Source of the DNA: Candidatus Dormiibacterota bacterium
Lineage (GTDB): Bacteria > Chloroflexota > Limnocylindria > P2-11E > CF-107
NCBI GenBank assembly: GCA_035639655.1
Contig: DASQXO010000125.1
Location: forward strand, 1 to 44,212
Direction of reading: 5' to 3'
DNA: 44,212 nt
Shown here: positions 1 to 44,212 of the stretch, piece by piece
Layout of the letters: each line of letters begins with the position of its first letter
How positions within the stretch are numbered: position 1 is the stretch's first letter
The notes under the pieces: model-generated
Told to the model about the DNA's origin: nothing
Databases searched by the model: none
What the model saw: the letters and a program-made list of their open reading frames with translations, nothing else
Program-made: the position numbers and the translations under genes

Positions 1-388
1 CGCGTCCCTCCGGGAACACCACGAGCACTTCACCGCGCCCGAGGACCGCGAGGGCGGCTTCGATCGCCGACGGATCCGTACTTCGGGTCCGGTCGATACG
101 GATGACGCCGCCGAAGAGCGCCATCACCGCTCGCTTCCACCAGACGTGTGTGAGCGCGCGCTCGTCGCCGAGGAAGACCAGGCGCGGCGCCGGCGGAAAA
201 AGCGCCAGCAGCACGAACGCATCGGCCCAGCCCTGATGGTTTGCGGCGAGAATGTAGCCGCCGCGCCGCGGCGGCTCGCCCTCGAGCCGCATCCGGAAGA
301 TGGCGCGGAACGCGGCGCGGACGGCGTGGCGCGCGACGCGCGCGAACGCGCTTCTTCCGGCATTGAGGGCCGCTTCCGGAACGGACAT
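1..388 (-). CDS. Lysophospholipid / 1-acyl-sn-glycerol-3-phosphate acyltransferase (PlsC family), N-terminal 129 codons; gene runs off the left edge
   Basis: Absent from the ORF track because no stop lies inside the window. My translation from the ATG (complement of 386-388) reads MSVPEAALNAGRSAFARV...GGYILAANHQGWADAFVLL...GEVLVVFPEGR. It carries the acyltransferase HX4D block (NHQGWAD) and the FPEG block, with no stop down to base 1. Confidence 0.7.
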   Translation of the reverse strand, partial: MSVPEAALNAGRSAFARVARHAVRAAFRAIFRMRLEGEPPRRGGYILAANHQGWADAFVLLALFPPAPRLVFLGDERALTHVWWKRAVMALFGGVIRIDRTRSTDPSAIEAALAVLGRGEVLVVFPEGR

Positions 389-472
389 GCCCGTCGGTAT
401 ACGGAGCCGATCGACGGCGGGACGCGGCCCGGCCGACGCGCCGAGTGTGATCTCGGCGACGCCGGTCCCGCT

Positions 473-1159
473 TCAGCGGTGGGTCTCGGCCTCCAGCCCG
501 TGCGGATCGACGACTTCGAAACGGCGCGGGCCGACGCGCACGAGGCCGCGCCGCTCGAAGTCGGCGAGCAGCTTGTTGACGGTCACGCGTGTCGAGCCGA
601 TCGCCGCCGCGAGATCTTCCTGGGTGATCGGCACGTCGGGCTGGACCCGCCGCAGCTCGAGCAGGTACTTCGCGAGCCGTCCGGGGACGTCGAGGAAGAC
701 GTGGTCCTCGTACTTCGCCGAAAGCGCCTTGATCCGCTCGGCGAGCTCGCGGAACGCGAAGTCGCGGGCTTTCGGATTCCGCTCGAGGATCTCCGCGAGG
801 CTCGCGCGCGAGAGCTGGAACACCTGCGTGGCCGGTACCGAGATGGCGGTCGCGTCACGGTCCCGCTCCTCGAAGAGCGCGAGCTCGCCGAAGAACTCGC
901 CTCGCGCGCGCAAAGCGACGATGACCTCGTGGCCCTCGTCGTCGAGGAGCACGAGCTTCACGAGTCCGCTGAACACGACGAACGCATCGCTAGCCGGATC
1001 GCCACGGTGATAGATGACCTCGCCGGCCCTGAAGCGGCGCAGGTGCATCTCGCGCGCGAGGGTGTCGCGCTCCGGCTCGGTGAGGATCTCGATCGGCAGC
1101 ACGTCGCCGAGCGTGCGGGCCATCGCACGAAGCTCGTCCAGATTCACCGCTACTAGCAT
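473..1159 (-). CDS. Crp/Fnr-family transcriptional regulator
   Basis: 228-aa ORF with a cNMP-binding barrel (FRAGEVIYHRGDPASDAFVVFSGLVKL, RARGEFFGELALF) and a C-terminal HTH (ITQEDLAAAIGSTRVTVNKLLADFERRG). Confidence 0.85.
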   Translation of the reverse strand: MLVAVNLDELRAMARTLGDVLPIEILTEPERDTLAREMHLRRFRAGEVIYHRGDPASDAFVVFSGLVKLVLLDDEGHEVIVALRARGEFFGELALFEERDRDATAISVPATQVFQLSRASLAEILERNPKARDFAFRELAERIKALSAKYEDHVFLDVPGRLAKYLLELRRVQPDVPITQEDLAAAIGSTRVTVNKLLADFERRGLVRVGPRRFEVVDPHGLEAETHR

Positions 1160-1167
1160 CGCTCTGA

Positions 1168-2394
1168 ATGTCCGAGCTCGCCCGTCTCGTCTACGACTGG
1201 AACCGCGACGGACGCGTCGCGCGGACCGACTATCGCGCGCCGGAGCTCGACGACGAGACGCTCCGCGACGGGCTGCAGGCGCCTTCGGTGCGCAATCCGC
1301 CGCTCGAAGTGAAGAAGCGCCTGCTCCACTTGATGGACGCGCTCGGCATCGATTCCGCCGACATCGGTCTGCCAGGCGCGTCGCCGCAGGCCCGCGCCGC
1401 GATCGTGGAGCTCGCGCGGGAGACGGCGAAACTCGGGCGGCTGAAGCCGAACTGTGCGGTCCGGACGCTTCCCGCGGACGTCCAGGCCGCCATCGACGCG
1501 AGCGTCGAAGCGGGAGTCCCGATCGAGACGTACGCGTTCATCGGCTCGAGCCCGATCCGACGCTTCGCCGAGGACTGGCGTCTCGACGCGATGCTCGAGA
1601 ACGTCGAGACCGCGGTGACGATGGCGGTGAACGCCGGGCTGCCGGTGATGTTCGTGACCGAGGACACGACGCGCGCGGATCCCGACACGCTGCGGCGGCT
1701 GTACACGCTCGCGATCGAGTGCGGCGCGCGGCGCATCTGCGCCTCGGACACCGTCGGGCACGCCACGCCCGAGGGCGTGCGGAATCTCCTCGCGTTCCTG
1801 CGCGACGACGTCATCGCGCCGACGAAGGAGACGGTGAGGCTGGACTACCACGGGCACAACGATCGCGGCCTCGGCGTCATCAACGCGCTCGCCGCGACGG
1901 CGATCGCCGACCGCGTGCACGGCTGCGCGCTCGGGATCGGCGAGCGCGTCGGCAACACCTCGATGGACCAGCTGCTCGTGAACCTGTACCTCTTCGACCT
2001 CATCGATCGCGATCTCACGCCGCTCGTGGAGTACGTCGAGCTCGTCTCGCGCTATTGCGGCGTGCCGATCCCGCCGAACTACCCGGCGCTCGGCGCCGAC
2101 GCGTTCCGCACCGGCACCGGCGTCCACGCCGCCGCGGTGATCAAGGCGCTGCGCAAGCACGATCGCGATCTCGCGGACCGGGTCTACTCCGGCGTCCCCG
2201 CGTCGGTCCTCGGGCGCGAGCAGCGCATCGAGGTCGGTCCGATGAGCGGCGAATCGAACGTCGTGTGGTGGCTCACCACGCACGGCTACGAGGCGACACG
2301 TGACACAATCGAACGTATCTTCGCGGCCGCGAAAGCCTCGGATCGGATCCTCACCGACGACGAGCTCGCGGCCATTGCCGGAGGCAAGGACTGA
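1168..2394 (+). CDS. 2-isopropylmalate/homocitrate/citramalate synthase-like DRE-TIM metallolyase, short form without the LeuA regulatory domain
   Basis: 408-aa ORF with the motifs ETLRDGLQ and DYHGHNDRGLG typical of the HMGL-like/LeuA catalytic barrel. The length leaves no room for a C-terminal LeuA_dimer domain. Confidence 0.8.
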   Translation: MSELARLVYDWNRDGRVARTDYRAPELDDETLRDGLQAPSVRNPPLEVKKRLLHLMDALGIDSADIGLPGASPQARAAIVELARETAKLGRLKPNCAVRTLPADVQAAIDASVEAGVPIETYAFIGSSPIRRFAEDWRLDAMLENVETAVTMAVNAGLPVMFVTEDTTRADPDTLRRLYTLAIECGARRICASDTVGHATPEGVRNLLAFLRDDVIAPTKETVRLDYHGHNDRGLGVINALAATAIADRVHGCALGIGERVGNTSMDQLLVNLYLFDLIDRDLTPLVEYVELVSRYCGVPIPPNYPALGADAFRTGTGVHAAAVIKALRKHDRDLADRVYSGVPASVLGREQRIEVGPMSGESNVVWWLTTHGYEATRDTIERIFAAAKASDRILTDDELAAIAGGKD

Positions 2395-2411
2395 CGCCGA
2401 GCGAGCCGCTC

Positions 2412-4451
2412 GTGAACACGATCCAGCCGCCGCGCCTCAAGCCCGGCGCCCGCGTCGAGGACCGCCGCGCGCCGCTTGGCGAAACGGTCGCACGCGCCGC
2501 GTCGATCCGCGGCAAGGCCCTCATCTTCTGGGATCCGAAGGTCCCCGGAAAGAAGCTCGACGCGATCGACACGGACCAGATCACGCCGGCCGATGACTGC
2601 GTCTCGGAGAGCCTCGAGCGGCTGGACGAGCGCTGGAAGGAGGGCACGTTCCGCTACCTCATGCCCGATTTCCGCGCACGCGTCCATCGCGGCGAGACGT
2701 TCGTCCTCGCGGGCGAGCGCTTCGCGATCGGCTCCTCGCGTGAGATGAGCCCGGCCGGCCTGAAGGGAGTCGCCGAGGAGGCAGGGAAAGAGCTCGTGAT
2801 CGTGTGCGGCGACAACATGGGCGACATTTTCCGCCGCAACGCCCTGAACCTCGGCCTCCACGTCGTACAGAGCCGCGAAGCGGTCGAGGACGCGCAGGAG
2901 GGGGATGTCTTCTCCTTCGATCCGGCGACGCGGCGCCTGGTGAACGAGACGCGCGGGAAGACGTACGACCCCGTGCCGCTCACGCCGAAAGAGGAGGAGA
3001 TCCGGCGGTCCGGCGGAATCATCGCTATCGGGCGGCGCGAGTTCCGCGACTCGATCGACCGCGAGCCGCGGATCGAGTGGCCGCCGGCATCCGTCGTCCG
3101 TGCGCTCACGACGTCCGAACAGATCGCGTGGTCGCACCGCGTCGACCGCGACGCCGAGGTCAGACCCGGCGCGACGATCCGCGTGTGGTGCGACCTCCTC
3201 CCCGCGTCGGACGGTACCGCGCCGTTCGCGATCCACACCTTCAACCAGATCACCGGCGGCGACGCGATCTTCCCGCGCCAGATCGCGATCGCGAACGATC
3301 ACTTCGTCTTCAGCGGGCGCGAGTCGGACGAGAAGCAATATCAGATCGGCCGCGCCTTCGCGGAGCATCACGGCATCCGGCGCCCGTACTACGCGACGAA
3401 GGGCGACGGCATCTTCCACTTCTACTTCCCGGAGCAGGGGCTCGTCGTACCCGGCGCGTTCGTGGCCGGCGCCGACTCGCACTCCCGCGCGTACGGCGCC
3501 TACGGCGCGGTGGGCATCGGCGTCGGCAGCACGCAGCTCGGCTTCGGATGGTCGACCGGCTACATCTATTTCACGCCCGCGAAGCGCCGGCGCGTGACCT
3601 TCCGCGGACGACTCCGCGCGTGGGTGTCGGGAAAGGACGTCGTGCTTGCGCTGCTGCGACGCTGGGGCAGGCAGCAGTCACAGGGGATGAGCGTCGAGTT
3701 CGTCGACGCCGAGCGGCAGCTGCGGATCCCCTACCGCAACACGATCGCGAACATGATGGCCGAGGCCGAGGCGCAGAACGGCATCTTCGCGCCCGACGAG
3801 ATCACGCTCGAGTGGTACCGGCGCAAGGGACACGCCGCGCTCCCGTATCCGGCGACGCTCGCACCCGGTGCCGACGTGCGCTGGGATGTCGACGAGGAGC
3901 TGGATCTCTCCGAGATCGTGCCGTTCATCGCGAAGCCGTTCGCGCCGGGTAACGCGTTCCCCGCCGACGAGGTCGCCGCCGAACGCCTCTCCTTCGACCG
4001 CGCGTACATCGGCTCGTGCACGAACGGCGGCTATGACGACCTCCTTGAGGCCGCGCTCGTCGTCAGCGCCGGGCGCGAGAAAGGGTATGAGGAGACGCCG
4101 AAGCCGTTCGTGATCTTCCCGGGCTCCGGCGCGGTGAAGCGCGAGATCGAGCGCTCCGAGCCGCGCCTGGGCGGCGACTCCATCGCGTCGGTGTTCCGTT
4201 CGGTCGGCGGGGAGATCCGCGAATCGTGGTGCGGTCCGTGCTTCGGCCAGGGGCCCGACGCGCTCAAGAAGGGCGAGGTCGCGATCACGTCCTTCAATCG
4301 GAACTGGCAGAACCGCATGGGGGTCGGCGGGCTCGGCTACCTCGCGTCGCCGGCGGTCGTCGCGGCGTCGGCGCTCCTCGGCTACATGGCCGGGCCACAA
4401 GCGCTCGGGATCGCGTGGGACCCCGAGCGCTTCGGCGACATCACGCCTTAG
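2412..4451 (+). CDS. Aconitase-family dehydratase, fused small(LeuD-like)-then-large(LeuC-like) subunit
   Basis: 679-aa ORF with a GTG start. The N-terminal ~215 aa are swivel-domain-like (FAIGSSREMSP, GDNMGDIFRRNALNLGL). The rest is catalytic-domain-like, with AGADSHSRAYGA, IGSCTNG and CGPCFGQG supplying three Fe-S cysteines. Confidence 0.85.
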   Translation: MNTIQPPRLKPGARVEDRRAPLGETVARAASIRGKALIFWDPKVPGKKLDAIDTDQITPADDCVSESLERLDERWKEGTFRYLMPDFRARVHRGETFVLAGERFAIGSSREMSPAGLKGVAEEAGKELVIVCGDNMGDIFRRNALNLGLHVVQSREAVEDAQEGDVFSFDPATRRLVNETRGKTYDPVPLTPKEEEIRRSGGIIAIGRREFRDSIDREPRIEWPPASVVRALTTSEQIAWSHRVDRDAEVRPGATIRVWCDLLPASDGTAPFAIHTFNQITGGDAIFPRQIAIANDHFVFSGRESDEKQYQIGRAFAEHHGIRRPYYATKGDGIFHFYFPEQGLVVPGAFVAGADSHSRAYGAYGAVGIGVGSTQLGFGWSTGYIYFTPAKRRRVTFRGRLRAWVSGKDVVLALLRRWGRQQSQGMSVEFVDAERQLRIPYRNTIANMMAEAEAQNGIFAPDEITLEWYRRKGHAALPYPATLAPGADVRWDVDEELDLSEIVPFIAKPFAPGNAFPADEVAAERLSFDRAYIGSCTNGGYDDLLEAALVVSAGREKGYEETPKPFVIFPGSGAVKREIERSEPRLGGDSIASVFRSVGGEIRESWCGPCFGQGPDALKKGEVAITSFNRNWQNRMGVGGLGYLASPAVVAASALLGYMAGPQALGIAWDPERFGDITP

Positions 4452-4876
4452 CTGGTCGGCTGCTGCGTCGTCTCGGCCGGCACGTGGCTCAGGACGACGA
4501 GGTAGTACGTGACCGCGGTCACGACCATCGCGAGGAGCTCGCTCACCGGTGAGGTGACGAGCAGCAGGATCTCGGTGACGAAGTACGCGGCGATGCCGTA
4601 GACGACACGCGACTTCCAACTGCTGTCGTATTGATACATGCGGTAACCGCCGTAGGTCGCGATGCCGGCGGCGATGCCGCGCACAAGCAGGAGCACGGCG
4701 ACGATCCACGTGCCGACGCCGGTCACGACCAGCGTCGCGCGGAGGATGCCGAGAAAGGACGCGAGCACGCCGAGCGAGCCGAGCACGCACACCGCTCCGC
4801 CGACGACCGTCGTGCTGAGGCTCACCTTGAGGGGCGGATTGTTCGCGAAGGCCGGTTCTACGATCGACCGCAGCAT
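4448..4876 (-). CDS. Small integral membrane protein (about 4 TM), unknown function
   Basis: 142-aa hydrophobic ORF. The ATG is preceded by a strong SD, GGAGGAGGAAA (complement of 4883-4893). Its stop overlaps the convergent aconitase stop. Confidence 0.6.
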   Translation of the reverse strand: MLRSIVEPAFANNPPLKVSLSTTVVGGAVCVLGSLGVLASFLGILRATLVVTGVGTWIVAVLLLVRGIAAGIATYGGYRMYQYDSSWKSRVVYGIAAYFVTEILLLVTSPVSELLAMVVTAVTYYLVVLSHVPAETTQQPTS

Positions 4877-4995
4877 CGTTTGTTTCCTCCTCCGTTCGCC
4901 CCCACCTTGCTAACGCAATCGCGCGCGGTGCGCTTCGTCAGCGCCCGAAGCGCTACGGGCTCCCCAAAGCGGGCGACCCACCGCTGGGTCCTGCC

Positions 4996-5024
4996 TTGAC
5001 TTGTGCTATTGATGTAGTTATATA
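4996..5024 (+). promoter_or_regulatory. Sigma-70-type promoter of the GntR-ABC operon, overlapped by an inverted repeat (putative operator)
   Basis: TTGACT (4996-5001), a 17-nt spacer, then TATATA (5019-5024), with GTG at 5032 only 7 nt after the -10. Inverted repeat TGCTAT (5004-5009) / ATAGCA (5022-5027). This is a local AT-rich island in GC-rich DNA. Confidence 0.5.
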
Positions 5025-5031
5025 GCAGTTC

Positions 5032-5427
5032 GTGATCACGTTCCGGCTCGATGAGCGTTCCGGGGTCCCGACATACCTCCAGCTCATCGAGCAGGTCCGC
5101 AGCGCCGTCCGCTACGGGATGCTGCGACCGGGCGACCAGCTGCCGACCGCGCGCGACGTCGTCGCCCAGCTCGCGATCAACCCGAACACGGTGCTGAAGG
5201 CGTACCGCGAACTCGAGCGCGGCGGCGTCGTGAAGAGCTTCCCTGGCCGCGGAACGTTCGTCACGGACGAGGCGCCTCGTCCGGTCGCGCGTGCAGTCCA
5301 CGAGCCGCTTCGCCGGGCGCTTCGGCGCTGGATCGCGGATGCCCGGCGCGCCGGCCTGGACCGAGACGCGATCGCCGATCTGCTCGGTCTCGGCCTGCGA
5401 GATGCATTCGAGGAGGAAATCGCATGA
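5032..5427 (+). CDS. GntR-family (YtrA-like, short) transcriptional regulator
   Basis: 131-aa ORF with a winged HTH (LPTARDVVAQLAINPNTVLKAYRELERGGVV). The short C-terminal part and the downstream ABC ATPase fit the YtrA subfamily. Confidence 0.85.
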   Translation: MITFRLDERSGVPTYLQLIEQVRSAVRYGMLRPGDQLPTARDVVAQLAINPNTVLKAYRELERGGVVKSFPGRGTFVTDEAPRPVARAVHEPLRRALRRWIADARRAGLDRDAIADLLGLGLRDAFEEEIA

Positions 5428-6308
5428 GCCTCGCCTTCGAGGCGATCGACGTCACCAAGAAGTTCGGTCGCGTCCGCGCGCTCGACGCATGCACGTTCTC
5501 GGTGCCGGCGGGACGCATCGTCGGACTCGTCGGCCCGAATGGAGCGGGCAAGACGACGCTCCTCCACATCGCGATCGGCCTGAACGCTCCGACGGCGGGA
5601 AGGGTCGAGGTGTTCGGCACCTCCGCCGCCGAGGACGTCCTCACGGTGCTCTCGCGCGTGGGCTTCGTCGCACAGGAGCGGCCGCTGTATCGCGGCTTCA
5701 CCGTCGGCGAGACGCTGGAGCTCGGCCGGCGCCTCAACGCGCGGTGGGACGCGGCGTACGCGCGGCGCTGGGTGGAAAACGCCGGCATCGCACTCGAGCA
5801 GCGAGTCGAAACACTTTCGGGCGGCGAGCGCGCGCAGGTCGCCTTGTCACTGGCGTTGGGCAAGCGGCCGGCGCTGCTGCTGCTCGATGAACCGCTCGGC
5901 GGCCTCGATCCCCTCGCCCGCCGCGCCCTCCTGCAGGAGCTCATGTCCGCGTCGACGGAGAGCGAAGCGACGGTGATCTTGACGTCGCACGAGATCGCCG
6001 CGATCGAACGGACCTGCGATTACCTCGTCATCCTCGGACGCGGTCGCGTCGAACTCGCCGGCGACATCGAGGCGGTCGTGGGCGCGCACCTCTCCATCAC
6101 CGCGCCGCCGCGATACGAGGACCTCATCAAGAGCCGCGCCACGATCGTCGACGCGCAGCGCGCCGAGCGACAGATCAGCGCGCTCGTGCGCGTCTCCGGC
6201 GACGTGCAGTGGCCGACCGGCAACGGGCTCGAGGTCCGTCCGGCGAATCTCGAAGAGCTCGTGCTCGCCTATTTGCGGCGCGCCCGCGCGGAAAGGACGG
6301 CGAAATGA
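5424..6308 (+). CDS. ABC transporter ATP-binding protein
   Basis: Walker A GPNGAGKTT, signature LSGGERAQV, Walker B LLLLDEP. ATGA overlap with the GntR stop, and GAGGAGGA lies upstream. Confidence 0.9.
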   Translation: MSLAFEAIDVTKKFGRVRALDACTFSVPAGRIVGLVGPNGAGKTTLLHIAIGLNAPTAGRVEVFGTSAAEDVLTVLSRVGFVAQERPLYRGFTVGETLELGRRLNARWDAAYARRWVENAGIALEQRVETLSGGERAQVALSLALGKRPALLLLDEPLGGLDPLARRALLQELMSASTESEATVILTSHEIAAIERTCDYLVILGRGRVELAGDIEAVVGAHLSITAPPRYEDLIKSRATIVDAQRAERQISALVRVSGDVQWPTGNGLEVRPANLEELVLAYLRRARAERTAK

Positions 6309-7258
6309 TCTGGCTCACGTACCGGCAGCATCGCGCGGAGGCGCTCGTTGCGGCCGTGCTGCTCGCGCTGGTCGGTCTGGTCGGAGTCGTCGAGGGACTG
6401 CGCGCTCCCGCCGTCGCCGCGAGTCTCGGCTTGCCGTGCGGGACCGGCAGCATCCTGCCCGGCACCTGTCAGGGCCCGCTCGACCAGTTCCGGCGCGAGT
6501 TCGGCTGGTTGAGCCCGACGCTCCCGTTCCTGTTCATCCTGTTGCCCGCTCTCGTCGGACCGTTCCTCGGAGCGCCGCTCGTCGCGCGCGAGCACGAGTT
6601 CAGGACGAGCCTGCTGGTCTGGTCGCAGGGTGTCACGCGCACGCGCTGGCTCGCGACGAAGCTGCTGCTCTTCGGAACGGCATTGCTCGCCGGCGCGATC
6701 CTTCTCGCGGCGGTCGCGCAGGTCGCCGAGCCGGCGGTGAGCGTCACCCCGATGATCTGGTACCAGCGGATCGAGTGGAGCTTCCCGGTGATGGTCGGCA
6801 CGGCGCTGTTTGCGCTCGCGCTCGGCGTGTTCGCCGGGGCCCTCACCCGGCGAGTCCTCGCCGCGATGCTCATCGCGCTCGTCGCCGTCGGCCTCGCGCG
6901 CGCGGGCGTCGTGACCCAGCTCCGCCCGGCCCTCGTCGCGCCGATCGTGACGTCCTCGCGGCGGACGATCCCGCCGGACGCGTGGATCGTCAGCAGCGGC
7001 TACGTCGACGCGGACGGGCGCGCCGTGCCCATCGAGCGTCTCATCGCCGCCAACAACGAGTTCTTCCGCTCCGGCTCGCAGCGCTCCTACAACTCGGACG
7101 ACTATCTCGCCGAGAAGCAGGGCCTCTACTTCCGCGCGGCGTATCAGCCGAAGGAACGCGAGGGGATCATCGAAACGGCCGAGCTCGGCCTGTACGTGTC
7201 GATCGCGCTCGCACTCGTCGCGGCGAGCTTGTGGCTCGTCAGGCGGCGGCCGGCATGA
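6305..7258 (+). CDS. ABC-2-type transporter permease-like membrane protein
   Basis: The internal ATG at 6305 (MIWLTYRQHRAEALVAAVLL...) overlaps the ATPase stop as ATGA. About 6 hydrophobic spans. The track start at 6209 would overlap the ATPase gene by 100 nt. Confidence 0.6.
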   Translation: MIWLTYRQHRAEALVAAVLLALVGLVGVVEGLRAPAVAASLGLPCGTGSILPGTCQGPLDQFRREFGWLSPTLPFLFILLPALVGPFLGAPLVAREHEFRTSLLVWSQGVTRTRWLATKLLLFGTALLAGAILLAAVAQVAEPAVSVTPMIWYQRIEWSFPVMVGTALFALALGVFAGALTRRVLAAMLIALVAVGLARAGVVTQLRPALVAPIVTSSRRTIPPDAWIVSSGYVDADGRAVPIERLIAANNEFFRSGSQRSYNSDDYLAEKQGLYFRAAYQPKEREGIIETAELGLYVSIALALVAASLWLVRRRPA

Positions 7259-7316
7259 GCGCATCCATCCAGCCGCTCGAGCGCGAGGCCGAAGAGCGCC
7301 GGCGATACTCATACGC

Positions 7317-8381
7317 ATGCTCGTCGACGGGCGCGAGGTCGCGCTCACCAATCAGGAGAAGGTGCTCTTTCCGCAGTCCGGTCTGACGAAGGGCGACCTC
7401 GTCCGCTACTACGTCGAAGTCGCGCCGGCGGTGCTGCATCACGTGCGCAAGCGGCCGATGCAGATGAAGCGCTACCCGAACGGCGTCGACGCCGACTTCT
7501 TCTATCAGAAGCGCGTTCCGAACCCGCATCCGGACTGGCTCGAGACGGTGCACGTGAACTATCCCTCGGGCAACGAGGTCGACTTCCCCGTCATCAACGA
7601 CGCGGCGGCTCTCGCCTGGCTGGCGAACCTCGCCTGCATCGAGCTGCACACGTGGCACTCGCGCATCGACGACATCAACAAGCCGGATTACCTGCTCATC
7701 GACCTCGATCCGTCCGAGGGCAATCCGTGGTCGCATGTTCGCGAGATCGCGGTCGCGGCGAAGCGCGTCATGGACGACCTCGGCGTGCCGAGCTATCCGA
7801 AGACGAGCGGCGTCACGGGCTTGCACATCCTCGTCCCGATCCTGCCGGAGCTCGATTTCCCCCTCGTGCGCGAGATCGCGCGCGCGATGGCGAAGGAGAT
7901 CGTGAAGCTCGTGCCGACGATCGCGACGACGCAGTGGAAGGTCGCCGGCCGGCCCGGCGTGTTCGTGGACTACGGCCAGAACGCCTTCGACCGGACGATC
8001 GCCGCGGCGTACTCGATCCGTCCCGTCGCGGACGCGCGCGCGTCGGCGCCGCTGCGCTGGGACGAGGTCCCTGACGTCGAGCCGGGCGACTACACGCTAT
8101 CGACGATGCGCGATCGGATCGCCCGCGTCGGCGATCTCACCGCCGGGATGTGGGATAAGGCCGTGAGCCTGGATCCGCTCTTCGACGCGCTGAAGGTGAA
8201 GCGCCAGGCACCGAAGCGGCGGCCGAGCCGAGGGCCGGGTCGCGACTGGCGCGTGGAGTACTACCGCCGACGAGCCGAGTCCGGCGGGCTCGAAGGGACC
8301 GACGTGCGAGGCGAGGATGGCGGCGAGCGACGCGAGTACGGGAGGAAGGCCGGCCAGCAGCGCGGTCCGAGCCAGCGCTAG
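7317..8381 (+). CDS. Stand-alone AEP primase-polymerase (LigD polymerase-domain / Prim-PolC-like)
   Basis: 354-aa ORF with LLIDLDPSEG and SGVTGLHILVP catalytic blocks and QNAFDRTIAAAYSIRP. A ~60-aa basic C-terminal tail is present (KRQAPKRRPSRGPGRDWR...). Confidence 0.85.
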   Translation: MLVDGREVALTNQEKVLFPQSGLTKGDLVRYYVEVAPAVLHHVRKRPMQMKRYPNGVDADFFYQKRVPNPHPDWLETVHVNYPSGNEVDFPVINDAAALAWLANLACIELHTWHSRIDDINKPDYLLIDLDPSEGNPWSHVREIAVAAKRVMDDLGVPSYPKTSGVTGLHILVPILPELDFPLVREIARAMAKEIVKLVPTIATTQWKVAGRPGVFVDYGQNAFDRTIAAAYSIRPVADARASAPLRWDEVPDVEPGDYTLSTMRDRIARVGDLTAGMWDKAVSLDPLFDALKVKRQAPKRRPSRGPGRDWRVEYYRRRAESGGLEGTDVRGEDGGERREYGRKAGQQRGPSQR

Positions 8382-8575
8382 GACGCCGGGTTCAGCTCCT
8401 GCGTGACGTCCGCGGCGTCGGCGTAGTCGCGGCTCGGCAGCGCCGCGAGGGCGGTGATGACGTCCTCGGAAAGCTTCGCTTCCTCGGCGCGGTCGAGGAT
8501 GTCCTCGCGCGACACCGGGTACGACAGGCTGGACAGGAACTGGTCGACGACCACGCTGGACTGCAGCTCTTTCAT
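8378..8575 (-). CDS. DUF2795-like small protein
   Basis: 65-aa ORF from the ATG (complement of 8573-8575): MKELQSSVVVDQFLSSLSYPVSREDILDRAEEAKLSEDVITALAALPSRDYADAADV. It matches my recollection of the DUF2795 pattern (YP.S..dl...A......v...l..lP...Y.s...v). It lies 35 nt downstream of the ligase. Confidence 0.6.
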   Translation of the reverse strand: MKELQSSVVVDQFLSSLSYPVSREDILDRAEEAKLSEDVITALAALPSRDYADAADVTQELNPAS

Positions 8576-8610
8576 GTCCGTCTCTCGGTGCGAAAGCCGT
8601 GCCAGCTCGC

Positions 8611-9681
8611 TCAGGCCTTGAGCAAGTCTCCCACCGAGAGATCCTTGGCCCGCCGCGGCGGCCGGACCTGGTCCCACGTGCACTGCCGCGGGTCCTTGTC
8701 CGGACGAAACCGCAGGAACCGCGTGCCGTGGCGGAAGCGCTCGCCCTCGAGCTTGTCGTAGCGCACCTCGCACACGAGGGTCGGCTTCACCTCGACCCAC
8801 TCGAGATCCTTCCCGGCGGACCACCGCGACATGCCGCCGGGCATCCTTCCCCAGCCCTCCTCGGGCGCGTACGTGAGGTGGCCGCGCTCGACGAGCGGCG
8901 GCAGGAGCTCCTGCAGCCTCTGCTGCAGCTGCGCGTCGATGCCCGAGGTGTGACCGACGAAGTCGAGGGTGCCGTCTTCGCGGTACAGGCCGAGGAGCAG
9001 CGCGCCGATCGCGCGCTTCCCGCCGGCGCGGTAGCCGACGATGACGCAGTCAGCCGTCTTGTGGCGCTTCACCTTCACGACGCCGTCGCGTGAGCCGGGT
9101 AGGTACGGCAGGCCGAGACGCTTGCAGACGACGCCGTCGAGGCCGGCTGATTCGAGCCGATTCAGCCACTCCTGTGCGACCTCGGCGTCGCGAGACTCAG
9201 GCGAGACGACGAATCGCTTCGCACGCGACACGAGCTCGGCGCGGCGCTGCTCGAGGGGAAGCTGATGGAGCGGGTGTCCTTCCCACAGCAAGACGTCGAA
9301 CGCGATGTACGTGGCCGGTATCTCCTTCGAGAGCTTTCGGATGCGGCTCTCGGCCGGATGCAGCCGGAGCTGCATCGAGTCGAAATCGAGCTTGCCGTCG
9401 ATCTGGATGACGATCTCGCCGTCGAGCGCGGAGTGCGGCGGCAGCATCTCGCCGAGCGGACGCAGCTCCGGGAAGTAGCGCAGCAGCGGGCGCCCATTGC
9501 GGCTCCAGAGCGCGAGGTCGCCGCCGTCGTTCTCCAGGACCCCGCGGAAGCCGTCCCACTTCGGCTCGTACTGCCACTTGCCCGGCTGGCGCGGCAGCTC
9601 TTCGACGAGCAGCGCCTCCATCGGCGGAAAGGGGACGTTCGGACCGGGCACGAGACCAGTGTGAACTGCTAACCGCCGCAT
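8611..9681 (-). CDS. ATP-dependent DNA ligase (stand-alone LigC/LigD-ligase-domain type)
   Basis: Motif I lysine in YEPKWDGFRG, plus GLDGVVCKR and VVKVKRHKTADCVIVGY. I chose the ATG at 9681; the ATG at 9621 is an alternative. The 443-aa track ORF has an Arg-rich extension that I reject. Confidence 0.85.
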   Translation of the reverse strand: MRRLAVHTGLVPGPNVPFPPMEALLVEELPRQPGKWQYEPKWDGFRGVLENDGGDLALWSRNGRPLLRYFPELRPLGEMLPPHSALDGEIVIQIDGKLDFDSMQLRLHPAESRIRKLSKEIPATYIAFDVLLWEGHPLHQLPLEQRRAELVSRAKRFVVSPESRDAEVAQEWLNRLESAGLDGVVCKRLGLPYLPGSRDGVVKVKRHKTADCVIVGYRAGGKRAIGALLLGLYREDGTLDFVGHTSGIDAQLQQRLQELLPPLVERGHLTYAPEEGWGRMPGGMSRWSAGKDLEWVEVKPTLVCEVRYDKLEGERFRHGTRFLRFRPDKDPRQCTWDQVRPPRRAKDLSVGDLLKA

Positions 9682-9686
9682 ACGAG

Positions 9687-10880
9687 TTGTCGGCAGAAAA
9701 CGCTGGCGACAGGCCTGTCGCGGCGGCGCATTCTTCGTCCGTGCGCAGGCTGTTCGTCGCCGTCGTGCTCCTGTCCGCATGTGCGCCAACGCCGTCGTCT
9801 CCAGCGACCGCGCCGCTACCGACCGCGGCCGTCGCCGGGATCGCCGAATTGCCGGCCGAGTCGCTCGTGCCCGAGCGCGATGGCCGCTTCGCGATCCCGC
9901 GCCCAACCGTCCGCACTGAACCGCCCGCTCCGACGCGGTCACCGAACGCGGCGCCGGTCCACTTCGGTCCGGATCCCGTCAAGGTCGTCGTGTCGCGCGG
10001 TCCGATCGCGACCTCGCCTGTGCCGGCCCTGCGCGATGGTGCCAGCGATTCGCTGATGGCGTCAGGCATGTTCGGCTGGGTCCAGATGTATCTCGAGAGC
10101 ATCGAGCGATTTTCGACGCCCGCGTCCGATTACGAGGTCCGCGAACAGACGCTCCAGCGTCTCATTGACGACCCGTACCGGACGATCGTCGAGGCGATGT
10201 ACTCGCCCGCGAGGGGCGAGCGGACGTTCACGCTCCGCGGCGTCAGCATCGAGCACACGTACCGCAACTGGTACGGCGCGGTCGAGTATCACGACATCCG
10301 TATCCGCTACGTAGAGGCACCCGGCGACGTCGACCGCGACGTGACGCTGCGAATCGCACAAGTGAACGGCAATGTCAAAGTCATCGATGCATTCGACACG
10401 AGTGCGCAGCGTTGGCTCATCGGGGAGGCCTCGCGCCACTCTGCACTCGCGCTCGAGGCCGAAGCGCCAACCGCCATCGAGCCTTACTTCGAAGCAGAGG
10501 TGTACCGCGGTGAGATGCCGCCGGCATGGCAGCGCGACGACACCCCGTTCATTCGGGAGCGCATGGCCGCGCTGAACCGGATCGACAGTGAGATGCGCGC
10601 GTCGGGTGTCGAGTGGCGAGGCTTCGAAGGACTGACCGCGCGGATAATCCGTTTCGATCCGATCTCATTCCTTGGGGACGGAATCGTCACCGTGCGCGTC
10701 ACGGGAACGTCGGTGGCAGCGGGGTCGACAGGGATCGCACGCACCGACGTCTCGCGAACGCTGCGTTTCCTGCGCATGAGCTCAGGGTCGTGGGCCGCCG
10801 TCGATGAGCAGCGAGCCGACGGCTCCTGGTTCTCGAGCGGCGATCTTGCGCTCGCTACCGTCACAGCGCCCCACGGCTGA
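9687..10880 (+). CDS. Hypothetical secreted protein / lipoprotein
   Basis: 397-aa ORF with high GC3. An alternative GTG at 9741 gives VRRLFVAVVLLSAC, a signal peptide plus lipobox-like cysteine. I recognise no domain. Confidence 0.55.
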   Translation: MSAENAGDRPVAAAHSSSVRRLFVAVVLLSACAPTPSSPATAPLPTAAVAGIAELPAESLVPERDGRFAIPRPTVRTEPPAPTRSPNAAPVHFGPDPVKVVVSRGPIATSPVPALRDGASDSLMASGMFGWVQMYLESIERFSTPASDYEVREQTLQRLIDDPYRTIVEAMYSPARGERTFTLRGVSIEHTYRNWYGAVEYHDIRIRYVEAPGDVDRDVTLRIAQVNGNVKVIDAFDTSAQRWLIGEASRHSALALEAEAPTAIEPYFEAEVYRGEMPPAWQRDDTPFIRERMAALNRIDSEMRASGVEWRGFEGLTARIIRFDPISFLGDGIVTVRVTGTSVAAGSTGIARTDVSRTLRFLRMSSGSWAAVDEQRADGSWFSSGDLALATVTAPHG

Positions 10881-10943
10881 TAGGGCGCAAGGCGGCGGTC
10901 GCCGTCACGTCAAGACGCCCCGAGGCGACGTAGGCTGATCGCG

Positions 10944-12017
10944 TTGAAGACTTACCGCATCGCGGTTGTCCCAGGCGATGGGATCGGGCCCGAGGTGACG
11001 GAAGCCGCGCTGCACGTGCTCGATGCGACGGAGCGCGCGTTCGGCTTCAACACCGAACGCGAGCGGTTCCCCTGGTCGGGCGCTCACTACCTCGCGACGC
11101 GCGAGCTGATGACTGACGCGGACCTCGGCCGGCTCCGGACGTTCGACGCGATCCTCTTCGGCGCGCTCGGCCATCCGGACGTGCCGCGCGGCCTGCTCGA
11201 GCGGAACGTCATCCTCGGTCTCCGCTTCGGGCTGGATCTCTACGTGAACCTTCGGCCGGTGCGCCTGTACGCCGAGCGGCTCACGCCCCTCCGGGGGAAG
11301 CGGCCGGAGGACATCGACATGCTCGTGATCCGCGAGAACACCGAAGACGTGTACGCGCAGGCCGGCGGCGTCGTGCACGAGGGGACACCGCACGAGGTCT
11401 CGATCGGCGAGATGGTGTTCACGCGCTCCGGCTGCGAGCGCGTGATCCGCTACGGGTTCGAGCGCGCTCGCGAACGTCGCCGAAGGCTCACGCTCGTGGA
11501 CAAGTCGAACGCGGTGCGGGCGCAGGAGATCTGGCGCCGCGTCTTCGACGACGTCGCCGCGTCGTACCCCGAGGTCGAGCGCGACGCGATGTACGTCGAC
11601 GCCGCGAGCATGTGGTTCGTCACGCATCCGGAGCGGTTCGACGTGATCGTCACCACGAACATGTTCGGCGACATCCTCACCGACCTCGGCGCCGCGCTCG
11701 CGGGCGGTCTCGGCGTCGCCGCATCCGGGAACATCCACCCCGGAAGGGTCTCGATGTTCGAGCCGATCCACGGCTCGGCGCCGAAGTACGCGGGCAAGGG
11801 CGTCGCCTCGCCCGTTGGCGCGATCGGCGCCCTGGCGATGCTCCTGCGCCACATCGGCGAGAAGACCGCCGGCGACGCGGTCGAGGACGCGCTCGCGCGC
11901 CTGCTCGCGGACGGCACGATCCCGGGCGTCGAGGCGGGAGCGAGTGGGACAATGGAGGTCGCGCATCGCGTTGCCGACGCGGTCGGCGCGCGACGCGAGG
12001 AGGCAGCGCGAAGATGA
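10944..12017 (+). CDS. Isocitrate/isopropylmalate dehydrogenase-family enzyme (3-IPM / tartrate / D-malate dehydrogenase-like)
   Basis: 357-aa ORF with a TTG start. Motifs: IAVVPGDGIGPEV, LYVNLRPVRLY, NMFGDILTDLGAAL and HGSAPKYAGKG. The N-terminus resembles TtuC/DmlA-type enzymes. Confidence 0.85.
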   Translation: MKTYRIAVVPGDGIGPEVTEAALHVLDATERAFGFNTERERFPWSGAHYLATRELMTDADLGRLRTFDAILFGALGHPDVPRGLLERNVILGLRFGLDLYVNLRPVRLYAERLTPLRGKRPEDIDMLVIRENTEDVYAQAGGVVHEGTPHEVSIGEMVFTRSGCERVIRYGFERARERRRRLTLVDKSNAVRAQEIWRRVFDDVAASYPEVERDAMYVDAASMWFVTHPERFDVIVTTNMFGDILTDLGAALAGGLGVAASGNIHPGRVSMFEPIHGSAPKYAGKGVASPVGAIGALAMLLRHIGEKTAGDAVEDALARLLADGTIPGVEAGASGTMEVAHRVADAVGARREEAARR

Positions 12018-13201
12018 GTCCCACGCCCGACGTCGTGATCCTCGGCGGCGCCCGAACCCCCTTCGGTACGTTCGGCGGCGCGCTGCGCGACGTCTCCGGC
12101 ACCGAGCTCGCCGTCGTCGCGGCGAAGGCCGCGCTCGATCGCAGCCATGTGGCGCCGGCGCAGATCGGCCACGTGATCATGGGCAACGTCCTGCAGACGA
12201 CCGGCGACGCGATCTACTTCGCGCGCCACGTCGGCCTGAAGGCCGGCATCCCGAAGGAGGTCCCCGCACTGACGGTGAACCGGCTGTGTGGCTCGGGCCT
12301 GCAGGCGATCCTCCTCGGCGCGAACGAGATCACGCTCGGCAACGCCGACTTCGTCCTCGCCGGCGGCGGCGAGAACATGAGCCTCGCGCCACACGTCATC
12401 CGCGGCGCCCGGTGGGGCCTGTCGCTCGGCGACCAGAAGCTCGAGGACTACCTCTGGGTCGCGCTCGTCGACTCGTACAACGGGCTCGGCATGGCGAACA
12501 CCGCCGAGAACCTCGGTCGGAAGTACGGCATCACCCGCGAGCAGGCGGACGAGTTCGCGTATCGCTCCCACATGCTCGCCTCGCAGGCGCGGGAATCGTG
12601 CCGCCTCTCCGAGGAGATCGTGCCCGTCGAGGTGAAGACGAAGAAGGGCGCGGCGATCGTCGACAAGGACGAGCACATCCGTCCCGATACGACGCTCGAG
12701 AAGCTCGCGACGCTCCAGGCGCGGTTCGAGAAGAACGGGACCGTCACCGCCGGCAACGCGAGCGGCATCAACGACGGCGCCGCGGCGCTCGTCCTCGCCG
12801 GGGCCGACGCCGCTCGGAGAGCCGGGCTCACACCGATCGCGCGCATCGTCTCCGGCGGCGTATGCGGCGTGGATCCGGACATCATGGGCATCGGGCCCGC
12901 GCCGTCCTCGCGTCAGGCGTTGCAGCGCGCGGGCCTGAAGGTGTCGGACATGGACCTCGTCGAGATCAACGAGGCGTTCGCGACGCAGTACCTCGCCGTG
13001 GAAAAGGATCTTGGTCTCGATCGCGAGCGCACGAACGTGAACGGCGGCGCCATCGCGCTCGGACATCCGCTCGGTGCCTCCGGCGCACGGCTCGCGCTGA
13101 CGCTCGTGACCGAGCTCGGCAGGCGTGGCAAGCGCTACGGACTGGCCTCGCTGTGCATCGGCGGTGGTCAGGGCATCGCGGCGATCTTCGAGCGGATCTA
13201 G
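12014..13201 (+). CDS. Acetyl-CoA C-acetyltransferase (thiolase II)
   Basis: ATG at 12014 overlaps the upstream stop as ATGA. Active-site blocks VNRLCGSGLQA, GHPLGASGARL and CIGGGQGIA. Confidence 0.92.
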   Translation: MSPTPDVVILGGARTPFGTFGGALRDVSGTELAVVAAKAALDRSHVAPAQIGHVIMGNVLQTTGDAIYFARHVGLKAGIPKEVPALTVNRLCGSGLQAILLGANEITLGNADFVLAGGGENMSLAPHVIRGARWGLSLGDQKLEDYLWVALVDSYNGLGMANTAENLGRKYGITREQADEFAYRSHMLASQARESCRLSEEIVPVEVKTKKGAAIVDKDEHIRPDTTLEKLATLQARFEKNGTVTAGNASGINDGAAALVLAGADAARRAGLTPIARIVSGGVCGVDPDIMGIGPAPSSRQALQRAGLKVSDMDLVEINEAFATQYLAVEKDLGLDRERTNVNGGAIALGHPLGASGARLALTLVTELGRRGKRYGLASLCIGGGQGIAAIFERI

Positions 13202-13295
13202 TCCGAGCCGTCCGCTCGCTTTCTCACCCGACCGGGGGTAATGAGGGCGGTACCGGCGGCCGATTGTTCCATTCGACGCTCACAAAAGACCATGA

Positions 13296-15404
13296 GTGTT
13301 CGCAATGGCTGCTGAACGCAGGATCACACCGCCGAATCGTGGGATGGAGAGCGACCGTGGTGCAGAGCTCGCGATGCTCATGAAGGCGGCCGAGTCCCTT
13401 CTCCTTGCCGCGACGCAAGAGCGAGAGGTCCTCGACGCCGCCATGGCGATCCTCGGAGAGCGCTTCGGCTACGGGACGCGCGCGATGCTGCTGTTCGATC
13501 AGCAGCGCGAGGAGCTCAGCGTCGCCACCGCCGCCGGCGTCGGCGTCGACCGGCCGGAGATGAAGAACTTCCGCACGCGCCTCGGCGAGGGACTCACCGG
13601 CACGAGCGCGCTCTATCGCCACATCGTGAACGTGCCCGACGTGCGGCGCGACTCCCGCTACCTGCGCGTCCTCCCCGAGACGGTCTCCGAGATCGACGTG
13701 CCGCTCGTCGCGCGCGACGACCTCCTCGGCGTCCTGACCGTGCAGAGCCCGGAGGTCGGGCACTTCAACGATCGCGACGAAGCGCTCCTCACCGCGTTCT
13801 CGCAGCTCGTCGCGCTCGCGCTCGTCAACGCGCGCGCGAATCAGTCGCGCCGCCGCGACATCGAGACGATCAGCCAGCGACTCTCCGAGCTGCAGGCCGT
13901 GCACGAGGTCGCCGAACGCGGCGCGTCGCTCGACCTCGAGGGAACGCTGCAGGCCGCGGTCGACGCGGTGCAGCGTCTGACCGGCGCCGACTCCACGGCG
14001 CTGTACGTGTGGCACGCCGAGGAGGATCAGCTCGAGCTCGCGGCGATCACCTTCGATCGGCGGCTCTACCCGAGCGATTACGAGTCGCGGCTCCGCTCGC
14101 TGAAGCCCCGTCTCGGCGAGGGCCTCGTCGGGTGGGTCGCGATGAACCGCCAGGCGCTGCTGCTGTCCGACGTCACCCGCGATCCGCGCATGGTGCAGCT
14201 TCCGGGCGTCCCGCTCGAGGCGCGCTCGGGCATCGTCGTGCCGATCCTCGCCGAGGACCGCCTGCTCGGCGTGCTCCGGGCGTGGAAGCTCGGCAGCGAG
14301 AGCTTCAGCCAGGATCACTACCGCTTCGTGCTGACGCTCGCGAGCCAGACCGCCCTCGCGCTGTCCGCGGCGGACGCGCACCGCGAGCAGACCGCGCGGA
14401 TCCGCCAGCTGGGCGCCCTCTACGAGACGAGCCTGCGGCTATCGCGCTCGACGACGATCGACGAGGTCCTCGACATCGTGCTGCGCGCCTCGGTGCAGAT
14501 GACGAGCGCGGAGCGCGGCGTCCTCTGGCGTCTCGAATCCGACGGCAGCTTCTCGCTCGCCGCGTTCCATGAGGTCCCGTCGGAGATCCTCCGCGAGCGC
14601 CCGGCCGACGTCCGCGACAGCGTCTCGGCGGACATCGTCGCGTCCGGACAGGCCGTCATCGTCGCCGACATCTGGCAGGACCCGCGCTGGACGTTCCGCG
14701 AGGTGCTGCCGATGGTGCGCAGCATGGCCGGCGTGCCCGTCCGCAGCGAGGGTGTGTTCTACGGCACGCTCGTCGTCGCGCACTCGCGCGTCAGCTTCTT
14801 CCGTCACGAGCACGTGCGGCACCTCGAGGTCCTCGCGGCGCAGGCGGCGACCACACTCGCGCGCGCGCAAGCGTTCGAGGAGGCGCACCGCCTCGCCATC
14901 ACCGACGAGCTGACCGGCTTCTACAACTCGCGCTACTTCACCGGCCGCGTGCAGCAAGAGGTCCAGCGCGCGGCGCGCTACGGCCACCCGCTGTCGCTCG
15001 TGATGATCGACAGCGACTCGCTGAAGAACGTGAACGACCGCTTCGGACACGACGAGGGCAATCGCTATCTCGTCGAGCTCGCGCAGATCATTCGCGAGAA
15101 GGTGCGCGCGACTGACATCGTCGCCCGCTTCGGCGGCGACGAGTTCCTCGTCCTCATGCCCGAGACCGAGCTCGCGGCCGCGGTGAGCACGGCCGATCGA
15201 ATACGAGTCGCGGCGGCGCGGGCCTTCGGTCCCGGAGCGCAGGAGCCGATCGAGGTGCACGTCTCGGGCGGCATCGCGTCGTATCCCGCGACCGCGCGTG
15301 ACCACGAGGAGCTCTTCCGCCAGGCCGACCACGCGCTCTACGTCGCGAAGCGACGTGGGAAAAACACCGTCGCGGCGGCGCCGATCACGAACAGCATCGA
15401 ATAG
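13296..15404 (+). CDS. Diguanylate cyclase with three N-terminal GAF domains
   Basis: C-terminal GGDEF domain (RFGGDEFLVL) with an RxxD I-site (RATD) five residues upstream. Three GAF-like repeats precede it. Start is uncertain (GTG 13296, ATG 13305 or ATG 13344). Confidence 0.85.
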   Translation: MFAMAAERRITPPNRGMESDRGAELAMLMKAAESLLLAATQEREVLDAAMAILGERFGYGTRAMLLFDQQREELSVATAAGVGVDRPEMKNFRTRLGEGLTGTSALYRHIVNVPDVRRDSRYLRVLPETVSEIDVPLVARDDLLGVLTVQSPEVGHFNDRDEALLTAFSQLVALALVNARANQSRRRDIETISQRLSELQAVHEVAERGASLDLEGTLQAAVDAVQRLTGADSTALYVWHAEEDQLELAAITFDRRLYPSDYESRLRSLKPRLGEGLVGWVAMNRQALLLSDVTRDPRMVQLPGVPLEARSGIVVPILAEDRLLGVLRAWKLGSESFSQDHYRFVLTLASQTALALSAADAHREQTARIRQLGALYETSLRLSRSTTIDEVLDIVLRASVQMTSAERGVLWRLESDGSFSLAAFHEVPSEILRERPADVRDSVSADIVASGQAVIVADIWQDPRWTFREVLPMVRSMAGVPVRSEGVFYGTLVVAHSRVSFFRHEHVRHLEVLAAQAATTLARAQAFEEAHRLAITDELTGFYNSRYFTGRVQQEVQRAARYGHPLSLVMIDSDSLKNVNDRFGHDEGNRYLVELAQIIREKVRATDIVARFGGDEFLVLMPETELAAAVSTADRIRVAAARAFGPGAQEPIEVHVSGGIASYPATARDHEELFRQADHALYVAKRRGKNTVAAAPITNSIE

Positions 15405-15489
15405 CGCGCTCCGCGACGACCGCGTGATCCTCGGCCTTCGCCCCGAAAGCGATCGGCGCGTCCGCGCGCACGCGGATAGAGTTTCGATC

Positions 15490-16650
15490 GTGGACTTCGA
15501 TCTCACTCCCGAGCAGGAGCAGATCCGGAAGCTCGCGAAGGACTTCGCCGACAAGGAGATCGCTCCCGGCGCGCGCGAGCGCGATCGCGCGGAGCGATTC
15601 CCCGCGGAGATCCTGGCGAAGATGGCGCCGCTCGGGCTCCTCGGCGGGCCCGTCCCCGAGCGGTACGGCGGCATGGGCATCGACTACATCAGCCACGCGC
15701 TCATCACCGAGGAGGTCGGACGGGCCGACTCCTCGGTCCGGACGACGCTCTCGGTGCAGATCTCGCTGGTCGAGCTGACGATCCTGAAGTTCGGATCGGA
15801 GAAGCAGAAGCAGTCATGGCTCCCGCGCCTCTGCCGCGGCGAGGTCATCGGCTGCTTCGGGCTCACCGAGCCGGCCTCGGGGAGCGACGCGGCCGCGCTC
15901 CAGACGACGGCCGTCCGCGACGGCGGCGACTGGATCATCAACGGTCGCAAGATGTGGATCTCGAACGGCGGCGTATCGCACCTCGCGGTCATCTTCGCGC
16001 GCACGGATGCGGGCGCGCCGAAGACGAAAGGCATCACCGCCTTCCTGCTGTCCCGCGAGCACCACCCGTACCGCAGCCCGTCGATCCACGGCAAGCTCGG
16101 GCTACGCTCCAGTGACACGAGCGAGCTCGTTTTCGAGGACCTGCGCGTCCCCGACTACATGCGTCTCGGCGAGCTCGGTCAGGGATTCCAGATCGCGATG
16201 ACGGCCCTCGACTCAGGCCGCTACTCCGTCGCCGCGGGCGCGGTCGGCGTCGCCCAGGCGTGCATCGACGCCTCGGTCGCGTACGCCGCCGAGCGGCAGA
16301 CCTTCGGCAAGCCGATCGCGGCGCACCAGCTGGTGCAGGAGATGATCGCGGACATGGTCGTGGAGACCGAGGCCGCACGCCTCCTCGTCTGGCGCGCGGG
16401 ACACCTGAAGAACAAGGGCCTCCCGAACACCCGCGAAACATCGATCGCGAAGCTGTACGCGGCGGAGGTCGCGCAGCGCTGCGCCGACATGGCGATCCAG
16501 ATCCACGGCGGGTACGGCTTCTCGGACGAGTTCCCCGTGGAGCGCTACTGGCGCGACGCGCGGGTGAATCGCCTCTACGAGGGCACGACCCAGATCCAGA
16601 AGCTCATCATCGGACGCGCCACGACCGGCATCGACGCGATCGCCGGATGA
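15490..16650 (+). CDS. Acyl-CoA dehydrogenase
   Basis: GTG 15490 gives VDFDLTPEQEQIRKLAKDFADKEIAP, a typical ACAD N-terminus. Also GCFGLTEPASGSDAA and YEGTTQIQKLIIGR. TAGAGT lies 7 nt upstream of the GTG. Confidence 0.9.
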   Translation: MDFDLTPEQEQIRKLAKDFADKEIAPGARERDRAERFPAEILAKMAPLGLLGGPVPERYGGMGIDYISHALITEEVGRADSSVRTTLSVQISLVELTILKFGSEKQKQSWLPRLCRGEVIGCFGLTEPASGSDAAALQTTAVRDGGDWIINGRKMWISNGGVSHLAVIFARTDAGAPKTKGITAFLLSREHHPYRSPSIHGKLGLRSSDTSELVFEDLRVPDYMRLGELGQGFQIAMTALDSGRYSVAAGAVGVAQACIDASVAYAAERQTFGKPIAAHQLVQEMIADMVVETEAARLLVWRAGHLKNKGLPNTRETSIAKLYAAEVAQRCADMAIQIHGGYGFSDEFPVERYWRDARVNRLYEGTTQIQKLIIGRATTGIDAIAG

Positions 16651-16949
16651 CCTGGGACGACGGCGCGGAGCGGCTGCTCGAGGCGCTCCTCCGCATGGTC
16701 CCCGGCACGTTCCGCTCGCTCGCGGAGGGCGCCGCGCGCGTCGAGGCCGAGGGTTTCGCCAGCGAGCGCGGCGCCGCCGCCGTGGAGACGGACGACGTCG
16801 TCCGCGGCTGGATCGAGACCACCCCGGCCGACCAGCGGAACGGGCTTGTGGCCGTGCTCGAGGAGCTCGGCGTCGATCCGGAGGCCTACGCCGACGAGCT
16901 CACCGCCGAGCCGGAGGAAGACGCGGGCGAGGGGCTCGAGGAGGAATGA
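16647..16949 (+). CDS. Small acidic protein, possibly PCP_red-like (BchB C-terminal domain-like)
   Basis: 100-aa ORF whose ATG overlaps the ACAD stop as ATGA. MTWDDGAERLLEALLRMVPGTFRSLAEGAARVEAEGFASERG resembles the W..eAe..L..iP.f.R...... A...G pattern. The tail is acidic. Confidence 0.5.
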   Translation: MTWDDGAERLLEALLRMVPGTFRSLAEGAARVEAEGFASERGAAAVETDDVVRGWIETTPADQRNGLVAVLEELGVDPEAYADELTAEPEEDAGEGLEEE

Positions 16950-17010
16950 GCGTTCGGCTTCCGTACGCATCCCTTGTCCACACCGACCCGGTTCATTTCG
17001 TGCTCACACC

Positions 17011-17045
17011 GGTCGGTTTTCCACCGTTTCGGGTCGGTTTTCCAC
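17011..17045. repeat. Two exact copies of GGTCGGTTTTCCAC, 21 nt apart (third, inverted partial copy at 16982-16990)
   Basis: The exact 14-mer occurs at 17011-17024 and 17032-17045. ACCGACCCG at 16982-16990 is the reverse complement of the CGGGTCGGT core. All lie in the 146-bp gap between two convergent genes. Confidence 0.7.
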
Positions 17046-17095
17046 AATGGGAAAGGAGGCGGGGACCAGCTCGAGCGCTCTGATTCCGTACAGGG

Positions 17096-18250
17096 CTAGG
17101 CGCTCGTCCCGTCTTCCAGGAGACCGCGCGCGATGACCAGACGCTGCATCTCGCTCGTCCCCTCGTAGATCCGGGTGATCCGGGCGTCGCGGTACGCGCG
17201 CTCGATCCAGAGCTCCCTCATGTAGCCCATCCCGCCATGGATCTGGACCGCGGCGTCGGCGACCCGGCCGAGCATCTCGGTCGCGAAGAGCTTCGCCATC
17301 GCCGCGCGCTGCGTCACCCGCTCGTCGCGGTCCGCCCGCGCCGCCGCGTCGTAGGTCATGAGCCGCGCCGCGTGGATCTCGGTGGCGGCATCGGCGAGCA
17401 TCCACTGCACCGCCTGGGCTTCGGCGATCGGCCGGCCGAACTGCCGGCGCCCTTTCGCGTGCTCGAGGCACGCCTCGAGCAGCCGCTGCGCCGCGCCGAC
17501 GCTGTGCGCTGCCAGGCCGATCCGGCCGAACTCGAGCGTCTTGAGCGCGGTCGCGAAGCCGCGACCCTCGTCGCCGATGCGGTTGGCGATCGGCACGCGC
17601 ATGTCGCGGAAGTAGAGCTGCGCGGTCGTCGACCCGTGCAGGCCCATCTTCTCGTCGTTCTTCCCGACCTCGAGGCCCGCCGTGCCGCGCTCGACGACCG
17701 CGGCGGTGATCGCCTTCGCGCCCTTCGCGCGATCGAGCGTGAAGAAGACCACGAACGTGTCCGCGATCGGCGCGTTGGTGATGAACGTCTTCTGCCCGCT
17801 GATGACGTAGTCGCCGCCGTCGCGGCGGCCTGAGGTGGCGAGGCTCGCGGCGTCGCTACCCGATCCCGGCTCGGACAGCGCGTAGGCCCCGAGCTTGCGA
17901 CCGGCGGCGATGTCCACGAGGTAGCGCCGCTTGAGCTCGGGCGAGCCGTCGACGTCGATCGCCGCGCCGCACAGCCCTGCCGATGCGCCGACGACGTTCC
18001 AGAACGCCGCGTTCGAGCGCGAGAGCTGCTCGACCGCGACGACGTAGCCGAGCTTGCCGAGACCGCTGCCGCCGTACTCCTCGGCGAAGGGCACGCCGAA
18101 GAGGCCGACCTGCGCCATCGCGTCGATCAGCGTGCGCGGGATCTCGCTCCGCTCCTCGACCTCGCGCGAGTGTCTCTGCAGCACGTCGTCGGTGAACTCG
18201 CGCACGGTGCGCTGCAGCAGTCGAAGCTCCTCCGGAAGTTCGTGCGTCAC
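17096..18250 (-). CDS. Acyl-CoA dehydrogenase
   Basis: GTG (complement of 18248-18250) gives VTHELPEELRLLQRTVREFTDD. Also YALSEPGSGSDAAS and IYEGTSEMQRLVIAR. The start shares GTGA with the upstream hydrolase stop. Confidence 0.9.
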   Translation of the reverse strand: MTHELPEELRLLQRTVREFTDDVLQRHSREVEERSEIPRTLIDAMAQVGLFGVPFAEEYGGSGLGKLGYVVAVEQLSRSNAAFWNVVGASAGLCGAAIDVDGSPELKRRYLVDIAAGRKLGAYALSEPGSGSDAASLATSGRRDGGDYVISGQKTFITNAPIADTFVVFFTLDRAKGAKAITAAVVERGTAGLEVGKNDEKMGLHGSTTAQLYFRDMRVPIANRIGDEGRGFATALKTLEFGRIGLAAHSVGAAQRLLEACLEHAKGRRQFGRPIAEAQAVQWMLADAATEIHAARLMTYDAAARADRDERVTQRAAMAKLFATEMLGRVADAAVQIHGGMGYMRELWIERAYRDARITRIYEGTSEMQRLVIARGLLEDGTSA

Positions 18251-18936
18251 GTGCGCAGTCCATGGAAGAAACGCTCGAGGCGCTCGTCGAACTCGCGCGG
18301 CCGTTCGAGCATGACCATGTGTCCGGCGCCTTCGATCACGGCCAGCTCGGCGCCGCGGATGCCGCGGACGATCGCCTCGGCGTCGGCGAGGGTGGTCATG
18401 CGATCCTCGGCGCCGGCGAGCACGAGCGTCGGGACGCGCACGCGCTTGAGGTGCGGCGTCGCATCGAACGCCGCGGTCGCCGAGAAGTCGGCGGCGAGCA
18501 CCTTCGGATCGGTGCGCGCCAGGTACGAGCTCGCGCGCTCGACGACCGCCGAGCGCGCGCCGCGCGCGAAACCGCTCGCCGCGAGCCGCTCGACGGCGAC
18601 GTTCGGGTCGCGCGCGACCCGTTCGACGAAACCGTCGGGCACGCGCGGTCGGACGGCCGCGCCGACGAGGACGAGGCCGAGCGGCGCGTGGGCCGCCGCG
18701 ACGGCGAGCGCGACGCCGGCGCCCATGGAGTGACCGATGACGACGGCGCGCGCGACGTCCTGGGTGCGGCGGATCCATTCCGCCATCTCCTCGATCCGCT
18801 GGAGCGGCGGCTCCGTCGATCGACCGTGTCCGGGAAGGTCCGGCGTGGCGACGTCGTAGGCGCCACCGAACGCGAGCCGCTGCTGCACCCATTCGTCGCC
18901 CGACGAGCCTGCGGCGTGGATGAAGACGAGTCTCAC
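18247..18936 (-). CDS. Alpha/beta-fold hydrolase
   Basis: GTG start gives VRLVFIHAAGSSGDEW. Nucleophile elbow GHSMGAG and C-terminal GAGHMVMLERP. The start shares GTGA with the thioesterase stop. Confidence 0.8.
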   Translation of the reverse strand: MRLVFIHAAGSSGDEWVQQRLAFGGAYDVATPDLPGHGRSTEPPLQRIEEMAEWIRRTQDVARAVVIGHSMGAGVALAVAAAHAPLGLVLVGAAVRPRVPDGFVERVARDPNVAVERLAASGFARGARSAVVERASSYLARTDPKVLAADFSATAAFDATPHLKRVRVPTLVLAGAEDRMTTLADAEAIVRGIRGAELAVIEGAGHMVMLERPREFDERLERFFHGLRT

Positions 18937-19355
18937 CGTCGGAGCCGCTCCGCGAGCGCGGCAGGAATGCGCGCCGGACGTCCCGTGGCGCGGTCGATGA
19001 CGACCTGCGCGGTATCGACCTGCGCGCAGACGGTCCCATCCGCCTTCGTGATGAGGTACTCGAACCGCCACGAGGAATGCCGCACCTCGCCGCATCTCAC
19101 GCGGATGTCGAACTCGTCCGGATAGCGAAGCGGCGCGAGGTAGCGGACCGACGCGCTCGCGATGGTGAAGTCGAGACCGCGCTCGAGCAGGTCGCGGCGG
19201 TAGTCGAAGCCGCAATGCTGCAGGTACGCGAAGCGCCCGACCTCGGCGTAGAGCAGGTAATTCGCGTAGTACACGACGCCCTGCATGTCCGTCTCGCCGA
19301 AACGCACGCGCTGACGGTACGCGAACGGGAACTCGGCGGGCGTCGGGGCGGGCAC
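18933..19355 (-). CDS. Acyl-CoA thioesterase (4HBT/YbgC hot-dog fold)
   Basis: RVRFGETDMQGVVYYANYLLYAEV is a typical 4HBT N-terminal block. I prefer the GTG at 19355 (140 aa) because TATCCT lies 8 nt upstream. The track start at 19442 would collide with the divergent yggT-like start. Confidence 0.75.
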   Translation of the reverse strand: MPAPTPAEFPFAYRQRVRFGETDMQGVVYYANYLLYAEVGRFAYLQHCGFDYRRDLLERGLDFTIASASVRYLAPLRYPDEFDIRVRCGEVRHSSWRFEYLITKADGTVCAQVDTAQVVIDRATGRPARIPAALAERLRR

Positions 19356-19440
19356 CGCGCGCGAGGATACGGCGGCGTCTCGCGTGGCACGGCCGGTGCA
19401 GGCAAGCGAGGGCGGATTCAATCCCTTCCGGGAGGTATCC

Positions 19441-19821
19441 ATGGCTCACGAACCGACACGCAGGGTCCGCGTCGAGGAGGATCGCGTCGAGAGGCCGGTG
19501 GTGCGCGAGCGCCGGACGGCGTACGACGGCGCGTACGCGACGCGGGTCATCCTGCAGCTCGTCTATCTGCTGTTCGGGATCTTCGAGGTCCTCCTGCTTA
19601 TCCGCTTCATCATGAAGCTCGGCAACGCGAACACCGCGAACGGCGTCATCGCCGCGCTGTACGGCGTGACGGAGCCGCTCGTGCGGCCGTTCTACGGGAT
19701 CTTCCCGCAGCCGCCGGCCGGGTCGATCGAGATCGCGACGCTGCTCGCGATCGTGTTCCTCGTGCTCGTGGAGGCGCTCATCGTCGCGATCATTCGCGCG
19801 CTCACGCCGCGGTACTACTAG
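19441..19821 (+). CDS. YggT-family membrane protein
   Basis: ATG 19441 is preceded by GGAGG (19431-19435). Two TM segments flank a GVTEPLVRPFYGIFP block typical of YggT. Confidence 0.7.
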   Translation: MAHEPTRRVRVEEDRVERPVVRERRTAYDGAYATRVILQLVYLLFGIFEVLLLIRFIMKLGNANTANGVIAALYGVTEPLVRPFYGIFPQPPAGSIEIATLLAIVFLVLVEALIVAIIRALTPRYY

Positions 19822-19843
19822 CGCGACCGCACTCGTACGCTTC

Positions 19844-19879
19844 GAGACCCGGGCTCGCTCGCCCGGGTCTCGTGTTCTT
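19844..19879 (+). terminator. Intrinsic terminator candidate downstream of the yggT-like gene
   Basis: Perfect 11-bp stem GAGACCCGGGC (19844-19854) / GCCCGGGTCTC (19861-19871) with a 6-nt loop, followed by GTGTTCTTA. Confidence 0.55.
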
Positions 19880-19925
19880 ACCCGTGTCTCATGCGCTCGT
19901 TGGCGGTCGGTGCTGTCGTACTGCC

Positions 19926-20144
19926 ATGCACCGTAGCGCAGCAGCGATCGTGAGCGGCGCCGTCTTCGCCATGCTGCTCGCCGCCCTCGCGCAGCTGCCG
20001 ATCATCGGACAGATCGTCGTGCCGGTGCTCATCGTCCAGGCCGGCGCGACGTGGCTGCACTCCGTGGCGGCGCGCCGCCGCGCGCGCGTCCTCGCGATCA
20101 CGAAGTCCTCACCGCGAGCAGACGCGGTCTCGCGCTCCGCCTAA
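19926..20144 (+). CDS. Small hypothetical membrane protein (72 aa)
   Basis: MHRSAAAIVSGAVFAMLLAALAQLPIIGQIVVPVLIVQAG... has two hydrophobic spans and high GC3. I saw no SD or homology signal. Confidence 0.4.
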   Translation: MHRSAAAIVSGAVFAMLLAALAQLPIIGQIVVPVLIVQAGATWLHSVAARRRARVLAITKSSPRADAVSRSA

Positions 20145-21481
20145 GCCGCGGAGGACGCGCCGCCGAGACGGAGTCGGAATCGCGCCCCGCCGTCGGCGGG
20201 GTGCTCGAGCGTCACGGTGCCGCCATGCGCCTCCGCCACCTGCTTCACGATCGACAGCCCGAGTCCTGAGCCCGGCAGGTGATGCGCGGTGCTCGCCCGC
20301 CAGAAACGGTCGAACACCCGCGGCCGGTCCTCCGGCGCGACGCCCGGCCCGTGGTCGCGCACGGAGACCTCGCCGTTCGAGACGCTCACCTCGACGACGC
20401 CACCGGCCGGGCTCCACTTCGAGGCGTTGTCGAGGAGATTCGTGACCGCGCGCGCGATGCGCGAGTGCACGCCGCGCACGCTTGACGGCTCCGCCACGAG
20501 CGCGAAGCGGACGTGCGGGTAGCGCGCCTTCATCTCGTCGATCGCGGTGGCGACCACCTCGTCGAGACGCACGTCCTCGATGGGGAGGTGCGCCTCCTCG
20601 TCGCGCGCGAGGTCGATGAGGTCCGCGACGAGCGTCGACAGTCGTTCGATCTGGCTCACGAGGTCGCGCAGCACCTGCTGCCGCTCGGCTGGGTCCGTCG
20701 GCTGACCGCGCGCGAGCAGCTCGAGGTTCGTGCGCAGGCTCGTGAGCGGCGTGCGCAGCTCGTGCGACGCGTCCGCGACGAGCTGACGCTGCGAGCGCAG
20801 CGACACCTCGAGCGCCGTGAGCATCGCGTCGAAGCTCGACGCGAGATGCGCGATCTCGTCGCTGCCCGTCATGCCGACGCGCCGAGAGAGATCGCGCGTC
20901 CGCGTCACCTCTGCGACCGTTGCGCTCAGGCGACGGACCGGGGCGAGCGCGGCCTGCGCGATAAGGGCGCCGAGGATCGCGGCGAGCAATGCGGCGCCCA
21001 GCGCGAGCGCGAGCAACGCCGGCCGCGTGTTGAAAAACGCGGCGTCGATCTCGGCGACCGGGCGCGCGATCTCGAGCGCGCGCCCTTGGCCCAGCGGCAT
21101 CGCGTAGACGCGCCAGTGGGTGTCGCTGGTGTGGATGTCGGTGAAGGTCGCCGGTGCGCCGTTCGCGACGTCCCGGATGACCGTGTCGACGAGCTCGGGC
21201 GATCCGGGTTGTCCTTCGGACGGCACGATGCGCCCGCTCGTGTCAACGATCTGCGCGAACATGTCGTACCGGCCGGACAGGTAGAGCACCGCGGAGCGAC
21301 CGGGGAAGCGGCGGTCGGCGCTCGATCCTTGCCGCGCGCTGTTGGCGCTCTGAACGAGACTGTCGTCGATCTCGTTCAACAGCTGATGCTGCACCATCGC
21401 GTAGATCAGCCCCGCCGCGGCGATCGCGGTCACGGCGACGGCGAGCGCCGCGAGCAGCGTGACGCGAAGCCGGAAGGTCAT
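20141..21481 (-). CDS. Sensor histidine kinase (TM-periplasmic-TM-HAMP-HisKA-HATPase)
   Basis: H-box ADASHELRTPLTSL, N and G boxes (NLLDNASKW, GSGLGLSIV) and a HAMP-like linker. ATGA overlap with the response regulator stop. Confidence 0.9.
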   Translation of the reverse strand: MTFRLRVTLLAALAVAVTAIAAAGLIYAMVQHQLLNEIDDSLVQSANSARQGSSADRRFPGRSAVLYLSGRYDMFAQIVDTSGRIVPSEGQPGSPELVDTVIRDVANGAPATFTDIHTSDTHWRVYAMPLGQGRALEIARPVAEIDAAFFNTRPALLALALGAALLAAILGALIAQAALAPVRRLSATVAEVTRTRDLSRRVGMTGSDEIAHLASSFDAMLTALEVSLRSQRQLVADASHELRTPLTSLRTNLELLARGQPTDPAERQQVLRDLVSQIERLSTLVADLIDLARDEEAHLPIEDVRLDEVVATAIDEMKARYPHVRFALVAEPSSVRGVHSRIARAVTNLLDNASKWSPAGGVVEVSVSNGEVSVRDHGPGVAPEDRPRVFDRFWRASTAHHLPGSGLGLSIVKQVAEAHGGTVTLEHPADGGARFRLRLGGASSAA

Positions 21482-22155
21482 GCTTCCTTCATCACGTAGC
21501 CGACGCCGCGCACGGTCTGGATCAAGCGCGGCTCACCGCCGGCCTCCAGCTTGCGACGGAGGTAGCCGATGTACACGTCGAGCGAATTGGAGTCGGGCCC
21601 GAAGTCGTAACCCCAGACGCGATCGAAGATGACGTCGCGCGAGAGGACCTTGCGCGGGTTCGACAGGAAGAGCTCGAGCAGGAGGTATTCGGTCCGCGTG
21701 AGCGCGATCGGTCGGTCGCCGCGCCGGCACTCCATCGCGTCACGGTCGAGCGCGAGGTCCTCGAAGCGGAGCGTCCCGCGGCTCGCGCCGTCGGTGTGCG
21801 CGCGACGCTGGAACGCGCGGAGGCGCGCGAGGAGCTCGTCGAGCGCGAACGGCTTGACGAGGTAGTCGTCGGCGCCGGCGTCGAGGCCTTCGACGCGATC
21901 GGCGATGGCCGCACGGGCCGTCAGCATGAGCACCGGCACGCGCTGCCCGGCCTGCCGCAGGCGGCGGCAGACCTCGAGTCCGTCGAGGCCGGGCAGGCCG
22001 AGATCGAGCACGATCGCGTCGTAGGGGTGGCCCAGCGCCATCTCGAGCGCCTTGTCGCCTCGGGCCGCGAGCTCCGTCTCGTGACCGGCTCCGCGCAGCG
22101 CGCGCTCGACGGCGCCCCGTACGCCCGGATCGTCCTCGACGAGGAGGACGCGCAC
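21478..22155 (-). CDS. OmpR/PhoB-family response regulator
   Basis: Receiver domain (MRVLLVEDD, AIVLDLGLPGLDG, TARA...D) plus a winged-helix output (LTRTEYLLLELF, VRGVGYVM). GTG start. Confidence 0.92.
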   Translation of the reverse strand: MRVLLVEDDPGVRGAVERALRGAGHETELAARGDKALEMALGHPYDAIVLDLGLPGLDGLEVCRRLRQAGQRVPVLMLTARAAIADRVEGLDAGADDYLVKPFALDELLARLRAFQRRAHTDGASRGTLRFEDLALDRDAMECRRGDRPIALTRTEYLLLELFLSNPRKVLSRDVIFDRVWGYDFGPDSNSLDVYIGYLRRKLEAGGEPRLIQTVRGVGYVMKEA

Positions 22156-22177
22156 GCGCTCGATAGTAAAGACGGCG

Positions 22178-22227
22178 CGTAAGAGGAACCTAAGAGCCAG
22201 GCCGACCGGCCGCTGACAACTCTTACG
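22178..22227. promoter_or_regulatory. Candidate response-regulator binding array in the divergent intergenic region
   Basis: TAAGAG at 22180-22185 and 22191-22196 is a direct repeat with 11-bp phasing. CGTAAGAG (22178-22185) is inverted as CTCTTACG (22220-22227). Confidence 0.35.
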
Positions 22228-22303
22228 TACCTTTCATGCACGCTCGCCCGGTCGATGGTCTCCTGTTCGTGACCGAGGTCAGGTGAAAGGAAGCGATGCA
22301 CCG

Positions 22304-22990
22304 ATGAAACTTCCGGGTCCCAGCAAACTCGTGGCAGGCGCGTTGATCGCGCTCGCATTCGCCGGCGGGGTTGCCGCGGCGCCGAGCCTCGTCGGTCCGG
22401 CGGTCGCGGGCACCGTGAACGACGTCGCCGCGCAGGTCCTCGGCAACGGCGGACACGGCGGCGGCGACATCCTCACCACCGCGGCGAACTACATCGGCAT
22501 CAGCGTCGCGGACTTGCGGACCGAGCTCCAGGCGGGCAAGAGCCTTGCCGACGTCGCGGTCGAGAAGGGCAAGACGCGCGATGGGCTCATCGCCGCGCTC
22601 ACCCAGGCGGAGAGCCAGCGCATCGCGCAGCTCGTCGACCAGAAGGGCTTCGGCGCGAAGGGTCCGGGTGGCCCGGGCTTCGGCTTCGTGAAGAGCGACG
22701 TGCTCGCGGTAGCCGCGACGTACCTCGGCATCAGCGAGCAGGACCTGCGGACGAAGCTGCAGTCCGGACAGACGCTCGCCGCGGTCGCGAACGCGACGGC
22801 GGGCAAGAGCCGTGACGGACTCGTCGCGGCCCTCGTCGCCGACGAGTCGGCGAAGATCGACGCGGCGCAGAAGGCCAACAAGATCACCGCCGATCAGGCC
22901 GCGAAGCTGAAGAGCGGTCTGCAGGATCGGATCGCGATGCTCGTCGACTCGACCCACGCGGGCGCGCCGGGAGACCACCGTCGGCCCTGA
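22304..22990 (+). CDS. Secreted protein with a tandemly duplicated ~57-aa helical domain
   Basis: ATG 22304 (SD GAAAGGAAG upstream) opens a signal peptide, MKLPGPSKLVAGALIALAFAGGVAAA. Repeat 1 spans 22466-22636 and repeat 2 spans 22697-22867 (YIGIS..DLRT.LQ.G.SLA.VA...GK.RDGL.AAL). Confidence 0.65.
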   Translation: MKLPGPSKLVAGALIALAFAGGVAAAPSLVGPAVAGTVNDVAAQVLGNGGHGGGDILTTAANYIGISVADLRTELQAGKSLADVAVEKGKTRDGLIAALTQAESQRIAQLVDQKGFGAKGPGGPGFGFVKSDVLAVAATYLGISEQDLRTKLQSGQTLAAVANATAGKSRDGLVAALVADESAKIDAAQKANKITADQAAKLKSGLQDRIAMLVDSTHAGAPGDHRRP

Positions 22991-23010
22991 ATGAGTCCCT
23001 CCTCCTTCGT

Positions 23011-23052
23011 GACGGCGCCGGGGGCGCGAATGGACGCGGCCCCGGCGCCGTC
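23011..23052 (+). terminator. GC-rich hairpin without a U-tract downstream of the secreted repeat protein gene
   Basis: 13-bp stem GACGGCGCCGGGG (23011-23023) / CCCCGGCGCCGTC (23040-23052) with a 16-nt loop. Confidence 0.35.
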
Positions 23053-23073
23053 GTCCCGCGATCGGAGACGAAC

Positions 23074-23436
23074 ATGCCGTACCACGAACTGAAGGTCCCG
23101 CGCGGCCTCACGCGGAAGTGGGAGGTCGTCATCGAGGACGGACGCGAGGACGCCGCGGCGAAGCCGCGCACGGCCGGCGACGTGAAGCGCGATCACCGCG
23201 TGCTGCGTCACATCGCCGAGGGCGAGCTGCGGGCGGTCCCGCTCCTCGCCACCGGCGCGACGCTGCGTCGGGGCGAGCGCTACCTCGACCTGCACGATCC
23301 GGCGCGCGGCGAGTTCGTCGGCGACGGCTACGAACGGGTGCGTCCGGGGCGGGGCATCCTCGCGAAGAGCGAGACGCCGCCGACGGTGTGGCGCGCGATC
23401 CTGAGCGCGGCCGACGGCGTCACACGCGAGCGCTGA
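23074..23436 (+). CDS. Hypothetical protein (120 aa)
   Basis: High-GC3 ORF with GGAG 6 nt upstream of the ATG. I recognise no domain. Its 3' end overlaps the convergent ligase gene by 17 nt. Confidence 0.5.
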   Translation: MPYHELKVPRGLTRKWEVVIEDGREDAAAKPRTAGDVKRDHRVLRHIAEGELRAVPLLATGATLRRGERYLDLHDPARGEFVGDGYERVRPGRGILAKSETPPTVWRAILSAADGVTRER

Positions 23437-25357
23437 AGCTTCGGATCTCCTCGACCGCGGCGGGATTCTCGAGCGATGAGAGATCGCCGAGGTCGTCCTT
23501 GCCGAGGAACGCGCCGCGGATCACACGCCGCAGCACCTTCGCGTTGCGCGTCTTCGGCAGCTGCGTGACGAAACGCACCGACTCCGGACGGAGCGGCTTG
23601 CCCAGCAGCTCCGCCACCTTGTCCTGGACCTCGCGCGCGAGCGCATCGCTCGGCGTCGCGTTCGGCCGCAGCACGCAGAACACGACGATCCCCTCGCCCT
23701 TGATCTCATGCGGCACGCCGACGGCCGCGGCCTCGAGGACCGACGGATGCGCGACGGCGGCGGACTCGACCTCCGCGGGACCGACCCGCTTCCCGGCGAC
23801 CTTCAGCGTGTCGTCGCTGCGGCCCTCGATGTACCAGAAGCCCTCGCCGTCGATCCGCGCCCAATCTCCGTGCACCCAGACGTCGGGAATGCGCGACCAG
23901 TACGTCTCGCGGTAGCGCTCCGGGTCTCTCCAGAACCCCCTCGTCATGCCCGGCCACGGCTTGCGGATGACGAGCTCGCCGACGGCGCCACGGACGGAGC
24001 GGCCGCGCTCGTCGACGACATCGACGTCCATCCCGGGCACCGGCGCCGAGAACGAGCACGGCTTGATCGGCGTCCAGGTCGTGCAACCGAGGATGCCGCC
24101 GGCGACCTCCGTGCCGCCGGAGTAGTTGATGATCGGCGCGCGGCGTCCGCCGGCGTTGTCGAAGTACCACCACCACGGCTCGGGATTCCACGGCTCGCCG
24201 GTGGAGCCAAGGACGAAGAGCGACGAGCGATCGTGGGCGCGGACCGGTGCCTCACCGGAGCGCATGAGCGCGCGGATCGCGGTCGGCGAGATCCCGAGGT
24301 GCGTGACGCGGTGGCGTTCGACCATCGCCCACACGCGCGACGGGTCGGGGAAGTCCGGCGTCCCGTCATACAGCACGATCGTCGCGCCGAGGATGAGTCC
24401 GCCGGCGATGAGCCAGGGCCCCATCATCCAGCCGAGATCGGTGAACCACCACATCGCGTCGCCGGCCTGCAGGTCGAAGCAGTGCGCCATGTCCTGCGCT
24501 GCCTTCACCGGGAACCCGCCGTGCACGTGCACCGCACCCTTCGGCCGGCCGGTCGTCCCGGACGTGTAGATGACCATGTACGGATCCTCGGCCGCGGTGT
24601 CGGCGAAGGTCTCGTCGCCGCCGATGCCGGCGGCAATCACGTCGTCCCACCACACATCGCGTCCCGGTCGCAGGCGCACGTCGCGTCCGGTTCGCTTGGC
24701 GACGATCACGCGCTTCACCGAGGGGGCGCCCTCGGCAGCCGCGTCCGCGGTCTCCTTCATCGGCACCACCTGCCCGCGCCGGTAGAAGCCGTCGGCGGTG
24801 ATGAGGACGCTCGCCTCGGCATCGCGGAGCCGCCCGGCGATCGCGTCGGCGGCGTAGCCGGAGAAGATCGGCGTGTAGATCGCGCCGATCGCGGAGACCG
24901 CGAGCGTGGCGACGGCGCACTCCGGGCCGAGCGGCATGAAGATCCCGACGCGCTCGCCCGCGCGCACGCCGATCGCGCGCAAGCCAGCCGCGAGCCGGCG
25001 CACCTCCGAAGCGAGATCGGCGTACGTCAGACGGCGCGTCGCGCCTTCCTCGCCCTCCCACAGGATCGCGGTGCGACGCGGATCGTGGCGGAGCGCGCTC
25101 GCGACGTAGTTCAGGCGACCGCCGATCCACCACGTCGTCCACGGCATCCCGCGGCTCGGGTCGAGCACGCGCTCGTACGGCATGCGCCACACGAGGCCGA
25201 GGTCCCGGTCGACGGCGCGCCAGAATCCGTCGGCGTCCTCGACGCTCCAGCGCAGGAGCGCGTCGAAGTCGCGGTGCCCGTTCGCCTCGGCGAAGCGACG
25301 CAGCCGGCTGCGCTCGAGATAGTGATCGCTCGGGATCCATGCGGCGCGCTCGGGCAC
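23420..25357 (-). CDS. AMP-forming acyl-CoA synthetase, acetoacetyl-CoA synthetase (AacS)/Acs-like
   Basis: GTG at 25357 gives VPERAAWIPSDHYLERSRLRRFAEANG...LLRWSVEDADGFWRAV, an AacS-like N-terminus. AMP motif YTSGTTGRPKG and A10 motif LPKTRNAKVLRR. The 919-aa track ORF extension is rejected. Confidence 0.85.
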   Translation of the reverse strand: MPERAAWIPSDHYLERSRLRRFAEANGHRDFDALLRWSVEDADGFWRAVDRDLGLVWRMPYERVLDPSRGMPWTTWWIGGRLNYVASALRHDPRRTAILWEGEEGATRRLTYADLASEVRRLAAGLRAIGVRAGERVGIFMPLGPECAVATLAVSAIGAIYTPIFSGYAADAIAGRLRDAEASVLITADGFYRRGQVVPMKETADAAAEGAPSVKRVIVAKRTGRDVRLRPGRDVWWDDVIAAGIGGDETFADTAAEDPYMVIYTSGTTGRPKGAVHVHGGFPVKAAQDMAHCFDLQAGDAMWWFTDLGWMMGPWLIAGGLILGATIVLYDGTPDFPDPSRVWAMVERHRVTHLGISPTAIRALMRSGEAPVRAHDRSSLFVLGSTGEPWNPEPWWWYFDNAGGRRAPIINYSGGTEVAGGILGCTTWTPIKPCSFSAPVPGMDVDVVDERGRSVRGAVGELVIRKPWPGMTRGFWRDPERYRETYWSRIPDVWVHGDWARIDGEGFWYIEGRSDDTLKVAGKRVGPAEVESAAVAHPSVLEAAAVGVPHEIKGEGIVVFCVLRPNATPSDALAREVQDKVAELLGKPLRPESVRFVTQLPKTRNAKVLRRVIRGAFLGKDDLGDLSSLENPAAVEEIRSFSARV

Positions 25358-25383
25358 GGAAGCGATGCTATTACCGGCGCGCC

Positions 25384-26082
25384 TCAGGCGAGGTTGAGCA
25401 GGATCGCGGCCGTCACGATGGCGACGACGGCCGCCGCGATGAGCAGCGCGGGGATGAGGTAGAAGAGCGTCGCCGCGACGATGAGGATCGTCACCGCGCG
25501 GCTCGGCACGACGGCGTAGTAGGCGCGGATGCCGCGGTAGTACAGGACGCCGAGCCAGAGCACGAGCGCGAAGGTGATGATCCGGCCGACGACCGCGAGC
25601 GGAGAGAGCGGGTCGGCCTCGAAGGCGAACGTGGAGAGGCCGGATGCGATGAGCGCGAGCGCCGTGATGTACGCGGCGTAGACGTTGAAGCGCCCGAAGG
25701 GGCGGCCGGCGGCCGACATGCGCGCGGCGGCGTGCACCGCGGATGCACCGAGGAGCCAGGCGAGGATCGGCCCGATCGCGGTGACGAGCAGGACGGCGGT
25801 CCAGGCCTGCTCGACGAGGTACACGACGACAGCCGCGCGAGCCGTTCCGAGCGTGTCCAGTAGGAGCGTCACGGCCGGCGCGCGCTGCGGTCCGTACACG
25901 AGGTCCGAGACCGTGAACACGGTGGCGAACCGCGTCGTGTCGAGCGCCGCGACCGCGCACGCGATCGCGATCGCGGCGAATCCGATGATGAGCCGCCCCT
26001 CGCCGATGACCGCGGGCACGGCCGCGCCCGGATGCACTACGAGTCCGGCGAAGAGTGAGAGCTGCCGCCGCAGCGAGCTCAC
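25384..26082 (-). CDS. Yip1-domain-like polytopic membrane protein
   Basis: 232 aa from a GTG that shares GTGA with the HDAC stop. About five TM spans, with an N-terminal LSLFAGLVVHPGAAVPAV segment. The family call comes from overall pattern only. Confidence 0.5.
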   Translation of the reverse strand: MSSLRRQLSLFAGLVVHPGAAVPAVIGEGRLIIGFAAIAIACAVAALDTTRFATVFTVSDLVYGPQRAPAVTLLLDTLGTARAAVVVYLVEQAWTAVLLVTAIGPILAWLLGASAVHAAARMSAAGRPFGRFNVYAAYITALALIASGLSTFAFEADPLSPLAVVGRIITFALVLWLGVLYYRGIRAYYAVVPSRAVTILIVAATLFYLIPALLIAAAVVAIVTAAILLNLA

Positions 26083-27158
26083 GCCGCGAACGATGCCGCG
26101 AGCGCCGCGTCGGCAGAGCGGCGCGCCGCCTCGTCGAGCACCCCGCGATCGCGCCCTTGCGCCCGCGGCGGATCGGCATCGTGTAGCTCGGCTGGGATCT
26201 CGGCGTCGAGCATGACGAGGTACGCGATCGACCACGCCCGGCGCACCGCGTCGACGTCGTATCCGCCGCCGCCGAGCGCGATCCACGGCAGGCCCAGCGA
26301 GGCGAAGGCGCGGTAGCAGCGCTCGTAGCCGTGCGTCGACAGCGCGAGCTGCGCGATCGGGCACTCGAAGTACGTGTCGAACCCGCCCTGTGTCACGAGG
26401 ACGTCCGGCGCGAACGCGCGAACGAGCGGCGGCACGACGGTGTCGAACGCGATCGCGTACGCGTCGTCATCCGTCTCCGGCATGAGCGCGACGTTGACGC
26501 TGTAGCCCGCGCCGCGACCCGTGCCCCGCTCCTGCGGCCGTCCGGTCCCCGGGAAGAACCACGGCGCGAACTCGTGCAGGGAGATCGTGAGCGCGCGGTC
26601 GTCGTCGTAGAACGCGGCCTGCACGCCGTCGCCGTGGTGGGCGTCGATGTCGACGTACGCGACGCGCTTCCCGCCGCGCACGAGCTGGGCGACCACGATC
26701 GCGGGGTCGTTGTAGACGCAGAAGCCGCTCGCGCGATCGCGCATCGCGTGGTGCAGGCCGCCCGATCCGTTGAACGCCACGTCCGCGGTGCCGGAGGTCA
26801 CGGCCTCGAGGCAGACGAGCGAGGTCCCGACGACGGTCGCCGAGTCGTCGTGCATGTTCGGCCACGGCGGCGTGTCGCTCCAGGTGATGCGATCGCCCCA
26901 CTCTTCCGGCCGAAGGGCCGGCGGATCCTCGCTGAAGAGCTTCACGCGCCGCACGTACTCGGTCGAATGCACGAGCGCGAGCTCCTCGTCGGACGCGAGA
27001 CGTCCGTCGAGGACCCGCGCGTTCGGACGCGTGAAGGCACCGATCCGCTGGAGTGTCTCGTACACGAGCCGGTAGCGGTAGGGCTTCAGCGGATGGTCCG
27101 GGCGCATGACGTACTGCGCGACACGGGGATGCCAGCCGAACGCGGCGATCCGCCTCAC
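26079..27158 (-). CDS. Histone-deacetylase-fold enzyme (AcuC / acetoin utilisation deacetylase-like)
   Basis: GGLHHAMRDRASGFCVYND and the zinc-ligand block DIDAHHGDGVQAAFYDD. GTG start shares GTGA with the upstream membrane-protein stop. Confidence 0.88.
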   Translation of the reverse strand: MRRIAAFGWHPRVAQYVMRPDHPLKPYRYRLVYETLQRIGAFTRPNARVLDGRLASDEELALVHSTEYVRRVKLFSEDPPALRPEEWGDRITWSDTPPWPNMHDDSATVVGTSLVCLEAVTSGTADVAFNGSGGLHHAMRDRASGFCVYNDPAIVVAQLVRGGKRVAYVDIDAHHGDGVQAAFYDDDRALTISLHEFAPWFFPGTGRPQERGTGRGAGYSVNVALMPETDDDAYAIAFDTVVPPLVRAFAPDVLVTQGGFDTYFECPIAQLALSTHGYERCYRAFASLGLPWIALGGGGYDVDAVRRAWSIAYLVMLDAEIPAELHDADPPRAQGRDRGVLDEAARRSADAALAASFAA

Positions 27159-28351
27159 GCGAGGGCGATCGCGAGACCGGTGACGAGAACGCCGACGGTC
27201 GCGATGGCGACCGGCCCGAGGATCGGCACGTACTCGGTGTCGAAGTACTCCCGCGTGAACACCATGCAGAGGTGGAGGGGCGAGAGCATCACGCCCGCGA
27301 ACCCGGCGGCGTAAGCGAACGCCAGCAGCCGGAGGTCCACGCCCCCGCCGATCGCGAGCAGCAGTGGAAACGTCAGTCCGACGAACGCCGTCTCGAGCGC
27401 CGTGACGAAGCCGACCACGAGCGGGACGACGAACGCGACGGCGAGGAGCGGGACGCCGGCGCCCTGCAGGAGCGCGGGAATGCTCGTCACCGCACCGGAT
27501 GCGGCGAGGACATCCTTGAAGACGAGGACGCCGAGCACCATCGTCGCGATGCGGAGCGTCGCCGGCGAGCGGAGCACCCGCGCCACGTCGCCGAGCGGCA
27601 CCCGCGCGGCGAGGACGACGGCCGTCGCGGCGACGGCGAGCGCGAGCGCGACGTCGACGTGGAGGACCACCACGGCGACGAGCACGGCGAGGATCGGCAC
27701 GAGGCCGGGCGCGAGGTCGGCGAGGTGGCCGCGCATCCCGCGCTCAGCGGGCGCCCGCCCGGTCGTGCGCACCTGCGGGAACGCGACGACTGCCCCGGCC
27801 GCGAGCGCGGCGACCGTGAGCGGCAGATTCGCGACGATGACGCTCGAGATCGGCACGGCCGCGACCGCGCTCGCGAGGACGACGCCGGCGTACACCGGCA
27901 CGCTGTAGTTCCACACGTGCCGGAACCAGTAGTTCGCGAAGGAGCGCACCGTCGGCGTCGCCGTGGTGGATGCAGCCACCTCGTCCACCAGCGGGGCCGA
28001 GAAGCGCGCCCCGCCGGCCGACGGGAGGAAGCCGATGAGCGCGGGCAGCGCGGCCATCACGAGGCGCTCGTCGCGGACGAGACCGAGCAGTCCCGCCGAC
28101 AGCCGGCGCAGCGCGCCCCACTCGCGCAGCGCGTGCTCGAGCACGACGATCGCGACGAGCGCGATGGTGAGCTGCCACGTCGTCCATGTCGTCAGCGTCC
28201 CGCCGACCGTGCTCGCGACGAGCTGCGGCGGCATGGCGAACGCGAGCGCGAGCAGCGCGCTTCCGACGAGCATCACGGCGCCGAGGTTGAAGCGGCGCGC
28301 GATGAGCGCGAGAACGACGGCGAAGACGAGCGCGAGCTTCAGCGCGTCCAA
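27155..28351 (-). CDS. Polytopic membrane protein (~10-12 TM), DUF401/ion-transporter-superfamily-like permease
   Basis: Only the C-terminal ~398 aa of the 704-aa track ORF are hydrophobic and coding-like. My preferred start is TTG at 28351 (LDALKLALVFAVVLAL...), which overlaps the URO-D-like gene by 13 nt. An alternative is GTG/ATG at 28276/28273. Confidence 0.55.
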   Translation of the reverse strand: MDALKLALVFAVVLALIARRFNLGAVMLVGSALLALAFAMPPQLVASTVGGTLTTWTTWQLTIALVAIVVLEHALREWGALRRLSAGLLGLVRDERLVMAALPALIGFLPSAGGARFSAPLVDEVAASTTATPTVRSFANYWFRHVWNYSVPVYAGVVLASAVAAVPISSVIVANLPLTVAALAAGAVVAFPQVRTTGRAPAERGMRGHLADLAPGLVPILAVLVAVVVLHVDVALALAVAATAVVLAARVPLGDVARVLRSPATLRIATMVLGVLVFKDVLAASGAVTSIPALLQGAGVPLLAVAFVVPLVVGFVTALETAFVGLTFPLLLAIGGGVDLRLLAFAYAAGFAGVMLSPLHLCMVFTREYFDTEYVPILGPVAIATVGVLVTGLAIALA

Positions 28352-29343
28352 GAGGCGGTCGACGCGGCGAGCAGCGCGCGCGCGCGGTCGATGCTCGCAT
28401 CGCGCGAGCCGATCGGGATCGTGCAGGCGCCCGCGGCGATCCACCGGCGCGGTGCCTGCGCGGCGAGCCAGTCGACCTCGGCTCGCAGGTGCGCGTCGTC
28501 TCGTCCGGCGAACGCCTCGTCCGAGAAGCCGCCGACGCCGACCCGGTCGCGCGCCTGCGCGAGGAAGACGGACGGGCTCGGGTTGCCTCGCGCGTGGACG
28601 TTCCACGACACCGCCGCGACCGGATAGTCGGACAGCTCGAGGACGCGCGCCTCGGCGCCGCACACGTGCACGACGTTGAACGGAGCCGCGCTCACGGCGT
28701 CGAGGATGCGGAGGTCGAACGGGCGACCGAACTCGGCGTACTCGTCGTCGCGGAGGACGTCGCGCTGCGCCCACACCGTCGTGGCGAGGAAGATCCCGTC
28801 GGCGCCGGCGGCCACGCAGGCCTGCGCGAAGCGGGCGAACGTCCACGTGACGGCGTCGAGGGCGCCGAGCACGTCGGTCGGGCGCGCACGCAGGTCCGCG
28901 ACCAGACGCTCGCGGCCGGCGAGCCGCTCGCAGATCGCGAGCGGCGTGAAGATCGTCATCACGAGCGGCACGTCGGGCAGCGCCTCGCGCGCGAGCTCGA
29001 GCCCCTCGAGCATCTCGTCGAAGACGCCGCCCTCCGGCGGCACCGGCTGGACGTCGCGCCACCCGGCCGAGTCGACGACGGCGTAGCGCTCGACCTCGGG
29101 ATGCTCGTCGCCGCCGTAGCGGTACCGCGTGCCCCACGGCTCGGCGTGATAGTGCGCGCGCGGGTTGTACTTCAACAGGTCGAGGTCGTGCGCCTCGGTG
29201 AAGTCCACCAGCCGGCGCGCGAGCCGCTGCGCCTGTCCCGGTTGCTCTTCGGCGTAGAAGTGACGCCACACCGCGAACGCCGGCCGGTCGAGGACCTCGC
29301 CGCGCATCGCCGCCGCCACGCGCTGTCGCGCCGTCGCGGTCAT
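28339..29343 (-). CDS. Uroporphyrinogen-decarboxylase (URO-D) family protein (decarboxylase / MtaA-CmuA-like)
   Basis: 334-aa ORF whose overall pattern fits the URO-D TIM barrel (N-terminal R.A..GE..DR.P.W, FLATTVWA, VVHVCG). I cannot assign a subfamily. Confidence 0.6.
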   Translation of the reverse strand: MTATARQRVAAAMRGEVLDRPAFAVWRHFYAEEQPGQAQRLARRLVDFTEAHDLDLLKYNPRAHYHAEPWGTRYRYGGDEHPEVERYAVVDSAGWRDVQPVPPEGGVFDEMLEGLELAREALPDVPLVMTIFTPLAICERLAGRERLVADLRARPTDVLGALDAVTWTFARFAQACVAAGADGIFLATTVWAQRDVLRDDEYAEFGRPFDLRILDAVSAAPFNVVHVCGAEARVLELSDYPVAAVSWNVHARGNPSPSVFLAQARDRVGVGGFSDEAFAGRDDAHLRAEVDWLAAQAPRRWIAAGACTIPIGSRDASIDRARALLAASTASWTR

Positions 29344-29382
29344 GCGTCTATTGTCGCCGACCCACCGTCATCCGGCCGGATG

Positions 29383-30204
29383 CTAGACGGCCATCTTCGC
29401 GCGGATCGCCTCGTGATGGCGGTAGCCCACGAGCCGCGCGCTCGTCATCTCGAACGCGTCGATGTCGGTGATGCGCTCGTCGAGCTCGAGCCGCGGCAGC
29501 GGGAGCGGGTCGCGGTCGAGCTGCTCGCGCACCTGCTCGAAGTGCGAGTGATAGACGTGCGCGTCGCCGAGCGTGTGCACGAACTCGCCCGCCGCGAGCC
29601 CGGTCACCTGCGCGACCATGTGCAGCAGCAGCGCGTAGGACGAGATGTTGAACGGGACGCCGAGGAACAGGTCGCACGAGCGCTGGTACATCTGCAGCGA
29701 CAGCGTGCCGTTCGCGACGAAGAACTGGAAGAACGCGTGGCACGCCGGGAGCGCCATCTCGTTCAGTTCGCCCGGATTCCACGCGCTCACGACGATCCGG
29801 CGGCTGCTCGGATCCTCGCGGATGAGCCGGATCGCCTCGGCGAGCTGGTCTACCTCGCGTCCGTCCGGCGCGCGCCAGCGCCGCCACTGCACCCCGTAGA
29901 TGCGGCCGACGTCGCCCTCGAATCGGGCCCTGGGCTTCCAGTAATCGGCGTTCGCGTTCGCGTCCCAGATCCGCGCCCCAAGCCGCCGGAGGTCGTTCAC
30001 GTCGGAGCTCCCCGACACGAACCAGAGCAGCTCCGCCTTGACCGTCTCGAACGACACGCGCTTCGTGGTCACGATCGGAAATCCGTCCGACATGGCGAAG
30101 CGCATCTGCAGCCCGAAGAGCGCGCGCGTTCCGGTCCCGGTCCGATCGGGGCGGTCCACCCCGCGCTCCATCACCGCGCGGAGCACGTCGAGGTACTGCC
30201 TCAC
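29383..30204 (-). CDS. thyA: Thymidylate synthase
   Basis: MRQYLDVLRAVMERG, DRTGTGT, catalytic LPACHAFFQF, and DLFLGVPFNISSYALL. Confidence 0.95.
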   Translation of the reverse strand: MRQYLDVLRAVMERGVDRPDRTGTGTRALFGLQMRFAMSDGFPIVTTKRVSFETVKAELLWFVSGSSDVNDLRRLGARIWDANANADYWKPRARFEGDVGRIYGVQWRRWRAPDGREVDQLAEAIRLIREDPSSRRIVVSAWNPGELNEMALPACHAFFQFFVANGTLSLQMYQRSCDLFLGVPFNISSYALLLHMVAQVTGLAAGEFVHTLGDAHVYHSHFEQVREQLDRDPLPLPRLELDERITDIDAFEMTSARLVGYRHHEAIRAKMAV

Positions 30205-30213
30205 GCGATCACA

Positions 30214-30768
30214 CTACGTCGCGTCGCGGCGCTCGTGCTCGCGCTCCCACTCGTCGCGCAGCACCTCGCCGATCCACATGTCGTGCCAGGCGCCGTCGCT
30301 CCAGTGCTCCTCCCGATAGAAACCGACGGTGCGGTAGCCGGCCTTTTCGAGGGCGCGCTGGCTGCCGACGTTGTCTACCACGGCGGTCGTACGAAGCTTG
30401 TGCAGGTTGAGCTCGCGGAACGCGAACGCTGTGCGCAGCTGCATCGCCTCCGTCGCCACGCCGCGGCGCCAGTACGACCGGTCGCCGATCATGATCCCGG
30501 TGACTGCGTGCGCGCAGATCCAGTCGATCGCGTGGATACCGGTGGCGCCGACCGCGCGATTCTCCACCTCGATCACCCACCACACGTCGTCCTTCGAGTC
30601 CGCGATCCGCTTGAAGAACTCCTCCTCCTCATGGAGCGCGGGCGGCGTACGGCGCAGCATGTACCGAGTGACCTCGACGTCCGCGAGCCACTCGATGAAG
30701 ACCTTCGTCTCGTCGGGCTTGGGAGGTCGTAGCGTCACGAGCTTGCCGCGGAGGATCGGACCCAGCAC
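30214..30768 (-). CDS. GNAT-family N-acetyltransferase (RimJ/RimL-like)
   Basis: GTG 30768 has GATACT 7 nt upstream. Acetyl-CoA loop YWRRGVATEA, then NVGSQRALEKAGY. Confidence 0.8.
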   Translation of the reverse strand: MLGPILRGKLVTLRPPKPDETKVFIEWLADVEVTRYMLRRTPPALHEEEEFFKRIADSKDDVWWVIEVENRAVGATGIHAIDWICAHAVTGIMIGDRSYWRRGVATEAMQLRTAFAFRELNLHKLRTTAVVDNVGSQRALEKAGYRTVGFYREEHWSDGAWHDMWIGEVLRDEWEREHERRDAT

Positions 30769-30806
30769 GCGGTCGAGTATCGCGTCAGGACCATCCTGAT
30801 GCCGTG

Positions 30807-32318
30807 TTAGACGCGCAGCTCTCCGAGCTCCTGCGCCGGCAGCCGGCGCACCGCCTCGAGGATCGCTTCGTCCCCCCGCCGGTCGCCGACGTCGAGCTTC
30901 GCCCTGATGCGCGTGAGATGGACGCGGAGCGTGTTCGGCGACATGCCGAGACGCTGCGCGAGCTCGTCGCGGTCGATCTCCTCGCCCTCGCGGTGCAGGA
31001 GCGAGAGCCGGCGCACGATGTCGAGCTCGCGCCAGGTGAGCCCGGCCATGCGCAGATGGGCGGTCGCGCCGTCGACCTCGCTCGCGCCCGCGGGCATCGA
31101 CGAGCGACTCCGCCGGCGCGCGGTCTCGCCCCGCGCCCGCAGCACGCGCGCCGTCGGCGCGGCGCGCTCGTCGGGGATCGCGACTTTCCCGAGCCATTCC
31201 GCGACCTCGGGGAGGAACCAGGCGAACCCGCGACCGCCGCGCTCGCCGATCTCCCGCACGACGCGGACGCCGCGGTCGCGGCCGCCGCCGTAGGCCAGGC
31301 TTTCGCGGATGTGCGCGGCGTGCGCGGCACAGCCGATGGCGTAGTGGTGCAGGCCGAACGCCGCTAACGCCGTGCGCGCGTCCTCGAGTGCGTGCAGCGC
31401 CGGCCGGAGCTCGCCCTTGCGCGCGAGGACGATCCCGCGCACCGCGTCGCTGAAGGGCCGCTCCCTGTCCGGCGCGCTCTCGGCGAGCTGCAGCGCGACG
31501 TCGACGTCGTGGCAGGCGAGCGCCACGTAGGAGCGTTCGAACGAGTCGCCCGCGCCGGACTGCCGCGCGAGGCGGTCACCCTCCTCGAGGTTGCCTTGCT
31601 CGATCTTCGTCCTGGCGAGACAGAAGACGGTCCAGCGCCACAGGTTCGTGCCGAAGGGGCGCACGAGCTCCTCGGCGCGCTCGAGCAGCTCCTCGCCCTC
31701 CTCGACGGCGCCGGCGCACCACGCGGCGAAGCCGGTCGCGTAGGTCGACCACGCGATCTCCCAGTCGTCGCGCAGCTTCCGGCTCGTCGCGAGCGCCGCG
31801 TCGGCCACCTCGCGCGCGCGCGGGTACTCCGCCGACTGGGCGAGCACGTGCGCGAGCTGCCGCTGCACGCGGATGGACACGAGGTCGCGGTCGTGATCGA
31901 CCGGAGCGGCGCGGAGCGAATCCAGAGCGGCCTGCGCGGCGCGCAGCGCACCCGTCGCGTCGTTCGCGGTCGCGAGCCGGTGGACACTCCACGCGGTCTC
32001 GATCTCGGCGATCAGGAGCGCATCCGCACCCGCGTCACGGATCGCGGCGCGATAGAGCGTCGCAACGTCGATGTCGGCCCCGACGTAGTACGCGAGATGC
32101 AGTAGGTCCTGCCCGATGCGCGCCCGATGCAGCGGCGTCTTCACCTTGTCGCGGAGCGCCGACAGCTCGTTCCAGGCGACTTCCCACGACTCGACGACGC
32201 GCAGGCAGCGCGCGCGCATCAGACGGTCCTCGATCGACAGTCGGGCGGACGAGTATCGAGGCAGTAGCCGTTCCGCCTCCGCCCGCGACAGGGGTGCGAC
32301 GAGTGCGTCCCGCGCCAT
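30807..32318 (-). CDS. LuxR-family regulator with a large N-terminal TPR/helical-repeat region (no NTPase motif seen)
   Basis: C-terminal HTH LTWRELDIVRRLS...DELAQRLGMSPNTLRVHLTRIRAKL. About 400 aa of helical repeats precede it, without a Walker A motif. Confidence 0.75.
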   Translation of the reverse strand: MARDALVAPLSRAEAERLLPRYSSARLSIEDRLMRARCLRVVESWEVAWNELSALRDKVKTPLHRARIGQDLLHLAYYVGADIDVATLYRAAIRDAGADALLIAEIETAWSVHRLATANDATGALRAAQAALDSLRAAPVDHDRDLVSIRVQRQLAHVLAQSAEYPRAREVADAALATSRKLRDDWEIAWSTYATGFAAWCAGAVEEGEELLERAEELVRPFGTNLWRWTVFCLARTKIEQGNLEEGDRLARQSGAGDSFERSYVALACHDVDVALQLAESAPDRERPFSDAVRGIVLARKGELRPALHALEDARTALAAFGLHHYAIGCAAHAAHIRESLAYGGGRDRGVRVVREIGERGGRGFAWFLPEVAEWLGKVAIPDERAAPTARVLRARGETARRRSRSSMPAGASEVDGATAHLRMAGLTWRELDIVRRLSLLHREGEEIDRDELAQRLGMSPNTLRVHLTRIRAKLDVGDRRGDEAILEAVRRLPAQELGELRV

Positions 32319-32346
32319 CGACTAAGTATTACGTCTGCGGTACGAG

Positions 32347-33507
32347 ATGGTTCCGCTGAGCGCGGACGACGCGGGGCGCCGCGCGGCCGATGCTGACGCC
32401 ATGAACGAGCTCGCTCTGCAGCAGCAGCGGACGGTCGATCGCATCGCCCTCATCGGGAGCGCCATCGCGATCCTCACCGCCGCTGCGCTCGTCGCGCTCG
32501 ACCCGGTCCAGACCGTGTCGCGGCATCCTTCCGCGGCTGCCAGGCAACCTGCGCCCATCGCGGCGCCCCTGGCGGTAACGTCCGAGCGCTCGCCGCTCGT
32601 CCAGCTGTCCCTCCCCTCTCCCGCCTGGACGATCGTGAGTGACGGCACCTGGGCCGCGTACGCGCGTCTCGAGAAGGGCCAGCCGGCCGAGATCGTCGTG
32701 CGCAGCCTGCACTCGGACGAGTCGCGCGTCGTGTACCGGGCCGCCGCCTCGAGCTACCTCGGACAGCTCTCGCTCGCGAAGGGCGTGCTCGTCCTCGAGG
32801 AGATCGCGCAGCCGAACGCCGATGGATCCGGCCGCACCGTGCTGGTGCGGACGGTCTCGATCGCGAGCGGAGAGCAGACGACCGTGGACACGTTCGCTCC
32901 GACCTCGTCACTCGCGTCCTCGCCGCTCACCGATGGCTCACGCGTCCTGTGGGTGCGTCCCGCGAGCGGCGCCGGCGACGAGATCCGCGAGTTCGACCTC
33001 GCGACGGGGAAGACGCGCGTGGTGCAGCGTCCGGGCACGCAGGTCGCCGGACTCGCGCTCTCCGGGAACGTCCTCGCGTACACCGCGTTCGCGCGAGACG
33101 CGGCGACGAGCTACGTCGTCGATCTCGGCGCGAGCGCGGCCGCGAAGCCGGTCGACGGGTTCGCGTACTCGTACGTGCAGTCGGTCGCACCGGAGGGCGT
33201 CGTCGTGACCGGTGCGCTCGAGGCCGGCGCGCCCGCCGCGAGCTGGTTCGTCAAGAACGACGGCACGCGCTCGCGGCTCGGATCGGAGTGCTTCAGCGTG
33301 ACCATGACCGCCCGTCTCCTCGCGATGCGCTGCGCCACGCAGATCGAGATCCGCGACCTCGCCACCGGATCGAGCCTGTACCGCTTCGCCGGCAGCGCGG
33401 GAGCGCTCGCCGTCTTCGAGAACGGCGTCGCCTGGGGCGAAGGCGACGAGCTCGTGCTCTACGAGCTCCCGCCGCTCGCCGACGCGTCACACGCGCGACC
33501 CGAATAA
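32347..33507 (+). CDS. Hypothetical single-pass membrane protein with a beta-rich (propeller-like) ectodomain
   Basis: TM segment IALIGSAIAILTAAALVAL is followed by ~320 aa of repeated beta-strand-like segments. Start is uncertain (ATG 32347 or 32401). Confidence 0.5.
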   Translation: MVPLSADDAGRRAADADAMNELALQQQRTVDRIALIGSAIAILTAAALVALDPVQTVSRHPSAAARQPAPIAAPLAVTSERSPLVQLSLPSPAWTIVSDGTWAAYARLEKGQPAEIVVRSLHSDESRVVYRAAASSYLGQLSLAKGVLVLEEIAQPNADGSGRTVLVRTVSIASGEQTTVDTFAPTSSLASSPLTDGSRVLWVRPASGAGDEIREFDLATGKTRVVQRPGTQVAGLALSGNVLAYTAFARDAATSYVVDLGASAAAKPVDGFAYSYVQSVAPEGVVVTGALEAGAPAASWFVKNDGTRSRLGSECFSVTMTARLLAMRCATQIEIRDLATGSSLYRFAGSAGALAVFENGVAWGEGDELVLYELPPLADASHARPE

Positions 33508-33592
33508 GCCACCCTCCTCCTTCCACGATCGGCCCGTCCTGGTCCTGCGCCATCACCGGGACGGGTCGATCTGCTTTGCGACGAGCGAGCGA

Positions 33593-33620
33593 CTGACCGG
33601 CGGACGGGCCGCGTTAGGCT
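33593..33620 (+). promoter_or_regulatory. Promoter candidate for a leaderless moxR-like operon
   Basis: CTGACC (33593-33598), a 16-nt spacer, then TAGGCT (33615-33620), with ATG at 33627 only 6 nt after the -10. Confidence 0.45.
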
Positions 33621-33626
33621 ATCGCG

Positions 33627-34619
33627 ATGAGCGCCTTTCGCCCGCTGCGAGCGACCGATCCGGTGCTCCGGCGAGGCGACTTCATCGCTCCGGTGATCAG
33701 CGAGATCAAGAAGGTCATCGTCGGCCAGGACTACCTCATCAACCGCCTGCTGATCGCGCTGCTCTGCAACGGCCACCTGCTCATCGAAGGCGTCCCGGGT
33801 CTGGCCAAGACGCTCGCGGTCAAGACCCTCGCGGACACGATCGACGCGGGGTTCCGGCGGATCCAATTCACGCCGGACATGCTGCCGGCGGATCTGAACG
33901 GAACGATGATCTACAACCCCGCCGACCAGACGTTCAACCCGCGGCTGGGGCCGATCTTCACCGACATCCTGCTCGCCGACGAGATCAACCGCGCGCCGCC
34001 AAAGGTGCAGAGCGCGCTCCTCGAGGCGATGCAGGAGCGCCAGGTGTCGATCGGCGGCGAAACGCACGCGCTCTCGGACATCTTCATGGTGCTCGCGACA
34101 CAGAACCCGATCGAGCACGAGGGCACGTATCGCTTGCCCGAGGCGCAGGTCGACCGGTTCATGATGAAGGTCGTCGTCGGCTACCCGTCAGCCGATGAGG
34201 AGCGGATCATCATGGACCGCCAGACGATCGAGCCGCCCGCGCACGTCCGGCGGATCACCTCGCGTGACGCGATCCTCGACGGGCGCGAGGCCGTGCGCCA
34301 GGTGCGCATGGAGGACGCCCTTCGCGACTACGTCGTGAACCTCGTCCAGGCGACGCGCGAGCCGAAGCGGTTCAAGCTCGACGACCTCGCCCCGCTCATC
34401 GGTTACGGCGTCTCGCCGCGCGCGACGATCTACATCTCGCTCGCCGCGCGGGCGAGCGCGTTCCTCGAGGGACGCGACTACGTCCTGCCGGACGATGTGA
34501 AGGCCGTCGCGCTCGACGTCATGCGACACCGCCTGATCGTCACGTACGAGGCGGAGGCCGAGGAGGTAACGCCGGAGTCCGTGGTGACGCGGGTGGTCGA
34601 CGGCGTCCCCGTACCCTAG
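33627..34619 (+). CDS. MoxR-family AAA+ ATPase
   Basis: Walker A GVPGLAKT, Walker B LLADEINRAPPKVQSALLEAMQE, and LATQNPIEHEGTYRLPEAQVDRF. Confidence 0.92.
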   Translation: MSAFRPLRATDPVLRRGDFIAPVISEIKKVIVGQDYLINRLLIALLCNGHLLIEGVPGLAKTLAVKTLADTIDAGFRRIQFTPDMLPADLNGTMIYNPADQTFNPRLGPIFTDILLADEINRAPPKVQSALLEAMQERQVSIGGETHALSDIFMVLATQNPIEHEGTYRLPEAQVDRFMMKVVVGYPSADEERIIMDRQTIEPPAHVRRITSRDAILDGREAVRQVRMEDALRDYVVNLVQATREPKRFKLDDLAPLIGYGVSPRATIYISLAARASAFLEGRDYVLPDDVKAVALDVMRHRLIVTYEAEAEEVTPESVVTRVVDGVPVP

Positions 34620-34626
34620 GCGGAAG

Positions 34627-35547
34627 ATGTTCGGCTGGCGTCGCGGGACGCGCGAGGCGGCGATCGACACCGCGGCGCCGTCCGACGCCCTGCACCAGAT
34701 CCACAACCTGGAGGTCCGCGCCCGCGTCCTCGCCGACGAGATGCTCCTCGGCACGTACCGCAGCGTCTTCCGCGGCTCCGGCCTGGAGTTCGAGGAGGTG
34801 CGCGAGTACGAGCAGGGCGACGACGTTCGGAGCATCGACTGGAACGTGACCGCGCGGATGGGCTCGCCCTTCGTCAAGAAGTACCGCGAGGATCGAGAGC
34901 TCGCGATCCTCCTGGCGGTCGACGTGTCGTCGTCGACCTGGTTCGGCAGCGCCGGGCGAAGCAAGCGCGAGCTCGCGGTGGAGGTCGGGACGCTCCTCGC
35001 CGCGGTGGCGCTGCGGAACAGCGACCGCGTCGGCCTGCTGCTCTTCTCCGACCGGGTCGAGCGCTACCTGCCGCCGCGCTCCGGGCGCGAGCACCTGCTG
35101 CGCGTGATCCGCGAGCTCGTCGCGGCCCCACCGCTGCGCGCGCGCACGGACATCGCCGAGGCCGCGCGGTTCATGCGCAACGTGACGAAGAAGCACGCGG
35201 TCATCTTCTTGCTCAGCGACTTCCTGGACGTCGAGTTCACCGCACCGCTCCGGCGGCTCGGGCAGAAGCACGACGTGATCGCGCTCACGCTGAACGATCC
35301 GCGCGAGCTCGACCTTCCGGCGGTGGGCGTCATCGCGCTCGAGGACGCCGAGACGGGCGGCGTGCGGGTCGTGGATACCGACGTCGACGGCGTTCGCGAG
35401 ACCTACGGGCGAGTCGCGCGCGAGCGGCGCGTCGAGCGCCGCCGCGCTTTCGCGCGCATGGCGATCGACGTTGCCGACCTCTCGACCGATCGGCCGTTCG
35501 TGCCGGTGCTGCAGGCGCTGTTCAACGCGCGCTCGAGGCGCCATTGA
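34627..35547 (+). CDS. DUF58 domain protein (MoxR partner)
   Basis: GTYRSVFRGSGLEFEEVREYEQGDDVRSIDWNVTARMGSPFVKKY is the hallmark DUF58 block. A degenerate VWA-like core follows. Confidence 0.85.
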   Translation: MFGWRRGTREAAIDTAAPSDALHQIHNLEVRARVLADEMLLGTYRSVFRGSGLEFEEVREYEQGDDVRSIDWNVTARMGSPFVKKYREDRELAILLAVDVSSSTWFGSAGRSKRELAVEVGTLLAAVALRNSDRVGLLLFSDRVERYLPPRSGREHLLRVIRELVAAPPLRARTDIAEAARFMRNVTKKHAVIFLLSDFLDVEFTAPLRRLGQKHDVIALTLNDPRELDLPAVGVIALEDAETGGVRVVDTDVDGVRETYGRVARERRVERRRAFARMAIDVADLSTDRPFVPVLQALFNARSRRH

Positions 35548-36503
35548 GCCGGACCGCGACCGCGATCGCCCTGCTCGCGCTGTCGCTGTGGCTCTCGGGA
35601 GCGCGCGCCCTGGCCGACGAGCCGGTGAGCGCGAGCCTGAACGTCGATCGCAACGTCATCACCATCGGCGACCAGATCCGCGTCGTGATCACCGTGACGG
35701 CGCAACCCGGCTATCGCCTCGGCGCGCCCGTCGTGCTCAGCACGCTCGGCGACTTCGACGTCGTCGATAGCGCTCCCCCATTGCTGGCCAATCCGACGGG
35801 CGGCGGTACGCGCTACACGTTCCGCTACTGGATCACGACGTTCACCCTCGGCGACCACGTCATCCCGGCAGTCGAGTTCCCATACGCGAACGAACAGGGC
35901 GCGACCGCGAGCGTGCGCACGACGCCGATCGCGGTCCGCGTCCAGAGCGTCATCCGCGACGGGGAGGCCGTCGCCGACATCAAGCCGCTCAAGCCGCAGC
36001 TGGACCTGCCCGGCGCGGAGACGTCGCGGATCGTCTTCTGGGCCAGCGCCGTCGCGATCACGGCGATCGTGGCGATCCCCGCAGTCGTGCTCTACCGGCG
36101 CAGGCGTCGGCGGCGTGCGACGGGCATCGCCGTCGGCGAGACGCCGGTGCAGGAAGCGCTCCGCGAGCTGCTGCACATCGCCGAGCTCCGGCTGCCGGAG
36201 AAGGGCCGGACCGAGGAGCACTACCGGCTCGTCGCCGCGGCGCTGCGGCGCTACCTCGCCCAGCAGTTCGCCCTCCCCGCGGACCGGCGCACGGCGCGCG
36301 AGCTGCGCGTCGCGATGGACCGCGCCGGCATCGATCGCCGCCAGACCGAGGCGCTCTACGAGCTGCTCCGTGAGAGCGAGGCGGTGCGGTTCCAGCGCGC
36401 GCAGCGGCAGCCGCGCCACGCGCAGCAGACGCTCGCCGACGCGATCAACGCGATCGGCAAGGCGCGCGCCGCGCAGCGCCGCACCGCGGAGCTCGTGCCG
36501 TGA
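35544..36503 (+). CDS. BatD/DUF4381-like membrane protein
   Basis: TTG start sharing TTGA with the DUF58 stop. The order is signal peptide, ~170-aa beta-rich ectodomain, TM (IVFWASAVAITAIVAIPAVVLY) followed by RRRRRRR, then a helical cytoplasmic domain. Confidence 0.55.
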   Translation: MSRTATAIALLALSLWLSGARALADEPVSASLNVDRNVITIGDQIRVVITVTAQPGYRLGAPVVLSTLGDFDVVDSAPPLLANPTGGGTRYTFRYWITTFTLGDHVIPAVEFPYANEQGATASVRTTPIAVRVQSVIRDGEAVADIKPLKPQLDLPGAETSRIVFWASAVAITAIVAIPAVVLYRRRRRRRATGIAVGETPVQEALRELLHIAELRLPEKGRTEEHYRLVAAALRRYLAQQFALPADRRTARELRVAMDRAGIDRRQTEALYELLRESEAVRFQRAQRQPRHAQQTLADAINAIGKARAAQRRTAELVP

Positions 36504-37468
36504 CCGTGCCGTCGCTCGGCGAGCTGCGGTTCGACACGCCCTGGGCGCTGCTGCTCCTGCTCTTCGTCGCCGCCGCGGCGACGATCGCGTACCGGCGTGA
36601 GCGCGTCGCGCGCGGCGGCGTGCTCTTCTCGTCGCATTCGCTGCTCGCCGGCGTGTCGCGGTCCCGGCGGGCCTCCCTGGCGTGGATCGCGCTGCCGCTC
36701 CGCGCGCTCGCGGCGGTGCTGCTCGTCCTCGCGCTGGCGAAGCCCGAGGTGACGCAGGCATCCGTCGAGGTGCCGTCGGAGGGCATCGACATCGTCATCG
36801 CGCTCGACGTGTCGTCGTCGATGGCGCAGGAGTACGCCGGCGGCGGCTCGAAGATCCAGGCCACGAAGACGGTCATCACCGACTTCCTGAAGCGGCAGTC
36901 GCAGGACCGCGTGGGGATCGTGCTCTTCGCCGGCGAGGGCCTCGTGCTCTCGCCGCTCACGCTCGACTACGAGGCGCCGCGCAAGCTGCTCGCGCCGATC
37001 GAGGCGGGTCGGCCGGTGCCCGACGGCACCGCCATCGGCACCGGCCTGGCGGTATCGCTGAACGTCCTTCGCGATTCGGCTGCGAAGGCGAAGGCGGTCG
37101 TGCTGCTCACCGACGGCGAGAACAACCTCGGCGACATCTCGCCGCTCGACGCGGCGCAGCTCGCGCGCATCGTCGGGGTGCGCGTCTACACGATCGGCGC
37201 GGTCGCCCGGCGCGGCGGCGACGACGTCGACGAGCAGATGCTGCAGCGCATGGCCGACATCGCCGGCGGCAAGTACTACCGCGCCGACAGCGCGAACACG
37301 CTCGCCGACATCTACCGCGAGATCCAGTCGCTGGAGCGCTCGCGCGTCGGGACGCGCGTCGTCGGCGGTGGCACGCAGGGGATCCAGCTCCCGTTCCTGC
37401 TCGGCGCGCTCGGACTCATCGTGATCGAGGTCGTCCTCGCGACGACGGTGTTGCGGCGGGTGCCGTGA
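36500..37468 (+). CDS. VWA-domain membrane protein (BatA-like)
   Basis: GTG sharing GTGA with the upstream stop. N- and C-terminal TM segments and MIDAS IALDVSSSM. Confidence 0.85.
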   Translation: MTVPSLGELRFDTPWALLLLLFVAAAATIAYRRERVARGGVLFSSHSLLAGVSRSRRASLAWIALPLRALAAVLLVLALAKPEVTQASVEVPSEGIDIVIALDVSSSMAQEYAGGGSKIQATKTVITDFLKRQSQDRVGIVLFAGEGLVLSPLTLDYEAPRKLLAPIEAGRPVPDGTAIGTGLAVSLNVLRDSAAKAKAVVLLTDGENNLGDISPLDAAQLARIVGVRVYTIGAVARRGGDDVDEQMLQRMADIAGGKYYRADSANTLADIYREIQSLERSRVGTRVVGGGTQGIQLPFLLGALGLIVIEVVLATTVLRRVP

Positions 37469-39261
37469 ATCTCGACGAGCTCCACCTCATCCACCCCGTG
37501 CTCGCAGCGCTCGCGCTGCTCGCGCTGCCGATCGCGCTCCTCTACGTCGTGACGTTCGTCGCGCGGCGCCGCGCGCTCGCGCGTTTCGCAGGACGCGGCG
37601 CGGGCCTCGTCTCGGTCAGCACTCGCCGGCAGGCCCTCCGCGCGGGGCTCATGGTCGCGGCCGTCGTGGCACTGTCGTTCGCGGCCGCGGGGCCGTTCGT
37701 GGACCTCCGCGAGGTGGAGGTGCGGTGGCGCGGCGTCGATCTCGTCGTCGCGCTCGACGTGTCGCAGAGCATGGCGGTGCGCGACGCGCCGCCGGATCGC
37801 CTGCACGCCGCCCGCGACGCGATCCGCTCGCTCGTCGACGACCTGCCCGGCACGCGCGTCGCGCTCGTGCTCTTCGCCGCGAACGGCCTCGTCCGATATC
37901 CGCCGACCACGGATCCGAGGGTCATCGCCGACTCGCTCGACAGTCCGGGGCGCACGTTCCGTCCGACCTCGGGGTCGTCGCTGCGCGCCGCGATCGACGC
38001 CGCGGTCGACGCGTTCCCCTCCGATAGTGCGCTCCCGAAGGCGGTGCTCGTGGTGTCCGACGGCGAGGACGTCATCGGTGATCGGCCGGACCTCGTGACG
38101 TACCGCGCGAAGAACATCCGGCTCTTCGGGCTCACCGTCGGCACGCCGGAGGGCGGGCTGATCCCGACGTACGACTCGTCGGGAAAGGAGCAGGGTCCCC
38201 TGGTCGACCAGGCCGGCACGCCGATCGTGAGCCACATGCACGAGGAGCTGCTGCGCGGGTACGCCGTCGCGACGGGTGGCGACGAGTGGCACTACGACGG
38301 CAGCCCCGCGTCGCTGCACGGCGTCGCGGCGGCGTTGCTCGGCATGGGCTCCGGCGATCTCACCGGACGGTCCGAGCAGCGCCCCGACGACCGCTACCAG
38401 CTCCTCGCGCTCGTCGCGCTCGCGGCGATCCTCGCCGAGTGGATCGTGAGCGAGCGGCGCGCGATGCCGTGGCCGAGAAGAGCACGCGTCGTCGCCCCGC
38501 GGCGTGCCGCCACGGTCGGCACCCTGCTGCTGCTCGCCCTCGTTCTCGGCGCCTGCGCGGACGCGGCCGCGACCAACGAGACCGCGAACGGCCTCTACGC
38601 ATCCGGCGACTACGAGGGCGCGCTCGCGCGCTACCGCGGCGTCCTTCGCGAGCACCCGGAGCTCGCCGAGGTCTCCGTCAACGCCGGCAACGCGCTCCAG
38701 CAGCTGCGCCAGTTCGATCGCGCGCTGTCGAACTACGAGGCCGCGCTCAGCTCACCCGATCGGCGCGTGCGCGCCATCGCGCTGTACGACCGCGGCAATG
38801 CGCTGTACCGCCTCGGCCGCCTCGACGATGCGCGCGCCGCGTACGTCGAGGCGCTGAAGCTCGATCCGAACGATCGCGACGCGAAATTCAACATCGAGGT
38901 CATCGATCGCGTCCGTTCGGGGCGCTACCAGCAGCAGCCGTCAGCGAGCCCGGGTGCGGCGAGTCCGGGAGCGTCCGGAGCGCCGGCGTCGGGGTCGAGC
39001 CAGGCGCCGGGCGGAACGCCGAAGCCGGGCGCGTCGACGCAGCCCGGACAGGGCGGCCAGCCCGGCGGGAGCAACGACAACCAGGGCAGCGCGGGTTCGG
39101 GCGATCAGCAGTCCGTCACCGATGCGCTGCAGGCGTTCCGGCAGGACCTCACGCCGGAGGAGGCGCTGCGCCTGCTCGACGCGCTCGAGCGTCAGCAGCA
39201 GGGCATCACCACGTTCATCGAGGGATCGCCGCGCAAGCAGGGCCAGGACCCGCAGTACTGA
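37465..39261 (+). CDS. VWA-domain membrane protein fused in frame to a TPR protein (BatB-BatC-like)
   Basis: GTG sharing GTGA with the upstream stop. MIDAS ALDVSQSM and a C-terminal TM (LLALVALAAILAEWIV). After an internal ATG at 38464 come a signal/lipobox-like segment, TPR repeats, a P/G/S/Q-rich linker and a TPEEALRLLDALERQQQ tail. Confidence 0.8.
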   Translation: MNLDELHLIHPVLAALALLALPIALLYVVTFVARRRALARFAGRGAGLVSVSTRRQALRAGLMVAAVVALSFAAAGPFVDLREVEVRWRGVDLVVALDVSQSMAVRDAPPDRLHAARDAIRSLVDDLPGTRVALVLFAANGLVRYPPTTDPRVIADSLDSPGRTFRPTSGSSLRAAIDAAVDAFPSDSALPKAVLVVSDGEDVIGDRPDLVTYRAKNIRLFGLTVGTPEGGLIPTYDSSGKEQGPLVDQAGTPIVSHMHEELLRGYAVATGGDEWHYDGSPASLHGVAAALLGMGSGDLTGRSEQRPDDRYQLLALVALAAILAEWIVSERRAMPWPRRARVVAPRRAATVGTLLLLALVLGACADAAATNETANGLYASGDYEGALARYRGVLREHPELAEVSVNAGNALQQLRQFDRALSNYEAALSSPDRRVRAIALYDRGNALYRLGRLDDARAAYVEALKLDPNDRDAKFNIEVIDRVRSGRYQQQPSASPGAASPGASGAPASGSSQAPGGTPKPGASTQPGQGGQPGGSNDNQGSAGSGDQQSVTDALQAFRQDLTPEEALRLLDALERQQQGITTFIEGSPRKQGQDPQY

Positions 39262-39269
39262 CGCGTCGC

Positions 39270-40367
39270 TCACCGCGGTGCCGCGGCGGTCTCCTCCTCG
39301 AGCTGCGCGAGCTTCTCCGCCTGATCCTGCTGGCTCAGCGCGTCGATCAGGTCGTCGATGTCGCCGTCGAGCCGGCGCTCGATAGCGGAGAGGTTGTACC
39401 CGAGCCTTCGGTCGGTGATCCGGTCCTGCGGGAAGTTGTACGTTCGCATCTTCTCGGCGCGCTCACCGCGCCCGATCTGCGCCCGGCGGGCCGCGCCTTC
39501 CTGCTCGGCGCGCTTCTCCTGCTCCTGCGCGAGCAGTCGCGCGCGCAGCACCGCCATCGCCTTCGCCTTGTTCTTCAGCTGCGAACGCTCGTCCTGGCAC
39601 GTCACGACGATCCCCGTGGGGAGGTGTGTGATGCGGACGGCGGAGTCGGTGGTGTTGACGCCCTGACCGCCGTGTCCGCTCGAGCGGTACACGTCGATCT
39701 TCAGCTCCTCCTCGGGGATACGGATGTCGATGTCCTCCGCTTCCGGCAGGACCGCGACCGTGGCGGTCGAGGTGTGGATCCGGCCCTGCGCTTCGGTCGC
39801 CGGCACGCGCTGGACGCGGTGCACGCCTGACTCGAACTTCAGGCGCGAGTACGCGCCCTTTCCGGCGATGCGGAAGATCACCTCCTTGAAGCCGCCCATG
39901 TCCGAGCCGCTCTGCGACAGCATCTCCGTCTTCCAGCGATGCCGCTCCGCGTAGCGCGAGTACATCCGGTACAGGTCGCGCGCGAACAGCGCCGCCTCCT
40001 CGCCGCCTTCGCCGCCTCGGATCTCGACGATGACGTTCTTCTCGTCCAGCGGATCGCGCGGCACGAGCAGCTCGCGAACCCGCTGGAGCAGCTCGTCGCG
40101 ACGCGCCTCGCCAGCACGGAGCTCGTCCTCCGCGAGCTCGCGCATGTCGGGCGACGAGAGGAGCTCGCGCGCGTCGGCGATGCTCCGCTCCGTCTCGGCG
40201 AGCTCGCGCGTCGCGGCCACGATCGGCTCCAGCGCGTTGAGCTCCTGCCCGAGACGCCGCAGCGTGCCCGGATCGGTGATGCCGGTCGAGAGCTCGCGCG
40301 CGACCTCGTCGTGGCGCCGCTCGATGGCCTCGAGCCGGCGGCGCAGTCCGGCGCTCAGCTCAGGCAA
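39270..40367 (-). CDS. prfA: Peptide chain release factor 1
   Basis: GGQ motif (SSGHGGQGVNTTDSAVRITH) and the RF1-type PxT tripeptide (VQRVPATEAQGRIHTS). TTG start with GGGGAG 7 nt upstream. Confidence 0.95.
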   Translation of the reverse strand: MPELSAGLRRRLEAIERRHDEVARELSTGITDPGTLRRLGQELNALEPIVAATRELAETERSIADARELLSSPDMRELAEDELRAGEARRDELLQRVRELLVPRDPLDEKNVIVEIRGGEGGEEAALFARDLYRMYSRYAERHRWKTEMLSQSGSDMGGFKEVIFRIAGKGAYSRLKFESGVHRVQRVPATEAQGRIHTSTATVAVLPEAEDIDIRIPEEELKIDVYRSSGHGGQGVNTTDSAVRITHLPTGIVVTCQDERSQLKNKAKAMAVLRARLLAQEQEKRAEQEGAARRAQIGRGERAEKMRTYNFPQDRITDRRLGYNLSAIERRLDGDIDDLIDALSQQDQAEKLAQLEEETAAAPR

Positions 40368-41241
40368 CGCGCTTCTCCCCGTCGCCCGCGAGCGCTTCCT
40401 CGAGCGACGCGATCGCGACCTCGATCATCGGCCGCGTCGGCTGACGCGTCGTGATCCGCTGGAGGAGCAGGCCGGGCCACACCAGGACGCGCATGAGCGG
40501 CGAGTTCTCGTGGCGCGCGCCGACGCGCAGCACCTCGTACGAGACGGCCGCGACCGGAAGGACGAGCACGAGCCGCTCGACGAGCGCGACGACCGGATTG
40601 GCGCGCTCGAGGAACGCGAACGCGATGATGCTGATGACGACGACGAGAAGCAGGAATGCCGTCCCGCAGCGCGGGTGAGCCGTGGGGTACTTCTCGATCG
40701 CGGCCGGCTGCAGCGGATCGCCGTGCTCGAAGGCGTGGATCGTCATGTGCTCCGCGCCGTGGTACGCGAAGACGCGCCGGATGTCGGGGAGGAACGAGAT
40801 CGCCGTCACGTACCCGAGAAACAGCGCCATGCGGAGCGCGCCTTCGAGGATGTTCTGCAGCTGCGGATCCGGAACGGCCCCGCGGATCGCCTGCGTCGCG
40901 ACGTAGGGGACGCCGACGAAGACGGCGAGCGCGATGGTGAGCGTCGTCAGCACGAAGCCGACGGCCGACCCGCCCTCGAGCTTCACCGGCTCGTCCTCGA
41001 GCGCCACGTTCGCCGACCGCATGAGCATGCGGATCCCGATCGACAGCGATTCCCACAGCACGATGACGCCGCGCACGAAGGGCAGCCGGGCCCAGCGCCA
41101 TCGCTGCAGCGGCGAGTTGAGCGGCTCGCGGTAGCGGTAGATCGCGCCCGACGGTTTCCGCACCGCGAGCGCGATCGTGCGCATGCCGCGGATGACGACG
41201 CCTTCGATGACGGCCTGGCCGCCGTAGGCGAACTGCGGCAC
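40360..41241 (-). CDS. DUF1385-family membrane-associated protein
   Basis: GTG 41241 gives VPQFAYGGQAVIEGVVIRG. Also AYHGAEHMTIHAFE and PRCGTAFLLLVVV, hallmark blocks of DUF1385. Its position between rpmE and prfA is typical. Confidence 0.8.
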   Translation of the reverse strand: MPQFAYGGQAVIEGVVIRGMRTIALAVRKPSGAIYRYREPLNSPLQRWRWARLPFVRGVIVLWESLSIGIRMLMRSANVALEDEPVKLEGGSAVGFVLTTLTIALAVFVGVPYVATQAIRGAVPDPQLQNILEGALRMALFLGYVTAISFLPDIRRVFAYHGAEHMTIHAFEHGDPLQPAAIEKYPTAHPRCGTAFLLLVVVISIIAFAFLERANPVVALVERLVLVLPVAAVSYEVLRVGARHENSPLMRVLVWPGLLLQRITTRQPTRPMIEVAIASLEEALAGDGEKRVA

Positions 41242-41249
41242 GCGCGGCT

Positions 41250-41507
41250 CTAGCGCGCCGCGGACTTCTCGGCGGGCGCGGCCTTGTCGGCCGGAGTCTT
41301 CTCCGCGGCCTTCTCGTAGCGGCGCATGAAGCGCTCCACGCGGCCCGCGGTGTCGACGATCTGCTGCTTGCCGGTGAAGAACGGATGGCAGTTGCTGCAG
41401 ACCTCGACGTGAAGCTCCGACTTCGTGGAGCCGGTCTGGAAGGTGTTGCCGCACGTGCCGCACACGACGCGCGCGAGCACGTAGCGCGGGTGGATACCCT
41501 TCTTCAT
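41250..41507 (-). CDS. rpmE: 50S ribosomal protein L31 (Zn-binding type A)
   Basis: MKKGIHPRY...CGTCGNTF...[12 protein letters not shown]. It carries a Lys/Ala-rich 20-aa C-terminal extension. Confidence 0.95.
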
Positions 41508-41511
41508 CTCT

Positions 41512-41769
41512 CTAGCTCTGCGGAAGGACGCTCACGCGGCGGCGATCGTCTCGCGCCGGGCCGTACTTCACCAGGCCGGCCGCGAGCGCGAACAGCGTGT
41601 GGTCCTTGCCGACCCCGACGTTCTGGCCGGGCAGGATCTTGGTGCCGCGCTGGCGCACCAGGATCGCGCCGGCGTCGACATAGCTGCCCGCGAACGTCTT
41701 CACGCCGAGACGCTGGCCGGAGGAATCGCGGCCGTTGCGGCTGGAACCGGCGCCTTTCTTGTGTGCCAT
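41512..41769 (-). CDS. rpmA: 50S ribosomal protein L27
   Basis: [24 protein letters not shown]...VRQRGTK, with AAGGAG 7 nt upstream. Confidence 0.95.
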
Positions 41770-41770
41770 C

Positions 41771-42091
41771 TCAGGACTCCTTGCTCACGTCGATCTTCGT
41801 CACCCGGACATCCGTGAGCGCCTGCCGGTGTCCCCGCCGCTTGCGGTGCCGGACCTTGCTCTTGTACCGGAGGACGTCGATCTTCTCGCCACGCCGACCG
41901 CCGGTGACCTCGCCCGTGACCGTGACGCCGTCGACGCGCGGGACGCCGACGCGAACGCCGTCGTCATCGGCGAACGCGACGACGTCGAGCTCGATCTGCG
42001 AGCCCTTCGCCGCGGCGAGCCCGGCGACGGTGATGGTCTCGCCCTCGGCGACGCGATATTGCTTTCCGCCGGCGCGCACGACCGCGTACAA
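41771..42091 (-). CDS. rplU: 50S ribosomal protein L21
   Basis: The TTG start at 42091 gives the canonical (M)[14 protein letters not shown]-terminus, with GAAGG 7 nt upstream. An alternative GTG at 42097 adds two residues. Confidence 0.9.
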
Positions 42092-42118
42092 GGACACACC
42101 TTCAGTCGGGTGACGAAC

Positions 42119-42145
42119 AAAAAAGTCGTGGCGCGATGCGCCACG
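42119..42145 (-). promoter_or_regulatory. Terminator-like hairpin plus U6 in the rplU 5' leader (possible L21-leader attenuator or 5' stabiliser)
   Basis: The minus strand reads CGTGGCGC-ATC-GCGCCACG (42145-42127), then AC, then TTTTTT (42124-42119). It lies between the predicted promoter and the rplU SD. Confidence 0.45.
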
Positions 42146-42154
42146 CGTGAGAAA

Positions 42155-42184
42155 AGTGTACGAGCCGGGCGCACGGGCGGTCAA
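42155..42184 (-). promoter_or_regulatory. Promoter candidate of the rplU operon
   Basis: Minus strand TTGACC (42184-42179), an 18-nt spacer, then TACACT (42160-42155). Confidence 0.5.
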
Positions 42185-42253
42185 GGAAGTGCCGCAGCCG
42201 GGCGCTTGCGGTGAACGCGTCGGCTCCTTCCTCACCATGTACGCTGCGGCGCC

Positions 42254-43609
42254 GTGACCGCCGAGGTCGTCGTCGCGCGCCGCGTCGGCGCCGTCGACGA
42301 CGGCCGGGAGATCCTGGGCTGGTCGTTCTACGACTGGGCGAACTCCGCGTTCCCGACGACCGTCGTGACGGTGTTCCTCGGGCCGTACCTCACGAGCGTC
42401 ACGAGGGCCGCGGCCGACGGCGCCGGCTTCGTCCACCCGCTCGGCATCGCGATCGCTGCCGGCGCCTTCTTCCCCTACCTCGTCTCGCTCGCGGTGCTGC
42501 TGCAGCTCGTCACGCTGCCGGTGCTGGGCGCGATCGCGGACTACTCGCGCGCCAAGAAGCCGCTGCTCGCGCTCTTCGCGTTCGCCGGCGCGGCCGCGAC
42601 CGCCGCCCTGTACTTCGTCTCGGGCGCGAACTACCTCCTCGGCGCGGCGCTCTTCCTCGTCGCGAACACGAGCTTCGGAGCGTCGGTCGTCTTCTACAAC
42701 GCGTTCCTGCCGGAGATCGCGAGCCCGGATCGCCGCGACTACGTCTCGTCGCTCGGCTGGGCGATCGGCTATCTCGGCGGCGGCATCCTGCTGGCGGCGA
42801 ACCTCGTCCTCGTCTTCCGCGCCGAGGCCCTCGGCATCAGCACGGCCGACGCCGCGCGTGTGAGCCTCGCGTCCGCGGGGATCTGGTGGGCCGTCTTCAC
42901 GCTGATCCCGCTGGCCGCGCTGCGCTCGCGCGATCCGATCAAACGGCTGCCGCCGGGCGCGAGCTACCTCACGATCGGATTCGCGCAGCTGCGCTCCACG
43001 CTCGCTCGCGCCCGCGCGCTTCCGCACACGCTGCTGTTCCTCGTCGCCTACCTCATCTACGCCGACGGGATCCAGACGGTGATCACCCTTTCGTCGCAGT
43101 TCGGACAGGAGGAGCTCGGCCTCTCGATCTCGACGCTGACCGCGGTGATCCTGATGGTGCAGTTCGTCGCGTTCCTCGGCACGCTCGCGATCGGTTGGAT
43201 CGCGCGGCGAGCCGGGACGAAGCGCACGGTCATCGGCTCCCTCGTGCTGTGGATCGGCGTCCTCGTGTACGCGTACGGCTTCCTCTACACGGCCACGCAG
43301 TTCTGGGCGCTCGGCGTCGCGATCGCGCTCGTGCTCGGCGGCACGCAGGCGCTCTCACGATCGCTCTACTCGCTGATGATCCCGAGGGGTCAGGAGGCGG
43401 AGTACTTCTCGCTGTACGAGGTCAGCGACAAAGGCACGTCGTGGCTCGGCCCGCTCCTGTTCGGCCTGGCGCTGCAGTTCACCGGCTCGTACCGGCTCGC
43501 GATCGTCTCGATCGTCGTGTTCTTCATCGCCGGGATGGCGCTGCTGTCGCGGGTCGACGTGCGCGAAGCGGCACGCGAGGCGGGGAACCAGGCCCCCGCG
43601 CACGCGTAG
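42254..43609 (+). CDS. MFS transporter (UMF1/Atg22-like family)
   Basis: 451-aa ORF with about 12 TM spans and an N-terminal ILGWSFYDWANSAFPTTVVTVF block typical of UMF1. GTG start with TACGCT 8 nt upstream. Confidence 0.85.
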   Translation: MTAEVVVARRVGAVDDGREILGWSFYDWANSAFPTTVVTVFLGPYLTSVTRAAADGAGFVHPLGIAIAAGAFFPYLVSLAVLLQLVTLPVLGAIADYSRAKKPLLALFAFAGAAATAALYFVSGANYLLGAALFLVANTSFGASVVFYNAFLPEIASPDRRDYVSSLGWAIGYLGGGILLAANLVLVFRAEALGISTADAARVSLASAGIWWAVFTLIPLAALRSRDPIKRLPPGASYLTIGFAQLRSTLARARALPHTLLFLVAYLIYADGIQTVITLSSQFGQEELGLSISTLTAVILMVQFVAFLGTLAIGWIARRAGTKRTVIGSLVLWIGVLVYAYGFLYTATQFWALGVAIALVLGGTQALSRSLYSLMIPRGQEAEYFSLYEVSDKGTSWLGPLLFGLALQFTGSYRLAIVSIVVFFIAGMALLSRVDVREAAREAGNQAPAHA

Positions 43610-43611
43610 CG

Positions 43612-44115
43612 ATGACGCGCGCCGACGAGCTCGCGCGCGAGCTCACCGCGATGTTCGAGGCGGACCAGGCGCTGCGGCGCGAGGCGGCGGGCGATCGCGA
43701 GCGCTGGCCCGCCCTGGCCGCCCTTGACCGCAGGCACACCGCGCGGTTGCGTGAGATCGTCAACGAGATCGGGTGGCCGTCGATCCCGCTGGTCGGGGAG
43801 ATCGCGGCCCAGGCGGCGTGGCTCATCGCGCAGCACGCCGACCAGGACCGCGCCTTCCAGCGGCGCTGCCTCGAGCTCATGCGCGAGCTGCCGGACGGTG
43901 CGGTGTGGCCGCGCCACATCGCGTACCTCGAGGACCGCGTCCTCGTCGGAGCCGGTGAGCCGCAGCGCTACGGCACGCAGCTGCGGCCCGCGGCCGGCGG
44001 TGGGTTCGAGCCGGCCCCGATCGCGGACCCAGCGCGCGTCGACGAGCGGCGCGCGAGCGTCGGGCTGGAGCCGCTCGCCGAATACCTCGCGCTCGCGAGG
44101 GAGAGCCTTCGCTAG
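43612..44115 (+). CDS. Hypothetical protein (DUF6624-like)
   Basis: 167-aa ORF starting 2 nt after the MFS stop. GWPSIPLVGEIAAQAAWLIAQHADQDRAFQRRCLELM...YLEDRVLVGAGEPQRYGTQ matches a widespread actinobacterial family, from memory only. Confidence 0.55.
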   Translation: MTRADELARELTAMFEADQALRREAAGDRERWPALAALDRRHTARLREIVNEIGWPSIPLVGEIAAQAAWLIAQHADQDRAFQRRCLELMRELPDGAVWPRHIAYLEDRVLVGAGEPQRYGTQLRPAAGGGFEPAPIADPARVDERRASVGLEPLAEYLALARESLR

Positions 44116-44212
44116 CGCGCGAGCGCCGCCTCGATCTGCGCGATGTGCTCCATGCGGTGCAGATGCCGGCGCGCCCAGCGGGGCTTTCCCGCGGCGGTCA
44201 CGGCCTCGACGC
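44112..44212 (-). CDS. 3' end of an unidentified gene running off the right edge
   Basis: The minus-strand frame reads ...VEAVTAAGKPRWARRHLHRMEHIAQIEAALAR-stop with high GC3. Only 33 codons are visible, and a DinB-like C-terminus is no more than a guess. Confidence 0.3.
   Translation of the reverse strand, partial: VEAVTAAGKPRWARRHLHRMEHIAQIEAALAR

Follow-up and report, generated by a model that had tools for sequence, protein, structure and literature searches.

A probable lineage-specific mosaic operon around an HDAC–Yip1 gene pair in a bacterium of the Chloroflexota

The gene string and its junctions

The stretch of DNA analysed here (the window; 44,212 nucleotides of contig DASQXO010000125.1, Candidatus Dormiibacterota bacterium, an uncultured soil organism of high GC content) carries eight co-directional genes, encoding a LuxR-like protein, a GNAT acetyltransferase, thymidylate synthase (thyA), a UROD-like protein, a DUF401 protein, an HDAC-family deacylase, a Yip1-like membrane protein and an acyl-CoA ligase (Table 1). 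An initial annotation had described the last five as one translationally coupled chain. Direct reading of the sequence bore out all five minus-strand ORFs (23420-29343) and their junctions of -13, -4, -4 and +26 nt. The TGA stop of the UROD-like gene (28341-28339) and the TTG start of the DUF401 gene (28351) define the 13-nt overlap, the sequence GTGA is common to the DUF401 and HDAC genes (27158-27155) and again to the HDAC and Yip1-like genes (26082-26079), and the Yip1-like stop (25386-25384) is separated by 26 nt from the ligase GTG (25357). An independent gene caller gave identical product lengths on two ENA contigs of the same DNA. The TTG start, which an alternative start would replace at the cost of the coupling, is upheld: the Pfam and TIGR00529 profiles both align residue 6 of the protein to profile position 5, and its N-terminal 25 residues agree with the family consensus.

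While the overlaps stand, the chain starts further upstream than the UROD-like gene: three genes precede it on the same strand, the LuxR-like gene first, with gaps of 38 nt (LuxR-like to GNAT), 9 nt (GNAT to thyA) and 39 nt (thyA to UROD-like). The GNAT gene, two genes upstream of the UROD-like gene, had been overlooked. All eight genes are probably co-transcribed, with the five as the distal part of the predicted transcript. The convergent ORF that closes the string is also called in L001 and L170 and has no Pfam or NCBIfam match. Elsewhere in the window, 8 of 23 same-strand junctions overlap (P = 0.12 for at least 3 of 4); overlapping junctions, 4-nt overlaps included, are the default packing of this genome, and the five-gene string is no exception.

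Table 1. Genes of the string and the ORF that closes it, in the order of transcription of the string
Feature	Position	Strand	Match or remark
LuxR/sigma-70-region-4-type HTH protein, 503 aa	30807..32318	-	weak C-terminal PF08281, PF00196; first of string
GNAT N-acetyltransferase (Acetyltransf_3)	30214..30768	-	PF13302, E 2e-26
Thymidylate synthase, thyA	29383..30204	-	PF00303, E 3e-106
UROD/MtaA-like TIM-barrel protein, 334 aa	28339..29343	-	PF01208, E 5e-21
DUF401/TIGR00529 polytopic membrane protein, 398 aa	27155..28351	-	PF04165, E 1e-50; TTG start
Class I/AcuC-like Zn-dependent HDAC-family deacylase, 359 aa	26079..27158	-	PF00850 (Hist_deacetyl), E 9e-78
Yip1-like all-helical membrane protein, 232 aa	25384..26082	-	PF04893, weak, E 0.0014
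Acs/AacS-family AMP-forming acyl-CoA ligase, 645 aa	23420..25357	-	ACAS_N + AMP-binding + AMP-binding_C
ORF, 120 aa, family not assigned	23074..23436	+	convergent; 3' end overlaps ligase stop region by 17 nt

The encoded proteins

Pfam profile searches agreed with the five family assignments first proposed, the Yip1 match being weak. For the UROD-like protein, MtaA and CmuA matches in NCBIfam are also weak and far under cut-off, and MtaA (4ay7) is the sole PDB sequence match, with HVCG aligned to HICG. A His226-x-Cys228...Cys307 triad is present, each residue at least 99% conserved among 120 homologues. The AF2 model (pLDDT 94.5) is closest in fold to MtaA (4ay7/4ay8, TM 0.77-0.78), then to HemE and then to MetE. 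Its function is probably that of a Zn-dependent alkyl/methyl-transferase-type enzyme, not of a decarboxylase in the haem pathway.

The DUF401 protein scores 224.6 bits against TIGR00529, under the 378.4 cut-off, and several of its homologues also match CitMHS (PF03600) and GntP (PF02447); it is likely a permease of the ion-transporter-superfamily type. Among 80 DUF401 loci from other species, the neighbours are heterogeneous housekeeping genes, and none is a UROD-like, Yip1-like or ligase gene. In Desulfuromonadales, a DUF401 gene lies in the same co-directional string as a homologue of the HDAC, a second and independent case of HDAC-DUF401 proximity.

The best PDB matches of the HDAC-family protein are HDAC2, HDAC1, Clr6, RPD3, HDAC8 and HDAC3. 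Its HH, DxH, D and GGGGY motifs align with the solved class I relatives, all catalytic residues are present, and these are invariant among its relatives. The proposed HDAC/AcuC-like assignment is thereby confirmed; a polyamine amidohydrolase type is ruled out by the class I best relatives and the class I/AcuC motifs. Its Yip1-like neighbour scores 19 bits against PF04893 (cut-off 28.6), and a precomputed match to that profile is carried by most of its homologues, which form 25 clusters in all. The AF2 model is all-helical (pLDDT 88) and has no fold match in the PDB.

The ligase scores 621.6/611.5 bits against the Acs models of NCBIfam and 471/407.5 against those of AacS, each under its own cut-off; in the PDB, Acs 8rpk (498 bits) and S. 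enterica Acs (478) precede AacS 4wd1 (323). Relative to Acs, GWVTG is changed to GWMMG, GSVGEP to GSTGEP, DTWWQTE to NYSGGTE and PKTRSGK to PKTRNAK, and all four altered motifs are conserved in 8 orthologues. The Trp wall that restricts Acs to acetate is absent, and a reading of the pocket as enlarged is supported by published work (PMC10455477, PMC11584562). The alignment confirms the A10 lysine noted earlier, which lies in a PX4AK context instead of the usual PX4GK, with Ala at -1 in every orthologue. Judged by sequence, the ligase represents an uncharacterised intermediate subfamily of the Acs/AacS family and is as yet unclassified within it.

The GNAT protein has weak NCBIfam similarity to small-molecule N-acetyltransferases (PseH, SpeG) and is not AcuA- or Pat-like. 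As had been said of the chain, AcuA, Pat and AcuB are absent, and this holds for the whole annotated window.

Related loci

The loci compared all come from one broad lineage and represent few independent evolutionary events, and their contigs are short, such that a gene "missing" from a locus may lie elsewhere in the genome. The full five-gene layout is limited to L001/L002 (the same DNA), L170 and L003/L171, a narrow uncultured soil clade; co-occurrence of the five, which would speak against a common system were it peculiar to one genome, extends no further than this. L170 (about 80% identity) has the same -13/-4/-4 overlaps, while L003 and L171 have a CDF transporter gene added between the HDAC and Yip1-like genes and gaps of 23-41 nt instead of some overlaps.

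Eleven second-tier loci are without UROD-like and DUF401 genes. The HDAC is 54-57% identical there, and the ligase 73-75% in the five with a complete ligase gene. DHFR lies directly upstream of the HDAC gene in these loci (identified as such in L097 and L090; not seen only in L102), so that the order in sister lineages is thyA–folA–HDAC–Yip1–(DUF983, AlkZ or nothing)–ligase. The UROD-like and DUF401 genes fill the slot held there by folA, and the window has no DHFR gene anywhere. Depending on the clade, this slot contains folA or a UROD-like gene, the latter with or without DUF401. The UROD-DUF401 linkage is not kept in the P0160 contig and L172, which have UROD-HDAC-Yip1 without DUF401; DUF401 is facultative at the locus.

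The slot between the Yip1-like and ligase genes is similarly variable: it may be empty or contain DUF983, DUF5667 or an AlkZ-like glycosylase. An ABM-domain gene comes after the Yip1-like gene on one contig, and no ligase is seen up to the contig end. In L095 and the P0025 contig the order is HDAC-Yip1-DUF983-flavin reductase-YggT, without a ligase; some relatives have other genes in place of the ligase. The HDAC and ligase genes lie within about 1-3 kb of each other on the same strand in every one of the 11 related loci with enough downstream sequence, except L095. The Yip1-like gene adjoins the HDAC gene in every related locus, save for the CDF insertion in L003 and L171. This is the most constant adjacency of the locus, with the Yip1-like gene 3' of the HDAC gene and usually overlapping it. 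Of the HDAC-Yip1-ligase linkage first proposed, the HDAC-Yip1 part holds in the related loci, but in some of them the ligase is separated by unrelated genes or absent. We know of no described precedent for an HDAC-family gene paired with a Yip1-like gene.

These variations are set in a conserved chromosomal backbone, LuxR..GNAT..thyA..HDAC-Yip1..ligase..YggT-4HBT-ACAD. The GNAT gene is found upstream in L003, L090, L091, L097, L098, L116 and L170, and the LuxR-like protein (45-78% identical) has a counterpart at the corresponding place in L003, L090, L091, L097 and L098. Among 68 HDAC loci at 54% identity or below, of which 39 have at least 2.5 kb downstream, none has a Yip1-like or ligase neighbour.

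Possible functions of the string

Do the five proteins form one machine? The initial annotation envisaged a membrane-associated, translationally and stoichiometrically coupled module, controlled by lysine deacylation, that would take up a short (keto)acid and activate it with CoA. The overlaps at three of four junctions, the recurrence of the same layout in L170, and the presence of a permease-like protein, an enlarged-pocket ligase and a deacylase are consistent with such a module. However, overlaps are ordinary in this genome and lost in L003 and L171; the UROD-like, DUF401 and ligase genes are each dispensable in relatives; DUF401 has no such partners elsewhere; and the string tolerates unrelated genes (CDF, AlkZ-like, DUF983, DUF5667, ABM). 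The model is largely contradicted by this independent gain, loss and replacement, and we regard it as very improbable.

An AcuC-type pair is a better candidate, though still an unlikely one. Here the HDAC would deacylate the A10 lysine of the ligase and thereby reactivate it, the GNAT protein would write the mark, and the remaining three proteins would be bystanders or modulators. The intact class I/AcuC-like active site, the proximity of HDAC and ligase genes across related loci, the conserved GNAT gene in the same string or neighbourhood, and the grouping of AcuC with class I and its co-evolution with AcsA (PMC11532494) argue for this reading. Yet HDAC-Yip1 is kept without the ligase in L095 and the P0025 contig, inserted genes separate HDAC from ligase elsewhere, their adjacency is not seen outside the lineage (0 of 68 loci), the GNAT is of the wrong type and AcuB is absent. 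Because the whole region is syntenic, the HDAC–ligase linkage is no stronger than background. All ANL enzymes have the A10 lysine, and its retention therefore says nothing in favour of regulation; the PX4GK motif, important for acetylation in Pat substrate studies, has Ala in place of its -1 Gly in this ligase.

A third reading draws on the UROD tree, in which a 21-leaf clade of cassette-type proteins is separate from a larger one of 94 leaves. The five members examined in the larger clade all lie in peptidoglycan-recycling operons (GH3-AnmK-MurQ-YdjC), the gene directly following that of a YdjC-type sugar deacetylase in four, with a PIG-L deacetylase gene called nearby in two; we know of no description of this context for the MtaA/UROD family. 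The string might thus serve in salvage of an N-acylated, possibly cell-wall-derived compound, imported by DUF401, deacylated by the HDAC and processed by the UROD/MtaA-like enzyme, with the ligase activating the released acid. Class I HDACs are characterised as protein deacetylases, which argues against this route, as do the second-tier loci with HDAC-Yip1-ligase alone, the dispensability of DUF401 even alongside a UROD-like gene, the lack of an identifiable substrate, and the lack of a sugar kinase, etherase or glycosidase in the annotated window. On the other side, the cassette-clade UROD-like gene neighbours a non-homologous deacetylase gene, resembling the pairing in these NagZ-AnmK-MurQ operons, the ligase pocket appears enlarged, and small-molecule amidohydrolases exist within the HDAC family (PMC11532494). 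On balance, salvage seems improbable.

Because related genomes gain, lose or replace these genes independently, we favour, with moderate confidence, a lineage-specific mosaic operon around the conserved HDAC–Yip1 pair over a dedicated five-component system. In such an operon the HDAC would be a lysine (or small-molecule) deacylase working at or with the Yip1-like membrane protein; the ligase may feed the downstream acyl-CoA genes by activating a C3-C5 acid or a keto-acid, larger in either case than acetate; the UROD-like protein would be a Zn-thiolate alkyl-transfer enzyme recruited from the peptidoglycan-recycling paralogue clade; and DUF401 would be an independent anion-type permease. The products would have a common transcript, but one complex or a single pathway is not expected. 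Some observations pull the other way. The HDAC-Yip1-ligase order is kept down to 54% (HDAC) and 31% (Yip1) identity, and in its clade the UROD-like gene always has HDAC or DUF401 as its immediate downstream neighbour; for both patterns a functional cause is an alternative to inherited synteny. The Desulfuromonadales arrangement must be treated as coincidence under the mosaic reading.

Comparison with known systems

In Bacillus subtilis, the GNAT AcuA acetylates AcsA at Lys549, and the class I-like deacetylase AcuC reactivates the enzyme. The window likewise has a class I/AcuC-like deacylase near an Acs-family ligase with an A10 lysine, and a GNAT nearby, but neither an AcuA-type GNAT nor AcuB. 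The acsA and acuABC operons are divergent, whereas the window genes are co-directional, with the Yip1-like gene (and sometimes unrelated genes) in between. The window ligase also lacks the acetate-specific Trp wall and has PX4AK instead of PX4GK, and its linkage to HDAC is restricted to one lineage and lost in some members. With Acs (S. enterica 1PG4/2P2F; 8rpk) and AacS/KBC (Streptomyces lividans 4wd1) it shares full-length architecture and the complete set of ANL core motifs. Overall it lies nearer to Acs, yet its pocket resembles those of AacS or medium-chain enzymes: V310/T311/V386/W414 of S. enterica Acs are replaced by M/M/T/G, and acetate specificity is therefore not expected.

The UROD-like protein shares the TIM-barrel fold (TM 0.77) of the methylcobamide:thiol methyltransferases MtaA, MtbA and CmuA (Methanosarcina mazei MtaA, 4ay7; UROD/MetE superfamily), and its H-x-C motif and distal Cys align with a spacing that resembles the MtaA zinc triad. 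Identity to MtaA is 20%, however, with NCBIfam scores far under cut-off, the window has no corrinoid protein or MT1 partner, and the host is no methanogen. HemE belongs to the same Pfam family and has the same overall fold (TM 0.70-0.82), but identity is 12-17% and no haem-biosynthesis genes are near; HemE is metal-free and needs no His/Cys/Cys triad, which the UROD-like protein conserves. Finally, the Yip1-like protein is small, polytopic and all-helical with Yip1 profile similarity, as are bacterial Yip1-domain membrane proteins such as B. subtilis YknW. It differs from these in its very weak profile match, in the lack of an adjoining ABC exporter and in its constant pairing with an HDAC-family gene.

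Organization of the gene string

The five minus-strand open reading frames that the initial annotation described as a coupled chain are present exactly as it stated, and its four junctions (three overlaps and one short gap; see the table) are confirmed by direct reading of the sequence, which is about 70% G+C across the window. An independent gene caller, applied to two ENA soil-metagenome contigs carrying the same DNA, gave the same five product lengths. The TTG start of the DUF401 gene is unusual, and it is supported by family profiles that align from residue 6 and by agreement of the first 25 residues with the family consensus. All five family labels also hold in profile searches, with some refinements.

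The chain as first drawn stopped short, with three further same-strand genes lying upstream of the UROD-like gene. Two of these, the GNAT and LuxR/sigma-70-region-4 genes, keep their synteny across the lineage. Beyond the ligase gene lie two convergent reading frames, which match no Pfam or NCBIfam family; both are conserved and were also called in L001 (a contig with the same DNA) and in the related locus L170.

Coordinates of the gene string, of other genes in the window and of features in comparison loci
Sequence	Feature	Position	Strand	Remarks
Window	LuxR/sigma-70-region-4 protein, 503 aa	30807-32318	minus	heads co-directional string; 38-nt gap
Window	GNAT, Acetyltransf_3 type	30214-30768	minus	9-nt gap to thyA; weakly like PseH, SpeG, ArsN1
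Window	thyA	29383-30204	minus	39-nt gap to UROD-like gene
Window	UROD-like	28339-29343	minus	TGA at 28341-28339
Window	DUF401	27155-28351	minus	TTG at 28351; 13-nt overlap with UROD-like gene
Window	HDAC	26079-27158	minus	GTGA 27158-27155 common with DUF401 gene
Window	Yip1-like	25384-26082	minus	GTGA 26082-26079 common with HDAC gene
Window	Ligase	23420-25357	minus	GTG at 25357, 26 nt past Yip1-like stop
Window	ORF, 120 aa	23074-23436	plus	convergent with ligase gene, overlapping its 3' end by 17 nt
Window	ORF, 235 aa	22283-22990	plus	convergent with ligase gene
Window	Acyl-CoA metabolic neighbourhood	1168-4451, 10884-13201, 15424-19442		HMGL-like, aconitase-family, isocitrate/isopropylmalate dehydrogenase-family, thiolase, two acyl-CoA dehydrogenases (ACADs), DUF2621, alpha/beta hydrolase, 4HBT thioesterase
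Window	NHEJ-type repair genes	7317-9942		LigD primase-polymerase domain gene and convergent ATP-dependent DNA ligase gene
Window	Bat aerotolerance-operon type cluster	33627-39261		MoxR AAA+ ATPase, DUF58, BatD-like, VWA/BatA, VWA+TPR; 4-nt overlaps
Window	prfA (RF-1), DUF1385, ribosomal protein genes L31, L27, L21	39270-42097		prfA and DUF1385 gene overlap by 8 nt; suitable markers for taxonomic placement
L003	CDF gene (cation efflux, zinc-transporter type)	9093-10004		between HDAC and Yip1; 4-nt overlaps on both sides
L171	CDF gene (cation efflux, zinc-transporter type)	6269-7180		between HDAC and Yip1; 4-nt overlaps on both sides
L073	Histidine kinase, HDAC, unknown of 280-300 aa, TPR, unknown, response regulator, DUF401	4429-11203		one co-directional string
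L086	Apparent recycling operon with UROD homologue	1-9901
L087	Apparent recycling operon with UROD homologue	914-8984
L088	Apparent recycling operon with UROD homologue	175-9891
L169	Apparent recycling operon with UROD homologue	1206-10894

How much weight can such packing bear? Outside the chain, 8 of the 23 same-strand junctions in the whole window overlap, seven of them by 4 nt, and given this background three overlaps in four junctions have P = 0.12. The coupling of the five genes is real, yet their overlaps do not single them out as a set. In compact high-GC genomes unrelated genes come to be joined by GTGA/ATGA overlaps and in co-directional strings, so tight coupling alone defines no system, and the main value of the finding is as a caution against reading systems from gene packing in such genomes. 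An Rfam scan of 22-33 kb (E<=0.1) returned no element, and hence no riboswitch or leader; a search of 22.9-32.6 kb for sigma-70-like promoters and intrinsic terminators, which is uninformative for this phylum, found neither pattern.

The encoded proteins

The UROD-like protein matches PF01208 at 75.5 bits. Its NCBIfam matches include no HemE model, only MtaA/CmuA-type models, and it does not reach family-level scores there (TIGR01463, 31.9 bits against a cut-off of 235.4; NF004889, 64.3 against 244). Among solved structures its sequence has a single relative, MtaA, a methylcobalamin:CoM methyltransferase whose HICG aligns with HVCG in the UROD-like protein; the HICG-type motif of MtaA binds zinc. 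Residues H226, C228 and C307, a His-x-Cys...Cys triad as in MtaA/CmuA, are at least 99% conserved among 120 UROD-like homologues. The AF2 model (pLDDT 94.5) ranks MtaA first by fold (TM 0.77-0.78), followed by HemE decarboxylases and then MetE; structural identity to HemE is 12-17%. The conserved triad and this ranking led us to reject a canonical HemE. By its solved relative, NCBIfam matches, triad and fold ranking, the protein is better called a UROD/MtaA-superfamily member with a probable zinc triad than a decarboxylase. The fully annotated window holds no B12-binding protein and no corrinoid or MT1 partner.

The DUF401 protein is a full-length match to PF04165 (173 bits, cut-off 24, residues 6-385) and scores 224.6 bits against TIGR00529, under the equivalog cut-off of 378.4. 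Matches of several relatives to two permease profiles, CitMHS and GntP, suggest that it is a secondary transporter of anion type. A PDB sequence search gave no usable match, and a literature search found incidental mentions of DUF401 only.

The best PDB matches of the HDAC protein are class I enzymes (HDAC1/2/3/8, RPD3 and Clr6), with HDAC6 only about 5 bits behind, and the catalytic residues are complete (HH, D..H, D, GGGGY). In a classification of bacterial enzymes AcuC clusters with class I and polyamine deacetylases form a separate cluster (PMC11532494). Judged by its similarity to the solved class I enzymes and by that grouping of AcuC, the protein is a predicted class I/AcuC-type zinc deacetylase. 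The initial annotation had named membership among the acetylpolyamine amidohydrolases, together with inactivity on the ligase, as an outcome that would count against it; none of these amidohydrolases (cluster 4 of PMC11532494) is among the best 60 PDB matches, which comprise class I HDACs and HDAC6, and this is moderate evidence against such membership, and the polyamine-deacetylase reading was rejected on the class I-like similarity.

The Yip1-like protein is a fast-evolving, all-helical membrane protein that matches PF04893 weakly (19 bits, Pfam gathering threshold 28.6); precomputed PF04893 matches occur in 15 of its 25 homologue clusters, which are all that can be detected. No solved structural relative emerged: a PDB sequence search gave no usable match, and Foldseek with the model gave none at E<=0.001.

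All NCBIfam ligase models score the ligase below their cut-offs, both those for acetate-CoA ligase (TIGR02188, 611.5 bits against 724.95; NF001208, 621.6 against 657) and those for acetoacetate-CoA ligase (TIGR01217, 407.5 against 520.9; NF002937, 471 against 639). Against PDB entries it scores 498 and 478 bits for Acs and 323 bits for AacS, and by overall similarity it is nearer to Acs. Residues V310, T311, V386 and W414 of the S. enterica Acs pocket are replaced by M, M, T and G, and PKTRSGK of Acs becomes PKTRNAK, so that the motif is PX4AK, not PX4GK. The Trp wall restricts the Acs pocket to acetate (PMC10455477, PMC11584562). With the acetate-pocket residues changed, acetate specificity is unlikely, and the canonical Acs reading was rejected on these residues and on the replacement of the Trp wall by Gly. 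A pocket of this kind is compatible with the AacS family, but overall similarity to AacS is lower than to Acs. The subfamily motifs GWMMGPW, GSTGEPWNP, NYSGGTE (no Trp wall) and LPKTRNAK are all kept in eight orthologues (loci L003, L089, L090, L096-L098, L170 and L171), and PX4AK is found in the window and in eight of eight. This well-conserved, Acs/AacS-intermediate ligase subfamily is a lead in its own right.

Variation of the string among related loci

Within the lineage, locus L170 (about 80% identity) has the layout and overlaps of the window. Loci L003 and L171 (65-80% identity) have the order thyA-UROD-DUF401-HDAC-CDF-Yip1-ligase, with some overlaps replaced by gaps of 23-41 nt. The inserted CDF gene of this sub-clade is of zinc-transporter type, and the HDAC and the UROD-like protein are both predicted zinc enzymes. 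Synteny in the same three loci extends to the acyl-CoA metabolic neighbourhood downstream of the ligase.

With the HDAC as anchor, a metagenome scan analysed by tblastn yielded eleven sister loci with an HDAC 54-57% identical to that of the window. Their ligase is 73-75% identical wherever fully read and their Yip1 31-40%, and the order is LuxR..GNAT..beta-lactamase-like-thyA-folA-HDAC-Yip1-(DUF983, AlkZ-like glycosylase or nothing)-ligase..YggT-4HBT-ACAD. None of the eleven has a UROD-like or DUF401 gene. No DHFR gene is present anywhere in the 44-kb window, though thyA is, so that the UROD-like and DUF401 genes occupy the exact folA position of the sister lineages, between thyA and HDAC. Other relatives differ again: locus L095 and contig P0025 carry HDAC-Yip1-DUF983-flavin reductase-YggT without the ligase, contig P0160 and locus L172 carry UROD-HDAC-Yip1 without DUF401, and contig P0019 carries HDAC-Yip1-DUF5667-ligase. 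HDAC-Yip1 is the most constant adjacency across all of these, interrupted solely by the CDF insertion. These loci also preserve the flanking LuxR, GNAT, thyA, 4HBT and ACAD genes, so the linkage of HDAC and ligase is no stronger than the regional background synteny.

Outside the lineage, species-representative genomes were scanned with an alignment of DUF401, which gave 80 loci (32-45% identity; Nitrospirota, Desulfuromonadales, Actinomycetota and Chloroflexota), in none of which does a UROD-like, Yip1-like or Acs-family gene lie within 10 kb. The neighbours there include TonB, a response regulator, XerC/D-type recombinase, DJ-1, OmpA, GGDEF, RtcB and YchF, and a general metabolic partner for DUF401, whether UROD-DUF401 or DUF401-ligase, was rejected on their heterogeneity across 80 species. 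Likewise, no Yip1-like or ligase neighbour was found at 68 HDAC loci of at most 54% identity, 39 of which have at least 2.5 kb downstream; the nearest outgroup HDAC locus, L099, has unrelated neighbours. In eight loci, mostly annotated as Desulfuromonadales, an HDAC homologue lies 3-9 kb upstream of DUF401, a second and independent proximity of the two families that is probably coincidence. Identity in Desulfuromonadales-type loci (L073, L052, L058, L063, L065, L075, L081, L083 and L142) is 40-44% for the HDAC homologue and 34-37% for DUF401. The protein of about 280 aa that follows their HDAC has no Pfam family and offered no functional clue.

The initial annotation had proposed that the five proteins form one coupled uptake/activation module under lysine-deacylation control. 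This is largely contradicted, and we regard it as highly improbable, because the components vary independently among relatives and because DUF401 and HDAC occur without such partners outside the lineage. The best-supported reading, which we favour with some reserve, is that the string is a long and probably co-transcribed mosaic of separable units. One unit would be the HDAC-Yip1 pair. A second would be the Trp-less Acs-family ligase, functionally nearer to the acyl-CoA genes beyond it (the 4HBT thioesterase, hydrolase, two ACADs and thiolase), and a third the UROD-like gene, which is facultative, takes the place of folA and may or may not be accompanied by DUF401.

Could the HDAC nevertheless control the ligase in the manner of AcuC? 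Such control fits a class I/AcuC-type HDAC with intact catalytic residues, but we consider it unlikely: the ligase has PX4AK in place of PX4GK, the GNAT of the string is not of AcuA type, AcuB is absent, genes have been inserted between HDAC and ligase, some relatives have lost the ligase, and the two genes are not linked beyond the lineage. The first unit of the mosaic is a lead in itself: in one soil lineage, a gene for a Yip1-like membrane protein constantly accompanies that of an HDAC-family deacylase.

Origin of the UROD-like gene

In a neighbour-joining tree the 120 UROD-like homologues fall into two unmixed clades, one of 21 leaves with every copy found adjoining HDAC or DUF401 and one of 94 leaves with the remainder. 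Several proteins of the larger clade are labelled Candidatus Limnocylindria, which suggests that the source of the window may itself be a Limnocylindria-like member of the Chloroflexota. Neighbourhoods were considered for five of its members, four looked up directly and the fifth in the same 90% cluster as one of these, and all five lie in an operon of the order GH3-GH3-beta-lactamase-like-AnmK-BadF-type kinase-MurQ(SIS)-YdjC-UROD-GHL10, apparently for peptidoglycan or amino-sugar recycling. UROD homologues from such operons at L086, L087, L088 and L169 are 52-62% identical to the UROD-like protein. The two-clade tree and the recycling context of the larger clade suggest that the copy in the string may be a relocated paralogue.

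A deacetylase lies near the UROD-like gene in both clades: YdjC, directly upstream in most operons of the larger clade, and in the smaller one HDAC, either adjacent or separated by DUF401. This is the main support for a minority reading in which the genes serve salvage of an N-acylated compound, to which we give little credence. A fuller version seems improbable to us: HDAC-Yip1 would be an undescribed membrane-tethered zinc deacylase module that, in the clade of the window, has recruited an MtaA-like zinc enzyme (derived from a peptidoglycan-recycling paralogue, with HDAC functionally displacing a YdjC-type deacetylase) and an IT-type permease, and that acts with the Trp-less ligase in salvage of an N-acylated envelope-derived compound. 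The larger clade deserves attention for its own sake, as a UROD/MtaA-like putative zinc enzyme family in NagZ-AnmK-MurQ-YdjC operons could point to an undescribed step of amino-sugar recycling in Chloroflexota. Searching the literature for UROD-family proteins associated with MurQ/AnmK turned up no paper on such an association, nor one that places a UROD/MtaA-family enzyme in peptidoglycan or amino-sugar recycling.

Comparison with known systems

Among the closest described systems is the acuABC/AcsA switch, and the string differs from it in both regulators and target. The fully annotated window contains no AcuA- or Pat-type acetyltransferase, no AcuB and no CBS/ACT protein, the sole GNAT being the one next to thyA. 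The switch targets an acetate-specific Acs with PX4GK, whereas the ligase of the window has PX4AK and is unlikely to be acetate-specific. The proteins of the string all belong to known superfamilies, and their arrangement is an operon variant specific to the lineage.
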